Source of the DNA: a virus
Lineage: Duplodnaviria; Heunggongvirae; Uroviricota; Caudoviricetes
Reading direction: 5' to 3' (one strand)
IMG/VR virus record: IMGVR_UViG_2558860161_000002
Length of the DNA stretch: 39,245 nt
In this document: one piece after another, positions 1 to 39,245 of the stretch
How positions within the stretch are numbered: the stretch's first letter is position 1
Layout: each line of letters starts with the position of its first letter
Made by a program: the position numbers and the translations under genes
Notes under the pieces: generated by a model
What the model was told of the DNA's origin: nothing
Databases searched by the model: none
The model's input: the letters and a program-made list of their open reading frames with translations, nothing else

Positions 1-95
1 AGTCGCTGTCGTTCTCAAAATCGGTGGAGCTGCATGACAAAGTCATCGGGCATTATCTGAACATAAAACACTATCAATAAGTTGGAGTCATTACC
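1..95 (+). mobile_element. IS1 right-end fragment (terminal 95 bp including insB 3' end and the right inverted repeat); the element continues beyond the left window edge
   Basis: 1..95 is the same sequence as 30166..30260, the 3' end of the complete IS1 copy; ends ...caataagttggagtcattacc. Confidence 0.9.
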
Positions 96-308
96 CAGTT
101 TTGTCACAATCAATTGATCACCACATTTCAGGCGAGCAAGCAACCGGTTAAAACCAGGACGCTCACTGGTTGCTGCTGAGCCGCTAATGTGTTCTTCGAT
201 TATTTGCTGAGGTTTGATTTTAAAACCTGCACTTTCGATTTCCCGGCGTTGATTTTCGGTGGTCTGATCCAGCGTTGATATCCGACAGTAAGCAAAAATT
301 CGAGACAT
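96..308 (-). pseudogene. pinQ: Pin-family serine recombinase/DNA invertase, N-terminal fragment (about 71 codons) truncated by IS1
   Basis: ATG at 308; translation [29 protein letters not shown]...GDQLIVTKL with the catalytic Ser motif, then runs straight into IS1 sequence at 95. Confidence 0.85.
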
Positions 309-624
309 AGTGAGACTCTATACGAAATTGGTGTTCATATCATAATGCATCTCAGAAAATAATTTTGATTATTTTTGTGCATATTTTTATGTACACGTTC
401 GAAAATAAACGAATGCGTATGCAACCCCGTAATTTTGGTGAGACCCAAAATCGATTTTGTGAAAAATGGCTTTAACTCGGTTTGTTTTTCGAGTTCCGGG
501 CGGACTCAAGGAAGAAGAATAGTGTTGCGTGTTATTTTAACCAGATTTCAAGTTGTTTGGTCGTGGAAAAGTGGAGCAAAATGTTGTTAAAGTGGAAAAA
601 TGATAAAAAAGTAAGTTTATTATA

Positions 625-858
625 TTACATTTTACCATTTAAATTTTGGTTGTCTTTAAGAACTGATATCGCTGTTTGTAATAATTCTTTGTTATCCAGC
701 CATGATTTTTTCTTTATGTTTCCTTCAATGTAATCAAGCAATGTTCTGGTATTGATAGGTCTTCCCTGTTTTGCTACTTCCACTACAGCATCCCCTAGGA
801 TAATTCTTACTTCAGGAAGCTGCGCAGGGAACCACTTTAGGGTGTCTTTTGATTTCAT
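625..858 (-). CDS. ydfK: small prophage protein, YdfK/YnaE-like (77 aa from the internal Met MKSKDTLKWF...)
   Basis: ORF 625..891; lies between the invertase and ydfJ as remembered for Qin; start chosen by recollection of a 77-aa product. Confidence 0.5.
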   Translation of the reverse strand: MKSKDTLKWFPAQLPEVRIILGDAVVEVAKQGRPINTRTLLDYIEGNIKKKSWLDNKELLQTAISVLKDNQNLNGKM

Positions 859-1644
859 GAAGATATTCCTTAAAATATTATTGATTTTCATTGCGATATT
901 GTATGTCTGATTCAGGATATGTTGACTTATACATCGGTTTTGTCTGGGTTATTGGATATGCCAATCCCTAATTTTATTAGGGCATGACTAAAAATGCTGA
1001 ATATGATAAGGAGAGATGTGATTATCAGTATGCTGTTCATATAGCCTCGAATTAGTAATGTGTTATATATGATATAGTTGACAATTTTTATCTTGGGTGT
1101 TCTTAAAGTTCGTAGATAAACATTGTCGTTTCAGGTATACAGGAATGCTAACAGGTGGCAGCAAAAATCAGGCGGTTTATGGCGCAAGCTGAAGCGGCAA
1201 CTGCAAACTATCTTATGCAGAGACTCTACACGGATTGGGTTTAAAAGTATACATAGATAACAGTTTTTATCTGAAAAATAAAAATATCAAGGTGATATAG
1301 CCTATATGCCTTTGATGCGGAGGAATGAATGTGATGGGAGTGATGTATCTGAATAGTTGAAAAACCGCAGACACGCCTTATGCAAGAACGTGCTGCGGTT
1401 GGCTGGTAAATTTTTCGATAGTGTGAGTATTGAATGATTTCCAGCCGTTCTTGATTTTACGCATAAATCCATGAAAAAACTACTTATCTGTTGGGGAGTT
1501 TTTTTTGGGGCATATATGGGACAGAAATAGGCCCCAGATAGACACTGAGATCGAACTTAGGATGCTTTTTAAAAAATGCAACTATCTGAAAAAACCTAGA
1601 AAACGCCAAGGAAACCACAGGATGGGAAAAAACACCTGTGAATT

Positions 1645-2928
1645 ATGGATTTCCAGTTATATTCGCTCGGCGCAGCGTTAGTGTTTCATGAAATATTTTT
1701 TCCTGAATCATCAACGGCAATGGCGTTAATTCTGGCAATGGGAACCTACGGTGCAGGTCATGTGGCGCGTATTGTCGGAGCATTTATTTTCGGCAAAATG
1801 GGCGACAGAATAGGGCGTAAAAAAGTGCTCTTTATTACCATCACCATGATGGGGATCTGTACCACCTTAATTGGTGTGTTACCGACCTATGCACAGATTG
1901 GTGTTTTTGCCCCCATCTTGCTGGTGACGCTGCGTATTATTCAGGGATTGGGTGCAGGTGCGGAAATTTCCGGTGCCGGTACGATGCTGGCGGAATATGC
2001 GCCAAAAGGTAAGCGCGGAATTATCTCCTCATTTGTGGCTATGGGAACTAACTGCGGAACTTTAAGCGCAACGGCAATCTGGGCCTTTATGTTCTTCATT
2101 CTCAGTAAAGAGGAACTGCTGGCGTGGGGATGGCGTATACCGTTCCTGGCGAGCGTTGTCGTGATGGTCTTTGCTATCTGGTTGCGTATGAATCTGAAAG
2201 AAAGCCCGGTTTTTGAGAAGGTTAACGACAGCAACCAACCGACAGCAAAACCTGCACCTGCTGGTAGCATGTTCCAGAGCAAATCCTTCTGGCTGGCAAC
2301 AGGGCTGCGTTTTGGTCAGGCGGGTAACTCAGGTTTAATTCAGACTTTCCTTGCGGGCTATTTAGTGCAGACGTTATTGTTTAACAAAGCAATTCCAACA
2401 GATGCATTGATGATCAGTTCGATTCTCGGCTTTATGACCATTCCGTTCCTTGGTTGGTTATCCGATAAAATTGGTCGCCGGATCCCGTATATTATTATGA
2501 ATACCTCCGCGATTGTGCTGGCATGGCCAATGCTTTCTATCATCGTAGATAAAAGCTATGCCCCGAGCACCATTATGGTTGCACTGATTGTGATTCATAA
2601 CTGTGCGGTGCTGGGATTATTTGCTCTGGAAAATATTACCATGGCAGAAATGTTCGGCTGTAAAAACCGCTTTACCCGGATGGCTATTTCTAAAGAAATT
2701 GGTGGTCTTATCGCTTCCGGTTTTGGTCCTATCCTGGCGGGTATTTTCTGCACCATGACGGAATCCTGGTATCCGATCGCCATTATGATCATGGCATATT
2801 CAGTGATTGGTTTAATCTCTGCGCTGAAAATGCCAGAAGTGAAAGACCGTGATTTAAGTGCGCTGGAAGACGCCGCGGAAGATCAACCGCGTGTTGTAAG
2901 AGCTGCGCAACCTTCCAGAAGTCTGTAA
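1645..2928 (+). CDS. ydfJ: MFS transporter (metabolite:H+ symporter type), 427 aa, apparently lacking the N-terminal part of helix 1
   Basis: 427-aa ORF with many predicted membrane helices; in-frame TGA 6 nt upstream of the ATG; N-terminus begins inside the conserved first-helix motif. Confidence 0.8.
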   Translation: MDFQLYSLGAALVFHEIFFPESSTAMALILAMGTYGAGHVARIVGAFIFGKMGDRIGRKKVLFITITMMGICTTLIGVLPTYAQIGVFAPILLVTLRIIQGLGAGAEISGAGTMLAEYAPKGKRGIISSFVAMGTNCGTLSATAIWAFMFFILSKEELLAWGWRIPFLASVVVMVFAIWLRMNLKESPVFEKVNDSNQPTAKPAPAGSMFQSKSFWLATGLRFGQAGNSGLIQTFLAGYLVQTLLFNKAIPTDALMISSILGFMTIPFLGWLSDKIGRRIPYIIMNTSAIVLAWPMLSIIVDKSYAPSTIMVALIVIHNCAVLGLFALENITMAEMFGCKNRFTRMAISKEIGGLIASGFGPILAGIFCTMTESWYPIAIMIMAYSVIGLISALKMPEVKDRDLSALEDAAEDQPRVVRAAQPSRSL

Positions 2929-2955
2929 ATCCTCAATCCCGGTAATGACTCCAAC

Positions 2956-3459
2956 TTATTGATAGTGTTTTATGTTCAGATAATGCCCGATGACTTTGTC
3001 ATGCAGCTCCACCGATTTTGAGAACGACAGCGACTTCCGTCCCAGCCGTGCCAGGTGCTGCCTCAGATTCAGGTTATGCCGCTCAATTCGCTGCGTATAT
3101 CGCTTGCTGATTACGTGCAGCTTTCCCTTCAGGCGGGATTCATACAGCGGCCAGCCATCCGTCATCCATATCACCACGTCAAAGGGTGACAGCAGGCTCA
3201 TAAGACGCCCCAGCGTCGCCATAGTGCGTTCACCGAATACGTGCGCAACAACCGTCTTCCGGAGCCTGTCATACGCGTAAAACAGCCAGCGCTGGCGCGA
3301 TTTAGCCCCGACATAGCCCCACTGTTCGTCCATTTCCGCGCAGACGATGACGTCACTGCCCGGCTGTATGCGCGAGGTTACCGACTGCGGCCTGAGTTTT
3401 TTAAGTGACGTAAAATCGTGTTGAGGCCAACGCCCATAATGCGGGCTGTTGCCCGGCAT
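2956..3459 (-). CDS. insB: IS1 InsB reading frame (normally expressed as an InsAB' frameshift fusion)
   Basis: 167-aa ORF overlapping insA 3' end, identical to the insB ORF of the IS1 at 29493..30260. Confidence 0.9.
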
Positions 3460-3653
3460 CCAACGCCATTCATGGCCATATCAATGATTTTCTGGTGCGT
3501 ACCGGGTTGAGAAGCGGTGTAAGTGAACTGCAGTTGCCATGTTTTACGGCAGTGAGAGCAGAGATAGCGCTGATGTCCGGCGGTGCTTTTGCCGTTACGC
3601 ACCACCCCGTCAGTAGCTGAACAGGAGGGACAGCTGATAGAAACAGAAGCCAC
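3378..3653 (-). CDS. insA: IS1 InsA (91 aa)
   Basis: [46 protein letters not shown]... Confidence 0.9.
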
Positions 3654-3708
3654 TGGAGCACCTCAAAAACACCATCATACACTAAATCAGTAAGTTGGTA
3701 GCATCACC

Positions 3709-4094
3709 CAAAACTGGATCGCCTTGGTTGTAATGCAATGGATATCAGGAAAACAGTGGAACAACTGACCGAAACAGGTATCAGAGTGCATTGCTTAGCA
3801 TTGGGGGGCATTGACCTGACCAGTCCAACAGGAAAAATGATGATGCAAGTAATTTCAGCAGTCGCTGAATTTGAACGAGACCTTTTACTTGAACGCACTC
3901 ATTCCGGGATAGTAAGAGCCCGGGGCGCAGGGAAACGTTTTGGTCGACCACCTGTGTTAAATGAAGAACAGAAACAGGTGGTATTCGAACGAATTAAGTC
4001 AGGTGTAAGTATAAGTGCCATTGCCCGGGAATTCAAAACCTCGCGGCAAACCATTTTAAGAGCCAAAGCAAAACTTCAGACACCTGACATATAA
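3709..4094 (+). pseudogene. pinQ: Pin-family DNA invertase, C-terminal fragment (continues the 96..308 fragment, which is on the opposite strand)
   Basis: in-frame translation from the IS1 boundary: (K)[32 protein letters not shown]...KAKLQTPDI; first ATG at 3738. Confidence 0.85.
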
Positions 4095-4191
4095 AAAATA
4101 ATCTCGGTGTGAGATGCTTTACGTCTTCCAAGCCACCTTCCTTGCCGTAAATGGAAAGATACATCTAATTATAGAATTTATATGTTTTACC

Positions 4192-4767
4192 CTACGGCAG
4201 TGCTGGCCATTCAATATCCTGTGCAGTTGACGTATCAACACGGTTCAGCAATACCCGATACTTTTTCCATGCTTCCAGCAACGAGATTTCTTCCTCCGTT
4301 GCAATTTCCAGATCTGCAGCATCCTGAAGCGGCGCAATATGCTCACTGGCTACCTGCATCAGGCTGTTTTTTGTTTCTTCCGCCTCCCGGATCCGGAACA
4401 GTTTTTCTGCTTCCGTATCCTTCACCCAGGCTGTGCCGTTCCACTTCTGATATTCCCCTCCCGGCGATAACCAGGTAACATTTTCCGGTAACGGACCGAG
4501 TTCAGAAATAAATAACGCGTCGCCGGAAGCCACGTCATAAACCGTTTTACCCCGATGATCTTCAACGAGATGCCACGATGCCTCATCACTGTTGAAAACA
4601 GCCACGAAGCCTGCCGGAATATCTGGCGGTGCAATATCGATACTGTTTGCTGGCAGACCTGTATGAGGCGGAATATATGCGTCACCTTCACCAATAAATT
4701 CATTAGTTCCGGCCAGCAGATTATAAATTTTTATGGTCCGTGGTTGTTCACTCATTCTGAATGCCAT
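4192..4767 (-). CDS. tfa: tail fiber assembly protein (lambda Tfa family)
   Basis: 191-aa [37 protein letters not shown]..., near-identical to remembered lambda Tfa; start overlaps stf stop. Confidence 0.9.
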
Positions 4768-7700
4768 TATGCAAGCCTCACAATATAGTTAAATGCGATG
4801 TTTTTGACGGTGTTTTCCGCGTTACCAGCAGCGTTAACGGTGATGGTATGTCCATGTGAACCAATCGCAACGGAGTGCGTATGAGCACCAATACCGACAG
4901 TATGTGCGTGTGCACCTGCGCTTGCAGCAGTACCCGATACAGAGTGCGTATGAGCGCCTGCAGAAGAAGTGTTAACACTGTATTTAGAATAATCAGGTGA
5001 TCCACTTCCCGGAGCACCACTGGAACCACCTGAAACAAATGTCATCGAATGGGTATGTGCACCGGCTGAAGCAGCCGTACCGCTAACACTATGGGTATGC
5101 GCACCAGTGTTATTCGTGGATTTAGTGCCGTAATCAAACGACGATGTGGTTTTCGTCCCCAAATCCGTACTGGATACGCTGGCGCTGTGGGTGTGTGATT
5201 TAATGCCGTCCTGTTCCTGAGACAATACGGCTCGATCACTGGCGGGCTTGCCCTTAATCGTCCAGCCACGCATATCAGGGATCACGCCTGACGGATAAGC
5301 GGCTGCAAGTTTCGGGTAAGCAGATTTGTCAAAAGTCTGCCCCTGCATCAGGGCATAACCAGACGGAACGGTATCTGATGGCCACGGGATTGGTGCACCG
5401 ACTGGATAAAACTCTGCAGGAGGATGAGCCGAGGTGTAAAGCTGCGCCCACGGCGACCAGTTTGCGTCGGTCGTATCCCGTCGTGAACGAATAAATGCCG
5501 GAGCATGAGCACCGCTTGTACCACTCCAGCCGATGAGTAACTCACCTTCGCCAACGGCTGTCATCCCTTTCAGGTGAATGATATTTCCATACGCTGTTGG
5601 ATATCCGTTGTTATACACCTCGTATAACTCAAGACCTGTTGCCCCCTGCGTATTGTCTGTCAGCGCGGTTACCCGACCTTTTGAAGACAGATTAACTGAT
5701 GATACTGCTGTTCCACCTGACGGTAACGCCCCGATCTCTGATGCCGTTGGCTTATTTCTGGAGTTATAGTCCCTTCGCCAGCCAGGTGAATAATCTGTTC
5801 CGTGATTAATATAGGTAAACTGGGCGTTAGTTGTTCCACCACCAGTGGAGGTGGTCGGTGTGGTAATGCGGATCGTCATCGCTGACTTTATCCCCATTAC
5901 TTCAATGACAGCTCCGGCGAGATGAATATTACCGCAGCCAGTATCAGTAATGATTTTATTATTGCCATAAGACCAGGAACCCTTGCACATCCAGTATGGA
6001 TGGTTAAATGCTCCCTGAGAATCCAGCCACTCGATAAACTGTGCAGTCGTCCAGTTTCCTGTTGTTGTGCTTACTGACCCACCGAAGGCACGGCAGGCAC
6101 CAATATTTTTCGTAAAGGTGTCTTTGCCAGGGATATCCGCACCGTTCTGATCTTTCTGCAGACGTTTCTCAGCATTGTCATTGGCTGCTTTTACTGCCTT
6201 TGGCGTTGCCGCCAGCGTTTCAGACGTGCTGTTGGTCGCGCTGCTTAGCTGGATTATCCCTTTCTGTGCTGTCGTTGCATCCTGTGCGGTGTATTTCCCG
6301 TTAGCCAGGTCATACGCGGCCTTAACGGCTTTTGGCGTTGCCGCCAGTGACTCGGAAGTGCTGTTGGTCGCACTGCTGAGCTGTACTATCCCCTTTTTCG
6401 TCGTGCTCGCATCCTCAAGCGCCACGACGGATGCAATATCCTCTGCCCGTTTTGCCGCTGTCTCAGCGCGCGTTGCTGCAGATTCCGCCGTACTTTTGCT
6501 CTGAGCTGCTGCCGTCGCACTGCCAGCTGCCTCTGTCGCCTTCGTGGATGCCGTCGTGGCGCTACCCTTCGCTGCTGACGCCTGTCTGGTCGCCTCATCT
6601 TTTGAAGCAGACGCAGATGATGCCGATGACGACGCCGAACTGGCTGACGATGCGGCAGCCGTTTTTGAGGATTCTGCGCTGGTTTCCGACGCTTTCGCGT
6701 TCGTTTCGGATGTCTTCGCTGCGGAAGCAGACCTCGCTGCTGCGCTGGCCTGTTCAGTGGCTTCGCCAGCCTTCGTTGTGGCTGTTGAAGCAGACGATGC
6801 GGCGCTTTCTGCCGATTTTCCGGCGGCGGTGGCACTGGCTGAGGCCTGCCCGGCACTTGTTGACGCTGCACTGGCAGACGACGCAGCCGCTGTTTTTGAG
6901 CCTGCCGCAGCCGAGGCGCTCTGTCCCGCTGCCGTTTCAGAAGACCTGGCGTTCGTCTCTGACGTTTTTGCCGCCTTCGCGGAATTTCCTGCCGCTGTTG
7001 CCGAGGAAGCTGCGCTACTGGCGCTCGAGGATGCGTTCGTTTCTGATGATTTTGCCGCCTCTTTTGAAGCCGCCGCATCCCGGGCTGAGGTGGCAGCTTC
7101 TGACGCTTTCGTAGTCGCGGTGGATGCAGAAGTGGCTGCTGATTGTTGTGACGCTGCAGCATTCGTTTCTGACGTTTTCGCGGCACTGGCACTGGTAGCT
7201 GCCGCGCTTTTTGAGGACTCTGCAGCGGCAGCACTTTTTGATGCTTCAGTGGCCTTTGTTGATGCCGTTCCTGCGCTGGAAGTCGCTGACTGAGCCGACG
7301 ACGCGGCCTGTCCGGCTGACGTGCTGGCTGCGCGTGCTGAGCCTGCAGCATCAGTCGCATGGGTTGCCGCCTCACGGGCTGATGTGCTGGCATCACTGGC
7401 TGACTTCTTCGCGGCTGCCGTGTTCTGTGCCACCACGGACGCGTTACGCGCCACCTCTTCCACCATCAGCTCAAAACGGCGCAGTGCCTCCGGACGGGCA
7501 TCATCCTCCGTCATGGCACCGAGAAAATCATTCAGCGTACCGGGTCGGGAATCTTCATACACTGTGATGGTCCCGGCATGTGACGGCGGGAATCCTTCCA
7601 CCAACAGAATAACGCTGTACTGACCGTACTCAACGTCCATACTGTAACGCCCGGCTTCATCCGGATTTTCAGATGCCAGCGTGTTCACCACCACCGTGGT

Positions 7701-7796
7701 ACTGTTACGTTTTGCTTTCAGCTGGATTGTGCAGTTCTGTACCGGTTTTCCTGTGCCGTCTTTCAGTACACCTGAAATTTTTACTGCCATATTCAC
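4767..7796 (-). CDS. stf: side tail fiber protein (lambda Stf family), 1009 aa with a long Ala/Ser/Thr-rich tract and a C-terminal His-box region
   Basis: N-terminus M(NM)[25 protein letters not shown]; C-terminus with repeated GAHTHS/GAHAHT motifs ending [14 protein letters not shown]. Confidence 0.9.
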
Positions 7797-7800
7797 CCCA

Positions 7801-7828
7801 CAAAAAAGCCCGCCTGAACCGGCGGGCT
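7801..7828 (-). terminator. rho-independent terminator-like hairpin downstream of lom
   Basis: agcccgcc-tgaacc-ggcgggct stem-loop preceded by an A-run on the plus strand (T-run on the minus strand). Confidence 0.5.
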
Positions 7829-7854
7829 GTCATAACACTGTGTTACCTGGCTAA

Positions 7855-8454
7855 TCAGAATTTATAACCAACACCCACGATGAACCCGTCAGTGCGCCAG
7901 TCACCACTGCCGGAGCCTTCATAAGCGACATCAATGGCCACGGATTCGGTCGGGTTAAACTGCACGCCAGCTCCCCACGCCAGAGACGTGTTGCTGTGGC
8001 GACCGTCATCACTTCCGGTCAGCACATCGTGCTTTTTCCCCTTGTTGTCAGTTACGCGGAGATAATCCCCGGAGAAAGTCGACACACGGCTGTAAGCCAC
8101 ACCCGCCATCGCATACGCGCTGAACCATTCATTCACGCGCACAGACGGCCCCGCCATTACGCTGAACCAGCGGTTACGAACGGAATCTTCATGCCAGCGG
8201 GTATCGCTGGAACGGGTAATCTGGCGATTCTTGTCTCCTGCATAGCTGAACGACGTCACCATCCCCAGTGTGTCCGTAAACTCATAACGGTATTTCACGT
8301 TAATCCCGTTCAGATCATCACTGCCGGGAACGTTCGTCCGGGCATGAAGATACCCCGCGCTCAGCGTGGACTGATGTTCAGACGCCCATGCAGGCGCACC
8401 GGATACGGCCAGACAAATGGCTGCGGACAAAATGGCGGCATAAAGTTTACGCAT
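7855..8454 (-). CDS. lom: Lom outer-membrane protein (Ail/Lom/OmpX beta-barrel family)
   Basis: 199-aa ORF with signal peptide [24 protein letters not shown] and C-terminal ...GVGYKF. Confidence 0.9.
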
Positions 8455-8520
8455 AATTACCTCTCGCTTTTCTGCAATAAAAAAGGCGTCATTTCTGACG
8501 CCCGTTCTGGGTTATAAAAT

Positions 8521-11922
<3,402 letters not shown>

Positions 11923-11979
11923 TCACGCTCCATAAACGACAAAACCGCCCGCAGGCGGTTTCACATAAAACATTTTGCA

Positions 11980-12651
11980 TCAGCGACCAATCACCACAAC
12001 CTGACCACCGTCCCCTTCGTCTGCCGTGCTGATCTCCTGAGAAACCACGCGTGACCCCACGCGCATTTCACCGTACAGAACCGGCAGAACATTGCCCTGG
12101 GCAACCATGTTATCCAGTGAGGAGAAATAGGTGTTCTGTTTGCCGTTATCCGTTGTCTGTGTACGGGGAGTTCTGGCTTTCGGTGCCAGCATCTGCGCCA
12201 CACCACCGAGCACCATACTGGCACCGAGAGAAAACAGGATGCCGGTCATACCACCGGCCCCAATGGCTGCCCCCCATGCTGCAAGGGTGGCTCCGGCGGT
12301 AAAGAATGATCCGGCAATGGCGGCAGCCCCCAGGACAATCTGGAATACGCCACCTGACTTGGCCCCGGCGACTCTGGGAACAATATGAATCACAGCGCCA
12401 TCAGGCAGAGTCTCATGTAACTGCGCCGTTAACCCGGACGTGCTGACGTCCCGCCCGGCAATCCGTACCTGATACCAGCCGTCGCTCAGTTTCTGACGAA
12501 ACGCCGGGAGCTGTGTGGCCAGTGCCCGGATGGCTTCAGCCCCCGTTTTCACACGAAGGTCGATGCGGCGACCAAATCGTTGTAAATCCCCGTAAAGGCA
12601 GATGCGCGCCATGCCCGGTGACGCCAGAGGGAGTGTGTGCGTCGCTGCCAT
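11980..12651 (-). CDS. I: tail assembly protein I
   Basis: 223-aa ORF MAATHTLPLASPGMARICLYGDLQRFG... Confidence 0.9.
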   Translation of the reverse strand: MAATHTLPLASPGMARICLYGDLQRFGRRIDLRVKTGAEAIRALATQLPAFRQKLSDGWYQVRIAGRDVSTSGLTAQLHETLPDGAVIHIVPRVAGAKSGGVFQIVLGAAAIAGSFFTAGATLAAWGAAIGAGGMTGILFSLGASMVLGGVAQMLAPKARTPRTQTTDNGKQNTYFSSLDNMVAQGNVLPVLYGEMRVGSRVVSQEISTADEGDGGQVVVIGR

Positions 12652-13292
12652 TTGTCGGTGTACCTCTCTCGTTTGCTCAGTTGTTCAGGAATATGGTGCA
12701 GCAGCTCGCCGTCGCCGCAGTAAATTGCGGCGTGATTCGGCACCGATGAACCAAAACAGCACAGCAGCACATCGCCCGGCTGTGCCGCTGACAACGGCAC
12801 CTGATACAGCCCCGTCGCCTCCAGATTATCCAGATAGAGATTCTGGCCGTTACGCCACCAGTCATCCTCACGATGAAAGTCCGGCATCTCAATCCCCGCC
12901 AGATGATAAGCATCCCGGAACAGTGTGTAACAGTCCGTCACACCGTGCTCAAAGCGCCGCCCGGTGAGATGCGGCACACAGCGGAACTTATGAATCGTCC
13001 CCCGGCAGACCAGCCACCACGGCAAATCACTCTGCACCTGCAGCCGCCGGTCGGCCTCACTCAGCCAGGGCAGACCACCGGGGTGGCTGTGGACCAGCGC
13101 CACAATCTCACCCTGCATTTCTGCCTGCAGCCAGTCTTCCGGCGACATACGGAAATACGCCTCCGGCTCACCGGAGATATTCACGCAGGGGAAATATCTT
13201 TCCCCCTCCGGCGTGCTTACCACGAAGCCGCACGACTCCGCTGGCGCACATCGCCGGGCGTGCGCCAGAATCGCTGATTCTGTCTGTGTCAT
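12549..13292 (-). CDS. K: tail assembly protein K (MPN/JAMM-like plus NlpC/P60-like); open frame starts at 13292, lambda-annotated start corresponds to the internal Met at about 13148
   Basis: ORF MTQTESAILAHARRC...HSHPGG...; overlaps gene I by 103 bp. Confidence 0.85.
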   Translation of the reverse strand: MTQTESAILAHARRCAPAESCGFVVSTPEGERYFPCVNISGEPEAYFRMSPEDWLQAEMQGEIVALVHSHPGGLPWLSEADRRLQVQSDLPWWLVCRGTIHKFRCVPHLTGRRFEHGVTDCYTLFRDAYHLAGIEMPDFHREDDWWRNGQNLYLDNLEATGLYQVPLSAAQPGDVLLCCFGSSVPNHAAIYCGDGELLHHIPEQLSKRERYTDKWQRRTHSLWRHRAWRASAFTGIYNDLVAASTFV

Positions 13293-13297
13293 GGGAT

Positions 13298-13996
13298 TTA
13301 CTGCGAAAGTTTGTTAATGGAAAGGAAGCCGCCAAAGTTGCCGACGTTATTGCGGAACTTACAACCGCTCAGGCATTTGCTGCATTTATCCTTCGTGATA
13401 TCGGACGTTGGCTGGTCATATTCATCCGCGACAGCCGGACCGCTATAACCGCACTCGTCACCGCGATAGGTCCAGGTGCAGGTGTTGGCCAGCATGATAC
13501 GTCCCGGAAAAACAGCGCCATCCGTTTCCGTCGGCGTGGACAGTACAAAAGAGGCACTCACCGCGCTCAGTTCGCTGCACTGCTCAATGCGCCAGCGGCT
13601 GATCACCTCCTGCTCCGGATCGGCGCCACTGTTTCCGTTGACGAAGTTCACCGCATCCAGAAAACGGGCGTAAACCTTACGCCGGACCACCGTTCCACCG
13701 ACCAGACTCTGCAGATCTTCCGCCATCCCGGTGACCATACCGTACAGGTTAGAAACCGTCAGTGTGGGGCGCGTACTGGTGCCTTTGCCATTCAGTTCAA
13801 AACCACTCCCCTGAATGGGATACGGCTGATACTGTCGCCCCTGCCAGGTGACCGGCTCACCTTTTTCGTTCTGCTCATTACAGAAAAAATAACGTTCTCC
13901 ACCGACCTCTGTCAGGTCGATTTCCCAGAGCACCACGCTGGCCGACTGCTCCGCACGGGTGCATTCATTCAGTGTTTCCTGCCGGATATCCTGCAT
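13298..13996 (-). CDS. L: minor tail protein L
   Basis: 232-aa ORF MQDIRQETLNECTRAEQSASVVLWEIDLTEVGGERYFFCNEQ... Confidence 0.95.
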   Translation of the reverse strand: MQDIRQETLNECTRAEQSASVVLWEIDLTEVGGERYFFCNEQNEKGEPVTWQGRQYQPYPIQGSGFELNGKGTSTRPTLTVSNLYGMVTGMAEDLQSLVGGTVVRRKVYARFLDAVNFVNGNSGADPEQEVISRWRIEQCSELSAVSASFVLSTPTETDGAVFPGRIMLANTCTWTYRGDECGYSGPAVADEYDQPTSDITKDKCSKCLSGCKFRNNVGNFGGFLSINKLSQ

Positions 13997-14325
13997 CAGT
14001 TCACCACCTGTTCAAACTCTGCGCTGAACTCAACACGCAGCATACTGACCCGCGACGACCATTTTGCGCAGGTCACCTTTATCTGCCGCCACTCATAAGG
14101 CGGCGTCCACAGAAAGGCTTTCCAGCCCCCGTGCTCAGCCAGAAACGACTCCAGCGCCGTGGCCTCCCAACGGGGAACAGAAAACGTCACGCTGTACGTT
14201 TTCAGGTCGGCATTCAGCCCGGCAGGCGCTCGCTGGGAATAGCCATCACCAAAGCGCACTTTCCTGACGGAAGGGGCCGAAGCCACATCCATACCGGGTT
14301 TCACTTTCCAGCGGAAGGTCTTCAT
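13996..14325 (-). CDS. M: minor tail protein M
   Basis: 109-aa ORF MKTFRWKVKPGMDVASAPSVRKVRFGDGYSQRAPAG... Confidence 0.95.
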   Translation of the reverse strand: MKTFRWKVKPGMDVASAPSVRKVRFGDGYSQRAPAGLNADLKTYSVTFSVPRWEATALESFLAEHGGWKAFLWTPPYEWRQIKVTCAKWSSRVSMLRVEFSAEFEQVVN

Positions 14326-16901
14326 CGTCCACCTCCGGAGAACAGACCACCATCGCGCATCTGTGCCTGAATTTCATCACGGGCACCCTTGCGGGCCATG
14401 TCATACACTGCCTTCATCATCTGTGGACCTGGCAGACCATTCGTACCGTCGTTCTGAATCACCACGTGATTGTTCTGATTAAAATTAATGCCTTCAGCCC
14501 GCCGCATCTGCGCCGGACTTCCGGCACCGCCCACATAACCACCTTCCGCATAGCCCCGCATCAGGCGGTACAGGTTGCCGACACCAATTCGGCTGGTTGC
14601 CTCCTTCGTGAAGACAAATTCACCACGGTGAACAATCCCCGCTGGCTCATATTTGCCGCCGGTTCCCGTAAATCCTCCGGTTGCAAAATGGAATTTCGCC
14701 GCAGCGGCCTGAATGGCTGTACCGCCTGATGCGGATGCGCCGCCACCAACAGCCCCGCCAATGGCGCTACCGATACTCCCGACAATCCCCACCATTGCCT
14801 GCTTAAGCAGAATTTCTGTCATCATGGACAGCACGGAACGGGTGAAGCTGCGCCAGTTCTGCTCACTGCCGGTCAGCATCGCCGCCATATTCTGCGCAAT
14901 ACCATCAAAGGTCTGCGTGGCTGCACTTTTAACCTGCGACATACTGTCCGTGGCGCTCTCTTCCCACTCACTCCAGCCGGACCTGAGGCCTGCCATCCAG
15001 CTCCCGCGAAGCTGGTCTTCAGCCGCCCAGGTCTTTTTCTGCTCTGACATGACGTTATTCAGCGCCAGCGAATTATCGCCATACTGTTCCTTCAGGCGCT
15101 GTTCTGTGGCTTCCCGCGCTGCCTGCCGGTCAGTAAGCCCCCGGTTTTTCGCCTCAATGGCTGCCCGTTTTGCCCGTTGTTGCTGTGCGAACTTATCCGC
15201 CTGCTGCGCCAGCGCGTTCAGGCGCTCCTGATACGTAACCTTGTCGCCAAGTGCAGCCAGCTGGCGTTTGTACTCCAGCGTCTCATCTTTATGCGCCAGC
15301 AGGGATTTCTCCTGTGCGGACAGCTGGCGACGTTGCGCCGCCTCCTCCAGTACCGCGAACTGACTCTCCGCCTTCCACAAATCCCGGCGCTGCTGGCTGA
15401 TTTTCTCATTTGCTCCGGCATGCTTCTCCAGCGTCCGGAGTTCAGCCTGAAGCGTCAGCAGGGCAGCATGAGCACTGTCTTCCTGACGATCGCCCGCAGA
15501 CACTTTCACGCCGGACTGTTTCGGCTTTTTCAGCGTCGCTTCATAATCCTTTTTCGCCGCCGCCATCAGCGTGTTGTAATCTGCCTGCAGGATTTTCCCG
15601 TCTTTCAGTGCCTTGTTCAGTTCTTCCTGACGGGCGGTATATTTCTCCAGCGGCGTCTGCAGGCGTTCGTAAGCCTTCTGCGCCTCTTCGGTATATTTCA
15701 GCCGTGATGCCTCAGACTCGGCCCAGTCCTTTGCTGCCATCTCTCTGGCCTTTTCAAGATCGGCCTGCAACGTGGCGGCTGAAAGCCCAAGTTGCGCATT
15801 CGCTCTGTCCTCCCATGCTCCCCGGAGATTGGCAAGAAATGCTGAGGTTTTACCGCGCCGGTGGCTTCGGCTCTGATACCACTGCCATTTTTTGTCCGCC
15901 TCATCAAAAGCCTTTTCTGCTTTCTCCAGCATTCCCTGGGCAGTGTCCGGGCGACCAATATCCAGCACCGAATCCCACATGGATTTGAATGCCCGTGCTG
16001 TCCTGTCTGCCCAGGTCTCCAGCGTGCCCATGTTCTCTTTCAGGCGGCGGGTCTGGTCATCAAACCCTTTCGTTGCGGCCTCGTTCGCCGCCTGCAATGC
16101 CCCGGCTTCATCTCCGGAACGCTGCAACTGAGCAACATACGCAATCTGCTCCGCCGTCACGTTATGGAACTGACGTGCCATCGCTGTCAGTCCCGACGTC
16201 GGGTCTGTGGTCAGCTTCCCGAAGGCTTCAGCGACCTTGTCCACCTCCACGCCGGATGCAGAGGAGAAACGCGCCACACTCTGGCTGATCGCCTCAAACT
16301 GCTCACCACCACGCACACCGGCATTCACCAGCGCCGTCAGTGACTCGCTGGTCTGGTTAAACGTCAGCCCTGCCGCCTGCCCGGCTCTGGACAGGGCCAG
16401 AATACGATCTGCCGTCAGTCCCGCCTGATTGCCGGAAAGGACCAGCGTTTTGTTGAAATCGGACAGGGTTGAGTTGCCCTGATACCAGGCATACGCCAGC
16501 GCACCGGTCGCCACCGCCAGCGAGGTGGCCCCCACCATCGGCAGGGTGATCGCACCGGCAAGCCCCCTGAACATGGGGATCATCCCGCCGAAGGAGTCCT
16601 TAACCTGACCACCCTGTTGCAGCAGGATCAGCCACGGACTTTGCCCGCCTGCAAGCTGCGTGGCCACGTCGGTGAACTGTGCAGGCAGCATACGCATGGC
16701 GGCTTTATACTGCCCGACGGAAATCCCCGCTTTCTGTGCAGCCAGCGCCTGTCGGCTCAGCGACTGTTCAACGACTGCCGCTGTTTTTTTCGCATCAGTT
16801 TCCGTACCGGAAAAATGACGCCTGACTCTGGCCATCTGCTCGTCAAATCTGGCCGCATCCAGACTTAAATCAACGACCAGATCGCCTACCGGTTCAGCCA
16901 T
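14322..16901 (-). CDS. H: tail tape measure protein H
   Basis: 859-aa ORF MAEPVGDLVVDLSLDAARFDEQMARVRRHF..., coiled-coil rich, Gly-rich C-terminal region. Confidence 0.95.
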   Translation of the reverse strand: MAEPVGDLVVDLSLDAARFDEQMARVRRHFSGTETDAKKTAAVVEQSLSRQALAAQKAGISVGQYKAAMRMLPAQFTDVATQLAGGQSPWLILLQQGGQVKDSFGGMIPMFRGLAGAITLPMVGATSLAVATGALAYAWYQGNSTLSDFNKTLVLSGNQAGLTADRILALSRAGQAAGLTFNQTSESLTALVNAGVRGGEQFEAISQSVARFSSASGVEVDKVAEAFGKLTTDPTSGLTAMARQFHNVTAEQIAYVAQLQRSGDEAGALQAANEAATKGFDDQTRRLKENMGTLETWADRTARAFKSMWDSVLDIGRPDTAQGMLEKAEKAFDEADKKWQWYQSRSHRRGKTSAFLANLRGAWEDRANAQLGLSAATLQADLEKAREMAAKDWAESEASRLKYTEEAQKAYERLQTPLEKYTARQEELNKALKDGKILQADYNTLMAAAKKDYEATLKKPKQSGVKVSAGDRQEDSAHAALLTLQAELRTLEKHAGANEKISQQRRDLWKAESQFAVLEEAAQRRQLSAQEKSLLAHKDETLEYKRQLAALGDKVTYQERLNALAQQADKFAQQQRAKRAAIEAKNRGLTDRQAAREATEQRLKEQYGDNSLALNNVMSEQKKTWAAEDQLRGSWMAGLRSGWSEWEESATDSMSQVKSAATQTFDGIAQNMAAMLTGSEQNWRSFTRSVLSMMTEILLKQAMVGIVGSIGSAIGGAVGGGASASGGTAIQAAAAKFHFATGGFTGTGGKYEPAGIVHRGEFVFTKEATSRIGVGNLYRLMRGYAEGGYVGGAGSPAQMRRAEGINFNQNNHVVIQNDGTNGLPGPQMMKAVYDMARKGARDEIQAQMRDGGLFSGGGR

Positions 16902-17328
16902 ACCGGACTCCTCCTGCGATCCCTTCTGATACTGTCATCAGCATTACGTCATCCTCCGTCATGTCCGCCACATCCGGGGAAGCGGGGATAACTTCATTCC
17001 CGTCCGGGCCAAAGCGGACGCCTCCGGCAAGCCCTGCCGCTTTCTGCATCAGCACATCATCTTCAGGCTCTTCGTCAGCCTCGCGCCGGTTCAGCAGACT
17101 GAAATCCAGCGGATGCATATCCGGCTCGCTGAAAAACAGGCTGAGTACGGTGTACGTCAGCCCGGAAAAGTGCATATCCAGCAGAACATCATGAAAATAA
17201 TGGGTACTGTAAAAGCGGTGCCAGTCGGCATACTCCGTGGATGACATCCCGGCAAGCATGGCGCGCCAGTCGGGTCGCCCCATCTCACGCGCCAGTTTCA
17301 GGGCAAAACTCAGCTCACCGTCGAACAC
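16894..17328 (-). CDS. T: T reading frame of the G-T tail assembly chaperone (expressed in lambda by -1 frameshift from G at the G GGA AAG slippery site)
   Basis: ORF ...FDGELSFALKLAREMGRPDWRAM... overlapping the G 3' end; slippery heptamer gggaaag on the minus strand at about 17322..17330. Confidence 0.85.
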   Translation of the reverse strand: MFDGELSFALKLAREMGRPDWRAMLAGMSSTEYADWHRFYSTHYFHDVLLDMHFSGLTYTVLSLFFSEPDMHPLDFSLLNRREADEEPEDDVLMQKAAGLAGGVRFGPDGNEVIPASPDVADMTEDDVMLMTVSEGIAGGVRYG

Positions 17329-17732
17329 TTTCCCGCAGAAACAGGCTCTGCTGGCCCGGCGTCATCTGCCTGTTCAGGTGCATCATTCACAACAAACTCA
17401 GACATACCGGACAGACGCATTACCACATTTTCAGCCTGAGCAATTGCCTCTGTGGGCCAGGTGGTAAGCACTTCCTGCTCAATTTGTTTAACGGCTTCAT
17501 TCATGGACGGCATCTTTGTCTTCTGCGGATGGCTATGCCACAGGGACATCGCCACCAGAAAAGCACCGGTTCTGACGAGATCTTACACGCTCACCTGTCG
17601 ATTGAGACTGGATCCCGCCTGTTCTGCCTGTCGTTTCAGCAGGGCGAGATGCTCAATTCGCTGCAGGGCTGACAGTTCAGAAAGCGTGACGCTCACACCG
17701 TTATATTCAAATGATTCGGTTTTCAGGAACAT
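17310..17732 (-). pseudogene. G: tail assembly chaperone G interrupted by an in-frame TAA (ochre) at codon 50
   Basis: ATG at 17732 gives MFLKTESFEYNGVSVTLSELSALQRIEHLALLKRQAEQAGSSLNRQVSV then TAA (plus-strand tta at 17583..17585); same frame continues ...GAFLVAMSLWHSHPQKT...SAGKCSTVS to the stop at 17310; total 141 codons as for lambda G. Confidence 0.85.
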
Positions 17733-17747
17733 CGCTGACTCTCCGGA

Positions 17748-18488
17748 TTAACTGTCGGTGACGGTGATTTCTGCAACCACAGCAAGTTCACCATTACCGG
17801 ATACAACCGGAATGTTGACCTTGCCTGCAGCAACACCTTTCACGGTGATGGTCATACCACTGACCGACACGGTGGCTTTTGTTTTATCCGCAGACACCGC
17901 ACGGAAGCTCTTGTCGGTTGCGCCTTCCGGCTGGAATGCCACGGTCAGCGTGGTGCTCTGCCCTTTCACCACCGAAGTGCTGGCAGGCGTCACGGTCATG
18001 CCGGTTGCCGCTGTTACCGTGCTGCGATCTTCTGCCATCGACGGACGTCTCACGTTGGTGACTTTCACCGTGCGGGTGATCACTTCCTTCGCCGTCACCG
18101 CCTTACCGATACTGCTGACCCAGCCGCGGAACACATCGACCGTGCCGTTCGGGAAGCGGATTTTATAGGCTCGGGTATCCCCTTCATTAAACCACGCCAG
18201 CAGCGCCTGCTGCCCCTGCTCTCCGGGCATCCACGCCAGCGTGAAGCTGGTATCTCCGGCAGATTTCTGCCCCTGCCCGGTCGCAGTCCAGTCCGCATCT
18301 TCATCATCGAGATAGCTGTCGTCATAGGACTCAGCGGTCAGTTCGCCGGGCGTCAGGTCTTTAACTTTAGCCAGACGCGACCAGTCAACGTCTGAAAGCG
18401 GGTTCGCATAAGGGTCACCGTTCCCCTTATAAACCCACAGTGTGGTCCCGGCCCCTTTCACCGGCATTACTGGATTTGGTACAGGCAT
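17748..18488 (-). CDS. V: major tail tube protein V (C-terminal Ig-like domain)
   Basis: 246 aa from [36 protein letters not shown]... Confidence 0.95.
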
Positions 18489-18495
18489 ATCGTCC

Positions 18496-18891
18496 TCACA
18501 TTTCATAGGTAATGACATAAGTCAGATCGGCTGAACTCCACAGGCCCGCATCATCGTCGCGCCGGTAGTCATAGCCACTGGCCACCATACTGGTGATCAA
18601 ATCTGACAGTGCCGGGACATCGCTCATCACCGGATAAATCCGGGACTCCATCCACGAATCCAGCTCTGAATCCGGCACCTGAGCAGGCAGGAAAACTTCA
18701 ATATGCAGCTCCGCCTGCCAGGTATCACTGTCCAGCTCTTCGCCCGTGTATTCAGCGCCGGTGAGATAAACGGCAATTGCCGGAAAATCCGCCTCATCAA
18801 AAACAGCGGGGCGACCATCAAAAAGCGTCGCCCCGGTGTCATGCTTCTCCAGTGCATCCAGTACGGCTGCACGGAGTTCAGTATGTTTCAT
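18496..18891 (-). CDS. U: tail terminator protein U
   Basis: 131-aa [36 protein letters not shown]... Confidence 0.95.
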
Positions 18892-19466
18892 CGCTTTATT
18901 ACCATTCTCAGTTGATGCTGCAGCGCATAGCCCAGCTCTTTCGGAAGACGTTCACGCCGTATCCGTTCAATATTCTGTTTAAACGCCGTGGTAAGCGGCA
19001 CCGCCATCGGGATTTTCACCACATCAATGGGGTAACGGTTTTTCCCGGCCACACGCTGCATGACATGCCACCGGCCATTTTTCAGTTGCTGAATAAACGC
19101 GCCGGGAATACGACGGTTTCCCACCACAAGCACGCTGCCGCCACCTTTCAGGGATGAACGCTGCCCCTTTTTACGACGTCTGCGGCGGGAAAGGACAACC
19201 CGCGCGTTACCCAGCTTGATTACGGGCAAATCCCCCCGGTTAACCCTGATTCTGGCCTGCGGATTTTTGACCGTGGCCCTTTTCAGCCTGGCCCTTTCCT
19301 TTACCAGTTTCCGGCGTACCTTTGTCTCACGGGCAACCTGTGACGCAGACTGCGATATCGCGGATGACGCAACGCGGTTAATGGCCATTGCGGCGGCACC
19401 AGGCACCGCCGTTTTGCTGATACGGCTGAGGTTTTCAACGGCCTGCTCAAGACCTTTTATGGCCAT
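18888..19466 (-). CDS. Z: tail completion protein Z
   Basis: 192-aa ORF MAIKGLEQAVENLSRISKTAVPGAAAMAINRV... Confidence 0.95.
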   Translation of the reverse strand: MAIKGLEQAVENLSRISKTAVPGAAAMAINRVASSAISQSASQVARETKVRRKLVKERARLKRATVKNPQARIRVNRGDLPVIKLGNARVVLSRRRRRKKGQRSSLKGGGSVLVVGNRRIPGAFIQQLKNGRWHVMQRVAGKNRYPIDVVKIPMAVPLTTAFKQNIERIRRERLPKELGYALQHQLRMVIKR

Positions 19467-19477
19467 ACATCCCCCTT

Positions 19478-19831
19478 TCAGCGGCGACGGTTAACGGCAG
19501 GCGGCACGCCACGCCCAAGCCAGAGATGACAGCTTCCGCCATCATCCGGCGAAATCCGGTCCACCCAGAAGTTTTCCTCGCCGATGGTCAGTGTGTCTCC
19601 ACGCCGCAGCTGCCGCACATCATCAGTCCGGACAAACAGGGACGGGCTGGAGCCTTCAACGCGCACCCCCTGTCCGGCATAGCTGATATTTTCAGGGTCA
19701 TCAAAAACACCACGTATCACAGCACCGGACAGCTCACCGGATGTCATGGTGGCTGACGTTCCCATGTACCCGCGTATCGTTTCATCGGCGCGGGCAATGG
19801 CAGCATCGAACAGGTTATCGGAATCAGCCAC
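19478..19831 (-). CDS. FII: head-tail connector protein FII
   Basis: 117-aa ORF MADSDNLFDAAIARADETIRGYMGTSATMTSG... Confidence 0.95.
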   Translation of the reverse strand: MADSDNLFDAAIARADETIRGYMGTSATMTSGELSGAVIRGVFDDPENISYAGQGVRVEGSSPSLFVRTDDVRQLRRGDTLTIGEENFWVDRISPDDGGSCHLWLGRGVPPAVNRRR

Positions 19832-19842
19832 AGCGCCTCCCG

Positions 19843-20241
19843 TTATTGCATTCTGGCCAGGCCATGTTCTGTCATTTCGGCTGCCACACCGGCAGAGACA
19901 CGAAACGCCGTTCCCGGCAGCACAAATGCCACAGGCTCATCCCGCGTGGCGTGAAGTGCATCAGTATGCAGCGTCACCAGTGCCACGACCGTGACCAGAG
20001 CAGCCGTATCAATCACGGTATCCGGCTGCGCTGATACCACCTCATTTTCATGTCCGGTCAGCGCATTTTCCGGGCTGACAGATGTGTCCTGACCGGCAGC
20101 GTCATCCGTGTCATCAAGCTCCTCTTCCAGCTCTGCCACACGGAGCACCAGTTCTTCTTTCGTCCCCGTCAGGCTGACATCACGGTTCAGTTGCTCACCC
20201 AGCACCTGAAGACGGGCAATCAGTTCATCTTTCGTCATGGA
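19843..20241 (-). CDS. FI: DNA packaging accessory protein FI
   Basis: 132 aa from MTKDELIARLQVLGEQLNRDVSLTGTKEELV... Confidence 0.9.
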   Translation of the reverse strand, partial: SMTKDELIARLQVLGEQLNRDVSLTGTKEELVLRVAELEEELDDTDDAAGQDTSVSPENALTGHENEVVSAQPDTVIDTAALVTVVALVTLHTDALHATRDEPVAFVLPGTAFRVSAGVAAEMTEHGLARMQ

Positions 20242-20279
20242 CTCCTCCACAGAGAGAAAATGGCCCCGAAGGGCCATGA

Positions 20280-21305
20280 TTACGCCAGTTGTACGGACAC
20301 GAACGCATCAGGATCAGCCAGCAGCATCAGCGGTGCTGACTGAATCATGGTGAACTCACGCGCCGGATCGCCGGTGGTCACCCAGTTTTTCGGGTAGCGG
20401 GCAGAGGCGTTAATACCTTCGCGCTGTGCGTCCGCATCCTGAATGCAGCCATAGGTGCGCAGACCGCGTGCCTGAGTGTTCCCCAGCACCATCGTGTTGT
20501 CCGGCAGGAAGTTCTTTTTGACGTCGTTTTCCACGTACTGTCCGGAATACACGACGATCGCCGTATCGCCATACATCCCCTTATAGGACACCGCTTCGCC
20601 CAGGTCTTTTACCGCTGTCTCCAGCTCGGAATTAGAGCCGCGACGGGTATCCAGCTTCTCCTTGACGGCTTTGAAGGAACGGAACAGCGCCCAGCCTTTC
20701 GGATCAAACACGATGATATTCACCACGCCGCTGGCGTTCAGCGCGTAGGCTTCGATATCGTCGGTCGGGTCATACGTGGACTTGTCACGCTTGCTCCACT
20801 CCGTGCCGCCGGACTGCGTGATGTTGTTCGCCGCACTGCGGCCCATATCCACCTCAACCGGATCGAAGGCTTCACCGGTCATGGTGTATTTGCCCTTGAG
20901 CACGGCAGAAACTGCCTGCATCTCTTCGACCTGAGCAATGGCCAGCTCTTCGTCACGCATGTTCTGCAGGATGATGCGACGGCGGCGGTAAGCCGGGTCC
21001 GCCAGATTCTGCGGATCTTCATCCGGCAGGCGACGCAGGGTCATCTGCGGATTCACCTCATGCTTCGGCTTGACATAACCCGGCGTAAATTCAGAGGTGG
21101 AGCCGCCACGGGAACGGATAACCTCACCGGAAACAATTGGCGAAACGTACAGCGCCATGTTTACCAGTCCAGGAATTTGTGAGAGATAGACTTTCTCCGT
21201 GGTGAAGGGATAGCTCTCACGGAAAAAGAGACGCAGAAACAGCGGATCAAACTTAAATTTCTGCTCATTTGCCGCCAGCAGCTGGGCGGTTGTGTACATC
21301 GACAT
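20280..21305 (-). CDS. E: major capsid protein E
   Basis: 341 aa from MSMYTTAQLLAANEQKFKFDPLFLRLFFRESYPFTTEK... Confidence 0.95.
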   Translation of the reverse strand: MSMYTTAQLLAANEQKFKFDPLFLRLFFRESYPFTTEKVYLSQIPGLVNMALYVSPIVSGEVIRSRGGSTSEFTPGYVKPKHEVNPQMTLRRLPDEDPQNLADPAYRRRRIILQNMRDEELAIAQVEEMQAVSAVLKGKYTMTGEAFDPVEVDMGRSAANNITQSGGTEWSKRDKSTYDPTDDIEAYALNASGVVNIIVFDPKGWALFRSFKAVKEKLDTRRGSNSELETAVKDLGEAVSYKGMYGDTAIVVYSGQYVENDVKKNFLPDNTMVLGNTQARGLRTYGCIQDADAQREGINASARYPKNWVTTGDPAREFTMIQSAPLMLLADPDAFVSVQLA

Positions 21306-21360
21306 AAAAAAATCCCGTAAAAAAAGCCGCACAGGCGGCCTTTAGTGATGAAGGGTCAGG

Positions 21361-21693
21361 TTAAACGATGCTGATTGCCGTTCCGGCAAACGCGGTCCGT
21401 TTTTTCGTCTCGTCGCTGGCAGCCTCCGGCCAGAGCACATCCTCATAACGGAACGTGCCGGACTTGTAGAACGTCAGTGTGGTGCTGGTCTGGTCAGCAG
21501 CAACTACAAGAATGCCAACGGCAGCACCGTCGGTGGTGCCATCCCACGCAACCAGCTTACGGGTGGAGGTGTCCAGCATCAGCGGGGTCATTGCAGGCGC
21601 TTTCGCACTCAACCCGCCGGGCGCGGTTGCGGTATGAGCCGGGTCACTGTTGCCCAGCGGCTGGTAATGGGTAAAGGTTTCTTTGCTCGTCAT
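21361..21693 (-). CDS. D: capsid decoration protein D
   Basis: 110 aa from [33 protein letters not shown]... Confidence 0.95.
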
Positions 21694-21702
21694 AAACATC
21701 CC

Positions 21703-23002
21703 TTACACTGGTGTGTTCAGCAAATCGTTAACGGCATCAGATGCCGGGTTACCTGCAGCCAGCGGTGCCGGTGCCCCCTGCATCAGACGATCCAGCGCAG
21801 TGTCACTGCGCGCCTGTGCACTCTGTGGTGCTGCGGCCAGAATACGGCGGGCCGTTTCCACGGTCATACCGGGGGTTTCGGCCAGCACGCATGCCTGTTC
21901 TTCGCGTCCGTGAGCCTCCTCACAGTTGAGGATCCCCATAATGCGACTGTTTTCTGCCGCAACCGCTGCGGTGATCTGCGCGTTCACGTCCGGCTGCGCA
22001 GCGCTGGCGTTCTCGCCCTCCGTCGCTTGCACCACGCCAGTAACGTCAGCCTGCGAAGCAGTGGCTGAAACAGTTGTTGATTGAGTCTCTTTGGTCATTC
22101 GCCCTCCTGAGAGACGGGATTTACGTGCATCCAGTGCATCACGCATAACGGTGATCGCATCGGTGCTGTTGACAAGTTCATCAGCCAGTCCGGCATCAAT
22201 GGCCTCCTGACCGCTGTACACTGCAGCCTCGGTATCCAGCACAGCCTGCACGGACAGGCCGGTATATGCCGACACCTTCTGTGCAAACATCCGGCGGGTT
22301 GCATCCATCCGGGACTGCAATGTTTCCCGGACATCATCCGGTAGATGGCTGTAGGGGTTGCCATCCACCTTATGGCTGCCGCTGTAAATCAGCGTGATTT
22401 CCACGCCCTGTTTCTCCAGCGCAGCACCGTAATTACTGTGAGCCATCATGACGCCGATGGAGCCTGTCCGGGCGGTCTGCGTGACCAGACGCCGGGAGGC
22501 GGCGCTGGCAAGCAGCTGACCTGCACTGCAGTTCATGTCGTTGGCCAGCGCCCATACCGGTTTTATGTCTCGCACACGGGCGATGATGTCAGCACAGTCA
22601 AATGCTCCCGCCACCATCCCGCCCGGTGTGTCCATATCCAGCAGAATGCCGTCCACCATCGGATCGCTGGCAGCCTGTTGCAGACGGGCGATAATGCCGT
22701 TGTAACCGGTCATCCCCGAATACGGCTGCAGCGCCCGCGTCCGGCTGACCAGCGTGCCGGACACCGGCAGCACGGCGATGCCGTTCATGACCTGATAACT
22801 GCGGGCCTGTCGTGGTCCGTCATCATCAACGGATAACGCCAGCGCCGCGGGTGCCTCTCCGGCAGTCAGGCTGTCGCCGGACACCGCATCCGTCAGGCGG
22901 CTGATCCCAAGCTGGCCTGCAAGCGCACAAAAGAAAACCCGCGCATAGGCGGGTTCAAGCATCAGCGGCTCATTAAAGGCCATACTGGCAATATGCGGGA
23001 GA

Positions 23003-23022
<20 letters not shown>
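21703..23022 (-). CDS. C: head maturation protease C with the in-frame nested scaffold Nu3; apparent GTG start
   Basis: 439 aa from (V/M)TAELRNLPHIASMAFNEPLMLEPAYARVFF...; GGAGGAG Shine-Dalgarno upstream of the GTG at 23020..23022. Confidence 0.9.
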
Positions 23023-26704
<3,682 letters not shown>

Positions 26705-26730
<26 letters not shown>

Positions 26731-27250
26731 TCAGCAACCCCGGTATCAGTTCATCCAGCGCGGCTGCTTTGTTCATGGCTTTGATGATATCCCGTTTCAG
26801 GAAATCAACATGTCGGTTTTCCAGTTCCGGAAAACGCCGCTGCACCGACAGGGGGATCCCGTCGAGAATACTGGCAATTTCACCTGCGATCCGCGACAGC
26901 ACGAAAGTACAGAATGCGGTTTCCACCACTTCAGCGGAGTCTCTGGCATTTTTCAGCTCCTGTGCGTCGGCCTGCGCACGCGTAAGTCGATGGCGTTCGT
27001 ACTCAATAGTCCCTGGCTGGAGATCTGTCTCGCTGGCCTGCCGCAGTTCTTCAACTTCCCGGCGCAGCTTTTCGTTCTCAATTTCAGCATCCCTTTCGGC
27101 ATACCATCTTATAACGGCGGCAGAGTCATAAAGCACCTCATTACCCTTGCCACCGCCTCGCAGAACGGGCATTCCCTGTTCCTGCCAGTTCTGAATGGTA
27201 CGGATACTCGCACCGAAAATGTCAGCCAGCTGCTTTTTGTTGACTTCCAT
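26705..27250 (-). CDS. Nu1: terminase small subunit Nu1
   Basis: 181-aa ORF MEVNKKQLADIFGASIRTIQNWQEQGMPVLRGGGKGNEV... with helix-turn-helix N-terminus, ends ...LLSKYIEQSG. Confidence 0.95.
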
Positions 27251-27439
27251 TGTTCATTCCACGGCCAAAAACAGAGAAAGGAAACGACAGAGGCCCAAAA
27301 GCTCGTTTTCAGCACCTGTCGTTTCCTTTCTTTTCAGGGGGTATTTTAAATAAAAACATTAAGTTACGACGAAGAAGAACGGAAATGCCTTAAACCGGAA
27401 AATTTTCATAAATAGCGAAAACCCGCGAGGTCGCCGCCC
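27251..27439 (-). other. cos packaging site: cosN 12-nt cohesive-end sequence at 27428..27439 plus the cosB region between cosN and Nu1
   Basis: plus-strand aggtcgccgccc is the reverse complement of the lambda cohesive end GGGCGGCGACCT; flanking sequence matches joined lambda left and right ends as recalled. Confidence 0.8.
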
Positions 27440-27638
27440 CGTAACCTGTCGGATCGCCGGAAAGGACCCGCAAAATGATAATAATTATCATCTGCATGTC
27501 ACAACGTGCATCTACGCCATCAAACCACGTCAAATAATCAATTATGACGCAGATATCGTATTAATTGATCTGCATCAACTTAACGTAAAAACAACTTCAG
27601 ACAATACAAATCAGCGACACTGAATACGGGACAACCTC

Positions 27639-27872
27639 ATGTCAACGAAGAACAGAACCCGCAGAACAACAACCCGCAACATCCGCTTTCCTAACCAAAT
27701 GATTGAACAAATTAACATCGCTCTTGAGCAAAAAGGGTCCGGGAATTTCTCAGCCTGGGTCATTGAAGCCTGCCGCCGGAGACTGTGCTCAGAAAAAAGA
27801 GTTTCTTCTGAAGCAAACAAAGAAAAGAGTGACATTACTGAATTGCTCAGAAAACAGGTCAGACCAGATTGA
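27639..27872 (+). CDS. small basic prophage protein (YnfO-like position), 77 aa
   Basis: ORF MSTKNRTRRTTTRNIRFPNQMIEQINIALEQKG...; sits between cos and ydfO. Confidence 0.45.
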   Translation: MSTKNRTRRTTTRNIRFPNQMIEQINIALEQKGSGNFSAWVIEACRRRLCSEKRVSSEANKEKSDITELLRKQVRPD

Positions 27873-27929
27873 AGCAATTTAGATAATCGTGCAGACTACG
27901 CCCCCTCATATCACATGGAAGGTTTATCT

Positions 27930-28340
27930 ATGGATCAGGTAGTCATTTTTAAACAAATATTTGATAAAGTTCGAAACGATTTAAACTATCAATGGTTTTA
28001 TTCTGAGCTAAAACGTCACAATGTCTCACATTACATTTACTATTTAGCCACAGAGAATGTTCATATTGTATTAAAAAATGATAATACAGTGTTATTAAAG
28101 GGCCTAAAAAACATTGTGTCTGTCAAATTTTCAAAGGATAGGCATCTTATAGAAACGACCTCTAATAAGCTGAAATCCAGAGAGATCACATTTCAGGAAT
28201 ACAGAAGAAACCTTGCTAAAGCAGGAGTTTTTCGGTGGGTTACAAATATCCACGAACAAAAAAGATATTACTATACCTTTGATAATTCATTACTATTTAC
28301 TGAAAGCATCCAGAAAACTACACAGATCTTACCACGCTAA
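27930..28340 (+). CDS. ydfO: DUF1398-family prophage protein, YdfO-like, 136 aa
   Basis: ORF from [38 protein letters not shown]...; ggaagg Shine-Dalgarno before the ATG at 27930. Confidence 0.6.
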
Positions 28341-28491
28341 ACCATAACGTCCGGCTTCTCTCACTCCTGAGCCGGACTGCATTGGTTTAATAAAAACCAT
28401 CAACAATTGTGATTTAGATATTCGGAACCATTCAAATATAACAAAACCCCGTAAAAACGAGGTTTATGGATAAATTTTATTATTGAATACA

Positions 28492-28665
28492 TCAGATTAA
28501 ATTAATCTTGACATCATAGCTTTCAAGACCCGTCATTTTTTCCCGTGCGGTAAACTGAATACTGGTAACTTCTTTCCCGGTCTTTTTCTTAAGTTCAATA
28601 ATTTTTTTTGTTATATATTCAGAAATATCTGCTTCTGCTTTTGTTTTTAAGTTTTCAATATTCAT
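28492..28665 (-). CDS. gnsB: GnsA/GnsB-family small protein, 57 aa (below the ORF-track size cutoff)
   Basis: hand translation MNIENLKTKAEADISEYITKKIIELKKKTGKEVTSIQFTAREKMTGLESYDVKINLI; aagagga Shine-Dalgarno upstream. Confidence 0.75.
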   Translation of the reverse strand: MNIENLKTKAEADISEYITKKIIELKKKTGKEVTSIQFTAREKMTGLESYDVKINLI

Positions 28666-28836
28666 CATTTCCTCTTTTAGTCTGTTATGACTTTCCAGTT
28701 ACACAGTAAGTCGATTATATGGTGCAAACGTGTAAAAGATAAGATGAAACATCGCAATAATCAACATACGATAGTCTAAATTTTACACAAACAGACAAAG
28801 AAAATTTTCCTGAATTATCAATACAATAGCATCAAA

Positions 28837-29067
28837 TCAACTCAAGAGCCTTATTGCTGCTTCCAGAATTTCTTCTGAAGTAACATGTCGATCCGCGGCT
28901 ACATAAATGACTTTATGATCTCCGGTCAGAGATGGAAACCCTGCGGCCATTACAGTAAGGTGTGTTTTTTCGCCATTTGGATATTCACGCATGATGGTGT
29001 TAACTCCAGTCATCGCTGGCACTACCACTGCAGGTTCAGAGTTAAAAAAAACTATGATTTTTTTCAT
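28837..29067 (-). CDS. hypothetical small protein (76 aa from MKKIIVFFNSEP...)
   Basis: ORF 28837..29109; no family recognised; weak ribosome-binding site; terminator hairpin only about 48 bp upstream. Confidence 0.3.
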   Translation of the reverse strand: MKKIIVFFNSEPAVVVPAMTGVNTIMREYPNGEKTHLTVMAAGFPSLTGDHKVIYVAADRHVTSEEILEAAIRLLS

Positions 29068-29109
29068 GATGTTACCGTAGTATGTGAGTATCCATCGAAT
29101 AGATACCAA

Positions 29110-29140
29110 GCAAAAAGGCTCCCGAAGGAGCCTTCATTTT
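29110..29140 (-). terminator. rho-independent terminator (bidirectional-looking) downstream of cspI
   Basis: aaggctcc-cgaa-ggagcctt hairpin flanked by an A-run on one side and a T-run on the other. Confidence 0.6.
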
Positions 29141-29338
29141 CACTTTTTTAAATCCAACGACAGACGGCTGGCATTTAAGTATTGTGAAATATTATCAAAT
29201 GTAATCATCATTGATTTACAAAAGATACATTTTGCCCCGAAAGGATTCATGTCAGAAACATCAAAAGATGATGTTCTATACTGGGAACCATGACAACACG
29301 GGCATCTAAAGTGAATATGGTTTGTAATATTGTCTACC

Positions 29339-29492
29339 TCAAAGCGCCACTACATGAACAGCGGCAGGACCTTTAGGTCCGTTCTCAATACCAAATTCAA
29401 CTTCCTGATTCTCAGTTAATGTTTTGAAATCGTTGCTCTGAATTGCTGAGAAATGGACAAACACATCTTTGCTGCCATCTTTCGGCGTGATG
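29339..29492 (-). pseudogene. cspI: cold-shock protein CspI, C-terminal fragment (gene interrupted by IS1)
   Basis: translation [50 protein letters not shown] directly abutting the IS1 left inverted repeat. Confidence 0.85.
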
Positions 29493-29547
29493 GGTGATGC
29501 TGCCAACTTACTGATTTAGTGTATGATGGTGTTTTTGAGGTGCTCCA

Positions 29548-29823
29548 GTGGCTTCTGTTTCTATCAGCTGTCCCTCCTGTTCAGCTACTGACGGGGTGGT
29601 GCGTAACGGCAAAAGCACCGCCGGACATCAGCGCTATCTCTGCTCTCACTGCCGTAAAACATGGCAACTGCAGTTCACTTACACCGCTTCTCAACCCGGT
29701 ACGCACCAGAAAATCATTGATATGGCCATGAATGGCGTTGGATGCCGGGCAACAGCCCGCATTATGGGCGTTGGCCTCAACACGATTTTACGTCACTTAA
29801 AAAACTCAGGCCGCAGTCGGTAA
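29548..29823 (+). CDS. insA: IS1 InsA
   Basis: 91-aa ORF identical to the insA of the IS1 at 2941..3708. Confidence 0.9.
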
Positions 29824-30245
29824 CCTCGCGCATACAGCCGGGCAGTGACGTCATCGTCTGCGCGGAAATGGACGAACAGTGGGGCTATGTCGGGGCTAAA
29901 TCGCGCCAGCGCTGGCTGTTTTACGCGTATGACAGGCTCCGGAAGACGGTTGTTGCGCACGTATTCGGTGAACGCACTATGGCGACGCTGGGGCGTCTTA
30001 TGAGCCTGCTGTCACCCTTTGACGTGGTGATATGGATGACGGATGGCTGGCCGCTGTATGAATCCCGCCTGAAGGGAAAGCTGCACGTAATCAGCAAGCG
30101 ATATACGCAGCGAATTGAGCGGCATAACCTGAATCTGAGGCAGCACCTGGCACGGCTGGGACGGAAGTCGCTGTCGTTCTCAAAATCGGTGGAGCTGCAT
30201 GACAAAGTCATCGGGCATTATCTGAACATAAAACACTATCAATAA
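29742..30245 (+). CDS. insB: IS1 InsB reading frame
   Basis: 167-aa ORF identical to the insB of the IS1 at 2941..3708. Confidence 0.9.
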
Positions 30246-30260
30246 GTTGGAGTCATTACC

Positions 30261-30328
30261 GGCGTGATGAAACCAAAACCTTTTTCAGGGTTAAACCATT
30301 TCACTAAACCAGTCATTTTGTTAGACAT
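30261..30328 (-). pseudogene. cspI: cold-shock protein CspI, N-terminal fragment
   Basis: ATG at 30328; translation [23 protein letters not shown] ending in the 9-bp target duplication. Confidence 0.85.
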
Positions 30329-30690
30329 AATTATTACCTTTTGAAGAAATTAGCCCTTGGGCAGAATGGTCCGAAAAAAATATCAGAGAGAAAAACCAAC
30401 AAGGAAATCTCAAGAGGTACAAATAATAAAATTATAACAATGACTGCTTCAGATAAATTTGTAACAAACCAGAACACCATTAACGCATGATTAACCACCC
30501 ATAGCAAGGATTACTTTTGTAAAGAAAAACACAGCAATGAAAGAATAGCTTTATTTATTAATAATAACGTGTCATTCTGATTAAGACCTTTTATCTTACC
30601 CTTAAGATTTCAGGAATTTTGGCTCATGGAAGAGTCCTTTTTATTTAAATTTTACATTCCGCGATGTAAATGTTCCGATTTAATATTACC

Positions 30691-31714
<1,024 letters not shown>

Positions 31715-31718
<4 letters not shown>

Positions 31719-32026
31719 ATATATTTATGATGAGGACGCTCGTGCTTATTGGCAGGATTTTCAATCTTAAAGGAGTACTGATGCTGCAGATAAGACTCAA
31801 CTTTTTCTGACAATTTTTCTGCTACTTCCAGGAAGACTTGCCGGACGCTCCTTCTGGCTGCTGCCTCATAAAACTCCAGCGCAGCTCCTTCAACACGGTC
31901 CATGGCGACATCCAGGTCAAAAATTTCACCGTCAAAGCGTTCTTTGTCCTGTAAGGCTACAGTTACCGTAACTTTATTCTCAAAATTACGGACTCCTTTC
32001 ACAACCAGTTCATAGTCTTGAGTCAT
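31715..32026 (-). CDS. ydfR: YdfR-like prophage protein of unknown function
   Basis: 103-aa ORF MTQDYELVVKGVRNFENKVTV... between the holin and endolysin genes. Confidence 0.5.
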
Positions 32027-32030
32027 TGGA

Positions 32031-32246
32031 TTACTCTCCTCTCGCAGCCTTACGCCTGTCTTCTTTAATCTTGAAATAAAGATTTGTCAGATACGTCAGC
32101 AGGCCAAAAACCAGGCTACCCAGCACACCGATTGCAGCCCACTGTGACGGAGTTACTTTATCGAGTAACTGCAATGCCCAGAAACCAGCATTACCCGCCG
32201 ATGTGCCATAGGCAACACCTGTTGTTAACTTATCCATTGATTTCAT
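32031..32246 (-). CDS. class II holin / pinholin (phage 21 S-like), 71 aa from [10 protein letters not shown]
   Basis: two hydrophobic helices ([42 protein letters not shown]) and a charged C-terminus, immediately upstream of the endolysin. Confidence 0.8.
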
Positions 32247-32465
32247 ATCCTCACCCCGATGTACACGGATGGTGCAATATGTTTGAAAAGATCGGAGTCT
32301 ACGGGGTAGTTTTGACAGCACACGTTGTTCTCAACGGCGCTAAAAAAACATACACATTAAAAATGTGGGTAATTATTTTGAAAGAAAGTCATATATAAAA
32401 TAATAATACGAGAAATGTTTTCATATTTAGTGTACTGTATACGGCCATTTATACAGGAAAAGCCT

Positions 32466-32636
32466 ATGTCAGAACGTAAAAACTCAAAATCACGCCGTAA
32501 TTATCTCGTTAAATGTTCCTGCCCAAACTGCACCCAAGAGTCAGAACACAGTTTTTCAAGAGTACAAAAAGGTGCCCTTTTGATCTGCCCTCATTGCAAC
32601 AAAGTATTCCAGACAAATCTTAAAGCTGTAGCCTGA
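32466..32636 (+). CDS. ynfU: small zinc-ribbon protein (CxxC...CxxC), 56 aa
   Basis: ORF from MSERKNSKSRRNYLVKCSCPNCTQESEHSFSRVQKGALLICPHCNKVFQTNLKAVA; aggaaaag Shine-Dalgarno. Confidence 0.6.
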   Translation: MSERKNSKSRRNYLVKCSCPNCTQESEHSFSRVQKGALLICPHCNKVFQTNLKAVA

Positions 32637-32695
32637 TTGATTTTATTAGTAACAAGTATTTTTTATATTTTAATAATATATTTAAAGCAGATAAT

Positions 32696-32718
32696 AAAAA
32701 ACCCGCCTGAGCGGGTTT
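32696..32718 (-). terminator. rho-independent terminator downstream of cspB (also abuts the ynfU 3' end)
   Basis: aaacccgc-ctga-gcgggttt hairpin followed on the minus strand by tttttatt. Confidence 0.65.
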
Positions 32719-32999
32719 GAGATTGTGGTGCTTTTTGTGGGAGTCATCCACTTACGCACTTTGTTTTGCCATGCCAGCAGTTAGCTTCTGCTGTAAAACT
32801 ATTCATGCAGCAAACCTGCACTTCACCACAATGGTTAGCATACTTTTCCTGATTAAGATTTTGCCAAATATGCTAGCCATTGTTTCATGTATTGGACCTC
32901 CTTACTTTTTATTAAAGAGATCCAATATTCACTACTCTGTCCGTATCTCTACTCAGGCATCAGCCTTCTTCGTTATCGTATACAGACGAGCGATGAATT

Positions 33000-33215
33000 T
33001 TAATCAGTAATGATGACATTTGCTGCTGCAGGACCTTTAGCACCACTCTCTATAGAGAAGGTAACCTTTTGACCTTCAAATAAGGTTCGATAATTATCAT
33101 TCTGAATCGCAGAAAAATGCACAAACACATCTTTACTACCATCAACAGGAGAAATAAAGCCGAAACCTTTATCAGCGTTAAACCATTTTACTAAACCAGT
33201 CATTTTATTTGACAT
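33000..33215 (-). CDS. cspB: cold-shock protein (CspA family), 71 aa
   Basis: [74 protein letters not shown]. Confidence 0.9.
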
Positions 33216-33515
33216 TCTACATTCCTTAACTTGAGCCTTTCGGCATAAATGGTTTGCATAACAGAAACGACTTCGTACTTAATTGGAGAGACTCAAAGAA
33301 GGAATAAGTGAATAACACCTGAAATGAGAACTGCTTTAGTAAACTACTTCGTATATCGTCTGTTCTTCAAACCGACGCAATCATTAACGCATAGTTGAAC
33401 ATATGAAGCAATGTTTATTTTAGACATCCAGCCATCTTCAACCCCATCAAAAAACTATAGCTTTCTTCAGGAACGTGTGTATAGTGCGCCAAGTTATCAG
33501 TATTAAGGAATTTTT

Positions 33516-33728
33516 TTGTCCCGTAAAATGACAGGAATTGTCAAAACCTTTGACGGCAAAAGCGGCAAGGGTCTTATCACCCCATCCGATGGTCGTATCG
33601 ATGTCCAGCTTCATGTCTCAGCGCTCAATCTCCGCGATGCAGAAGAAATTACCACCGGATTACGCGTGGAATTTTGCCGGATAAATGGTCTGCGTGGCCC
33701 TTCAGCTGCCAATGTTTACCTTTCATGA
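33516..33728 (+). CDS. cspF: cold-shock protein paralog (CspA family), 70 aa, apparent TTG start
   Basis: ORF (M)[69 protein letters not shown]. Confidence 0.8.
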
Positions 33729-34020
33729 GCTATATTAAAGCTTTAATTTCAGGCCCCATCGGATCACACATGGAGAGTTTTTATGAATAACCCCGTCTGT
33801 CTTGATGACTGGTTGATTGGCTTTAAAAGCTTATGCTGTACTTTGGCCGTAATAGCTCTGCTAATAATATAATAAGCAGACTCATTGTGTTTAGGGACAT
33901 TGTACTGGAAGAAAACATTTTAAACATCAGGCAAATAACCAAGTCACCAGCTAAATAATAAGTTAACAGACATGAGTCCCGGGATGAGATTCAACATTAC
34001 CATTGCCCCATTTAAAGCAC

Positions 34021-34044
34021 AAAACCCGCTCATCAGCGGGTTTT
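34021..34044 (-). terminator. tR'-like terminator about 40 nt downstream of the putative late promoter
   Basis: aaaacccgct-catc-agcgggtttt hairpin; read on the minus strand it follows the pR'-like promoter. Confidence 0.5.
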
Positions 34045-34089
34045 CTACTTTTTCTTAACGTCGGGTATACAAAGCCCATCGTTGAAAAA

Positions 34090-34118
34090 ATTTTATCCAT
34101 ATTTTTTGAAAAATGCAA
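34090..34118 (-). promoter_or_regulatory. pR'-like sigma-70 late promoter immediately downstream of Q (expected site of Q action)
   Basis: minus-strand TTGCAT (-35; plus 34113..34118), 17-nt spacer, TAAAAT (-10; plus 34090..34095). Confidence 0.6.
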
Positions 34119-34149
34119 ACATCATGTCGCCATCTTCAGCAAAAATCAT

Positions 34150-34902
34150 TTATCTCGTCACCTTCCTCAATTGCGCTTCCGCGTATGCTTCTTCCTGCCA
34201 GCACTTTGTTACCAGTTTACCAATGACGTCCGCATACCCCTTATACCACTGATAATCGGTCAGGTCTGGTACCAGCTTCTGGACATGACGTCGTGCCAGC
34301 GTGGTCGGTAAACGACTAAACCGGTTTCCATTACAACGCCCACAAATCTTATATACCGGTACGCCATGAAACCGGGTTCTTTTTTCATCCAGAACAATCC
34401 CTTTACCCTTACACCCTCTGCACGCTGTGCTGGCTTCGCCCTTACCATGGCAATGCTGACATAGTTCCTTCACCCATTCTTCCTTGATTACAGATTCCCC
34501 GCGTCTGTAGTGTTTCACCACTTCGCGCAATACATTATAAAATCCCGTACCTGAACAATGCTCACAGCGAGCCTTACTTGCCGCAGACCTGGAGTAATCA
34601 GCAAAGGCAAAACTCACGAGGTAAGGAATAATCTGTAACCGGATTTCTTCACTCAATTTGTTCAATGTCGGGTTATCCAGTGCCATCGCGTAATTTAGCA
34701 GGCCTTCAATCGCAAACTGAGGGTCCTGAACACCAACTTTTGCCAGAAATAAGGCCAACCCAAGTGGTGCTTTCGACTGCACCATCCCCTGCGCTGCCAT
34801 TACATCCGTAATTGTTAAACAACCGGTGCCTGTCGCTGGAGCGTCATCGCTCAATTTTGGAGATTTTGGGGAGTAATATTTTGGTAAGGCTTCAAGGTTC
34901 AT
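34150..34902 (-). CDS. quuQ: late-gene antitermination protein Q (lambdoid Q family with Cys-rich zinc-binding motifs), 250 aa from MNLEALPKYY
   Basis: ORF with CxxC...CxxC clusters (CEHCSGTG, CQHCHGKG, CRGCKGKG, CGRCNG); directly upstream of the pR'-like promoter. Confidence 0.8.
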   Translation of the reverse strand: MNLEALPKYYSPKSPKLSDDAPATGTGCLTITDVMAAQGMVQSKAPLGLALFLAKVGVQDPQFAIEGLLNYAMALDNPTLNKLSEEIRLQIIPYLVSFAFADYSRSAASKARCEHCSGTGFYNVLREVVKHYRRGESVIKEEWVKELCQHCHGKGEASTACRGCKGKGIVLDEKRTRFHGVPVYKICGRCNGNRFSRLPTTLARRHVQKLVPDLTDYQWYKGYADVIGKLVTKCWQEEAYAEAQLRKVTR

Positions 34903-34915
34903 GCTCGTTCTCCAC

Positions 34916-36004
34916 TTACGCCAGTACGCCAATTGCCAGCGCGCGATCGATAAAACGAAATATCAGCTCCAGTTGGGAGCCATACTTATCTTCAAATGCC
35001 ACTGTATCCGTATGCAGCTCGTTGTGATGCTTTCTGCACAAAGGCAACACAAAGAGATCATGTGCTTTTGTTCCCATTCCGCCCTGCCCGTGACCAATCA
35101 GATGATGCGGATCGTCGGCTGGCATACCGCAGCAAGCACACGGCTGTGTCTTAACCCAACGTGTGTATTTCTCCTTAACCCAGCGGCGACGTTTAGGCAG
35201 CTTCATGAAAGATTCCGGAGACTCTGGATCAACGGTGATGCTTACCACCGTCTTTTCCTGTGGTGATTTTTGTTGCTGGTGGGCGTAAGGCAACGGTGCA
35301 AGATTTTTTGTGCGTTGTTTCAATATGCTGGTGGCGGTCTGCTCTCCCGGTACGATGTCGCTTTCGCGGTACACCGAGCAGATTTTTTCCGCTGGTAATC
35401 CCAGCGAACGACGCGATACAGCCTCAGGTAGTGCATCCACCACCTGATTGCAGACCGCCCACCAGGATAATTCAGCCAAAGATAATTCCCGCTCCTGCGT
35501 ACCGCTTATTGCGTGACGGATGACGTCAATCACCCATGCTGTCAGATTTTGTTGAGCAAGCAGCTCCAGTGATTCCGATGTCTGGTCACGCAGTTGGTTG
35601 TCGCAGTGCCAGCACAACACCATTGCGCCGGTACCATAACGGTGAATGACTGTTTCAGTGTGATGGTAATCGCCATTAGGCCACTGGCAGGATGTAACAT
35701 GACGTAATAGCCAGTCGGACAATGCGCCAACGCCGCCAGCAGCACGAATCACCCGTTCGTTACTAAAAAACGGCAGCAATGTTTTGTCTTCCGCCAGCGG
35801 CTGGCGAACGGCAGGAACGACTCCGGATGGCAGATTACGCATGCTTTTTGGTTCCGGTTCCACCAGCACTCGAGGATTATGAAATATCTGTATGGATTCA
35901 CGGCCCGGCTTAAGGACCACCAGCCCAAGCTCAGGCACCAGAACAGGTCTAAGTAATACCCGCACGTTACCTCCAGATCCGTTGCTGGAAAGTGCGGGAC
36001 GCAC
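34916..36004 (-). CDS. ydfU: YdfU-like (DUF968) protein with a C-terminal HNH-like Cys/His motif; start uncertain
   Basis: ORF containing ...QPCACCGMPADDPHHLIGHGQGGMGTKAHDLFVLPLCRKHHNELH... Confidence 0.6.
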   Translation of the reverse strand: MRPALSSNGSGGNVRVLLRPVLVPELGLVVLKPGRESIQIFHNPRVLVEPEPKSMRNLPSGVVPAVRQPLAEDKTLLPFFSNERVIRAAGGVGALSDWLLRHVTSCQWPNGDYHHTETVIHRYGTGAMVLCWHCDNQLRDQTSESLELLAQQNLTAWVIDVIRHAISGTQERELSLAELSWWAVCNQVVDALPEAVSRRSLGLPAEKICSVYRESDIVPGEQTATSILKQRTKNLAPLPYAHQQQKSPQEKTVVSITVDPESPESFMKLPKRRRWVKEKYTRWVKTQPCACCGMPADDPHHLIGHGQGGMGTKAHDLFVLPLCRKHHNELHTDTVAFEDKYGSQLELIFRFIDRALAIGVLA

Positions 36005-36245
36005 GTGGTGGGCGTTCGGAATAAGGCAGCCTGACAGAGATTATCCAGTGCCGATAGTCGAGACTGAGAGCTTTCTTAACCTCGAACCCGCGCCTGCGGT
36101 AAGAATGAATCAGCCATTCGGCCTGTTCTGCAGTGCATGGAGGGTGCTGGAACCATTCAGACTTGAATGCGTGAGAATACCGCCCGTGCGTGCAGGCAAG
36201 AACGGGCGAATTATCAGAATTGTAATATTTTGCGTTGCGTGCCAT
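35967..36245 (-). CDS. hypothetical protein, 92 aa
   Basis: ORF MARNAKYYNSDNSPVLACTHGRYSHAFKSEWFQHPPC...; 3' end overlaps the longest ydfU frame. Confidence 0.35.
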   Translation of the reverse strand: MARNAKYYNSDNSPVLACTHGRYSHAFKSEWFQHPPCTAEQAEWLIHSYRRRGFEVKKALSLDYRHWIISVRLPYSERPPRASRTFQQRIWR

Positions 36246-36311
36246 CGGTTTTCTCCGGTGGCACGGTGTTACTCAGCGGGAGTTCAGCCCCGCGCAAGAT
36301 TGTAGATGAGT

Positions 36312-36563
36312 TTATTCTCCTGAAAAAGCAGAAAAGCCAGCTTTTATTCCGATCTCTTTCAATGCCTGTAATGAAGTGACAAACTCACCTTCGCGCAAGA
36401 TAAATCCGTCCGTGACCCGAGCATCCACAAAATTAATTAACGCAGCCCCATTCTTTCGCAAACACATAATGCGGTAATGACTAACAAGATTTCCATTTTC
36501 AACGCACACAGCATAGAGGCCATCTTCACAAAAAATTTTACGCAGTTCTTCGATGTTCATCAT
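36312..36563 (-). CDS. hypothetical protein, 83 aa (length and position match the Qin rem gene as recalled)
   Basis: ORF MMNIEELRKIFCEDGLYAVCVENGNLVSHYRIMCLRKNGAALINF... Confidence 0.4.
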   Translation of the reverse strand: MMNIEELRKIFCEDGLYAVCVENGNLVSHYRIMCLRKNGAALINFVDARVTDGFILREGEFVTSLQALKEIGIKAGFSAFSGE

Positions 36564-36689
36564 CAGAATCCTTCCGGATAATTAGCTCTCCCCTTTAAGG
36601 GACCATCCCTCTTATCCCTGCGCGCTACTTAAGTATTTTTGATTCTATTCCGGCACCGTCCAGAACTTCAAACGCGTTGAAAATAAAAA

Positions 36690-36712
36690 CAAAAACCCGC
36701 CGAAGCGGGTTA
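36690..36712 (-). terminator. rho-independent terminator downstream of hokD (end of the relB-relE-hokD unit)
   Basis: aacccgc-cgaa-gcgggtt hairpin followed on the minus strand by tttgtttttatttt. Confidence 0.7.
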
Positions 36713-36779
36713 AGTGCGGGTGCGTTGAGGATGCCTGCCACATCAGAGGTGGCGAGGGATTTCTCCCCTGCCGGGTCTC

Positions 36780-36935
36780 TTACTCCTCAGGTTCGTAAGC
36801 TGTGAAGACAGCGACCTCCGTCTGGCCGGTTCGGATTCGTACCTCGCAGAGGTCTTTCCTCGTTACCAGTGCCGTCACTATGACGGTTAAACAGATGACG
36901 ATCAGGGCGATTAACATCGCCTTTTGCTGCTTCAT
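36780..36935 (-). CDS. hokD: Hok-family type I toxin (small membrane protein), 51 aa (below the ORF-track size cutoff)
   Basis: hand translation MKQQKAMLIALIVICLTVIVTALVTRKDLCEVRIRTGQTEVAVFTAYEPEE. Confidence 0.85.
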   Translation of the reverse strand: MKQQKAMLIALIVICLTVIVTALVTRKDLCEVRIRTGQTEVAVFTAYEPEE

Positions 36936-37006
36936 AGCCTGCTTCTCCTGTCAACGCAAAGCAGAAGTGTCACCTTCGGTGCGAAACAGAGATGTCATGC
37001 TTTGGT

Positions 37007-37294
37007 TCAGAGAATGCGTTTGACCGCCTCGCTATATACTTCCGAGCGTTCTCTTTTCCCAACAGAAATCACGAAAACGACAACTTTCTCGTCTATAACC
37101 TGGTATACAAGGCGATAGCCTGAAGACCGGAGCTTAATCTTGTAACAATCAGGCATACCACGGAGCTTGTTTGCTTCAATCCGGGGTGACTCAAGTACTT
37201 CAACCAGCTTCTTTTTCAACTGTTCACGTACCGTCGAGCCCAGCTTTCGCCATTCCTTTAGTGCCCGCTCGTCAAAATCCAGAAAATACGCCAT
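37007..37294 (-). CDS. relE: RelE toxin (mRNA interferase)
   Basis: 95-aa ORF MAYFLDFDERALKEWRKLGSTVREQLKKKLVEVLESPRIEANKLRGMPDCYKIKLRSSGYRLVYQVIDEKVVVFVISVGKRERSEVY... Confidence 0.9.
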   Translation of the reverse strand: MAYFLDFDERALKEWRKLGSTVREQLKKKLVEVLESPRIEANKLRGMPDCYKIKLRSSGYRLVYQVIDEKVVVFVISVGKRERSEVYSEAVKRIL

Positions 37295-37533
37295 CAGAGT
37301 TCATCCAGCGTCACACGTACTGGCTTAGGATTACGAAGCCGTTCTTTCACTATCTCCACAAGTTCAGCATCTTCATCACTCAGGAGTGTCTGTTTGAACG
37401 GCAAGCGTTCATTGTCAGCGATATACTCGAGCATGAGACGAAGCGCTTCAGAAGGAGTTACACCCATTTTTTCAAGCGCGGCGTAAGAACGCGCTTTAAG
37501 TTCATCGTCAATACGCAGGTTAATGCTACCCAT
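37294..37533 (-). CDS. relB: RelB antitoxin
   Basis: 79-aa ORF MGSINLRIDDELKARSYAALEKMGVTPSEALRLMLEYIADNERLPFK...; stop/start overlap with relE. Confidence 0.9.
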   Translation of the reverse strand: MGSINLRIDDELKARSYAALEKMGVTPSEALRLMLEYIADNERLPFKQTLLSDEDAELVEIVKERLRNPKPVRVTLDEL

Positions 37534-37542
37534 GTCTTACAC

Positions 37543-37572
37543 CTCTTGTAATTACAAATGTCATTACAAGTA
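37543..37572 (-). promoter_or_regulatory. relBE promoter/operator region with hexad inverted repeats
   Basis: perfect palindrome ttgtaattacaa (37546..37557) and related tgtcattacaag (37559..37570) just upstream of relB. Confidence 0.6.
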
Positions 37573-37863
37573 TCGCACTACAACATGCTTAGGGCAAGTC
37601 ACGAAGGAAGTCAGAAAGTAGTCGTAAGAACGGTGATCACTGTCCGCTTTGTGCCAGGAGCAGCCATTGCTAAGTCCATCCTGTATTGTGCAGGTCAGCT
37701 CGTTTTTAAAGAGTCCGGCCATCATCTTACTGGTACAGACACCATATACTTTGTGACGGTCAGGCTACATATGCACAACTCAACTTATTCATCTATTTTT
37801 TGCTTTAGCATGTCAGTGTTGCTTTCTCGTCGGCGGGTGAGCGGTGACCTGACCTGTCGATAA
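37558..37863 (+). CDS. hypothetical protein divergent from relB, 101 aa (YdfV-like position and length)
   Basis: ORF MSLQVSHYNMLRASHEGSQKVVVRTV...; begins inside the relBE operator region. Confidence 0.3.
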   Translation: MSLQVSHYNMLRASHEGSQKVVVRTVITVRFVPGAAIAKSILYCAGQLVFKESGHHLTGTDTIYFVTVRLHMHNSTYSSIFCFSMSVLLSRRRVSGDLTCR

Positions 37864-38015
37864 AGGAACGTAGCACGTTTTATGCAACACCCGCATGCGG
37901 CAGAAAATTATTGCCGAACGTTTACCCCTGTCAACAAGCTTTACTTTCTGAGGCGCGCCAGCCCGCGAGGAAAACAATCTGAACATCAAACAATTAATGA
38001 CACAAGAAATACGAT

Positions 38016-38042
38016 TAAAGATTTTTTTGTGCATGCCGATAG
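38016..38042 (+). promoter_or_regulatory. FliA (sigma-28) dependent promoter upstream of flxA
   Basis: TAAAGATT, 11-nt spacer, GCCGATAG, matching the sigma-28 consensus TAAAGTTT-N11-GCCGATAA; 23 nt before the flxA ATG. Confidence 0.7.
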
Positions 38043-38065
38043 TGCTTTTTTAAAAGGAGAAATCT

Positions 38066-38398
38066 ATGTCTGTCACAATTCAGGGAAATACCTCAACCGT
38101 TATTTCAAACAACTCCGCCCCGGAAGGAACATCAGAAATAGCCAAAATCACAAGACAAATTCAGGTGCTGACTGAAAAGCTTGGGAAAATCTCATCGGAA
38201 GAGGGGATGACGACACAGCAGAAAAAAGAAATGGCTGCATTGGTACAGAAGCAAATTGAAAGCCTCAGGGCTCAACTGGAGCAGTTGTTAAGGCAGCAGG
38301 CAGAGAAAAAGAATAAAGACGCGACAGTTCAGCCTGATAAAAAAGAAGAGAAAAAAGACGATACAAATACCGCTGGCACCATTGATATTTACGTCTAA
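38066..38398 (+). CDS. flxA: FlxA (FliA-regulated protein), 110 aa
   Basis: ORF MSVTIQGNTSTVISNNSAPEGTSEIAKITRQIQVLTEKLGK...; aaggaga Shine-Dalgarno. Confidence 0.85.
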   Translation: MSVTIQGNTSTVISNNSAPEGTSEIAKITRQIQVLTEKLGKISSEEGMTTQQKKEMAALVQKQIESLRAQLEQLLRQQAEKKNKDATVQPDKKEEKKDDTNTAGTIDIYV

Positions 38399-38412
38399 GT
38401 GACAGCCGTATT

Positions 38413-38438
38413 GTGGCCCTCATCGGGCCACTTTTCGC
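38413..38438 (+). terminator. rho-independent terminator after flxA
   Basis: gtggccc-tcatc-gggccac hairpin followed by ttttcgcc. Confidence 0.7.
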
Positions 38439-38938
38439 CATCAGCCTTTTCTTTAAAGACATATTATCTTTGTATCATTTCTGATAGTTAACATTACAAG
38501 ATATAAGTAATGGACGCACTCCCAATTAGTCTATTTAAATCGCCACGAGTTTAACTGACAACCCATGATCAATTATGAATTGCAACTATTTCTGTAGTCA
38601 CTTTTGTGGGGACAGTCCACAAAACTGCCAACTTCCGCTTCTTGCTCTTAGCGGACATTAGCATAGGCTATTTACCATAACGCCTCATTACGCGCACCGC
38701 CCAGACTGACTCAGCGCGTTTCTGGCATATCCCCGGTAAAACAAGTAACAAACCACCCGAAAATGAACACCAGAAACGCGACTTAAGAATCTACCCTATG
38801 AATGGATATGCACTCAACCGAATCGATCTTGGTTTCAATCTTTTTTATCGGGATCAGGCTTCTTTTTAGGTAACTTCGGGGGCTTAACTTGCTGATGACT
38901 TTGCGTTCGGCGCGTAAGCCAGGGATGGTCAGCTTTAG

Positions 38939-39245
<307 letters not shown>

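Follow-up and report, generated by a model that had tools for sequence, protein, structure and literature searches.

A split pinQ gene and an IS1-associated inversion at the end of a Qin-type lambdoid prophage of Escherichia coli

The ability of IS1 to promote inversions and adjacent deletions is a classical finding of the 1970s–90s. Chromosomal inversions in IS-rich E. coli and Shigella commonly arise by homologous recombination between inverted IS copies. IS-mediated inversion by "trans" intramolecular replicative transposition is on record for both IS26 and Tn4401 (He et al. 2015, mBio, PMC4471558), and the IS1 family is likewise thought to transpose replicatively (PMC4471558). A different type of inversion is catalyzed by the serine invertases. 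In K-12, PinQ flips the e14 P segment, which switches on an anti-T2 defence (Kirigo et al. 2025, NAR, PMC12529663). Redundancy of PinQ with PinR and PinE has been reported, and the PinQ-driven inversion of the P segment has a fitness cost in K-12 (PMC12529663).

The locus described here is at the start of a 39,245 nt stretch of DNA (termed the window; IMG/VR record IMGVR_UViG_2558860161_000002). As in the IS26 and Tn4401 "trans" cases, oppositely oriented IS copies bracket an inverted segment, an older target duplication is split between them, a relative carries the donor copy only, and sibling strains display the "cis" outcome, i.e. adjacent deletions. Unlike those cases, which concern plasmids, the element is IS1, with 8- and 9-bp duplications, in a chromosomal prophage, the one-step nature of the event is reached by inference, and one of the IS1 copies was later struck by an IS3-family element. 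Homologous recombination between inverted IS copies gives the same end product, and here 768 bp of perfect inverted homology are present; however that route needs an independent second insertion, whereas a rare variant in the left inverted repeat (IRL) suggests that the second copy descends from the first. As in the PinQ/PinE/PinR and Hin-Gin-Cin systems with their invertible tail-fibre segments, the invertase gene, here the disrupted pinQ, is located beside stf/tfa tail-fibre genes. Unlike those systems the inversion is not invertase-catalyzed, crossover sites are lacking and the invertase is a casualty. The known PinQ substrate, the e14 P segment, lies outside the window.

The segment is bracketed by two IS1 copies, which is similar to a Tn9-type composite transposon, but the outer flanks are unrelated (GAAGGGATTGAG versus CAAAACTGGATC), the content is native neighbouring DNA and one IS1 is disrupted. 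There is no direct target duplication around the whole IS1-segment-IS1 unit, as the outer flanks differ. Thus the segment and its two IS1 copies did not enter the site together, and a composite transposon is rejected.

Intact pinQ is absent. The gene is split after codon 71 by IS1 and its halves lie 3.4 kb apart on opposite strands. The 5′ fragment (96..308, minus strand) consists of exactly codons 1–71 and encodes the catalytic N-terminus of the Resolvase domain (PF00239). It adjoins the right inverted repeat (IRR) of an IS1 at the window edge and reads through into this element to form a chimeric open reading frame of 97 aa (15–308). The 3′ fragment (3709..4094, plus strand) encodes the rest of the Resolvase domain and HTH_7, extends to the stop codon, and adjoins the IRL of a complete IS1 at 2941..3708. 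An earlier annotation made without database searches (the sequence-only reading) had placed both fragments in this way, and all of its coordinates hold.

The same annotation had taken the fragments to be halves of one recombinase gene. When one caaaactg copy is removed, the reverse complement of 96–308 joined to 3717–4094 gives a 591 nt open reading frame of 196 aa, within the range of about 190–200 aa typical of the Pin/Hin/Gin/Cin group. The rejoined protein displays PF00239 (E-value = 2.5e-36) and PF02796 HTH_7 (E-value = 3.8e-11), the domains of a PinQ-type serine invertase, and is identical to the annotated intact pinQ product of strain 1008S19; the claim is therefore correct. The source strain has no functional PinQ. 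At this locus annotation pipelines will list two "partial recombinase" pseudogenes together with the 97 aa chimeric open reading frame.

The two halves carry an 8-bp sequence at their IS1 ends: cagttttg at 96..103, which is the reverse complement of 3709–3716, and caaaactg at 3709..3716. The sequence caaaactg occurs only twice on the plus strand of the whole 39-kb window, and its complement only once. In native pinQ the 8-mer is present as a single copy at the insertion site (...GTGACAAAACTGGATCGCC...), thus both window copies represent a genuine 8-bp target duplication of the pinQ insertion, in inverted orientation as the sequence-only reading had proposed.

The complete IS1 (2941..3708, minus strand) is 768 bp long, with the IRR at 2941 and the IRL at 3708. 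Both ends were read and are canonical (GGTGATGCT.CCAAC... and ...GTTGGAGTCATTACC), and the termini agree, except for one base, with the imperfect inverted repeats of about 23 bp that are typical of IS1 (GGTGATGCTGCCAACTTACTGAT and GGTAATGACTCCAACTTATTGAT). The overlapping open reading frames are also those of IS1: insA (3378–3653, minus strand) encodes a zinc ribbon plus HTH protein (InsA, PF03811 and PF12759, E-values of 1e-21 and 5e-31) and is followed in the −1 frame by insB′ (2956–3459, minus strand), which encodes the IS1 DDE transposase (PF03400, E-value = 2e-78). Relative to canonical IS1A the element has a single base change, G10A in the IRL (one mismatch to annotated IS1A copies). Target duplications are of the 8–9 bp expected of IS1, i.e. 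8 bp at pinQ, 9 bp in the ydfJ-ydfI spacer and 9 bp at cspI. The cspI copy, the third IS1 of the window, is a simple insertion with a 9-bp direct duplication.

The edge IS1 is represented by its IRR-terminal 95 nt (1..95, plus strand; IS1 positions 674–768), which match the corresponding end of the complete copy with 100% identity. The arms 1–95 and 2941–3035 are 100% complementary and are 2845 nt apart. The sequence at the edge is thus IS1, as had been claimed, but its description as a partial IS1 is correct only in part, as there is no arbitrary cut. The window is part of scaffold KE137120.1 (GCA_000408465.1), and position 1, which corresponds to position 10308 of the source scaffold (L006), adjoins a 1,885-N gap. 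The element is shortened by this gap within it and not by biology. On the far side of the gap come, in this order, an IS3-family element that sits within the edge IS1, the IRL end of that IS1, CTCAATCCC and ydfI. The IRL-terminal 198 nt are 100% identical to the full copy. Both termini of the edge IS1 are co-oriented and are at the expected flanks, with the middle 475 nt lying in the gap; the gap is about 1.4 kb larger than these 475 nt of IS1 expected to be missing.

The nested IS3-family element is 1,336 bp in length and is located at IS1 position 198/199. The same element is found in plasmid CP091757.1 inside a different IS1 variant, at position 268, and in plasmid CP107723.1 in a non-IS1 context. 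Import of the edge copy as a pre-formed IS1::IS3-family nested element is rejected, as the plasmid contexts differ.

Between the two IS1 copies is a block of 2,845 bp (96..2940) that is collinear with positions 40619–43464 of the reference (L003) and opposite in orientation to both sides. In comparison of the source scaffold with reference 1008S19 this block alone is inverted; its neighbours, the pinQ 3′ end with the tail genes at one border and ydfI at the opposite border, retain the reference order and orientation. An IS1-associated inversion of about 2.8 kb, by recombination or transposition, had been proposed from the letters of the window, and it is exactly this block that is inverted. 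The proposal that it carries ydfK and ydfJ is correct but incomplete. In addition to the pinQ 5′ fragment the block contains ydfK (625..858, minus strand; cold-shock protein YdfK, annotation transferred from 100%-identical relatives), ynfT (927..1040, minus strand; YnaM/YnfT small protein), the prophage/chromosome junction, and at 1645..2928 (plus strand) ydfJ′, a pseudogene of an MHS-family MFS transporter whose N-terminus is missing through truncation by the prophage.

The far end of the block shows a second duplication. The native ydfJ-ydfI spacer reads TAAATC|CTCAATCCC|TTCTCTTACC, and does so once. In the rearranged locus the 9-mer CTCAATCCC is present at 2932..2940, beside the IRR of the inner IS1, and its mate is at positions 13728–13736 of L006, beside the IRL of the edge IS1 and inverted relative to the window. 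The sequence was read across each of the four junctions. The 8-mer is common to the IRR/pinQ-5′ and IRL/pinQ-3′ junctions, the 9-mer to the IRR/ydfJ-end and IRL/ydfI-upstream junctions, and each is an inverted pair. The segment between the oppositely oriented IS1 copies runs against the ancestral order, as in a "trans" product, the orientation being taken from a short-read scaffold. The inverted 9-bp pair beside the inner IRR and outer IRL also agrees with the "trans" footprint (PMC4471558), a feature that is not exclusive to this mechanism.

The IS1 insertion in pinQ preceded the inversion. A relative, L004 (GCA_045581455.1), has the un-rearranged order pinQ-5′-IS1-pinQ-3′, in which the 8-bp duplication is direct and the ydfJ-ydfI spacer is intact, i.e. 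the donor copy with an empty target site. The spacer is likewise intact in four other pinQ::IS1 relatives (L002, L005, L007 and L008); in L009 the 25-mer used to test for it was not found.

The reading preferred here, with a probability of roughly 0.55, is insertion of IS1 into pinQ followed by one-step "trans" intramolecular replicative transposition into the ydfJ-ydfI spacer. IS1 would first have entered pinQ of a full-length Qin-type lambdoid prophage in E. coli, duplicating the 8-bp caaaactg and inactivating the invertase. The resident copy would then have attacked the spacer 2.8 kb away on the same chromosome, replicatively and in the "trans" orientation. By this single step a second, oppositely oriented IS1 would have arisen and the 2,845 bp between the two copies (pinQ-5′, ydfK, ynfT and ydfJ′) would have been turned round. 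The 9-bp target CTCAATCCC would have been duplicated such that one copy is inside the block and one outside it, mutually inverted, and one of the two older 8-bp repeats would have been inverted along with the block. Copying and inversion would thus be one event rather than two. Insertion of the IS3-family element into the outer IS1 copy would have come later. The observed footprint is that of a product of intramolecular "trans" replicative transposition (He et al. 2015, PMC4471558).

A possible but clearly less probable explanation is that a second IS1, perhaps copied from the pinQ copy, inserted independently in the spacer in opposite orientation with its own direct 9-bp duplication, and that RecA-dependent recombination then flipped the 2.8-kb block; flipping in the population may continue. 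This predicts the exact junctions observed and both inverted duplicate pairs. The perfect inverted homology is ample for RecA, and the cspI copy shows that simple IS1 insertion with a 9-bp direct duplication has taken place in the same window. On the other hand two events are invoked where one is enough, and none of the contigs read shows an un-inverted two-copy intermediate, a state that contigs from short reads would be unable to reveal. The end structure is formally the same by either route, and no junction sequence proves the one-step route; the swapped and inverted target duplications do not discriminate between them. The sequence-only reading had suggested that a repeat at the outer flank of the edge IS1, matching 2932–2940 in inverted form, would favor two independent insertions, and that its absence would favor intramolecular transposition. 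The inverted 9-bp mate is indeed there, however the flank separates no mechanisms because both routes predict the same footprint, as follows from strand-transfer geometry (He et al. 2015, PMC4471558). The sequences of the IS1 copies were therefore compared instead.

Both IS1 copies flanking the inversion have A at IRL position 10. All other IS1 copies examined have G, including the un-rearranged pinQ::IS1 and the third IS1 of the window, and of 9,314 IS1-bearing records only 25 have an end that matches the A variant exactly. The edge and complete IS1 can be compared over 293 of 768 nt, the rest being in the gap, and all of these are identical. The rare variant in both flanking copies identifies them as sister copies. 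As far as sequence comparison goes, the common variant shows common descent of the two copies and not simultaneity, and it would lean mildly toward one-step replicative transposition over a second insertion plus recombination, which requires the pinQ copy, or some other donor with the rare A variant, as the source of the second IS1. A donor of the latter kind may be present elsewhere in the source genome, because 25 other records carry the variant.

It is improbable that the inversion is an assembly artefact in which the IS1 copies in pinQ and the spacer are real, the block is in the reference orientation, and the identical IS1 bodies were mis-threaded. The four IS-end/flank junctions are the same in inverted and un-inverted configurations, thus only linkage across the 768-bp IS1 body decides orientation. 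The assembly path that gives the block its orientation was built from short reads and passes through this repeat, and short-read assemblies by themselves cannot establish which way round a segment lies between identical inverted IS copies. The unclosed scaffold gap is exactly in one IS1 copy and differs in size from expectation. In addition, 5,426 complete E. coli genomes were searched with three 190-bp junction probes (J1, J2 and J3), and J2 and J3 were in none of them among the best 40 pieces per genome; in IS1-rich genomes some matches might lie below these, but a full-length match should rank above partial ones. Against an artefact, a gap-free contig path from pinQ-3′ through IS1 to the ydfJ end agrees with the inversion, as does a separate scaffold link from pinQ-5′ through the gap, the IS3-family element and the IS1 IRL to ydfI. 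The nested element also makes the IS1 copies physically different, which aids mate-pair resolution.

It is at least as doubtful that the block is a RecA-driven flip-flop in a mixed population; equally doubtful is the further possibility that loss of pinQ by IS1 was selected in this lineage. Very unlikely is the reverse order, in which the ydfJ-ydfI spacer was the first site of an A-variant IS1 and pinQ the target of its later intramolecular transposition, the identical pinQ::IS1 junction of other strains being an independent insertion at a hot spot. This explains the common IRL variant without a G-to-A change in a pre-existing pinQ copy, but it needs the same base position, orientation and unusual 8-bp duplication to have been repeated as in at least seven other assemblies, and the complete-genome survey found no strain with IS1 at the spacer position alone. 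Site-specific inversion of a programmed segment by a Pin invertase itself is rejected: the split gene does encode a DNA invertase, and PinQ is active in K-12 (PMC12529663), but pinQ is disrupted, the breakpoints match the IS1 termini to the base and carry target duplications, no sequence within three mismatches of the Pin crossover repeat TTGGTTTGGGAGAAGG is present in the 39-kb window, and the generic AAACCNNGGTTT core has only chance-level matches there, far from the breakpoints.

The IS1-associated rearrangement is real and is of an already known, textbook kind. It is a clean, fully reconstructable case of IS1 reshaping a prophage end and matters little otherwise. The IS1 copy in pinQ is demonstrably prone to rearrangement. 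The IRR/pinQ-5′ junction is retained in three distinct adjacent deletions, whose far ends are at window positions 4710, 25744 and 27820. The single pinQ insertion can be followed in public assemblies through five states, i.e. un-rearranged, three adjacent deletions and one inversion. Among the matches listed for the 5,426 complete genomes, J1 (IS1/pinQ-5′) is in one piece in three, all of which are deletions and none an inversion. The allele is widespread, and 55 blocks of the assembly collection list the chimeric pinQ/IS1 open reading frame. After the insertion of IS1 in pinQ, tail and head genes of the prophage have repeatedly been lost as well.

The first 4500 nucleotides of the window were laid out by reading and by an open reading frame listing, with gene names carried over from annotated relatives at 100% identity. 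An IS1 end (positions 1–95, plus strand) is followed by the N-terminal part of a recombinase gene, pinQ-5′ (96–308, minus), by ydfK (625–858, minus) and ynfT (927–1040, minus), and by ydfJ′, an MFS transporter gene truncated at its 5′ end (1645–2928, plus). Next come a 768 bp IS1 with canonical termini (2941–3708, minus), the C-terminal part of the recombinase gene, pinQ-3′ (3709–4094, plus), and, from position 4192 on the minus strand, tfaQ and then a tail-fibre gene of 1009 aa. The sequence-only reading took the edge sequence to be IS1, and a script comparison confirms that positions 1–95 match the IRR end of the complete IS1 without a difference, in inverted orientation. A repeat search agrees, giving two 95 nt arms that are 100% complementary at a spacing of 2,845 nt.

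The two recombinase fragments are halves of one gene, as that reading had also held. The reverse complement of 96–308 joined to 3717–4094 gives an unbroken 591 nt open reading frame; the 196 aa product displays Resolvase and HTH_7 domains and is identical to the intact annotated PinQ of strain 1008S19. The 8-mer caaaactg is indeed present at both fragment ends in mutually inverted copies, and the native gene has a single copy. Read-through from pinQ-5′ into IS1 forms a 97 aa chimeric open reading frame (15–308, minus), which is called by gene finders.

The whole window was mapped by BLAST to 1008S19, a reference with an uninterrupted Qin-type prophage. Positions 96–2940 (block B) are collinear with it in one orientation, and positions 3709–29492 (block A) in the opposite orientation. 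Block A starts with pinQ-3′ and takes in tfaQ, stf, lom, J, the genes for tail and head, terminase, ynfO and ydfO before it reaches into cspI. The junction-specific 97 aa sequence, used as a query in public assemblies, identified the source scaffold, KE137120.1 (L006, GCA_000408465.1), which equals window 1–10308 at 100% and extends past the left edge. There 1,885 Ns directly adjoin window position 1. Beyond them are a complete IS3-family element, then the IRL-terminal 198 nt of an IS1 in the same orientation as the 95 nt IRR end, and then CTCAATCCC followed by TTCTCTTACC and by ydfI, ydfZ, rspR, ydfG and dcp (block C) in the order of the reference. The native ydfJ-ydfI spacer is TAAATC-CTCAATCCC-TTCTCTTACC; thus the inverted counterpart of the 9-mer at 2932–2940 lies on the outer side of the edge IS1. 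Blocks A and C are in reference orientation and block B alone is flipped. The proposed IS1-associated inversion of an approximately 2.8 kb ydfK-ydfJ segment is therefore supported, and relative to 1008S19 it is limited to block B.

Strand-transfer geometry was worked out for two routes, insertion plus recombination and one-step replicative transposition. Each leads to an identical structure, ydfI - t′ - IRL[IS1]IRR - s′ - block B - t - IRR[IS1]IRL - s - pinQ-3′, where t and t′ are the 9-bp target duplication copies of the spacer and s and s′ the 8-bp copies of pinQ. The outer flank had been put forward as a way to separate two insertions from intramolecular transposition, but it lacks that power because both predict the same flank. 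He et al. (2015; PMC4471558) describe this footprint of inverted copies and target duplications, argue for a case with a one-copy relative that the one-step route is likelier, and remark that replicative transposition seems to be used by the IS1 family as well.

The sequence of the IS1 copies is somewhat informative. Both copies flanking the inversion have an A at IRL position 10 (window 3699 and L006 13718); a G is found there in the un-rearranged pinQ::IS1, in all deletion derivatives, in the 1008S19 copy and in the window's third IS1. The exact A-variant end occurs in 25 of 9,314 IS1-bearing E. coli records. The two copies are identical over all 293 comparable nt, and this identity together with the shared rare A indicates that they are sister copies. 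Sister copies are automatic in a one-step model, in which the pinQ copy would have transposed replicatively within the molecule into the ydfJ-ydfI spacer, flipping block B. One-step transposition is thus the favored origin of the inversion, with a probability of roughly 0.55. Insertion of another IS1 into the spacer in inverted orientation, with homologous recombination afterwards, predicts exactly the same final product and is a possible, less probable origin; it requires an added assumption to account for sister copies. Among the A-variant matches listed, most lie beside an "inovirus Gp2 family protein" gene.

An assembly artefact, with block B really un-inverted between two IS1 copies, would share all four junctions, and the sequence comes from a short-read scaffold that contains a gap. 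The gap (L006 10309–12193) holds 1,885 N, whereas 475 nt of IS1 are missing; the excess of about 1.4 kb, about one IS, could be an estimation error or another unassembled insertion. An artefact is nevertheless improbable, since the inversion is given independently by the contig path and by the scaffold link. Inversion by an invertase is excluded, as the breakpoints coincide with the ends of IS1 and carry target duplications; insertion of a composite transposon is excluded by unrelated outer flanks. The crossover repeat acted on by PinQ, TTGGTTTGGGAGAAGG (PMC12529663), has no match at ≤3 mismatches in the window, and a generic crossover core gives only chance-level matches elsewhere in it. No second, inverted tail-fibre cassette is present between tfaQ and pinQ, thus PinQ has no local substrate.

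The IS3-family element (L006 12194–13529, 1,336 bp; orfA with HTH_Tnp_1, orfB with rve) is nested at position 198/199 of the edge IS1, inside insA. Its ends are IS2-like, TGATGTAGCCCCCTGAAAC... and ...GGAGGGTCAAGATCA. Copies elsewhere, mainly on plasmids, show 99%–100% identity and are annotated merely as "IS3 family transposase". These occupy other contexts; the insertion into the outer IS1 is a later, local event.

Relatives were found by lookup of the 97 aa sequence and by junction searches in complete genomes; the probes demanded the IRR/pinQ-5′ junction, so that only derivatives retaining it were detectable. The identical junction recurs in several other states. L004 (GCA_045581455.1) is un-rearranged, pinQ-5′-IS1-pinQ-3′, with a direct 8-bp duplication and an intact spacer. 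Deletions end at window 4710 in tfaQ (KMi029, L012), at 25744 in the large terminase gene (L007 and 22AR0118, L013) and at 27820 in ynfO (2022CK-00450, L002, and L005). These states indicate that the pinQ insertion preceded the other changes and that the same IS1 copy rearranged its surroundings repeatedly. The ydfJ end/IS1 and IS1/pinQ-3′ junctions are absent from 5,426 complete genomes. In the collection of public assemblies, 55 blocks list the exact 97 aa protein, thus pinQ::IS1 is a widespread allele within one E. coli lineage; carriers are isolates from the USA, Japan and New Zealand and one human gut metagenome. In L004 another IS1 (17771–18535) fuses a truncated J gene directly to rspB, so that the prophage has lost its entire left part; an IS1 also lies at rspB in 1008S19. 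Erosion of both Qin ends by IS1 appears to be recurrent.

IS-bracketed inversions whose target duplications are swapped and inverted are textbook knowledge, as are IS1 and PinQ themselves. A survey of E. coli genomes found natural inversions in e14 only, not in Qin (Kirigo et al. 2025; PMC12529663), thus this particular IS1-made Qin inversion is probably unreported, yet the process behind it is known and the case an ordinary one. In terms of function it adds little beyond the inactivation of pinQ by the original insertion; block B carries only ydfK, ynfT and one pseudogene.

The third IS1 of the window (29493–30260, plus) is identical to canonical IS1A and sits in cspI as a plain insertion, flanked by direct copies of the 9-bp duplication ggcgtgatg at 29484–29492 and 30261–30269. 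It is lacking in all relatives examined. At the right end, positions 38941–39245 enter the terminus of an IS5-like ISKpn26 (99%–100% to annotated copies), which stands in place of the sequence beside ydfW in relatives. With IS1 at the left, the window is thus IS-bounded at both ends.

The Qin prophage of K-12 is a much shorter remnant. In contrast, positions 4192–28000 are a full-length lambdoid prophage in which the terminase, portal, capsid, tail, J, lom, stf and tfa modules are all complete. Over 24 kb it shows 100% identity to prophages of strains 1008S19, MLI104K1 and N9. Its tail-fibre gene (4767–7796, minus) has a long central Ala/Ser/Thr-rich low-complexity region, which gives several long spurious overlapping open reading frames on both strands.

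Follow-up and report, generated by a model that had tools for sequence, protein, structure and literature searches.

The window, a stretch of 39,245 nucleotides (IMG/VR record IMGVR_UViG_2558860161_000002) whose sequence occurs at 100% identity within scaffold KE137120.1 (GCA_000408465.1), carries at positions 1643-1653 what is, with a probability of about 95% as judged from sequence comparison, the attR-type (P-O-B') junction of a Qin/mEp460-type prophage in the transporter gene ydfJ, followed by a later IS1 inversion. The junction was assigned because the arms of attB, attP and the junctions are swapped around a common core and because the matches to phage genomes end at this core. It is the documented Qin attachment site and was already known: integration of Qin at the ydfJ 5' end cost the gene its promoter and 28 N-terminal codons (PMC6379469), ydfJ is given as the site of Qin for strains W, K-12, B and Crooks (PMC3032704), and a lambda-like prophage lies between ydfJ and rspB in SE11 (PMC2608844). 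The assignment is therefore correct but ordinary, and what is locally new is the IS1-bounded inversion of the segment that carries the junction, and nothing else. Features of the window are listed in Table 1.

Table 1. Features of the prophage-host junction and its surroundings in the window.
Feature	Position	Strand	Basis or remark
Inner (IRR) end of an IS1 copy	1-95		Reverse complement of 2941-3035; N run directly beyond in L008
pinQ DNA invertase, 5' fragment (residues 1-71), fused to IS1	96-308	-	Pfam Resolvase positions 1-72
8-bp pinQ target duplication CAAAACTG	96-103 (reverse complement) and 3709-3716		
ydfK, prophage cold-shock gene, 77 aa as annotated	625-858	-	Collinear annotation in K-12 and 1008S19; PF27475 YnaE
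ynfT, 37 aa	927-1040	-	NF041477 YnaM/YnfT, E=1.2e-17, 63.9 bits (cut-off 35)
Non-coding phage DNA: end of b region and int-distal (P-type) attP arm	1041-1642		Free-phage matches, 98-99.7%
Strong hairpin (1365-1398), then U5 (1364-1360)	1360-1398	-	Present in the MFE structure
Second conserved hairpin, GGCTGG...CCAGCC	1401-1446	-	Same module
TTGGGGCAT, candidate arm-type integrase binding site	1505-1513	+	Two tandem copies in the int-side arm of free-phage attP
In-frame TGA closing the upstream ydfJ frame	1639-1641	+	Supplied by the phage arm
11-bp attachment core TTATGGATTTC, crossover region	1643-1653		attB, attP and both junctions compared
ydfJ', codons 29-455 of an MHS-family MFS transporter gene	1645-2928	+	Profile and alignment; PGAP flag in relatives
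9-bp IS1 target duplication CTCAATCCC from the ydfJ-ydfI spacer	2932-2940		
Complete IS1, 768 bp, insA/insB	2941-3708	-	Inverted relative to the copy at 1-95
pinQ, 3' fragment, beginning with CAAAACTG	3709-4094	+	Pfam Resolvase positions 81-144 and HTH_7
Rest of the Qin-type lambdoid prophage	4192-38939		99.95% collinear with the annotated prophage of 1008S19
Further IS1	29493-30260		

Attachment core and crossover

The initial annotation had placed an integration junction inside a transporter gene and proposed comparison with an uninterrupted homologue as a means of locating the attachment core. The comparison was run and gave TTATGGATTTC as the core, which corresponds to codons 28-31 of ydfJ. 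The same 11 bp are common to the empty site attB (GCGCTTGAATTTATGGATTTCCAGTTAT), the junction in the window (CACCTGTGAATTATGGATTTCCAGTTAT), the ynfP-side junction of K-12 (GCGCTTGAATTTATGGATTTCAAGAGTCATGCG) and the attP of the free phage HannyBb (CACCTGTGAATTATGGATTTCAAGAGTCATGCG). Around this identity the arms are reciprocally swapped, as expected for the product of attP and attB; the int-side junction used in the four-way comparison is that of K-12, not of the genome under study. A second copy of the core was not found in the window.

The free phages mEp460_ev081, PhiR42_1, HannyBb and Tritos match positions 900-1653 of the window in their b-region/attP arm at 98-99.7% identity, and all four matches stop at 1653, the last base of the core, which is also the annotated boundary of Qin in K-12 (1632277). 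Thus, the free-phage attP sequences pin the crossover to the 11-bp core. On the other side of the core, HannyBb encodes a 431-aa integrase (Arm-DNA-bind_2, PF12167, and Phage_integrase, PF00589) and a DUF1233 excisionase. This integrase and excisionase pair is present also at the far end of full-length relatives, and is absent from the window. An intact allele of the gene, a core common to all four sites and phage DNA that is contiguous in free phages together bear out the proposed junction.

Accommodating these data, a phage tyrosine integrase would have recombined attP with the matching 11 bp in the host ydfJ gene. To the left of the core is phage DNA, which comprises pinQ, ydfK, ynfT, the module of hairpins and the arm of attP, and to the right is host ydfJ from codon 29. 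The phage arm does not restore ydfJ but puts a TGA three bases ahead of a Met codon inside the gene, giving rise to an apparent ORF of 427 aa.

Truncation of ydfJ

The codons preceding the start of the ydfJ' ORF are ...CTG TGA ATT ATG, and the first base of the TGA lies 6 nt 5' of the A of the start codon at 1645. In E. coli CPF6, uninterrupted ydfJ encodes 455 aa, with rspB 57 bp away on its upstream side and ydfI on its downstream side. The 427-aa product of the window ORF corresponds to residues 29-455 of the intact protein with a single substitution, Y67H, and residues 1-28 (MTIEKHERSTKDLVKAAVSGWLGTALEF) are missing. As the intact protein reads ...GTALEF/MDFQLYS across this point, ydfJ' starts at M29, within the N-terminal motif of the MHS family; of the helix-1 motif G-x3-E-[FW]-x-D-F the first half is absent, and the N-terminus is incomplete. 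Hence, the earlier observations that the ORF begins within the conserved first transmembrane motif behind a TGA, and that the true 5' end of ydfJ is missing, were both confirmed by the sequence, the motif and the intact homologue. A PDB sequence search at E<=1e-10 gave no structural template for placing helix 1, and Kyte-Doolittle hydropathy did not delimit this amphipathic helix.

Profile searches with NCBIfam models are in agreement with the loss. The match of ydfJ' begins at position 7 in TIGR00883, 37 in ShiA and 40 in ProP, as compared with positions 1, 12 and 22, respectively, for intact YdfJ; positions 1-6 of TIGR00883 are lost, and 18-25 further positions are lost in the ProP and ShiA models. 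The whole-protein TIGR00883 score is 451.3 bits for ydfJ' and 462.9 bits for the intact form, and ydfJ' just passes the cut-off of 443.45.

This score, and the entry of the 427-aa YdfJ (b1543) as an ordinary CDS in the K-12 RefSeq record, would be compatible with a native full-length gene preceded by an AT-rich regulatory region of its own, with no integration at this place. Such an explanation has next to no chance of being correct, given that the 750 bp upstream are present in free phage genomes, that the ProP and ShiA models reach further towards the N-terminus in the intact form, that PGAP labels the 427-aa form in relatives as 'missing N-terminus', and that rspB and the 455-aa allele adjoin without a break in many genomes. 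A composite 330-bp attB query, assembled from the two K-12 halves, was matched in one piece in 2009 of 5426 complete E. coli genomes (~37%), which thus retain an unbroken ydfJ; in most of the others the halves were matched apart from each other. The arrangement ydfK-ynfT-junction-ydfJ' as seen in the window occurs in 1986 genomes. The full-length reading of the 427-aa form, named beforehand as the outcome that would overturn the proposed truncation, is thus refuted by the intact allele and the comparison of attP, attB, attL and attR.

The intact gene is contiguous with rspAB, and the truncated gene is separated from it. A sigma-70-like site was not found on the plus strand between 877 and 1644, nor was a Shine-Dalgarno-like motif found within 24 nt of the ATG. 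Because the promoter on the rspAB side, the Shine-Dalgarno sequence and the first 28 residues are all gone, ydfJ' is most likely an inactive remnant. The profile score above the cut-off and the RefSeq CDS make residual expression or function of ydfJ' compatible with the sequence alone. It is conceivable, therefore, that ydfJ' is expressed from a phage or read-through promoter, with the internal Met as its start, as a working short transporter, or that the prophage serves as a reversible rspAB-ydfJ-ydfI switch. The ORF is still open and differs from the intact allele by one substitution, its score is over the cut-off and the junction state is very common; however, an open frame is also expected if the integration is recent or ydfJ' young, promoter-like and Shine-Dalgarno-like sequences are absent upstream, and the helix-1 motif has lost its conserved N-terminal half. 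Both forms of this explanation are considered very unlikely. The 427-aa 'YdfJ' should accordingly be annotated as a prophage-truncated remnant, which carries little weight beyond annotation.

DNA upstream of ydfJ'

Positions 892-1644 (753 bp) have a GC content of 0.373, as compared with 0.47 in ydfJ and 0.513 in the whole window. The longest ORF lying wholly within this stretch, which begins behind the end of the ydfK ORF at 891, encodes 56 aa, and a 58-aa plus-strand ORF (1505-1681) extends from it into ydfJ. When the stretch was shuffled, 585 of 1000 sequences were likewise without any ORF of at least 60 aa; the lack of such an ORF thus matches chance at this composition, and the stretch behaves as non-coding DNA. 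The description of this region as about 750 bp of AT-rich DNA devoid of ORFs of at least 60 codons therefore stands with respect to ORF count and GC content, but the stretch is not empty, as it holds ynfT, which is annotated in K-12 (b4748) and in many other genomes. A literature search on ynfT and on the CssrB RNA discussed below yielded nothing usable.

To the right of ynfT, the sequence at 1041-1642 continues into the int-side arm in the attP of HannyBb. By its matches to free phages, the seemingly empty 750 bp is phage DNA that holds ynfT, a conserved module of hairpins and the int-distal arm of attP.

The double-hairpin module is located at approximately 1362-1467, and the sequence from the module to the core constitutes the attP arm. 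Folding of a 221-nt region gave z=-4.9. Homologues of the module were found in HK97 and in 210 phage records. The minus strand, on which both hairpins form, is the strand that integrase transcripts would use after crossing attP in the circular phage. The probable role of the hairpin at 1365-1398 is that of an intrinsic terminator acting on transcripts which run through attP from the int side.

Two known elements were considered for the module and rejected. The retroregulator sib/tI of lambda was dismissed since the sib hairpin of lambda and HK97 (ATTAGCGCAAG...CTTGCGCTAAT) is absent here, the homologous block adjoins the annotated sib of HK97 with an overlap of only 7 bp, and the lambda copy of the module is situated in the b region (24162-24256). 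The Rfam sRNA CssrB (RF02799) scored 24.4 bits against a gathering threshold of 76, and its 3' hairpin alone aligned. As the homology lies beside sib in HK97 and within the b region in lambda, the most fitting description of the module is that of a conserved element of lambdoid b regions with a presumed leftward terminator-like function.

Enumeration of repeats in attP showed a pattern of the arm type, TTGGGGCA, at 1505-1513 and in two tandem copies in the int-side arm. Since this repeat family is no larger than those in shuffled sequences, the candidate integrase site, though suggestive, is no more than a lead.

IS1 inversion and comparison with known systems

The window starts directly after an assembly gap of 1885 N inside IS1 and ends inside IS5 (38940-39245). 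The left IS1 is incompletely assembled, with the N gap and an IS3-family element inside it. Two IS1 copies in opposite orientation enclose segment 96-2940 (2.85 kb), which includes the 5' fragment of pinQ, ydfK, ynfT, the junction and ydfJ' and is itself inverted, with breakpoints at 95/96 and 2940/2941. In L008, a sequence identical to the window, ydfI is found beyond the left IS1, and a second copy of CTCAATCCC abuts this other IS1 beside ydfI (L008 13729-13737). A further sequence, L006, has the same insertion of IS1 in pinQ with a single IS1 and no inversion, and represents the ancestor form. Thus, inverted IS1 copies were found at both breakpoints, and CTCAATCCC and CAAAACTG occupy the inverted positions expected for an IS1-mediated inversion. 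The exact ydfJ/IS1 junction gave no single match in the 5426 complete E. coli genomes.

After integration, an IS1 already present in pinQ gave rise to an inverted second copy in the ydfJ-ydfI spacer, with inversion of the 2.85 kb between them. Intramolecular replicative transposition may have done this in one step, or a second insertion may have come first and recombination later, and the data fit either route. As a result, the junction is now opposite in direction to the rest of the prophage, in which the gene order from 4192 to 38939 is tfa, stf, lom, J, tail, head and terminase genes, then lysis genes, Q, relBE and flxA, and finally ydfW.

Given that the window contains IS1 at least three times and IS5 once, that the inversion between IS1 copies takes in ydfJ', and that IS1 deletions are common in this prophage lineage, it might be supposed that a deletion or inversion by nearby IS1, rather than phage recombination, truncated the 5' end of ydfJ. 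However, there is no IS end at 1643-1653, the inversion breaks at 95/96 and at 2940/2941, on the 3' side of ydfJ', and the same 5' breakpoint occurs in K-12 and in ~1986 other genomes without the inversion, while the junction is the exact product of attP and attB. An IS1 origin of the truncation is exceedingly improbable and for the 5' end of ydfJ' is taken as refuted; IS1 accounts for the 3' neighbourhood and the orientation only, and integration of the phage at the core is retained as the cause of the truncation.

Since the inverted segment between the IS1 copies carries the junction, prophage DNA borders ydfJ' to the left and to the right. A host gene fragment flanked in this manner would cause the prophage end to be misplaced by the rule that takes the first host gene as the boundary, and the IS1 inversion is therefore a useful warning for prophage-boundary callers. 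In its inverted state the junction would no longer be able to join in excision, which also speaks against the reversible switch considered above. It may further be speculated that the action of Int and Xis flips the ~40-kb prophage rather than excising it and that ydfJ'-att-ynfT-ydfK forms a mobile unit resembling an IS1 composite transposon; this we regard as unlikely. If true, and given a surviving int-side junction, a lock made by IS elements would permanently ground an otherwise nearly complete lambdoid prophage.

The missing 5' piece of ydfJ, or ynfP sequence, was not found in the window. In K-12, the 5' part is ynfP (b4534, 36 aa) at the far end of Qin beside intQ and rspB, and the expectation that the other half of the gene lies beyond the far prophage end holds for the lineage. 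The nearest complete relative, 1008S19, is 99.95% identical to the window across the prophage and has an IS1 deletion that took int, ynfP and the 3' end of rspB. In view of this deletion of the far end in 1008S19, the other half of ydfJ may be absent from the genome under study.

The closest known counterpart of the integrated form is K-12 Qin (1632277-1652745; b1543 ydfJ and b4534 ynfP), which has the same host gene, 11-bp core and boundary base, and the same left-arm genes ynfT, ydfK, pinQ and tfaQ, with 99% identity over positions 95-2940 of the window. Head and tail genes that are gone from K-12 Qin persist in the window over ~21 kb (5672-26721), and the rest matches. The IS1 insertions in pinQ and cspI, the IS5 near ydfW and the IS1-bounded inversion are present in the window and not in K-12 Qin. 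The four free phages have the same core in their attP, followed by the arm found on the ynfP side in K-12 and then by int and xis; they are unintegrated and their attP is uninterrupted, whereas the core in the window leads into host ydfJ.

The layout of attP and attR in lambda is shared, with int reading toward the core. As in lambda, the int-distal arm has a hairpin and a U-run on the int-sense strand ~250 nt past the core; unlike the sib-tI hairpin of lambda and HK97, to which it has no sequence similarity, the hairpin in the window belongs to the conserved module that adjoins sib in HK97 and in lambda is located 3.5 kb away, between ea47 and ea31. With IS1-mediated adjacent inversions the window shares the inverted IS1 pair, the 9-bp CTCAATCCC duplicated in inverted orientation and a single-IS1 ancestor, and it differs in that its left IS1 contains the N gap and an IS3-family element.

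The IS1-bounded inversion and other insertion sequence events

The window is a contig with repeats at both of its bounds. Near its start, a 2.85-kb segment lies inverted between two IS1 copies in inverted orientation (window positions 1-95 and 2941-3708), and the IS1 targets CTCAATCCC and CAAAACTG are duplicated at the inversion. The single-IS1 ancestor lacking the inversion is present in other genomes (L006, with one IS1 in pinQ). The DNA invertase PinQ, which would switch the stf/tfa tail-fibre segment, is inactivated, because IS1 splits pinQ, and the stf/tfa orientation is presumably frozen (window 3709-7796 for the pinQ 3' part and this region).

Coordinates of features in the window and its scaffold
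Feature	Position	Details
Window start	1	Directly follows a gap of 1885 N in the scaffold (GCA_000408465.1, KE137120.1); the gap lies within an IS1
Inverted segment	96-2940	pinQ 5' part, ydfK, ynfT, att junction, ydfJ'
Inversion region in scaffold	L008 10214-13737	Scaffold sequence identical to the window
Double-hairpin module	1362-1467	Minus-strand hairpins 1365-1398 and 1401-1446; conserved
Third IS1 copy	29493-30260	768 bp; in prophage cold-shock gene cspI
Window end	38940-39245	Insertion of an IS5-like element near ydfW; its terminal 306 bp are in the window

Both flanks of the IS1 in cspI are collinear with K-12, the two alignments overlapping by 10 bp at the insertion point. In strain 1008S19, the nearest complete relative, an IS1 deletion (L012 7434-8641) took away the int-side prophage end along with ynfP and truncated rspB at its 3' end, and related deletions adjoining IS1 were found in L006, L007 and L009.

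Sequence elements around the att junction

The product of ydfJ' differs from that of the intact CPF6 allele by a single amino acid, Y67H (window 1843-1845; codon 67 in the numbering of the intact gene); this codon encodes Y in K-12.

One copy of TTGGGGCA is located in the int-distal arm (window 1505-1513); in the free-phage attP, the int-side arm carries two tandem copies (L004 3312-3331). This sequence resembles an arm-type integrase site and is a candidate for one, without statistical support.

The double-hairpin module, which looks like a leftward intrinsic terminator, occurs in 210 phage records, including HK97, lambda and Stx phages, and carries no annotation in the phage records listed. 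The Rfam model for CssrB, a Shigella sRNA family, gave a sub-threshold score of 24.4 bits (threshold 76) against window 1260-1397 on the plus strand. Since this alignment is limited to the 3' hairpin, it suggests that CssrB originated from a paralogous prophage b region.

Comparison with HK97, lambda and K-12 Qin

In HK97, the copy of the double-hairpin module adjoins the annotated sib, and that of lambda lies in the b region (24162-24256). The alignment of K-12 to the window jumps from 5671 to 26722: the window prophage retains terminase, head and tail genes over ~21 kb (5672-26721) that the cryptic Qin prophage of K-12 lacks.

Follow-up and report, generated by a model that had tools for sequence, protein, structure and literature searches.

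The window analysed here is the whole 39,245-nucleotide stretch of viral DNA (IMGVR_UViG_2558860161_000002), a Qin-like lambdoid prophage of Escherichia coli that adjoins ydfJ. Its minus strand carries the side tail fibre gene stf (4767..7796), recognised from the ORF list and from Pfam and PDB sequence matches. Directly downstream of stf lies the tail fibre assembly gene tfa (4192..4767, minus strand; PF02413 Caudo_TAP, E 1e-42). On the other side of stf the ORF list contains a lom-like ORF (7855-8454) and a J-like ORF (8521-11919), both likewise on the minus strand. The resulting order J - lom - stf - tfa is that of the lambdoid tail module and matches the annotated loci of relatives. Membership of the lambda-type Stf proteins follows from the N-terminal PF08400 collar domain (239 bits) and, together with the gene order and a match of residues 3-96 to the solved N-terminal domain of lambda Stf (PDB entry 9e7m, E 1.3e-51), upholds the naming of the gene in the initial annotation. 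The length of 1009 residues given there applies to translation from a GTG at 7796. The true start is likely the ATG at 7790, which yields 1007 residues and is the counterpart of the RefSeq start of the 1007-residue Stf of E. coli KMi029, a strain whose DNA is identical to the window across 5950-6650.

Judged by its matches, the encoded fibre is a mosaic: a lambda-type N-terminus is followed by a coiled-coil rod and the two PF03406 units, after which come a Mu S'-like domain and, at the end, a T4 gp37-like tip. The N-terminal collar or attachment domain covers residues 3-136 (7389..7790, minus strand; the PF08400 match). The rod is encoded by an Ala/Ser/Thr-rich tract (residues 139-455; 6432..7382, minus strand), and the two repeat units occupy residues 462-505 (unit 1; 6282..6413, minus strand, with its core motif at 6315-6395) and residues 506-549 (unit 2; 6150..6281, minus strand, core motif at 6183-6263). 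Directly after unit 2 comes the Mu S'-like domain (residues 541-697; 5706..6176, minus strand), which matches the Mu tail fibre S/S' structure (PDB entry 8ju3) with a domain E-value of 8e-69. The receptor-binding tip (residues 796-1009; 4770..5411, minus strand) resembles T4 gp37 (PDB entry 2xgf, E 5e-86), including HTHS/HSHS (His-x-His) motifs that are conserved in the alignment, and the tip region is also matched by the Pfam Collar domain PF07484. Short DNA repeats are present at 4870-5105, within the tip-coding part. Over its whole length the stf DNA is 94-97.5% identical to the stf genes of the isolated phages SPF_0923, mEp460, PhiR26_1, PhiR68_2 and PhiR42_1, and the fibre is therefore of a type in use by viable phages.

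The Ala/Ser/Thr-rich tract consists of 45 uninterrupted heptads with the pattern S-A-x-x-A-A-x, and its residue autocorrelation amounts to 0.40-0.45 at each multiple of 7, compared to 0.15-0.25 elsewhere. In the Stf of Ur-lambda, residues 102-393 have been assigned to a proximal coiled coil and residues 394-422 to a hinge, and the coiled-coil proximal rod of lambda Stf is known as trimeric (PMC12617516). In related prophage fibres the region has been named PCoil, with lengths that differ in multiples of seven (PMC3368898). From the N-terminus to the first unit there are 456 residues here and 351 in lambda, a difference of 105 residues or exactly 15 heptads. Given the 45 regular heptads and the published coiled-coil assignment, the tract is therefore a regular rod and not filler, and it is predicted to correspond to the proximal coiled-coil rod of the fibre. 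The expanded low-complexity tract of the initial annotation is thus better described as a coiled coil of 45 strictly regular heptads, which exceeds that of lambda by 15 heptads. The repeat had been placed inside this tract; its units begin at residue 462, just past the tract's end.

The repeat itself is a two-copy direct repeat of 107 nt (6177-6283 and 6309-6415), with 77% identity between the copies and a start-to-start distance of 132. In an offset scan, 132 gives the best self-match of the whole stf gene, with 82 identities in 107 positions, against a mean of 53.1 (standard deviation 1.3, maximum 58) in 100 codon shuffles. At the protein level the self-match is best at an offset of 44 (26 of 30 residues), in agreement with copies that are in frame and 44 codons apart. 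The motif KGI(V/I), followed by eleven residues, (S/T) and eleven further residues, is located at residues 468-494 (6315-6395) and 512-538 (6183-6263), and the two units share 25 of the 27 core residues. Each unit comprises a near-invariant core that starts with KG, and then a variable linker. The repeated strings quoted initially begin at 6199 and 6331, and the full 44-residue units (6150-6281 and 6282-6413) extend slightly beyond the span of 6190-6402 assigned to the duplication. Tandem Repeats Finder reports no array with a period of 132, because there are only two copies and these are 77% identical.

A search against Pfam assigns the repeat to PF03406 (Phage_fiber_2, 'Phage tail fibre repeat', IPR005068), with a score of 125.4 bits over two stretches (cut-off 22; E 5.9e-37). 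The best stretch, residues 464-504, aligns to profile positions 1-41 of 42. The family is described as a repeat of about 40 residues in phage tail fibres, frequently present in several copies, and the 44-residue unit found here stands in a protein with a tail-fibre N-terminal domain and tip, encoded upstream of tfa. A profile of the unit, run against 1.84 billion proteins, has matches in 5,931 representative proteins, and as many as 19 stretches are matched in a single one. Among the best 150 of these 5,931 proteins the units are most often spaced by 44 residues (136 cases), followed by 56 (51 cases) and 39 residues (30 cases). The unit is present in lambda Stf, P2 H, 186 K, P1 S, Mu and D108 S and the fibres of Stx phages. 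At the corresponding position of P1, in the constant part of gene S, the 1992 record (M81956.1) lists a 'repeated element a1' that is exactly 132 bp long. With a curated Pfam family and the P1 annotation of a 132-bp element, the feature has therefore already been described and curated. The repeat is thus best read, with a probability of roughly 0.8, as two tandem copies of the 44-residue PF03406 unit in the Stf of a Qin-like lambdoid prophage, and a two-unit repeat of this kind is an ordinary and already known feature. Default HMMER filtering hides single units in Ala/Ser-rich proteins, and domain annotations therefore under-report the repeat. In a search with the 109-residue array all matches were fragments of at most 190 residues, mostly from contigs of 250-570 bp, which are informative on the diversity of the units.

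The number of units varies among relatives. Lambda Stf, StfR of the K-12 Rac prophage and JJ2434 Stf each contain one unit, the stf of the window contains two, and those of PM06121 and O157:H7 strain 2149 contain three. The 120 closest clusters at 90% identity all have the distal modules of the window's Stf; two units are present in about 104 of them, one in 15 and three in a single cluster. The 15 one-unit clusters are exactly 44 residues shorter (14 of 963 residues and one partial sequence of 968 residues). Alleles of a second family, whose distal module is another one, have arrays of three, two and one units between the same flanks, spanning 496, 364 and 232 nt, respectively. A three-unit query is covered for at least 80% in 1,279 of 5,426 complete E. 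coli genomes, a count that includes some two-unit arrays. These unit-number censuses are samples (120 clusters, and 60 and 40 evenly spaced rows) and not complete counts, and each difference in number may stand for a gain or for a loss. The expectation that the repeat is a source of length variation is thus borne out as far as one, two or three units occur among relatives, but most length differences between Stf alleles arise elsewhere, from swapped distal modules, indels in the coiled coil and indels in the His-rich tip.

An alignment of ten units at the DNA level reveals hybrids. The single unit of K-12 StfR resembles the window's unit 1 in columns 1-42 but its unit 2 in columns 57-132, and the switch falls in a 14-nt stretch where the two window units are identical. 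The middle unit of PM06121 is a hybrid of the reciprocal kind, agreeing with unit 2 in columns 1-21 and with unit 1 from column 28 on. Such hybrids in both directions are the products that unequal homologous recombination between units would be expected to leave, and they show that the number of units changes by this route. The first units are 97-99% identical in DNA among E. coli Stf alleles, whatever their distal module, and unit 1 is therefore tied to the rod that precedes it. The last unit goes with the distal module: between PM06121 and O157:H7 strain 2149 it is 97% identical, whereas its identity to the units of the window is only 70-82%.

The edges of the units also delimit the similarity between alleles and that of Stf to the fibres of P2-like phages. 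Positions 5950-6650 are matched by 3,969 E. coli records, of which 60 were sampled at even spacing. The match is complete in 10 of the 60 and partial in 50, and in 45 of these 50 it stops at one of three sites: 17 at 6130, the end of a 16-residue linker; 16 at 6171-6177, the end of the unit 2 core; and 12 at 6309-6322, the end of the unit 1 core. In P2-family myophages an isolated island of 87-90% DNA identity covers 6130-6283, with no similarity on either side, and in some P2-like phages the similarity extends to both units of the array, at 79-82% DNA identity. Since allele similarity stops at unit edges, the units would act as mosaic joints at which distal receptor-binding modules are swapped. 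The clustering of end points at these edges partly reflects unrelated flanking modules, and it points to tolerated sites of exchange, not to an evolved promotion of exchange. The pattern agrees with the mosaic evolution of tail-fibre genes, which has long been known and was set out in the early 1990s for P2, P1, Mu and lambda. A mechanism consistent with these data is that the unit, by virtue of DNA that is conserved across unrelated phages, serves as a joint for the exchange of distal modules, and that exchanges in register or out of register may give rise to arrays of one, two or three units.

The origin of the second copy allows another account, in which no duplication took place: a crossover in the linker, or one out of register, would have fused a lambdoid rod with a single unit at its end to the distal module of a P2/Mu-type fibre gene, itself already carrying a unit. 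It differs from the preferred explanation in the origin of the second copy only. The near identity (97-99%) of unit 1 to the first units of other Stf alleles, regardless of the distal module, agrees with such a joining event, as does the greater similarity of unit 2 to the H genes of the P2 family (88-90% over 6130-6283) than to unit 1 (76%). In addition, the last unit of PM06121 and O157:H7 strain 2149 represents a third type that is tied to their different distal module, and the domain after unit 2 in the window is Mu S'-like. However, some P2-like H genes already carry a two-unit array with the same linker, and the whole array could therefore have arrived in one piece, through a crossover within unit 1. 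A joining event is accordingly a serious candidate for the origin of the pair, if still a somewhat improbable one. A more far-reaching proposal is that the unit is conserved at the DNA level beyond the needs of the protein, as a portable joint for recombination, common to the fibre genes of lambdoid, P2-, P1- and Mu-type phages; the polymorphism of one to three units in about a thousand E. coli genomes would then be a selected tuning of fibre length or flexibility before the hinge, and more than a by-product of exchange. This proposal is speculative and is considered unlikely.

A recent origin of the pair fares much worse. In the initial annotation the repeat was presented as a tandem duplication within stf; a local and fairly recent event in the stf lineage, by slippage or unequal exchange and now diverging, would agree with the adjacent, in-frame position of the copies at 132 bp, and in PM06121 units 1 and 2 are indeed identical from column 31 onward save for one base. 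In the window, however, a comparison over 35 codons gives a proportion of synonymous differences (pS) of 0.71 and of non-synonymous differences (pN) of 0.08, with dN/dS of about 0.04, so that the synonymous sites are close to saturation. In the 27 core codons 13 differ synonymously and two non-synonymously. The synonymous divergence is as large as that between units of unrelated phages, with a pS of 0.55 for unit 1 and the lambda unit and of 0.69 for unit 2 and the last unit (unit 3) of PM06121. The same two diverged units occur in most of the close alleles, and P2-like phages have the same two-unit array at 79-82% DNA identity. The divergence and the arrays shared with other alleles and P2-like phages imply that the pair long predates the prophage, which makes a recent duplication very unlikely. 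Units 1 and 2 are old PF03406 paralogues under strong purifying selection, and not the products of a fresh duplication.

Even less probable is that the repeat is a crossover site, or the remnant of one, of an invertible tail-fibre segment of the type of Mu G, P1 C or e14 P. A fragment of a pin-type serine recombinase gene is present at 3738-4094, adjoining tfa; the annotation of phage 186 has a 'Mu-like inversion crossover site' immediately following the homologous stretch; and the units of P1, which belong to the constant part of gene S, are found upstream of cixR. The two copies are, however, direct and not inverted. No inverted repeats of at least 18 nt were found between the fibre genes and the region beyond tfa, nor was a gix/cix-like core found near stf, and the recombinase is a C-terminal fragment of 118 residues that abuts a copy of IS1. 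The marks of an invertible segment, namely inverted crossover sites that flank alternative fibre ends and an intact Gin/Cin/Pin invertase, are thus absent: the locus has neither an inverted partner site nor an alternative tail-fibre end. Chance similarity through the biased composition of a low-complexity gene, to be considered because Ala, Ser and Thr abound in the protein and short internal repeats are numerous in stf, is of negligible probability in view of a match of 82/107 that lies about 22 standard deviations above codon shuffles and of the match to a curated Pfam family (E 6e-37).

What the two PF03406 units contribute to the fibre may be approached through lambda Stf, where the unit spans residues 358-396, immediately before the fibre hinge, and would close the proximal rod. 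In collagen-like prophage fibres the Pf2 region has been interpreted from rotary-shadowing micrographs as an internal globular node (PMC3368898), and a survey of 2021 lists PF03406 among the repeat families without known structure (PMC8078820). A profile search of the PDB with the unit found matching sequence in chains of Mu gp49 only. This protein (Mu S) has one unit at residues 111-147; in the cryo-EM paper on Mu it was built at the N-terminus only, and the paper does not state whether the model reaches the unit. AlphaFold2 monomer models, calculated for residues 440-720 from a single sequence and for the two-unit segment from a 19-row alignment, reached mean pLDDT values of 32.7 and 43.3, respectively, and both are unusable, probably because the fibre is a trimer. 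The near-invariant residues point to a folded trimeric element, and the conserved unit may form a small trimeric node of the fibre. Each extra unit should then slightly lengthen the region just before the hinge, and its effect on host range would probably be minor compared with that of the module swap itself.

With a curated Pfam family and a 132-bp element already annotated in the P1 fibre gene, the repeat carries little weight as a discovery. Its practical interest lies in the unit edges, which are natural and tolerated fusion points for engineered chimeric side tail fibres, and in the natural alleles with one, two and three units between identical flanks, which form a ready series for work on fibre geometry or adsorption. 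A Nature paper of 2024 on chimeric Stf proteins, in the text searched, states an insertion point for gpJ only and not for Stf.

[quoted passage not shown] Lambda Stf and StfR differ in having one unit each instead of two, and the rod of lambda is 15 heptads shorter. The distal modules are also different: lambda has a lambda-type hinge and StfR a module containing Gp34_trimer, while that of the window's Stf is Mu S'-like and ends in a gp37-like tip. The P1 gene S has a 132-bp repeated element (elements a0/a1) annotated at the matching place in its constant part, and the H genes of the P2 family show 79-90% DNA identity with the array. P2 gpH, 186 K, P1 S and Mu S belong, however, to contractile-tailed phages and have another N-terminal domain, which binds the baseplate. 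An active inversion site follows the units in P1 and Mu, whereas none is present here. EPclB of enterohaemorrhagic E. coli likewise has a PF08400 N-terminal domain, a heptad PCoil in multiples of seven and the PF03406 repeat (PMC3368898), but in EPclB the unit separates two collagen triple helices, whereas the stf of the window has no collagen repeat. With respect to PF03406 as a family there is no difference of substance: both units match the model end to end, their spacing of 44 residues is the commonest in the family, and two copies fall within the family's range of one to about 19.

The PF03406 unit of K-12 StfR (L002:3522-3653, aa 460-496) scores 77 bits against the profile built from the repeat unit and is found only when HMMER is run with --nobias. 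Pfam hmmscan missed PF03406 both in StfR and in JJ2434, another Stf with one unit, and the domain is likewise absent from the Pfam lists precomputed for alleles with one unit, including those of 963 aa. Where an Stf protein has the long Ala/Ser/Thr rod, the default composition-bias filter of HMMER masks a single PF03406 unit in it, and the repeat is therefore under-reported in domain annotation.

Proteins retrieved with the two-unit array as query (P0001-P0120) are, among the matches listed, mostly 'partial' fragments whose contigs measure 250-570 bp. Several prophages in one genome carry the PF03406 repeat, and short-read assemblies evidently break at it for this reason; window 5950-6650 has matches at up to 9 places in a single E. 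coli genome (among the matches listed).

The array is not the only part of stf that varies in length. In the needle tip, which resembles that of T4 gp37, short DNA repeats at 4870-5105 (aa about 897-975) code for the repeated GAHTHS and His-x-His motifs, and the tips of close Stf alleles differ by an indel of 16-17 aa, the C-terminal length being 496 versus 512-513 residues. The needle tip is a second in-frame length-variation site of stf. Among the 120 closest alleles, length differences in the rod (window 6432-7382) amount to -49, -28, -14 and -7 aa, each a whole number of heptads; this set also shows differences in Stf length of -3, -1 and +3 aa.

Two ORFs assign the prophage to the Qin family at the ydfJ locus: one for an MFS transporter of ydfJ length at the left end (1645-2928, 427 aa) and, towards the right end, a FlxA-like one (38066-38398). 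The length of the MFS ORF equals that of the ydfJ gene annotated in E. coli KMi029 (427 aa). Downstream of tfa, near a copy of IS1 (region 2941-4094), lies a 118-aa C-terminal fragment of a pin-type serine recombinase gene (3738-4094), matching Resolvase profile positions 81-144 and HTH_7. Because the N-terminal catalytic part is absent, the invertase is dead. Pfam identifies the IS1 transposase ORF at 2956-3459 and, with an equal score, a second one at 29742-30245, which is situated within the prophage, with the head/terminase region on one side and the lysis genes on the other.

KMi029 has the same stf as the window, but carries IS1 in place of tfa. At about 6087-6119 the window contains no recognisable crossover site; at the equivalent place in phage 186, directly after the stretch of gene K homologous to the window array and linker, a 'Mu-like inversion crossover site' is marked in the database entry (L008:1799-1824, in the phage 186 locus).

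Follow-up and report, generated by a model that had tools for sequence, protein, structure and literature searches.

The tail assembly chaperone gene G in the stretch of DNA analyzed here (39,245 nucleotides, IMG/VR record IMGVR_UViG_2558860161_000002, referred to below as the window) carries a real stop: the gene has become an unremarkable nonsense pseudogene, part of a cryptic prophage of Escherichia coli that is itself decaying. We consider it very probable that a spontaneous G-to-T substitution changed GAA to TAA at codon 50 of a lambda-type G gene in a Qin-type defective prophage, that both gpG and gpG-T were lost, and that lesions accumulate in an element that is not selected for virion production. 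The stop itself is already known from public annotation, where it appears as an "internal stop" in strain KMi029 and as a 49-residue protein in strain KTE73.

Gene G lies on the minus strand at 17310..17732 and comprises 140 codons plus TGA, broken at codon 50. Translation of the window from the ATG at 17732 gives 49 sense codons (MFLKTESFEYNGVSVTLSELSALQRIEHLALLKRQAEQAGSSLNRQVSV), followed by an ochre TAA at 17583..17585 (minus strand) in place of GAA (Glu50). The same frame continues past the stop for 90 further sense codons (DLVRTGAFLVAMSLWHSHPQKT...SAGKCSTVS) and closes with a TGA at 17312..17310. The mutated base is window position 17585, a T on the minus strand and an A on the plus strand, and the base after the stop is a G (TAAG). 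The in-frame ochre codon that the original prediction had placed at 17583-17585 is therefore seen on the minus strand at 17585..17583, and the peptide strings given there for G match the translation exactly. Its total of 141 codons, as in lambda G, also holds when the stop is counted, lambda G being 140 amino acids long. What the ORF list retains of the gene's start is a leftover 49-amino-acid N-terminal ORF (17583..17732, minus strand), the sole product to be expected from normal G initiation.

Both halves of the interrupted frame match the same profile, PF06894. The N-terminal 49 residues match model positions 1-48 (E = 2.6e-19, 69.7 bits) and the C-terminal 81 residues match positions 61-125 (E = 2.2e-25, 89.4 bits), while the stop-repaired protein scores 186.5 bits (E = 1.9e-55; cut-off, 27 bits). 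Because both halves match a single Pfam model and the 423-nt gene is one base off an intact allele, the stop is not simply one that a random frame would show by chance, and the two halves are one gene. The PF06894 match of the repaired protein, the location between V and T/H, and the ~94% DNA identity to lambda over G-T together mark the gene as an orthologue of lambda G. No unbroken frame leads from the G start codon to the slip site, the TAA intervening at codon 50, and this interruption makes the gene a pseudogene of the PF06894/PF06223 family rather than a working member. A PDB sequence search with gpG returned chance-level matches only (E > 0.2).

The neighborhood of G corresponds to that of G and G-T in lambda: the gene occupies the same position between V and H, has 140 codons, and leads through GGGAAAG into a T frame at -1. 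In lambda, T is reached by a -1 frameshift from G. The slippery heptamer GGGAAAG, located by script, is intact in the window at 17328..17334 on the minus strand (G GGA AAG in the G frame), a few bases away from the position of about 17322..17330 originally proposed for it. The nonsense codon does lie 5' of this site, as had been claimed, with the TAA 83 codons upstream of the heptamer. The T reading frame, -1 relative to G (16894..17328, minus strand), is open to 16894 and free of stops; it matches PF06223 (E = 4.3e-14, 53.1 bits; cut-off, 25.9) and is 100% identical to its copy in 1008S19. The fusion modelled across the slip site reads ...PVSAGKVFDGELSF.... In RefSeq and PGAP annotation, T is entered as a free-standing CDS with a GTG start at 17328, which is probably an annotation convention and not a real product. 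The gene order is V, G, T, H, all on the minus strand, so that G sits between the major tail and tape measure genes. Both neighbors are intact in the window: the tape measure gene H (14322..16901, minus strand; 859 amino acids), client of gpG and gpGT, according to the ORF and CDS comparison, and the major tail protein gene V (17748..18488, minus strand), partner of the T domain, with 0 amino acid differences from 1008S19. The lambda G/GT slippery heptamer is likewise GGGAAAG (Table 1 of PMC3296357).

The mutation can be polarized. Over its 423 nt, the window G gene differs from an intact allele (WP_000479193.1, present in ATCC 8739, MLI104K1, and phage PhiR11_1) by a single base, at 17585, where the coding strand changes from G to T and GAA (Glu50) becomes TAA. 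The ancestral G is also found on the coding strand at this position in 1008S19, LT883142, N9, and C9. Lambda G differs at 48 bases across the gene and yet encodes Glu at codon 50; the alignment to lambda gene G that the original prediction had proposed thus gives the same length of 140 amino acids and the same ancestral residue. Since Glu50 is present in lambda and in all outgroups, TAA is the derived state and a true nonsense mutation. BamHI (GGATCC) and BglII (AGATCT) sites near the stop, seen by eye, were considered as a hint of engineering and rejected: AGATCT does not overlap the mutated base, and the natural intact allele, with its single difference at 17585, therefore has this site too.

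We searched for further carriers of the TAA allele by megablast, using a 41-nt query with the mutated base at its center. Any 28-nt seed word taken from this query includes that base, and only carriers of the T can therefore match. The search found the allele in one of 5,426 complete E. coli genomes, that of KMi029, and in none of 50,697 phage records. In a larger protein collection, the exact 49-amino-acid product is encoded on 254 contigs (421 index blocks) with NCBI, ENA, and Logan as sources, and the intact 140-amino-acid G protein on more than 1,000 contigs. All seven carrier loci retrieved via the 49-residue protein have the stop at codon 50. One JGI metagenome contig carries the exact 33-mer of the TAA allele; the same 33-mer had no match among the GTDB species representatives, which hold one genome per species and are thus uninformative here. 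The 49-residue protein is deposited as EOV79107.1 from E. coli KTE73 (GCA_000408465.1) under the label "phage minor tail protein G," and KTE73 scaffold KE137120.1 contains a 6.5-kb stretch that is 100% identical to the window, including the IS1/cspI junction. The window stems either from KTE73 itself or from one of its clones. In KMi029 (NZ_CP147109.1), gpG corresponds to WAZ84_RS11335, a PGAP pseudogene described as "phage tail assembly chaperone G, internal stop," and the G sequence is identical. KMi029 differs from the window by SNPs and by a different IS1 arrangement, and the terminase start-codon change described below is absent from it. The G stop base is no sequencing error, and it marks a sub-lineage.

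The prophage is lambdoid and sits at ydfJ; the window covers its late half, and the early region lies beyond the window. The accessory and flanking genes are ynfT, ydfK, pinQ, tfaQ, nohA, ynfO, ydfO, gnsB, cspI, rrrQ, cspB, cspF, ydfT, relBE, flxA, and ydfW, and the genes of the window map one-to-one onto annotated loci of 1008S19 and KMi029 that bear Qin gene names. We identify the host element as the cryptic E. coli prophage Qin in a long version. Qin of strain K-12 (1632277-1652745 in NC_000913.3) has the same junction at ydfJ' and shares with the window the gene order ynfT, ydfK, pinQ, tfaQ, stf ... nohA, ynfO, ydfO, gnsB, ynfN, cspI, continuing through rzpQ, rrrQ, ydfR, ess, cspB, cspF, ydfT, ydfU, rem, hokD, relEB, ydfV, flxA, and ydfW. 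However, nohA abuts stfQ in K-12 Qin and genes A through J are missing, whereas the window has a full lambda-like head and tail block of ~21 kb. The window also differs from K-12 Qin in its lesions, namely the G ochre codon, a +1 insertion in B, loss of the A start, IS1 in cspI and pinQ, and an inversion. In 324 complete genomes, at least 80% of the window's first 25 kb is present.

The early regions of the relatives are also damaged. In 1008S19, int, xis, exo, dicB, dicA, dicC, and the replication genes have been lost in an IS1-linked deletion, and G and all 22 late genes are intact. The corresponding part of that genome (NZ_CP147050.1, 2477000-2481000) has IS1 in rspB followed directly by nin-region remnants. 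The early region of KMi029 contains several pseudogenes and a partial IS. The element is thus probably a grounded, defective prophage.

The position of the stop suggests how tail assembly would be affected. Ribosomes starting at the ATG at 17732 would stop after 49 residues, 83 codons before GGGAAAG. Laboratory lambda G amber mutants likewise carry nonsense upstream of the slip site, with both products lost; the window nonsense is instead natural, an ochre, and located in a chromosomal cryptic prophage, whereas those mutations are ambers in a viable phage stock. Lambda tail assembly requires gpG together with gpG-T, the -1 frameshift product made at GGGAAAG, at a ratio of ~30:1 (PMC3296357; PMC5009743). 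The tape measure protein gpH is bound by gpG and by the G part of gpG-T, the T part binds gpV and starts its polymerization, and both gpG and gpG-T are absent from the virion (PMC3296357; PMC5009743). In this scheme, gpG would keep gpH soluble while the T domain of gpG-T would recruit the tail tube protein gpV. Extrapolating from this published work, neither gpG nor gpG-T would be made from the window allele, tail assembly would not start, and the element could at best yield tail-less heads. The original prediction that the stop abolishes both G and the G-T fusion is supported to this extent, with termination preceding the slip site and both products needed in lambda (PMC3296357; PMC5009743). 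Removal of both products by nonsense upstream of the slip site resembles the engineered stop in TP901-1 gpG::Ter, with which capsids are full, tails are missing, and aggregates form that are thought to consist of tape measure protein (PMC4493119). In a prophage free of selection for virions, the G stop could persist and later lesions could pile on; these would include the portal +1 insertion, the terminase start loss, the IS1 insertions, and the H or FI stops of other carriers.

We surveyed such lesions by testing each 1008S19 CDS against its window counterpart. In the portal gene B (23003..24605, minus strand), GG has become GGG at window position 24178, a +1 insertion that splits the gene into ORFs of 147 and 393 amino acids. 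This insertion is common to KMi029, whose portal PGAP calls "frameshifted" and which is the sole complete genome with the B +1 as well as having the G stop. The CDS comparison further revealed that the start codon of the terminase large subunit gene A (26728..26730, minus strand) has changed from GTG to GTA, and the same base converts a Glu of Nu1 to Lys. The A start loss is private to the window/KTE73 group, where it is present in independent assemblies. Gene callers place the start of A either at an ATA two codons downstream (639 amino acids) or at an ATG 60 codons downstream (581 amino acids).

Insertion sequences have also reshaped the window. Comparison with relatives locates one IS1 in cspI (29492..30260), with a target-site duplication, and another in pinQ (2941..3709). 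The pinQ copy and a partial IS1 at 1-94 bound the segment 95-2940 (pinQ', ydfK, ynfT, ydfJ'), which is inverted relative to both 1008S19 and K-12; an IS1-mediated inversion fits this arrangement. Where the window has the inversion, KMi029 has lost tfaQ and the 5' part of pinQ in a deletion next to an IS1. An apparent IS5 terminus, its terminal repeat recognized by eye, lies at the right window end in the ydfW region (about 38940-39245). The 39 kb contain four IS copies, counting this putative IS5 terminus.

Relative to the outgroups LT883142, N9, and C9, eight changes in 24.8 kb are derived on the window lineage. Those in common with KMi029 are a missense change in stf, the G ochre codon, a synonymous change in V, a missense change in D, and the B +1 insertion, while a missense change in lom, the A start loss, and one silent change in ynfR are private to the window. 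Most of the seven G-stop carrier contigs also have the B +1, and three have a stop at codon 701 of H. One G-stop carrier combines an intact portal with a stop at codon 16 of FI, indicating that the G stop predates the B +1. Among these carriers, which were chosen via G and hence form a biased sample, the G stop appears to be the oldest late-gene lesion seen in the lineage. N9 has an independent stop, at codon 54 of gene M (N9 locus 19288-19617). The lesion pattern is that expected of unconstrained decay.

One further carrier, GCA_026283425.1 (RDNQ01000031.1, 1-7453), has had its head module replaced from mid-Nu1 to the 5' part of E. The replacement genes encode a D5-type primase, an SSB, a second E-like capsid protein, a decoration protein, AlpA, and a small-terminase-like protein, and the junction lies inside E. 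By its gene content, this island looks like a capsid-forming PICI-type satellite that recombined into the prophage beside the tail genes. The complete genomes PK13 and 23CRST007 likewise have a "DNA primase family protein" under their matches.

Three alternatives to spontaneous nonsense mutation in a defective prophage deserve consideration. The rarity of the allele, found in a single one of the 5,426 complete genomes, is what would be expected if a sequencing or assembly error had produced the stop and the true base were G in an intact gene. This has virtually no chance of being correct: KMi029, set apart from the window by SNPs and by its IS1 arrangement, has the T as well; the 49-residue product occurs on 254 contigs from several sources; the seven carrier loci all stop at codon 50; and a G-to-T substitution outside a homopolymer is atypical of assembly artefacts. 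The error reading is effectively refuted, and a miscalled base at 17583, which the original prediction had named as grounds for doubt, cannot be reconciled with the allele in KMi029 and the exact product on those contigs. Its other reservation, that G might naturally end at codon 49, fails as well, given that the retrieved references are all 140 amino acids long and that the T occurs in no phage record. Alternatively, ochre suppression, readthrough, or in-frame reinitiation could bypass the stop and supply enough G- or G-T-like protein for the locus to function as a tolerated split gene. In-frame starts do exist downstream of the stop (GTG at 17555, ATG at 17549, and ATG at 17513), gene callers predict a 67-amino-acid C-terminal ORF in carrier contigs, and the slip site and T frame remain intact. 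We nevertheless regard bypass as extremely unlikely. No tRNA genes were found in the 39-kb window, no Shine-Dalgarno match is visible by eye at normal spacing in the printed sequence upstream of the first restart candidates, and of the 125 conserved chaperone-domain residues, at least 59 would be missing from any restart product. The base after the stop is G, a context in which TAA terminates efficiently in E. coli. Moreover, the TAA allele is present in 0 of 50,697 phage records, and carriers gain further knockouts in B, H, FI, and A, which would be unexpected were the module functional and selected. Programmed readthrough of a recoded gene finds no support either, as the stop is not conserved among complete E. 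coli genomes or phage records, the references all have Glu50, and the window has no tRNA gene.

The remaining alternative accepts the stop as real but holds that inactivation of G, and later of B and A, was positively selected, which we judge very unlikely. A selected G knockout might benefit the host by avoiding a self-activating chaperone-sensing defence of the Avs type or by denying tails to recombining capsid-forming satellites, a scenario that is itself very improbable; if true, it would explain why every sampled carrier has the G stop despite differing other lesions. Avs17 is reported in a preprint to sense tail assembly chaperones by their N-terminal core (PMC12803255). In one carrier, the tail module is joined to a capsid-forming-PICI-like island. 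However, the 49-residue fragment retains the N-terminal part of G. We know of no external support for adaptive loss other than the Avs17 report. Knockouts make up two of the six coding SNPs on the window lineage, in addition to one indel, and three of the eight derived changes fall in essential genes. When neutral rates are derived by enumerating every single-base change possible in the 22 late genes (3.4% nonsense and 0.23% start-codon loss), the probability of at least two knockouts among six is ~0.018 (about 0.02) under equal-rate neutrality. The window was chosen for its G stop, however, and given that choice, the probability of at least one knockout among the other five is ~0.17, which is not significant. 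We therefore rejected the knockout excess as evidence of selection, its nominal P of 0.018 being nonsignificant after allowing for the choice of window. Independent late-gene stops in other hosts (M in N9, FI, and H) fit random decay, and the missense-to-synonymous ratio of 3-4 : 1 equals the neutral prediction.

Spontaneous nonsense mutation followed by unselected decay gives the G stop a modest meaning. Loss of G would have little biological consequence, the prophage being multiply damaged and probably defective for other reasons as well; the pseudogene label of G is confirmed, with little importance beyond annotation. The long Qin variant of KTE73-like strains would be expected to make no tails and, with its portal and terminase lesions, no packaged heads. 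The nested lesions form a datable decay series within one E. coli lineage, which begins with the G stop, proceeds to the portal +1, and then to either the H stop or the loss of the A start, with IS1 events in addition. Possible uses of this series are as lineage markers and as a small natural data set on the speed at which morphogenetic genes erode in a grounded prophage.

A metagenome contig, SKEM01015690.1 (about 17920-18180 of the window), combines the TAA allele of G with a lambda-type 3' part of V. It has nine differences from the window, all of which lie in gene V and match lambda, and on this account we rejected it as an independent origin of the TAA allele. Either recombination or a chimeric assembly accounts for the contig.

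Follow-up and report, generated by a model that had tools for sequence, protein, structure and literature searches.

The prophage carried on the window (the whole stretch of DNA analysed here, 39,245 nucleotides long) contains the cold-shock gene cspI in two pieces, with an IS1 element between them. This raises the question of how the gene came to be divided: by a plain insertion, by one end of a larger IS1-mediated rearrangement, by inheritance of an allele that arose elsewhere, or by an error in assembling a draft genome. It further raises the question of what is left of cspI function, and whether the position that was struck is one that IS1 prefers. Coordinates of the features discussed are collected in Table 1.

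Table 1. Positions of the cspI fragments, of the IS1 element between them and of the other IS1 copies in the window.
Feature	Position	Strand	Remarks
Partial IS1	1..95	+	window begins inside this copy
Complete IS1	2941..3708	-	splits pinQ (Qin invertase)
cspI 3' part, codons 20-70 and stop	29339..29492	-	severed from promoter, 5'UTR and start codon
Left target-site duplication copy	29484..29492	.	GGCGTGATG; single-copy in L003 37774..37782
Complete IS1, IS1A type	29493..30260	+	768 bp by length and ends
IS1 left terminal inverted repeat (IRL)	29493..29515	+	GGTGATGCTGCCAACTTACTGAT, directly after left GGCGTGATG
insA, 91 aa	29548..29823	+	transposition inhibitor, DNA-binding N-terminal part of transposase; ORF and Pfam
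insB' frame	29742..30245	+	DDE catalytic domain of transposase
A6C motif AAAAAAC	29799..29805	+	predicted site of programmed -1 frameshift joining insA to insB'
IS1 right terminal inverted repeat (IRR)	30238..30260	-	GGTAATGACTCCAACTTATTGAT read inward
Right target-site duplication copy	30261..30269	.	GGCGTGATG
cspI 5' part, codons 1-23	30261..30328	-	reads into IRR, stop at 30239, 29-aa product
cspI 5' untranslated leader	30329..30456	-	upstream half of cspA-type thermoregulator, still joined to 5' fragment

A complete IS1A-type element lies within cspI

An earlier note on this DNA had described a complete 768-bp IS1 in cspI, flanked by a perfect 9-bp direct duplication. Both parts of this description were borne out, with insA and insB' intact, the A6C motif present and the two copies of GGCGTGATG exact and exactly where they had been placed. 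Scanning both strands of the 39,245-base window with a script found GGCGTGATG at these two positions only, and the chance identity of two given 9-mers is 4^-9, or ~4e-6. Homology between the flanks goes beyond the 9 bp by just a single base 5' of each copy, which at the right copy is a C, the last base of IS1 itself. Read in the sense of cspI, the duplicated bases are CATCACGCC and make up nt 60-68 of the gene, within codons F-I-T-P.

IS1 is defined by a length of ~768 bp and by terminal inverted repeats of ~23-30 bp beginning GGTGATG or GGTAATG (PMC12428005). The element in cspI has this length, and its terminal inverted repeats are imperfect, with IRL and IRR agreeing at 18 of 23 positions. 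On the plus strand its right end reads ATCAATAAGTTGGAGTCATTACC, ending at 30260 and followed by GGCGTGATG. Direct target duplications of 8 or 9 bp are a published signature of IS1, described in section 16 of PMC5009759 and credited to Grindley 1978 where PMC12428005 cites that work; the duplication at cspI is 9 bp long and present on both sides. A preference for AT-rich target DNA is also given in section 16 of PMC5009759, and the cspI flanks agree with it, having 30-38% G+C vs 51-57% inside the IS1.

The transposase is encoded in two consecutive frames with Pfam matches above the gathering scores. InsA carries a zinc ribbon (PF03811 Zn_ribbon_InsA, 1.3e-21) and an HTH domain (PF12759 HTH_Tnp_IS1, 4.7e-31), and the DDE profile is matched over its full length by insB' (PF03400 DDE_Tnp_IS1, 2.3e-78), which also scores 145.6 bits against NF033558 transpos_IS1 (cut-off 100). 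The slippery A6C motif lies in the overlap of insA and insB', and a programmed -1 frameshift at A6C is established IS1 biology (PMC12428005). When a -1 slip was simulated at this motif, the product was a 232-aa InsAB', the size of the IS1A transposase CDS that RefSeq annotates with a 'programmed frameshift'. All IS1-defining features that are visible at the sequence level are found in this copy.

Compared with IS1A of K-12 MG1655, 767 of 768 positions are identical, the sole difference being G vs T at IS position 444, and many copies annotated 'IS1-like element IS1A family' equal the element in cspI at all 768. The element and K-12 IS1A are alike in terminal repeats, insA/insB' frames, A6C motif and 9-bp direct duplication, and they differ only in location (here cspI nt 60-68) and in that one base. 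Going by these comparisons, the IS1 in cspI is not an element distinct from K-12 IS1A.

Removal of the element restores an intact gene in a colinear prophage

The two cspI parts, 29339..29492 and 30261..30328, both lie on the minus strand, in line with the earlier claim that they share a strand, and together they amount to 222 nt, which equals 213 nt plus the 9 duplicated bases. Taking out 29493..30269 had been expected to bring back an intact 70-aa cold-shock ORF, a broken reading frame being the outcome that would tell against an insertion. Removal in silico gave a 213-nt minus-strand ORF of 70 aa with a continuous frame, which is intact cspI. A comparison with strains lacking the insertion had also been proposed, and here the restored ORF and the cspI annotated in E. 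coli MLI104K1 (WP_000066495.1) were identical over 213/213 nt.

The reconstructed protein has the ~70-aa size and the one cold-shock domain of the CspA family (PF00313 CSD, 1.6e-31, residues 5-69). Its orthology with CspI is seen in the 100% nt and aa identity to WP_000066495.1 and in the same neighbours, the gene order rzpQ - cspI - ymcF/ynfQ - ynfR - ynfN - gnsB being that of MLI104K1. NCBIfam holds no CspI-specific model, and the top-scoring model there, the CspG equivalog, reached 137.8 bits against a cut-off of 144. Cold-inducible expression and RNA-chaperone activity are further marks of the CspA family. The restored ORF is thus identical to CspI and occupies the same place as cspI (b1552), the cold-inducible CspA-family gene of the Qin cryptic prophage; in contrast to intact b1552, cspI here is interrupted and non-functional.

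The MLI104K1 genome (NZ_CP116923) carries, in the region we refer to as L003, a Qin-type lambdoid prophage in which both pinQ and cspI are intact, and a 25-kb stretch of the window (3709..28700) equals it at 100.0%. In BLAST alignments the left flank, window 3709..29492, corresponds to L003 12001..37782 with 99.93% identity over 25.8 kb, and the right flank, window 30260..31728, corresponds to L003 37773..39240. Both flanks are colinear with L003 and in the same orientation; their overlap is the 9 target bases, present in L003 as one copy. The prophage in the window retains a full lambda-like head and tail module, in contrast to the K-12 Qin remnant, which is not known to have one.

As the flanks are colinear with the MLI104K1 prophage, no rearrangement is involved. 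The earlier reading of the structure as a simple insertion therefore stands, with a direct 9-bp duplication, exact restoration on excision and flanks colinear with an uninterrupted relative. Within this strain's lineage, an IS1A-type element has almost certainly jumped into the cspI gene of the Qin prophage, at codons 20-23, and nothing in the sequence contradicts this explanation. The InsAB' transposase, made by a -1 frameshift at A6C, would have cut GGCGTGATG with a 9-bp stagger, the IS ends would have been joined to the staggered cuts, and gap repair would then have produced the direct 9-bp duplication, the insertion into cspI taking place without any accompanying rearrangement. Staggered cuts, and a cut-and-paste or copy-in mode of insertion, would be expected from the established biology of IS1.

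The sole record with the cspI::IS1 allele is a scaffold-level draft, and IS1 is a multi-copy repeat, the median E. coli genome having it at 11 places, hence a scaffolder or gap-filler might have placed an IS1 copy into cspI. We consider such an artefact extremely improbable, as an assembler cannot invent a 9-bp duplication abutting exact IS1 termini together with perfect restoration of the frame on removal. Furthermore, two independent complete genomes have IS1 at the same or the homologous position (see below), which indicates that the site is biologically usable. In a draft assembly the interior of every IS1 copy may reflect a consensus that the assembler built from all of them, hence little weight can be placed on how nearly identical the three copies in the window are; this caveat spares the junctions and the duplication at cspI.

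IS1 has also produced an inversion at pinQ

The pinQ region is made up of 1..95, 96..2940, 2941..3708 and 3709..4094, and the two halves of pinQ point in opposite directions. Segment 96..2940 (2.8 kb) holds the 5' part of pinQ, ydfK, ynfT and a ydfJ remnant and has an IS1 copy at either end, the two being inverted. It corresponds to L003 12009..9165 and is therefore inverted relative to MLI104K1; from position 3709 the window resumes at L003 12001. The target bases, 8 bp long, are found as two inverted copies, CAGTTTTG at 96..103 and CAAAACTG at 3709..3716. The earlier note had set an inverted duplication at the invertase against the direct one at cspI; the contrast stands, the pinQ duplication being 8 bp and not 9 bp long. 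The IS1 at pinQ is of the same type as that in cspI, however, the pinQ target pair is inverted and lies on two IS1 copies, whereas the cspI pair is direct.

This arrangement carries the signature of either intramolecular replicative transposition or a plain insertion after which inverted IS1 copies recombined. Both histories end in the same sequence, and the window does not reach the outer flank of the first IS1. It had also been claimed that at least two independent IS1 events shaped the prophage, and we agree, as the inverted structure at pinQ and the plain insertion at cspI need separate events. Three events behind the pinQ-side structure and the cspI insertion are more likely than two. This Qin-type prophage has, in any case, been struck by IS1 at least twice.

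Over 768 bp the pinQ and cspI copies differ at a single site, IS position 10 (window 3699), where the pinQ copy has A and the cspI copy G. This position falls in the left terminal inverted repeat, and in a draft assembly such differences between copies may be unreliable.

With two further IS1 copies in the window, one of which (2941..3708) has the opposite orientation to the cspI copy at a distance of 25.8 kb, and with IS1 having caused an inversion at the pinQ end, the cspI structure might itself be one end of a larger IS1-mediated inversion or deletion. An inversion would have left the target copies inverted on different IS copies, as at pinQ, but at cspI they are direct and flank one IS. 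To the left and right of the cspI IS1, moreover, the genes have exactly the order and orientation of the reference prophage, and this colinearity refutes a larger rearrangement, to which we attach next to no credence; the structure is better read as a simple insertion.

The inverted, near-identical copies at 2941..3708 and 29493..30260 lie on either side of the whole tail, head and packaging module, with 25.8 kb between them, and homologous recombination could readily invert it in future. The corresponding 25.8-kb inversion is absent from the window, where the order is colinear with MLI104K1. An apparent 2-bp extension of their inverted match (giving arms of 772 nt) was set aside as a chance match of 2+2 bp, both flanks being colinear with the reference.

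Distribution and age of the cspI::IS1 allele

A 200-bp query for the empty site was matched without interruption in 2,140 of the 5,426 complete E. coli genomes searched; the identity was ≥99% in 1,575 of these, and a K-12 derivative was among them. The whole region and each junction were also searched, and the two cspI::IS1 junctions were found together in 0 of the 5,426. As the empty site is common and both junctions occur in no complete genome, the insertion is derived and recent. Apart from O78 strain 3 and EC06, which are described below, matches reported as '100% covered' consisted of two or three joined pieces with IS1 nearby and not at the site, a verdict checked on ten fetched loci.

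The 55-aa ORF at the left junction, whose first five residues come from the IS1 end, was used as a probe and returned exactly one contig on record, scaffold KE137120.1 of GCA_000408465.1, where the locus is equal to window 23339..35506 at 100% identity over 12,168 bp. The cspI::IS1 allele hence looks private to this assembly. It is marked by the k-mers CGGCGTGATGGGTGATGCTGCC and CATTACCGGCGTGATGAAACC. Exact junction 32-/33-mers gave zero matches in GTDB species representatives, JGI metagenomes and IMG/VR, zeros that are uninformative given that these collections consist of one genome per species or of short-read contigs. A literature search on cspI with IS1 found nothing relevant.

Transposition within this lineage has to be weighed against the allele having been inherited, or imported by recombination or transduction, from a lineage that already carried it, such as an ancestor of O78 strain 3 (NZ_CP084096, L001 3234..4882). 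This genome has an IS1 in cspI in the same orientation, and its left junction is identical to that of the window over a 100-bp query, so that strictly the insertion could be older and shared. The right end of the O78 IS1, however, abuts a truncated rrrQ at window-equivalent 31497, which leaves only one junction in common, the right one having been lost to a deletion reaching rrrQ. The pattern fits an IS1 that entered the same site and then promoted a deletion next to itself. A second IS1 is located 112 bp further into cspI in the same strain.

The cspI IS1 copies of O78 strain 3 and the window differ at 2 of 768 positions, and at one of these, IS position 262, the O78 copy has the T of its own neighbouring IS1 where the window copy has A. 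The prophage arm common to the two differs at 15 of 4,002 positions, too many for close clonal kinship. Furthermore, an old shared insertion would be expected to recur widely among the 2,140 genomes with this locus, yet both junctions are found in none. On account of IS position 262, the arm differences and the fact that a shared old insertion is not widespread, the O78 insertion is more likely to be independent of that in the window than shared by descent. Inheritance or import is accordingly an unlikely source of the allele, and it would alter only the timing of the transposition into cspI and not its nature.

Consequences for cspI and its neighbours

The 5' fragment of cspI retains the promoter and leader, and a 55-codon junction ORF on the minus strand (29339..29506), covering the 3' fragment, begins at a TTG inside IRL. 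As predicted from these frames, cspI is a null allele, reduced to an N-terminal stub of 29 aa and a 3' fragment that has no promoter.

The Rfam model of the cspA thermoregulator (RF01766) spans both leader and coding region. On the uninterrupted cspI of L003 it gives one match of 114.2 bits, above the gathering score of 78, but in the window it is found as two halves, 30265..30456 at 55.2 bits and 29308..29511 at 50.9 bits, both below that score. The long cspA-type leader of CspI genes is therefore seen in the uninterrupted relative, and the element is split in the window; by this model, the cspA-like mRNA thermoregulator of cspI is cut in two and broken. The paralog cspB (32984..33376, minus strand) is intact and together with its leader scores 158.8 bits against RF01766. 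The first 71 nt at its 5' end share 83% identity with the cspI 5' fragment.

Downstream, ymcF/ynfQ begins 11 bp past the cspI stop, with ynfR and ynfN close behind on the same strand, and polarity of the IS1 probably lowers expression of these three genes. Going by established biology, loss of cspI would be phenotypically neutral, with the paralogs cspA, cspB and cspG able to cover its function. The case is a textbook IS1 insertion in a non-essential prophage gene; the biology is already known, and the value of the finding lies mainly in annotation. The gene should be annotated as a cspI pseudogene interrupted by IS1, and the 29-aa and 55-aa junction ORFs are to be treated as artefacts of the insertion, not as genes.

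Recurrent IS1 insertion at csp genes

Hot spots for IS1 are already known in general, and recurrence at the cspI position raises the question of whether this is one. In EC06 (NZ_CM169496, L002 4057..4824) cspI is intact; an IS1 lies instead in its paralog cspB, oriented as in the window and flanked by 9-bp copies of GGAGAAATA. This duplication aligns exactly with GGCGTGATG of cspI and occupies nt 60-68 in both genes, hence the position and orientation of the EC06 insertion are those of the window. With O78 strain 3, the same csp codons have been hit by IS1 in three genomes, which provides a small but concrete lead on how IS1 chooses its targets.

Ten other IS1 junctions near cspI were found in other complete E. 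coli genomes, all at different positions (window-equivalent 28402, 28494, 28735, 29014, 29091, 29242, 29380, 30417, 30676 and 30791). These junctions, at least ten in number, lie within ~1.3 kb either side of cspI (window-equivalent 28402..30799; loci L004-L008 and L012-L015), spread over ydfO-gnsB, gnsB, ynfN, ymcF, the cspI leader and rzpQ; most of these nearby insertions have target-site duplications of 8-9 bp and some have adjacent deletions. IS1 often lands in the AT-rich accessory region of Qin, but exact coincidence is specific to cspI nt 60-68.

Under a uniform model with about eleven insertions in ~2.4 kb, a second same-orientation IS1 at a given position has a probability of ~0.005, a figure that excludes the cspB coincidence and comes from post hoc reasoning on searches that favoured coincident sites. 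The cspI target ends in GTGATG, which equals bases 2-7 of the IS1 end (GGTGATG), and in older work on IS1/Tn9 the targets reportedly resembled IS ends. It is possible, though we regard it as somewhat doubtful, that nt 60-68 of CspA-family genes (F-I-T/S-P, end of the RNP1 motif) form a position- and orientation-specific hot spot for IS1.

Chimeric queries in the same orientation for the homologous site in cspA and cspG returned no single-piece junction match except for a cross-match to cspB of EC06, and hence lend the hot-spot idea no further support. IHF was considered as an explanation and rejected, given that a sequence resembling the consensus WATCAANNNNTTR is found in cspI only with one mismatch and 55 bp off, and none lies near the cspB target. 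Across 150 reconstructed IS1 target duplications, PMC5009759 describes no clear sequence motif. If the hot spot at csp genes is real, it would be a natural and compact substrate for learning what IS1 recognises in its targets.

In K-12 MG1655 (1049778..1052240, L011), an IS1D is situated ~420 bp from cspH in the paralogous cluster cspH / cspG-ymcF-ymcE-gnsA, a further case of IS1 beside a csp cluster.

Other features of the prophage

To the right of the stretch shared with MLI104K1, the part of the window containing the lysis genes and cspB-cspF (31729..34915) is mosaic relative to that strain, with 86% identity at 31821..32274 and no match over 32275..34915. The same part, 31729..34915, shows 99.8-99.9% identity to EC06. 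A direct repeat of 107 nt, 77% identical, is present at 6177..6283 and 6309..6415 with a spacing of 132 nt. It lies inside the region matching the large tail-fibre gene of the reference prophage and probably reflects a repeat within the fibre protein.

Follow-up and report, generated by a model that had tools for sequence, protein, structure and literature searches.

The textbook case of late gene control by a Q antiterminator is the Q/PR'/qut/tR' system of phage lambda. Lambda Q belongs to the family described by Pfam PF03589, with Q21 and Q82 assigned to PF06530 and PF06323, respectively (Yin et al., PMC9388147). The first transcribed bases at lambda PR' carry AACGAT at +1 to +6 followed by GGG, to which sigma70 rebinds, giving the +16 pause that is required for Q loading (PMC4005639; PMC9388147). 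A -35-like TTGACT beside this pause element is where sigma region 4 docks against the tip of the Q arm, and substitution of Q residues G39, L202 or T206 abolishes antitermination (PMC9388147). Sequence further into the transcript, at +17 to +36, affects the Q-dependent arrest (PMC4005639). The terminated PR' leaders can also act as small RNAs, for which StxS (PMC7547250) and IsrK (PMC4825925) are precedents, and the 6S RNA of lambda associates with Hfq.

The window considered here, a stretch of 39,245 nucleotides (IMG/VR record IMGVR_UViG_2558860161_000002), is the defective Qin prophage of Escherichia coli K-12. The 1,251 bases around the locus agree with E. coli K-12 MG1655 at every position, and a match to the segment is present in about 2,470 of 5,426 complete E. 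coli genomes. Adding 1,608,339 converts window positions to U00096.3, so that window 34017 is U00096.3 1,642,356; the conversion is fixed by the ynfS translation, which agrees with the published sequence (PMC6001520). The MG1655 gene order in Qin is relB, relE, hokD, rem, ydfU, ydfT (quuQ), ynfS, cspF, cspB, ynfU, the holin gene, ydfR, rrrQ, rzpQ, cspI and onward. An earlier note on this DNA had recognized, on the minus strand, the classic arrangement of a Q gene, a late promoter and a terminator, and the comparisons below support that interpretation. The locus is very probably the Qin late-gene regulatory cassette, built like that of lambda, with a transcription start, a pause, Q binding and read-through that we infer. 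Support for it comes from the family membership of the Q protein, a pause element identical to that of lambda and at the same distance, conservation of the cassette, the structure of the terminator, and an abundant K-12 RNA 3' end at tR'. The features of the locus, in window coordinates, are as follows.

34150 to 34902, minus strand: quuQ (ydfT), from the ATG at 34902 to the stop at 34150; 250-aa antiterminator of the Q-lambda family with a long arm (PF03589; PDB 7UBM), named ydfT antitermination protein in RefSeq
34113 to 34118, minus strand: -35 hexamer TTGCAT of PR'(Qin), invariant in 22 distinct relatives and the same hexamer as the annotated pR' -35 of phi80
34096 to 34112, minus strand: 17-nt spacer with a putative Q-binding element, by position homology with the protein_bind feature of phi80 and with the lambda spacer
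34090 to 34095, minus strand: -10 hexamer TAAAAT of PR'(Qin), TAAGAT in most relatives
34075 to 34083, minus strand: most likely +1 (A34083) and putative sigma70-dependent pause element AACGATGGG, with AACGAT at +1 to +6 and GGG at +7 to +9, identical to the lambda 9-mer
34057 to 34060, minus strand: CGTT at +24 to +27, complementary to AACG at +1 to +4; 5'-terminal stem-loop predicted by folding
34021 to 34044, minus strand: tR'(Qin), intrinsic terminator with the hairpin AAAACCCGCT-GATG-AGCGGGTTTT; core stem CCCGCT/AGCGGG at 34040 to 34025, loop GATG, U-run at 34024 to 34021
34017 to 34083, minus strand: predicted 67-nt PR' leader RNA, its 3' end from Term-seq and its 5' end from the lambda spacing; 5' stem-loop, A-rich linker AAGAAAAAGUAGAAAA and terminator hairpin
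33783 to 33872, plus strand: ynfS, encoding a 29-aa small protein (PMC6001520), antisense to late transcription
33516 to 33728, plus strand: cspF, antisense to late transcription
32984 to 33376, minus strand: cspB (CDS 33000 to 33215) with a cspA-type thermoregulator 5' UTR (Rfam RF01766, 158.8 bits), sense to late transcription
32031 to 32246, minus strand: essQ holin gene (essD in RefSeq; Pfam Phage_holin_2_1), the first lysis gene that antiterminated transcription would reach

The quuQ product and the genes downstream

The gene first read as a Q antiterminator is well placed in that family. Pfam reported only two matches for the protein, PF03589 at 181.3 bits (cut-off 26.7; E=3.6e-54) and DnaJ_CXXCXGXG at 35.4 bits, which is above threshold; neither the Q21 family PF06530 nor the Q82 family PF06323 was matched. 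Comparison with the lambda Q structure (PDB 7UBM chain Q) gave E=4.6e-36, with QuuQ residues 1-120 and 160-250 aligned to lambda 1-125 and 117-207, and the alignment spans the N-terminal segment of the RNA-exit nozzle (torus), the helix-turn-helix body and the C-terminus. QuuQ keeps lambda G39, L202 (its L245) and T206 (its T249), and its C161, C164, C187 and C190 align with the zinc ligands C118, C121, C144 and C147 of lambda. Judged by family membership, the quuQ product is a true Q-lambda-family antiterminator. Relative to lambda it has an insertion of about 43 aa that brings an extra motif pair, C113/C116 and C148/C151, giving four CxxCxGxG motifs in a DnaJ-like arm. Phi80 gp17, Gifsy-2 Q, SfV Q and others share the long arm, and proteins 100% identical to QuuQ are encoded by PhiR42_1 and by dozens of IMG/VR prophage contigs. 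A literature search on quuQ/ydfT returned no paper on quuQ function and nothing on its late promoter.

What would a terminator-resistant polymerase transcribe in Qin? The route from tR' to the holin gene crosses ynfS and cspF in antisense, cspB in sense and ynfU in antisense before it arrives at essQ, ydfR, rrrQ and rzpQ, a lysis cassette with intact reading frames. This agrees with the path first described, antisense over cspF and then sense over cspB ahead of the holin gene, and adds two more antisense genes to it. Read-through had also been expected to serve both lysis and morphogenesis genes, and here the lysis half stands. Most morphogenesis genes of Qin, among them the terminase, head and tail genes, have been lost, and what remains downstream is the lysis cassette together with cold-shock morons and remnants. 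The order of Q, tR', antisense cspF, sense cspB and holin gene is also found in phage 2H10, classified as Glaedevirus, and in the 48.7-kb phage PhiR42_1; the layout therefore occurs in deposited complete phage genomes as well. Induction of cspI, ynfQ and ynfN by AZT (PMC11228462) was considered as a possible case of Q read-through and set aside, since csp genes outside Qin respond alike.

Promoter, putative pause element and predicted leader

The promoter TTGCAT-17-TAAAAT can be read directly on the minus strand, 32-60 nt past the Q stop codon, just where the earlier note had it. Its description as near-consensus suits the -10 hexamer, which matches at 5/6 positions, and overstates the -35, which has 3/6 matches to TTGACA; a promoter scan favoured TTTGCA with an 18-nt spacer (9/12) over TTGCAT. 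Promoter-like matches are not above chance in this A+T-rich stretch (7 found, 4.1 +/- 2.0 expected), and AACGATGGG by itself arises by chance in 32/100 shuffles of the window. The hexamers or the 9-mer alone thus prove little, and the cassette is significant because it is conserved and positionally identical to lambda PR'. Within the spacer, TTTCAAA (34111-34105) occupies the place that the Q site has in the phi80 annotation, and a TGG (34099-34097) is common to Qin, lambda and phi80. The spacer is identical to that of lambda at 11/17 positions and near-invariant among QuuQ-type cassettes.

The comparison with lambda is closest around the start of transcription. TAAAAT-N6-AACGATGGG in Qin corresponds to TAAATT-N6-AACGATGGG in lambda, with an identical pause 9-mer at the same 6-nt spacing. 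The lambda sequence is TAAATT-TGACTC-AACGATGGG, and its 9-mer begins at lambda coordinate 44,587, presumably the 5' end of 6S RNA. Identity of the 9-mer at the PR' spacing places +1 at A34083, so that this base, rather than the vicinity of 34082 given previously, is most likely the transcription start. The pause element was not among the features recognized in the earlier note. One element of the lambda arrangement is not present in Qin, the -35-like TTGACT that a single base separates from the lambda pause element; the Qin sequence there reads TTTTTT-C-AACGAT. In further QuuQ-type cassettes TTTTCT or TTTTCC stands in place of TTGACT, which makes that element a feature of the lambda and P22 type and not one common to the whole Q-lambda family. 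Q loading in Qin may therefore differ from lambda in detail. A further possibility, though an unlikely one, is that long-arm Q proteins dispense with the docking of sigma region 4 described for lambda.

The cassette was followed through relatives at several distances. Identity to the query DNA is about 90% in SfV, mEp460, Ayreon, Stx2c phages and an Stx2k phage, with alignments that end at query base 930 (window 34021), the final T of the terminator. Among 22 distinct QuuQ-type cassettes there is hardly any change between -35 and +9, whereas the mid-leader and the 3' end of the Q gene vary and the hairpin is kept with differing sequences. The terminator helix has 92.7% of cells paired and double-sided (compensatory) changes in 4/10 pairs, clearly better than slid registers. 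A wider set, for which a 4-sequence Q alignment served in the search for related loci, pooled 80 loci from IMG/VR, 80 from genomes taken once per species (Enterobacter, Kosakonia, Serratia, Edwardsiella, Klebsiella and others), and individually fetched phage loci and MG1655. Of its 171 Q-linked loci, 135 have AACGATGGG, exactly or with one mismatch, within 220 nt past Q. Promoter, pause element and hairpin are retained in these 135, which come from phages, E. coli and many Enterobacterales, and the cassette, hairpin included, is kept in phages that lack cspF.

The terminator had been placed about 40 nt past the start, and this estimate fits the sequence: counted from A34083, the G+C core at 34040-34025 occupies +44 to +59 and is followed by the U-run, with UUUUGUGC as the minus-strand tail. 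For the homologous hairpin, the SfV and Ayreon records carry a terminator annotation. A terminator scan scored the tR' hairpin on the plus strand only, because the scan extends the stem into A/T tracts; flanked by A/T on both sides, the hairpin resembles a terminator on that strand too. The 67-nt leader folds with an MFE of -26.2 kcal/mol (z = -5.6), and its U-tail is short, UUUU followed by GUGC.

Published RNA 3' ends meet this prediction from the other side. Term-seq (Adams et al. 2021, supplementary file 1) places a 3' end at U00096.3 1,642,356 on the minus strand, classed as 'orphan', which is window C34017 or +67; the flanking sequence ends in AAAACCCGCTGATGAGCGGGTTTTGTG-C, 8 nt past the G+C stem. 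The end is entered three times in a file of three sheets, LB OD 0.4, LB OD 2.0 and M63, with 103,591 reads at LB OD 0.4 and 55,368 at LB OD 2.0. For comparison, the hokD end has 44,933 reads and the thrL attenuator end 4,852 in the same LB OD 0.4 sheet. The count at tR' also exceeds those at the upstream 3' ends 1644572 and 1645082, and the file holds no plus-strand 3' end at the hairpin (164238x-164239x). The mapped end falls 4 nt outside the interval covered by the earlier note. A leader RNA is evidently expressed in K-12 and yet unannotated, presumably with its start at PR'. The searchable text of the Cappable-seq, SMRT-Cappable-seq and Kim 2012 tables, which may be incomplete, gave no hit for a start near U00096.3 1,642,422 on the minus strand. 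In principle, the end at 34017 could instead mark where the ydfU-quuQ message stops.

The variable middle of the leader contains one recurrent motif. CGTT lies at +20 to +26 in 33 of 39 leader clusters, against a mean of 1.8 and a maximum of 8 by shuffling, and among 4-mers at these positions it is the most frequent by a wide margin, with none in the next interval. The bases between AACG and CGTT vary, as does their spacing. The exceptions include two clusters with TGTT, which is wobble-compatible, and one AATGAT cassette with TCAT, a compensatory combination. When G-U pairs were allowed, the stem test gave shuffle probabilities of 0.1-0.7, and the enrichment of exact CGTT was used instead; covariation cannot be assessed because the pause element fixes the AACG side. 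The enrichment predicts a 5'-terminal stem on the late transcripts of the Q-lambda family. Such an AACG...CGUU stem could shield the 5' end of the RNA or adjust how the polymerase leaves the pause under Q, and a DNA-level effect on scrunching and escape is an alternative explanation for CGTT, given the influence of +17 to +36 on arrest in lambda.

Together, these observations suggest a sequence of events for Qin. RNA polymerase with sigma70 would start at PR'(Qin), at A34083, and sigma region 2 would rebind the -10-like AACGAT plus GGG in the first nine transcribed bases, so that the polymerase pauses at about +16. When Q is absent the polymerase would resume, terminate at the hairpin and U-run, and free a leader of about 63-67 nt. 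Once QuuQ is made, it would bind its site in the promoter spacer and load onto the paused complex, converting it to a terminator-resistant form. The resistant complex would read through tR', antisense over ynfS and cspF and sense over cspB, into the holin, endolysin and Rz genes. The points counted against this explanation were the weak -35 (3/6), the missing lambda TTGACT, the defective state of Qin, and a hairpin that is also terminator-like on the plus strand, for cspF-ynfS.

Alternative readings and a possible role of the leader

Is the switch still used in K-12? PR' might fire and terminate in cells that produce no QuuQ, or only an inactive form, in which case nothing would be antiterminated and the leader would be a functionless by-product. 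The decay of Qin speaks for this view, its terminase, head and tail genes gone and its late remainder reduced to lysis genes and morons, and so does the silence of the literature on quuQ function. However, the protein is 100% identical in the deposited PhiR42_1 genome and in dozens of prophage contigs, the residues needed for antitermination in lambda are conserved in it, and the lysis cassette downstream has kept its reading frames. The relic interpretation is best regarded as a minority possibility.

A separate question is whether the leader of about 67 nt, which appears to be abundant and constitutive in K-12, is more than a by-product of the cassette. It could act in trans as a small RNA, its 5' AACG...CGUU stem could be functional in all such late transcripts, or both, since the two roles are not exclusive; taken together they are unlikely. 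The narrower proposal, that the leader has been recruited as a trans-acting sRNA in the manner of StxS and IsrK, with post-transcriptional regulation of host or prophage genes as its main role in the lysogen, is also unlikely. An abundant 3' end in three conditions is consistent with it, as is an sRNA-like architecture of 5' stem-loop, A-rich AAG/AAA/AAG linker and terminator with U-tail that folds at z = -5.6, and PR' leaders offer the StxS, IsrK and 6S precedents. On the other hand, a seed would be expected in the mid-leader, which varies more among relatives than any other part, the U-tail is short, and the Rfam isrK match is far below threshold. A literature search for a Qin small RNA turned up no mention of the promoter.

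Membership of the leader in isrK (RF01394) was itself rejected: the match reached 16.6 bits against a gathering score of 50, and the consensus of the model does not start with AACGAUGGG. At gathering thresholds Rfam reported nothing at the leader. At permissive E values it returned Trp and Leu leaders, rnk and isrK, which reflect a generic hairpin plus terminator and were rejected as chance matches.

Very improbable is the proposal that the hairpin merely ends the early ydfU-quuQ message, the convergent cspF-ynfS message or both, with TTGCAT and TAAAAT arising by chance and no leader starting at 34083: it draws on the unenriched promoter-like matches, the plus-strand terminator score and the fact that Term-seq maps only 3' ends, but it conflicts with near-invariant hexamers, spacer and AACGATGGG beside a varying Q 3' end and mid-leader, with the lambda spacing of the pause element, with retention of cassette and hairpin where cspF is missing, and with a tR' 3' end that outnumbers the upstream ends on its own strand and has no reported counterpart on the plus strand.

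The lambda-like late cassette offers a source for an abundant 'orphan' RNA 3' end of the best-studied bacterium, and with QuuQ the long-arm branch of the family has a representative in K-12.

Comparison with known late switches

The lambda system shares with Qin the Q family, the position of the Q gene, the spacing from -10 to +1 and the pause 9-mer AACGATGGG. Lambda also has a CGTT near +20 and an intrinsic terminator ahead of its lysis genes. The differences lie in the protein, where QuuQ is 43 aa longer and has a second pair of CxxC motifs (a second zinc module) in its arm, and in the DNA, where the Qin -35 is TTGCAT and that of lambda TTGACT, and where the lambda TTGACT by the pause element has no equivalent in Qin. 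The leaders differ as well, about 67 nt in Qin and 194 nt for the 6S RNA of lambda.

The Q protein of phi80, gp17, is a long-arm member of the same subfamily with 36.5% identity to QuuQ over its full length, and phi80 is the closest annotated relative, its pR', Q site and terminator being laid out as in Qin. Guo and Roberts reportedly studied phi80 Q in 2004. Its pR' resembles PR'(Qin) in the -35 TTGCAT, the 17-nt spacer and a TGGA just before the -10, and its annotated terminator, about 46-75 nt past the inferred start, would give a similarly short leader. The pause elements differ, AACGCTGGG in phi80 and AACGATGGG in Qin. The annotated phi80 Q site TCGCGGA differs from TTTCAAA in Qin, so DNA specificity probably differs between the two, and the putative Qin site is also unlike that of lambda.

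The late cassettes of P22 (gene 23), HK633 and epsilon34 also belong with the Q-lambda family, and have the pause element AACGATGG, CGTT near +21 and a short leader with a terminator ending near +60. Unlike Qin, they have a short Q of 207 aa and a lambda-type promoter and qut that include the TTGAC -35-like element.

SfV, the Stx2c and Stx2k phages, mEp460 and Ayreon have the same cassette: the proteins are 94% identical, the DNA is about 90% identical as far as the final T of the terminator, and the -10 is TAAGAT where Qin has TAAAAT. Past the terminator the DNA differs: a DNA methylase follows in SfV and Ayreon, tRNAs and stx2 in the Stx phages, and the cold-shock genes in Qin. The Stx2k phage has its cassette of about 90% DNA identity 2.3 kb upstream of stx2, and 15 Stx2c phage records contain the same Q/PR'/tR' segment, so that promoter strength, pause and terminator efficiency would bear on toxin output.

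The Qin leader had been called short compared with lambda, which is correct against 194 nt, but it is not unusual. The U-run begins between +48 and +67 in Gifsy-2, SfV, an Stx2a phage and most genomic loci. A short leader is the norm of the Q-lambda family, with lambda, Kapi1 and SF10 as long-leader exceptions; the long 6S leader of lambda is atypical for its own family. StxS of Stx phages and IsrK of Gifsy-1 are analogous to the Qin leader in origin, with no sequence relationship detected: both are short RNAs from a late promoter that is constitutively active in the lysogen, with termination at a tR' directly downstream of Q. StxS arises from a 258-nt leader by RNase E processing, unlike the Qin leader.

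The lambda-type late switch and the long-arm Q subfamily were already known, and what is new in Qin is the unannotated RNA, with a predicted length of about 67 nt. The differences between Qin and lambda are variations within a known family and leave the textbook mechanism unchanged.

Late promoter strength and the predicted 5' end of the leader

Two elements lie around the predicted start of the Qin late transcript.

34090-34095, minus strand: -10 hexamer of PR'(Qin), the predicted late promoter, TAAAAT
34080-34083 and 34057-34060, minus strand: inverted repeat AACG/CGTT

K-12 Qin and its nearest relatives carry TAAAAT as the -10 hexamer. In the majority of the remaining QuuQ-type cassettes the hexamer is TAAGAT or TAGGAT, so the Qin promoter may be of above-average strength. 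The predicted leader opens with AACG (+1 to +4), which is matched by CGTT (within +20 to +26) in 33 of 39 Q-lambda-family leader types against 1.8 expected, while the loop between the two arms varies in both sequence and length. The repeat also occurs in the related loci L004, L085-L088, L090, L174-L176 and many of L091-L170, and it predicts a stem at the 5' terminus of late transcripts.

A 38-codon frame (33963-34080, minus strand) opens at an AUG inside the pause element (+4) and crosses the terminator. In phage PhiR42_1 a 51-codon ORF that overlaps this leader frame carries a CDS annotation. Lambda and mEp237 have GGU UAA directly after the pause-element AUG. The frame is probably an annotation artefact and not a gene.

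RNA 3' ends around the cassette

Term-seq of K-12 (Adams et al. 2021) places further RNA 3' ends on both strands, and a promoter-like site lies within quuQ.

33849 (U00096.3 1642188), minus strand: second 3' end, 87,904 reads (LB OD 2.0 sheet)
33295 (1641634), minus strand: strong 3' end inside the cspB 5' UTR
32887/32885 (1641226/1641224), minus strand: strong 3' ends past cspB
34676 (1643015), plus strand: Rho-dependent 3' end antisense to ydfT, within quuQ
34514-34543, plus strand: promoter-like site TTCACC-18-TAAAAT

The 33849 end lies about 170 nt downstream of the terminator tR', antisense to ynfS and 8 nt past a hairpin (TCTGCT...AGCAGA); the RNA that ends there could be a product of read-through at tR', or it could start at an unrecognised promoter such as TAAAAT at 33922-33917. 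Close relatives of the prophage, L038 and L041-L049 among them, lack the segment of about 257 bp that holds ynfS (window about 33718-33974); there the 3' end of cspF abuts the sequence following CATCCCGGGA. The ends past cspB, 113-115 nt downstream of the gene and with up to 1.2 million reads, are preceded by a hairpin that has no U-run. The plus-strand signals in quuQ may reflect an anti-Q RNA similar to PaQ of lambda or P22.

Elsewhere in the window, the chromosomal portion contains a match to one Rfam family, unrelated to the Q cassette.

4226-4424, minus strand: IS009 (RF02111), 221 bits

The cassette in Stx phages and the QuuQ arm

The Stx2k phage phiSTEC1575-Stx2k (L179, 3549-7888) has a Q/PR'/tR' cassette about 90% identical to that of Qin in DNA and 94% in protein, with stx2AB about 2.3 kb downstream. 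Fifteen Stx2c phage records contain the same segment, the comparison covering that segment alone.

QuuQ residues ~113-190 contain four CxxCxGxG motifs, against two in lambda Q, and because they exceed the threshold of the Pfam DnaJ central domain, the sequence suggests an extended, two-zinc arm. The Q proteins of phi80, Gifsy-2 and SfV have the four-motif arm in common with QuuQ.

Follow-up and report, generated by a model that had tools for sequence, protein, structure and literature searches.

Enterobacterial prophages, Shiga-toxin phages among them, very commonly encode DUF968 and YbcO proteins, and YdfU and Rem belong to the Escherichia coli K-12 "y-ome", the genes of the best-studied bacterium without an assigned function. 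We analysed the genes directly before Q in the window (the whole stretch of 39,245 nucleotides). Its sequence showed 100% identity with the E. coli K-12 strains C600 and J53 and corresponded to the Qin cryptic prophage. Qin is lambdoid, and the interval studied here is its "nin-region" equivalent. All genes lie on the minus strand and follow one another as hokD, rem, orf92, ydfU, and quuQ; the C600/J53 annotation lists the three central ones as rem, "hypothetical protein" WP_012304870 (here orf92), and ydfU. They would constitute three co-directional early-right genes, flanked on one side by the hokD/relBE loci and on the other by quuQ, the gene of the late-gene antiterminator. No RNA family of Rfam was found within the interval. 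The stretch from rem to ydfU is real but mostly ordinary and would not surprise a specialist. Its features are as follows, in coordinates of the window.

34150..34902, minus strand: quuQ/ydfT, Q antiterminator gene, directly 3' of ydfU (Pfam Antiterm, 4.2e-54, and annotation)
34916..35965, minus strand: ydfU (b1560), 349 aa plus stop, DUF968 / His-Me finger protein (ORF, Pfam, and annotation)
34919..35200, minus strand: YdfU residues 256-349, C-terminal HNH / His-Me finger domain (AlphaFold and profiles)
35201..35380, minus strand: YdfU residues 196-255, linker predicted to be disordered (pLDDT 33-57)
35381..35965, minus strand: YdfU residues 1-195, family-specific N-terminal domain (AlphaFold and column counts)
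35963..35974, minus strand: junction GGAGG-TAA-C-GTG, with the orf92 stop at 35967-35969 and the ydfU GTG at 35963-35965 (read from the sequence)
35967..36245, minus strand: orf92 (WP_012304870), 92 aa (ORF and PGAP CDS; phrog_1212)
36312..36563, minus strand: rem (b1561), 83 aa (ORF and K-12 annotation; phrog_340)
36671-36642, minus strand: putative promoter-like site ahead of rem (consensus scan only)
36711-36694, minus strand: putative terminator-like hairpin after hokD (consensus scan only)

The two domains of YdfU

The three ORFs of the initial annotation were confirmed on the minus strand, at 34916..36004, 35967..36245, and 36312..36563, but YdfU starts at GTG 35965 (349 aa) and not at GTG 36004 (362 aa), in agreement with RefSeq. 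Its homologues all begin MR.LL, and a Shine-Dalgarno sequence (GGAGG) lies 4 nt upstream of this GTG, within the end of orf92. YdfU matched Pfam DUF968 (PF06147, His-Me finger clan) at 256.6 bits, against a gathering cut-off of 27.8 bits, with E=1.5e-76 and the full model (1-171) covered; a family HMM search placed it in PHROG 96, "HNH endonuclease", and HNHc_6 and RecA_dep_nuc were weaker Pfam matches. Its predicted architecture would be that of a two-module zinc protein, in which an N-domain of ~195 residues is joined by a disordered linker of ~60 residues to a YbcO-type HNH domain of ~90 residues. Within the linker, pLDDT is below 50 in segment 222-248, and its length differs between homologues.

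The Cys/His cluster that had been likened to HNH nucleases consists of two motifs, CACCGMPADDPHH (residues 276-288) and CRKHHNELH (residues 310-318; 349-aa numbering). Its predicted zinc ligands are C276, C279, C310, and H313, and the catalytic candidates are H287/H288 (in DPHH), H314, N315, and H318, all of which are present in Qin YdfU. The predicted structural zinc site CxxC...Cxx[C/H], which flanks the motif as in the zinc-finger subclass of HNH nucleases, was kept throughout 76 YdfU-family sequences (C276, C279, and C310 in 76/76; C or H at position 313 in 76/76), and H287, H288, H314, and H318 were present in 63 of them. That every HNH catalytic residue is intact in these 63 sequences, including Qin YdfU, implies selection for catalysis; the 13 members without catalytic residues (the P1 PdcB clade) imply that catalysis is not universal in the family. 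In the AlphaFold model, the motifs form a beta-beta-alpha element (strands 285-288 and 306-309, helix 311-319) with pLDDT of ~90, in which the candidate catalytic His ends the first strand and the candidate Asn/His metal ligands are placed in the helix. An hmmsearch of the family profile against the PDB matched YbcO (3g27_A, E=0.013) and also the McrA HNH domain, and the C-domain aligned to the YbcO family in hhalign with a probability of 90.6% (E=1.3e-6). The top Foldseek matches of the model were the HNH domains of IscB, Cap5, Gme, and McrA together with short DUF968 proteins; those to solved structures were individually non-significant (E ~1), and the DUF968 proteins of BFVD superposed on the model with an rmsd of 1.1-1.8 A over ~90 residues. 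Based on these profiles and the predicted fold, YdfU ends in an HNH (His-Me finger) domain of the YbcO type, ~90 residues long, in which neither the zinc ligands nor the catalytic histidines have been lost. The HNH-like reading of the cluster was thus correct, with DUF968, PHROG 96, YbcO 3G27, and the AlphaFold fold all in agreement, but it is not new, because Jablonska et al. 2017 (PMC5714182) had already named YdfU in exactly that group, His-Me finger group 7.

The N-terminal domain holds a second Cys/His site, made up of C93 (76/76), H or C at 101 (76/76), C118 (75/76), and C or H at 121 (75/76). Four of its residues, C93, Q94, N140, and E165, were invariant in all 76 sequences. The AlphaFold model, with pLDDT of ~90 at residues 60-190, is mostly helical with a single hairpin and includes strands 105-110 and 113-118 and a helix at 119-125. 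The four-ligand site around this beta-beta-alpha element is a new detail and, on the model, a predicted metal site. Profile searches and whole-chain Foldseek gave no Pfam, PDB, or BFVD match for the N-domain, and when the whole model was compared with PDB and BFVD, only its HNH part was matched. By hhalign, the N-domain had no similarity to NinB, DUF1367, NinG, YbcO, or the C-domain of YdfU itself. Curtis et al. 2014 (PMC4118853) described DUF968 as a fusion of an HNH motif with an Orf-like domain, and proposed lambda Orf/NinB as the N-terminal part of the Gram-positive DUF968 proteins. In our comparison, hhalign of the YdfU N-domain with lambda NinB/DUF1367 gave probabilities of 0.1-0.2%, from narrow alignments of limited sensitivity; NinB (RAGNYA fold; 1PC6) was not among the Foldseek PDB matches of whole-chain YdfU, and the BFVD match to NinB had a probability of 0.04. 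NinB-like DUF1367 genes were found two genes upstream of the nuclease gene in relatives.

The dN/dS was 0.19 for ydfU and 0.10 for its N-domain, and the N-domain was better conserved than the C-domain between Qin and PPompW (dN 0.049 vs 0.35). Together with the four invariant residues and the existence of a stand-alone N-domain family (phrog_11007), this would suit a mainly non-catalytic, DNA-binding or regulatory protein, whose N-terminal zinc domain does the work while the HNH domain is accessory or vestigial. The P1 PdcB clade points the same way, having kept the N-domain and both zinc sites but lost H287, H288, H314, H318, and the Gly loop. We nevertheless consider this unlikely, for the catalytic residues are intact in most of the family, Qin YdfU included, and the N-domain matches no known DNA-binding fold. 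Also doubtful is a second reading, in which the YdfU/PdcB family is defined by its N-domain, a zinc-binding nucleic-acid-processing module that was not described before, and the HNH domain is an exchangeable accessory. On this reading, the HNH module would have been shuffled at the disordered linker, and the P1 PdcB clade would have lost it. The N-domain may even have arisen by duplication of the HNH finger, as a cryptic copy with remodelled catalysis, since the motif C-x2-[C/H]-[D/H]-[N/D]-x2-[R/H] recurs in both halves. The correspondence lies in motif and secondary structure, with nil statistical support from hhalign of N- against C-domain.

The nuclease slot before Q

The initial annotation had expected recombination or nuclease functions at this position of lambdoid phages, and related phages do carry NinG/Rap, YbcO, and RusA in the slot before Q. 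NinG or YbcO fills it in Gifsy-2, mEp237, phiES15, and GF-2, while in phages 640R1, PPompW, and YeP3 a full-length YdfU homologue is directly followed by RusA and/or Q; SfV and mEp390 gave further tblastn matches to YdfU. In a census of 196 loci, whose counts are not independent as the queries return close relatives, NinG, YbcO, or YdfU came directly after the orf92-family gene in 183 loci, and NinG followed it in 80. RusA was present in 0/76 NinG, 18/20 YbcO, and 17/74 YdfU loci. Since these NinG loci are without RusA and YbcO or YdfU loci can have it, YdfU is not simply a substitute for Rap.

The known occupants of the slot resemble YdfU to different degrees. YbcO of prophage DLP12 (PF07102/DUF1364; PDB 3G27) has a homologous HNH core and, like YdfU, sits before rusA and Q in lambdoid phages; it is an HNH domain only (96 aa), whereas YdfU adds the 195-residue N-terminal zinc domain and the disordered linker. 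Lambda NinG/Rap (PF05766), a branch-specific recombination endonuclease, is also of HNH type and takes the same slot, after a coupled small gene and before Q, but nothing beyond the motif is shared with YdfU (hhalign probability 6% over 8 columns; no Pfam NinG match). Outside this group, PdcB of P1 (P1_gp107) is a full-length YdfU homologue, with 26% identity over 91% of YdfU. Its gene is non-essential and, like ydfU, comes after a small gene (pdcA) and a toxin-antitoxin locus, here phd-doc; unlike YdfU, the PdcB clade is without the HNH catalytic His residues and the Gly loop, and PdcA is unrelated to orf92.

Based on the domain content and the slot, we favour, with moderate confidence, the reading that the Qin nin-region holds a two-module zinc protein, YdfU, that would be a recombination or replication endonuclease, together with orf92 in tandem and the hok-linked Rem. 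Produced early in lytic growth, YdfU would cleave DNA as an endonuclease that depends on divalent metal. Its targets would be phage recombination or replication intermediates, on which it would act alongside the RusA resolvase in intact relatives, and its N-domain would supply substrate binding. RusA is absent from Qin itself, which is a decayed prophage, and a strong Rho-dependent terminator was reported upstream of ydfU; the genes may therefore be silent in K-12. Knowledge of the role of the slot before Q would shed light on the processing of recombination and replication intermediates by lambdoid phages, and would explain why some carry Rap alone and others YbcO or YdfU with RusA.

A nuclease in a prophage could also serve defence or exclusion, or be RecA-dependent like P1 Ref, and not act on recombination intermediates at all. 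Defence systems commonly employ HNH effectors, the fold matches included Cap5 and McrA, and YdfU adjoins toxin-antitoxin loci in Qin as its homologue does in P1. Moreover, YdfU shares a zinc-HNH core with Ref (PF16786, a RecA-dependent HNH nuclease), matched at E=0.0042 over residues 281-329 (362-aa numbering). However, that match scored 17.6 bits against a gathering score of 26.9 and covered only the shared HNH core, with no similarity outside it; P1 already encodes Ref separately from PdcB; none of the PADLOC defence models was matched; and in functional phages the gene belongs to an early lytic operon beside RusA and Q and not to a moron or defence island. We regard a defence or Ref-like role as quite improbable.

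orf92 and rem

The 92- and 83-aa ORFs had been left without a family, which holds for Pfam and NCBIfam, in which neither has one, but not for PHROG. orf92 belongs to the uncharacterised phrog_1212 (1.7e-35 over residues 27-92, the core) and Rem to phrog_340 (4.4e-21), likewise uncharacterised. Profile searches assigned none of the three proteins to a well-characterised non-nuclease family.

In the AlphaFold model, orf92 is a small protein with an alpha/beta core, preceded at the N-terminus by a disordered extension of 26 residues. The dN/dS was ~0.09 (0.08-0.11) in the core and 0.6 in the extension, and 13-20 of the 20-29 substitutions in the core fell at third positions. A GGAG lies 7 nt before the ATG, and homologues at 38-48% identity were found across Enterobacterales phages. 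Judged from these sequence features, orf92 is a real gene, although it is missing from the MG1655 reference annotation. The gap between orf92 and ydfU is 1 nt, and ydfU is, as read from the sequence, translationally coupled to orf92; elsewhere, orf92-family genes adjoin a NinG or YbcO gene at comparably close junctions, which range between an overlap of 4 nt and a gap of 2 nt. The product would be translated in tandem with YdfU, and an accessory function in DNA metabolism is our guess.

The orf92 family would sit immediately ahead of the HNH nuclease of the nin-region, no matter to which family that nuclease belongs. Small proteins that are 97% identical are followed by NinG in one locus but by a YbcO-like gene in another, which argues against a nuclease-specific physical partnership and weakens orf92 as such a partner. 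A separate and likewise doubtful idea is that orf92-family genes mark a fixed joint for recombination, behind which three nuclease families can replace one another. Lambda ninF, a small gene that immediately precedes the nuclease gene ninG and overlaps it, is the positional analogue, but hhalign found no sequence similarity between NinF and orf92, and the record of Erwinia phage vB_EhrS_59 has an orf92-like gene plus an annotated NinF.

Other candidate relationships were rejected. The orf92 family was unrelated to NinH and Rem by hhalign, and orf92 to the LexA-like upstream gene of Edwardsiella on comparison. A spacing in orf92 like that of RNase T2 CAS-II (E-W-x2-H-x2-C) was not conserved in the family. 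The orf92 model retrieved only generic beta-alpha-beta-beta folds (PII, ACT, and S6) from the PDB with Foldseek, and its profile gave nothing consistent against PDB and Pfam. PDB sequence-search matches of orf92, Rem, and YdfU to peptide N-glycanase, RNase LE/T2, and ribosomal eS1 were due to chance only.

Rem is a narrow Escherichia/Shigella family, with only 43 representatives in an exhaustive HMMER search. Its dN/dS was 0.14 (vs PPompW), and rem follows hok in three different contexts; Rem would be a small protein of narrow range, with a link to hok loci. The NCBIfam SocB match of Rem was noise (14.9 bits, cut-off 210). Rem also matched proteins of 980-3023 aa, with several matched stretches in each, through short, repeat-like segments.

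Some phage records call the orf92 homologue "toxin to Rem" and Rem "Antitoxin Rem" (SEED-style). According to these names, Rem (antitoxin) and orf92 (toxin) would be a pair belonging with the hokD and relBE addiction loci and not with ydfU. The two genes are adjacent, small, co-oriented, and beside two real toxin-antitoxin loci, and among 79 close relatives, 76 have Rem upstream of the orf92 gene. However, the conserved co-occurrence of rem and orf92 expected of a type II system was not found: the orf92 family is mostly without Rem, its 66-aa forms have DUF1367 upstream, phage 640R1 has hok and then orf92 directly, without rem, and a Rac-like locus has rem without orf92, in the order rem, DUF1367, and YbcO. 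In addition, the gap between rem and orf92 is 66 nt, whereas orf92 and ydfU are coupled; neither protein matched a toxin or antitoxin family in Pfam, NCBIfam, or PADLOC; and a literature search found no paper on the pair. A toxin-antitoxin role is therefore, in our view, highly improbable.

Purifying selection was seen on orf92, rem, and ydfU, with substitutions mostly at third codon positions, and all three ORFs are, on this pattern, more than chance frames. That the small ORFs are chance reading frames of a decaying prophage might have been argued from the curated MG1655 annotation without orf92, the lack of Pfam families, and one phage record that annotates an antisense 137-aa ORF in place of orf92, but this reading has practically no standing, as it is already refuted by the substitution pattern (the third-position excess and low dN/dS of the orf92 core and the dN/dS of rem), and the orf92 homologues across Enterobacterales phages and the antisense ORF, which has 2-4 stops in homologues and changes concentrated on its first codon position, also speak against it. 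The practical gain is a conserved 92-codon gene to be added to the MG1655 annotation and a flag on that phage record, in which the antisense 137-aa ORF is mis-annotated.

The Qin locus and its reading frames

At positions 34100-36700, the window is 100% identical to several E. coli K-12 strains, among them C600 and J53, and the locus is the Qin cryptic prophage of E. coli K-12, a known and annotated part of that organism. The gene order was relB, relE, hokD, rem, orf92, ydfU and ydfT/quuQ, all on the minus strand (a window position equals the L001 position plus 30099). The frames discussed here are the following.

36312-36563, minus strand: rem, 83 aa
35967-36245, minus strand: orf92, 92 codons, "hypothetical protein" of PGAP (WP_012304870)
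34916-35965, minus strand: ydfU, 349 aa
34150-34902, minus strand: ydfT/quuQ, the Q antiterminator (Pfam Antiterm, 4.2e-54)
35892-36305, plus strand: antisense 137-aa ORF from the annotation of phage PhiR42_1

The ORF check of the window reproduced the coordinates, ORF lengths and quoted motifs of the initial annotation, except that its 362-aa YdfU frame from GTG 36004 started at the wrong codon; GTG 35965 is the start position of all homologues (MR.LL...) and has GGAGG ahead of it.

The substitution patterns indicate that rem, orf92 and ydfU are all genes under purifying selection. In the orf92 core (codons 27-92), dN/dS was 0.07-0.12, with 13-20 third-position changes against relatives differing by 20-29 nt, while the first 26 codons were relaxed (0.6 vs phage 640R1) and their residues disordered in the AlphaFold model. 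Against phage PPompW, dN/dS was 0.14 for Rem and 0.19 for YdfU. In the curated MG1655 record (NC_000913.3), orf92 is missing and the space from ydfU (b1560) to rem (b1561) is left empty; in other K-12 strains the gene is called by PGAP. PhiR42_1 (L206, 6107-6520) carries the antisense ORF in its place. That ORF was rejected as a gene, because homologues interrupt it with 2-4 stop codons and its first codon position is where substitutions concentrate, and its call in PhiR42_1 is likely a misannotation.

The two Cys/His sites of YdfU

The initial annotation had compared a Cys/His cluster in YdfU with HNH nucleases, and this interpretation held: Pfam, PHROGs, profile, hhalign and AlphaFold results all placed the cluster in an HNH domain. 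In Pfam, YdfU matched DUF968 (1.5e-76); HNHc_6 and the P1 Ref family also scored weakly, each under its cut-off. Over its full length the protein matched phrog_96 ("HNH endonuclease"). A profile of the 76-sequence YdfU family alignment matched the solved YbcO structure 3G27 (E=0.013) and also the McrA HNH domain, and the C-terminal 98 residues aligned to a YbcO alignment with an hhalign probability of 90.6%. The AlphaFold model (mean pLDDT 78.8) was divided into three parts.

Residues 1-195: N-terminal domain, core pLDDT ~90
Residues ~196-255: disordered linker
C-terminal beta-beta-alpha unit: strands 285-288 and 306-309, helix 311-319

The best Foldseek matches of this model in the PDB were HNH domains (IscB, Cap5, Gme, ScoMcrA), yet with E ~1; in BFVD, short DUF968 proteins superposed over ~90 residues (rmsd 1.1-1.8 A, E down to 1e-6). 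C276, C279 and C310 were each present in 76/76 aligned sequences and position 313 was C/H in 76/76, making up the predicted structural zinc site, and the catalytic candidates H287, H288, H314 and H318 occurred in 63/76. Because family assignments, YbcO comparisons, fold matches and conserved columns agree, the HNH reading of YdfU is well supported at the level of sequence and model; by the same comparisons, the C-terminus is homologous to the YbcO HNH domain with the motif intact. The assignment is already published: Jablonska et al. (2017, PMC5714182) grouped "Qin prophage YdfU" with YbcO as members of His-Me finger group 7, and the HNH motif of DUF968 was pointed out by Curtis et al. (2014, PMC4118853).

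Of the two halves of YdfU, the N-terminal domain is the better conserved. Between Qin (34919-35965, minus strand) and PPompW (L208, 4611-5666), dN was 0.049 in this domain and 0.35 in the C-terminal domain, which suggests that the two were swapped separately at the disordered linker. Alignment columns reveal a second conserved Cys/His site here, a putative four-ligand pattern of C93 (76/76), H/C at 101 (76/76), C118 (75/76) and C/H at 121 (75/76); Q94, N140 and E165 were invariant. The four positions lie around a predicted hairpin (105-110, 113-118) and helix (119-125). Both this layout and the motif C118-W-H-C121-D122-N123-x-x-R126 resemble C310-R-K-H313-H314-N315-x-x-H318 of the HNH half, which suggests that the N-terminal site is another treble-clef finger, remodelled and lacking a conserved general-base histidine. 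No significant similarity between the two domains was found by hhalign, and no match in Pfam, the PDB or BFVD covered the N-terminal domain. For DUF968 proteins of Gram-positive bacteria, an N-terminus resembling Orf/NinB has been proposed (PMC4118853); hhalign did not detect one in YdfU. This putative zinc module is the part of YdfU not described before, a modest finding.

In the clade of phage P1 PdcB (13/76 sequences), the catalytic residues of the HNH motif and its Gly-rich loop are gone, but the two zinc sites and the invariant residues of the N-terminal domain remain. PdcB itself (L003, 3405-4448) is 26% identical to YdfU over 91% of the YdfU length. The clade is probably catalytically dead, a modest extra finding. 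P1 pdcB is non-essential, and it lies after the toxin-antitoxin locus phd-doc and the small gene pdcA. In some E. coli genomes YdfU reads through into the Q antiterminator as a fusion protein, and one genome encodes a YdfU-RusA fusion (P0003, P0004 and P0006, 607 aa; P0055, 447 aa); the fusions are probably products of point mutations or deletions at tight gene junctions, and may be the source of some reported "DUF968 fused to RusA" architectures.

The small gene orf92 and the slot before Q

Residues 27-92 of orf92 matched phrog_1212. Homologues of 65-68 aa (38-48% identity) were found in Gifsy-1/2, mEp237, phiES15, PY54, GF-2 and Hafnia and Erwinia phages; in these searches the 92-aa form with its N-terminal extension occurred only in Escherichia and Shigella. 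In the AlphaFold model, residues 29-74 (pLDDT ~85) form a small beta-alpha-beta-beta core, and the C-terminal helix is predicted with lower confidence; fold and profile searches returned nothing specific for orf92. The ydfU Shine-Dalgarno sequence lies inside the last orf92 codons (GGAGG, TAA stop, one base, GTG), a junction with the classic arrangement expected of translational coupling.

We surveyed 196 loci with an orf92-family member (L007-L202), whose counts are descriptive and not independent because the pattern searches behind the survey retrieve closely related loci.

Table. Gene following the small gene in the 196 loci (descriptive counts)
NinG/Rap: 80 loci; small gene 65-66 aa, two exceptions
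YbcO-type: 24 loci; small gene 66 aa
YdfU: 79 loci; small gene 92 aa in 79/79
Other or no ORF called: 13 loci; small gene 65-68 aa, two exceptions

The slot before Q is conserved, and NinG/Rap, YbcO-type or YdfU nucleases occupy it in related loci, in line with the accessory recombination or nuclease functions that the initial annotation had named for this position; among the exceptions are NinX, a Dcm methylase and PY54 ORF48. Upstream, the 66-aa form almost always followed DUF1367 and the 92-aa form followed Rem. The resolvase RusA was present in 0/76 NinG, 18/20 YbcO and 17/74 YdfU loci, so that NinG and RusA look mutually exclusive and YbcO and YdfU look to travel with RusA. In L104 and L105 (~3001-3500) the small proteins are 97% identical to each other, but one locus continues with NinG and the other with a YbcO-like gene. 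Therefore, the small gene varies independently of the nuclease family, and a joint of mosaic recombination lies exactly at their boundary. The fixed position of the unannotated orf92 before three nuclease families is a modest extra finding.

We hypothesize that YdfU would be a metal-dependent DNA endonuclease acting on recombination or replication intermediates in early lytic growth, often together with RusA, and that its N-terminal domain would bind the substrate. The orf92 product would be an accessory protein with a role independent of the nuclease downstream. The terminator upstream of ydfU has been listed among the strongest Rho-dependent ones in E. coli, and such terminators were considered essential to suppress toxic prophage genes (PMC9160355); hence rem, orf92 and ydfU may be silent in K-12.

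Rem and neighbouring features

Profile searches gave DUF968/HNH for YdfU and, for the two small ORFs that the initial annotation had left without a family, only phrog_1212 and phrog_340. The latter, matched by Rem, is annotated "unknown function", and no Pfam, NCBIfam or PADLOC family matched Rem. When 1.84 billion representatives were searched exhaustively with HMMER, Rem had 43 matches, mostly fragments, among which only four distinct relatives stood out (46-77% identity). Rem followed hok in three contexts: Qin, PPompW (hok, rem, orf92, ydfU, rusA, Q) and the Rac-like element MN652886 (L207, 4001-5750), with the order hok, rem (59% identity), DUF1367 ("IrsA"), ybcO and Q. Because this last element has hok-rem and no orf92-like gene, Rem is linked to hok and not to orf92, again a modest extra finding. 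In some phage records, the label "Antitoxin Rem" is given to Rem, and "toxin to Rem" is the label of the orf92 homologue. Such a toxin-antitoxin pair is unlikely, as the two genes do not consistently co-occur, neither product matches a known toxin or antitoxin family, and no paper behind the labels was found in the literature.

Several minor features were noted around these genes. By consensus match only, a terminator-like hairpin lies directly after hokD (36711-36694, minus strand), followed by a promoter-like site ahead of rem (36671-36642, minus strand). Just downstream of quuQ are a promoter-like site (34119-34090, minus strand) and a strong palindromic hairpin (34021-34044), a layout (34021-34119) resembling lambda pR'-tR', the Q target. 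The cspB leader contains the Rfam cspA thermoregulator RF01766 (33000-33376, minus strand, 157.7 bits), and a C-terminal DDE transposase fragment (PF01609, E=2.5e-5) lies at the window's right edge in the ydfX region (39086-39244, minus strand).

Follow-up and report, generated by a model that had tools for sequence, protein, structure and literature searches.

The flxA gene of the Qin prophage in Escherichia coli K-12 MG1655 (b1566) was originally described by Ide & Kutsukake (1997, Gene 199:19-23), whose title already calls it FliA-dependent and dispensable for motility. Its FliA promoter is thus known, and it was confirmed genome-wide in 2007, 2014 and 2017. Expression of flxA changed -28.4-fold in a fliA deletion and +8.2-fold upon induction of sigma-F (PMC1935009). 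Fitzgerald et al. (2014) counted flxA among the 'well-characterized FliA-dependent promoters', listed the exact 28-mer TAAAGATTTTTTTGTGCATGCCGATAGT for it in their Table 2 with a FliA ChIP-seq peak score of 16, and recorded a normalised expression of 280 in the motile MG1655 wild type versus 2 in the fliA deletion (PMC4183435). Genomic SELEX with the sigma-28 holoenzyme alone gave a peak in the spacer between ydfV and flxA (Shimada et al. 2017, PMC5493296), Zhao et al. is cited among the published experiments backing FliA control of flxA, and in other transcriptomes the gene is co-regulated with flagellar genes (PMC9068703). It is still found among the uncharacterised genes of K-12 (PMC11551758). 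A strict literature search for 'flxA' returned no paper on the function of FlxA or on conservation of the promoter across the family, and one Erwinia amylovora transcriptome names an annotated flxA and nothing more.

Phage morons are autonomous promoter-gene-terminator units inside prophages, for example bor and lom of lambda. The flxA gene resembles a moron in that it stands alone between a promoter of its own and a likely terminator, runs counter to the phage transcription around it and is expressed while in the prophage. Unlike morons, it uses an alternative host sigma factor, has chromosomal relatives in Erwiniaceae and has a toxin-antitoxin module and an IS remnant as neighbours, moving with both onto plasmids. 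Its promoter can be compared with those of class 3 flagellar genes: tar (TAAAGTTT-N11-GCCGATAA, a perfect consensus) and flgMN (TAAAGATT-N11-GCCGATAA) have like octamers and the same 11-nt spacer (PMC4183435), and the -35 octamer of flgMN, TAAAGATT, is identical to that of flxA (Table 2 of PMC4183435). In contrast to the canonical class 3 promoters, the flxA -10 element ends in G, and the gene is not needed for motility, as far as the 1997 title goes. The ykfB gene of the CP4-6 prophage in K-12 is likewise an uncharacterised prophage gene with a bound FliA site and lower expression in a fliA deletion (PMC4183435, PMC1935009). However, the FliA site of ykfB falls within yafY, its upstream neighbour, and expression drops only modestly, from 118 to 42, versus 280 to 2 for flxA (PMC4183435).

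Here we analysed flxA in the window, that is, the whole 39,245-nt stretch of DNA under study. The coding sequence, an open reading frame with its ATG at 38066, encodes 110 aa and spans 38066..38398 on the plus strand, stop included. On the same strand the -35 element TAAAGATT (38016..38023; 7/8 match to TAAAGTTT) and the -10 element GCCGATAG (38035..38042; 7/8 match to GCCGATAA, the final base being G where the consensus has A) are separated by the 11-nt spacer TTTTTGTGCAT (38024..38034), as read directly from the sequence. Together, 14/16 positions agree with the sigma-28 consensus TAAAGTTT-N11-GCCGATAA, and the -10 element ends 23 nt (38043-38065) before the flxA ATG. An earlier note on this DNA had described a near-perfect sigma-28 promoter with an 11-nt spacer 23 nt 5' of flxA, and all of its coordinates check out in the sequence. 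Between promoter and gene, direct reading also reveals a Shine-Dalgarno sequence, AAGGAG (38054..38059, plus strand), 6 nt before the ATG; AGGAG is kept in the Enterobacteriaceae-type relatives of flxA. The distance from a sigma-28 -10 element to the start site is usually 6-9 nt, and transcription would accordingly be expected to start within 38048..38052 on the plus strand.

How readily could such a motif arise by chance? On both strands of the 39,245 nt, the site in front of flxA is the sole one with at most two mismatches, for which dinucleotide-preserving shuffles give an expectation of 0.01. With up to three mismatches two sites were observed versus 0.29 expected; the second, at 38987-39013 inside the IS at the end of the window, has three mismatches and was dismissed as chance. 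Short consensus motifs do arise randomly, as this match in the IS illustrates, and one could hence propose that the motif at flxA merely resembles the sigma-28 consensus while the gene is transcribed otherwise. The expectation of 0.01 speaks against this, and so do the published ChIP-seq, RNA-seq, microarray and SELEX data for the identical sequence, of which the fliA-deletion data already refute it. In addition, the site is kept at all 11 distant homologue loci compared below, where the flanking bases are at random-level identity. We therefore give a chance likeness practically no credence.

The published data apply because positions 37980-38450 equal the Qin prophage of E. coli K-12 MG1655 save for two coding SNPs at 38267 and 38315, so that promoter, leader and hairpin are identical to K-12. 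In many E. coli chromosomes the 901 nt around flxA are 100% identical, with the genes annotated ydfV and flxA. The K-12 locus shares promoter, leader, start codon, hairpin and the neighbours hokD-relE-relB, ydfV, flxA and ydfW; unlike it, the window has the two coding SNPs and an IS5-family element that interrupts ydfW at 38940, and its prophage still has tail, terminase and lysis genes. The proposal that the host flagellar sigma factor drives a prophage-resident gene thus matches ChIP-seq, expression and SELEX results on the identical K-12 sequence, and the comparison of fliA-positive with fliA-negative cells, suggested in the earlier note as a check, is already in print for K-12 (280 versus 2; -28.4-fold). 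Nothing contradicts FliA dependence of flxA, the transcript data being those of K-12. We conclude that 38016-38042 is, with near certainty, a FliA (sigma-28, sigma-F)-dependent, late 'class 3' promoter of the flagellar regulon that serves flxA. Since the K-12 data cover the identical sequence, the finding is correct but not new. By itself the rediscovery matters little, as the fliA+/fliA- experiment on this sequence has been published.

The ydfV open reading frame (37558..37863, plus strand), annotated in reference genomes, precedes flxA on the same strand and ends 202 nt before it. With this arrangement, a sigma-70 promoter further upstream could supply most flxA mRNA by read-through, for example together with ydfV, leaving the sigma-28 site a minor role. 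However, without FliA expression drops from 280 to 2, so that any other promoter could contribute next to nothing in the cells compared, and no sigma-70-like site was found on the plus strand in 37500-39245. Read-through from ydfV is therefore unlikely to be a meaningful source of flxA mRNA, and as the main route we regard it as very improbable. The sole strong sigma-70-like site of the spacer points the opposite way (37934 to 37907, minus strand). It consists of TTGACA, 16 nt and AATAAT (11/12 matches; 37907-37934), is directed leftward toward relBE and antisense to ydfV, and lies about 80 nt from the divergent flxA promoter. For ydfV we found no Pfam or PHROG match; with a strong leftward promoter-like site antisense to it, this open reading frame may not be a real protein-coding gene.

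Expression of flxA would then take the following course, with FliA dependence as its core. FlhDC would activate fliA, and the anti-sigma factor FlgM would hold FliA inactive until the finished hook-basal body exports FlgM, as in the established flagellar hierarchy. By the same hierarchy, flxA would then be switched on together with flagellin (fliC), chemotaxis genes (tar) and motAB. FliA RNA polymerase would bind TAAAGATT-N11-GCCGATAG without any other factor, and nearly all flxA mRNA would require fliA, both as demonstrated for K-12. Judging from the sequence, transcription should start a few bases past 38042; the leader would be short and its Shine-Dalgarno sequence strong, and the presumably monocistronic flxA mRNA would probably end at a hairpin at 38413-38435.

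This hairpin had been called a clean terminator at 38413..38438. It is a probable intrinsic terminator by its fold (38413..38435, plus strand), with a 7-bp G+C-rich stem, a 5-nt loop and UUUU: GUGGCCC-UCAUC-GGGCCAC at 38413-38431 is followed by UUUU at 38432-38435. The structure begins 14 nt past the flxA stop codon, six of the seven stem pairs are G-C, and the 55-nt stretch that contains it folds with -17.3 kcal/mol (z = -3.0 versus shuffles). Thus, the hairpin is real, but 'clean' was a little generous: the U-tract has four U only, and a consensus terminator scan did not report the hairpin at 38413. The tool asks for at least 5 of 8 U directly after the stem; UUUUCGCC carries only four, which is why the hairpin went uncalled. 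We consider it plausible as a terminator, although not a textbook one, and termination may be less efficient. Scanning 36000-39245 against Rfam yielded no known RNA family.

We then consider the surroundings of the gene. The window represents a lambdoid prophage whose minus strand encodes the large terminase, the tape-measure protein, the central tail fibre J and the endolysin as well as the Q antiterminator, so that flxA is transcribed against the Q and late genes of the phage. In Qin-type prophages flxA has the Q region on one side and the early region on the other. Next to it lie the toxin-antitoxin genes relE (37007-37294) and relB (37294-37533), both minus-strand open reading frames identified through the annotation of identical DNA. 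The order hokD, relE, relB (opposite strand), ydfV, flxA, ydfW is found in K-12 MG1655 (cryptic prophage Qin), O26 RM10386, strain Z142-1 and phage PhiR42_1. On the downstream side, ydfW (38835..38939, minus strand, cut by the IS) is what remains of a transposase gene of ISEsa1 (IS1202-like), namely its 3' end: 48/49 positions of K-12 YdfW are identical to residues 398-446 of the ISEsa1 transposase, its last 49. Hence, the DNA downstream of flxA is an IS remnant. Homology with the reference genomes ends at 38939, and at 38940..39245 follows the end of an IS5-family element (ISKpn26-like, starting with GGAAGGTGCGAATAAG) that runs off the window. From 38940 onwards it is 97-99% identical to copies annotated as IS5-like ISKpn26, its closest match, and not one of 5,426 complete E. 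coli genomes has its junction at 38940 in ydfW. The placement of flxA between a toxin-antitoxin module and an IS5-truncated end thus holds, with ydfV and the ydfW remnant to be added and ISKpn26 as the closest relative of the IS.

The same DNA also occurs outside prophages. On two plasmids that we aligned fully, an Enterobacter IncF plasmid and a 6.5-kb mobilisable Edwardsiella plasmid (L005, L006), the segment from the end of hokD (about 36931/36948) through relE, relB, ydfV and flxA is 99.6-99.8% identical to the window. The relBE-ydfV-flxA block reaches 38700 in the Edwardsiella plasmid and at least 38939 in the Enterobacter plasmid, and a full-length ISEsa1 adjoins it in the inspected Enterobacter plasmid. 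Furthermore, 19 PLSDB plasmids from Enterobacter, Salmonella, Edwardsiella and E. coli carry the flxA segment 37900-38450 with 98.7-100% identity. In the earlier note flxA had been viewed as an isolated unit. By these alignments the unit is part of a small mobile block, relBE-ydfV-flxA, that is also found on plasmids. The selectable component of the block is probably relBE.

To follow the promoter beyond E. coli, we compared 11 loci with FlxA-like genes, whose proteins share about 30-88% identity. Distant relatives were reached by exhaustive protein search, profile search and contig look-ups. The set comprised E. coli (the window), Enterobacter sp. HG048, an Enterobacteriaceae metagenome-assembled genome, a JGI metagenome contig, Pantoea ananatis, two Pantoea groups, Erwinia and three more contigs with the Erwiniaceae-type gene order. 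All 11 loci have a sigma-28-type site with at least 12/16 matches that ends 23-32 nt before the start codon, versus a background expectation in the same loci of 0.015 (at least 12/16) or 0.002 (at least 13/16) per 130-nt segment. The P. ananatis gene has a perfect 16/16 site. The -10 core CCGATA is invariant in 11/11 loci, and the spacing is 11 nt in 9/11; one locus (L012) fits 11 or 12 nt equally and another (L023) fits 12 nt. When the loci were anchored on the -10 element, median pairwise identity was 0.75 within the two octamers and 0.29 elsewhere, which is near random. At the level of sequence, the octamers thus form a clean phylogenetic footprint upstream of FlxA-like genes. That the site persists even where the proteins share only about 30% identity, amid DNA that has otherwise been randomised, indicates that selection has long tied FlxA to late flagellar assembly. 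As a separate observation, flxA of E. coli strain ECGI0523 (L011:2934-3312) is apparently disrupted by small indels, and its upstream 27-nt sigma-28 motif is unchanged.

What FlxA does in this context was approached through the protein. FlxA matches the Pfam family PF14282 (FlxA-like) with 54.1 bits (cut-off 26.3) over model positions 2-96 of 101. An AlphaFold model of moderate quality (pLDDT 65) predicts a helical hairpin with helices at residues 20-42 and 50-86, residues 1-18 and 87-110 being disordered. Foldseek of this model against the PDB gave nothing below E = 0.5 and returned generic helical hairpins only; the structure therefore provides no functional lead. In the representative protein library, two large proteins, P0131 (3,361 aa) and P0146 (2,729 aa), contain 17 and 7 repeats, respectively, that resemble FlxA residues 8-51.

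Several lines of evidence touch on export. In E. coli culture supernatant, FlxA is enriched together with FlgK, FlgL, FliD, FliC and FlgM (PMC6391000). However, CheY and metabolic enzymes are in the same supernatant list (PMC6391000), so that FlxA could also stem from cell lysis. According to a further study, flxA protein and mRNA are regulated oppositely at 42 degrees C, a temperature at which flagellar export suffers (PMC6551532). A class 3 promoter stands in front of every FlxA relative examined (11 loci), and the model predicts a disordered N-terminus followed by the helical hairpin. The enrichment in supernatant, the discordance at 42 degrees C and the family-wide class 3 promoter suggest a fit with late export. 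As a tentative proposal, which we hold to be rather unlikely at present, FlxA could be a late substrate that is exported through the flagellar type III apparatus.

Where did flxA and its promoter come from? Of the 5,426 complete E. coli genomes, 1,199 contain the 71-nt segment from promoter to start codon, which is at least 99% identical in 1,105 records, and flxA is annotated in 1,200+ E. coli genomes. Close homologues of FlxA are almost confined to E. coli and Shigella. A scan of species-representative genomes yielded 5 loci only, and an exhaustive search of 1.8 billion representative proteins gave only 49 clusters at E <= 0.001. The distant members share a common architecture with a Ser/Thr/Gly-rich N-terminus, two helices, a low-complexity linker and a conserved C-terminal tail (...IDIYV/I). 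Among 50,697 phage records searched by tblastn, flxA was found in a single one, PhiR42_1 from ECOR13, in the same arrangement; phages thus seldom carry flxA.

The FlxA-like genes of Pantoea, Erwinia and related metagenome contigs lie at a single conserved site, and no phage genes are close by. Downstream of flxA come, in this order, a LysR regulator gene in convergent orientation, an SBF-like transporter gene, a small gene with a QSregVF_b domain and a DNA ligase gene, with gltX upstream wherever the upstream flank was recovered. The copies at this site are the most diverse members of the family, with 25-37% identity to E. coli FlxA. More generally, FlxA-like genes outside E. coli (L019-L024, L027-L029; L010:3364-4287) have a convergent LysR-type regulator gene next downstream. 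In the Pantoea and Erwinia loci the flxA-like and LysR-type genes overlap by 4 nt, which leaves no room for a terminator hairpin like that of the window. Other relatives have mobile-element neighbours: two Enterobacter loci (L017, L018) have an integrase and a transposase-type gene (neither was called in L016), a Pantoea ananatis locus (L025) has an integrase, and in L012 an IS110-type transposase gene lies downstream.

Two histories can be weighed against this distribution. The promoter might have arisen within the prophage and tied a phage gene to host motility, with the Erwiniaceae copies as later domesticated descendants. The restriction of E. coli flxA to Qin-type prophage or mobile contexts would agree with such an origin, as would the several relatives close to integrases or transposases and the existence of a PHROGs family for FlxA. 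However, the Pantoea and Erwinia copies combine one conserved site without phage genes near with the greatest diversity (25-37% identity), and just one of the 50,697 phage records carries the gene. An origin in the prophage therefore fits less well than an old unit carried into it, and we consider it improbable. Most economically, the gene and its sigma-28 promoter had probably long formed a unit before they entered a Qin-type lambdoid prophage. It is from the distribution only that we infer a transfer from chromosome to mobile element rather than the reverse, and several relatives do lie near integrases or IS. On balance, FlxA is likely to be an old, conserved member of the Enterobacterales sigma-28 regulon that was captured by mobile elements together with its promoter.

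This reading modifies the idea that the prophage gene was wired into the host flagellar regulon. Control by FliA stands, but the prophage probably did not evolve the promoter, as comparison with the non-phage site in Erwiniaceae indicates. What our analysis adds to the published promoter is its family-wide sigma-28 conservation, the Erwiniaceae orthologues at a conserved non-phage site and the plasmid-borne relBE-ydfV-flxA block. The evolutionary picture is corrected accordingly: a regulon gene would have been captured with its promoter, and the prophage would not have wired itself into the regulon of its host. For a gene that is on the list of uncharacterised E. coli genes, the long tie to late flagellar assembly is a useful clue.
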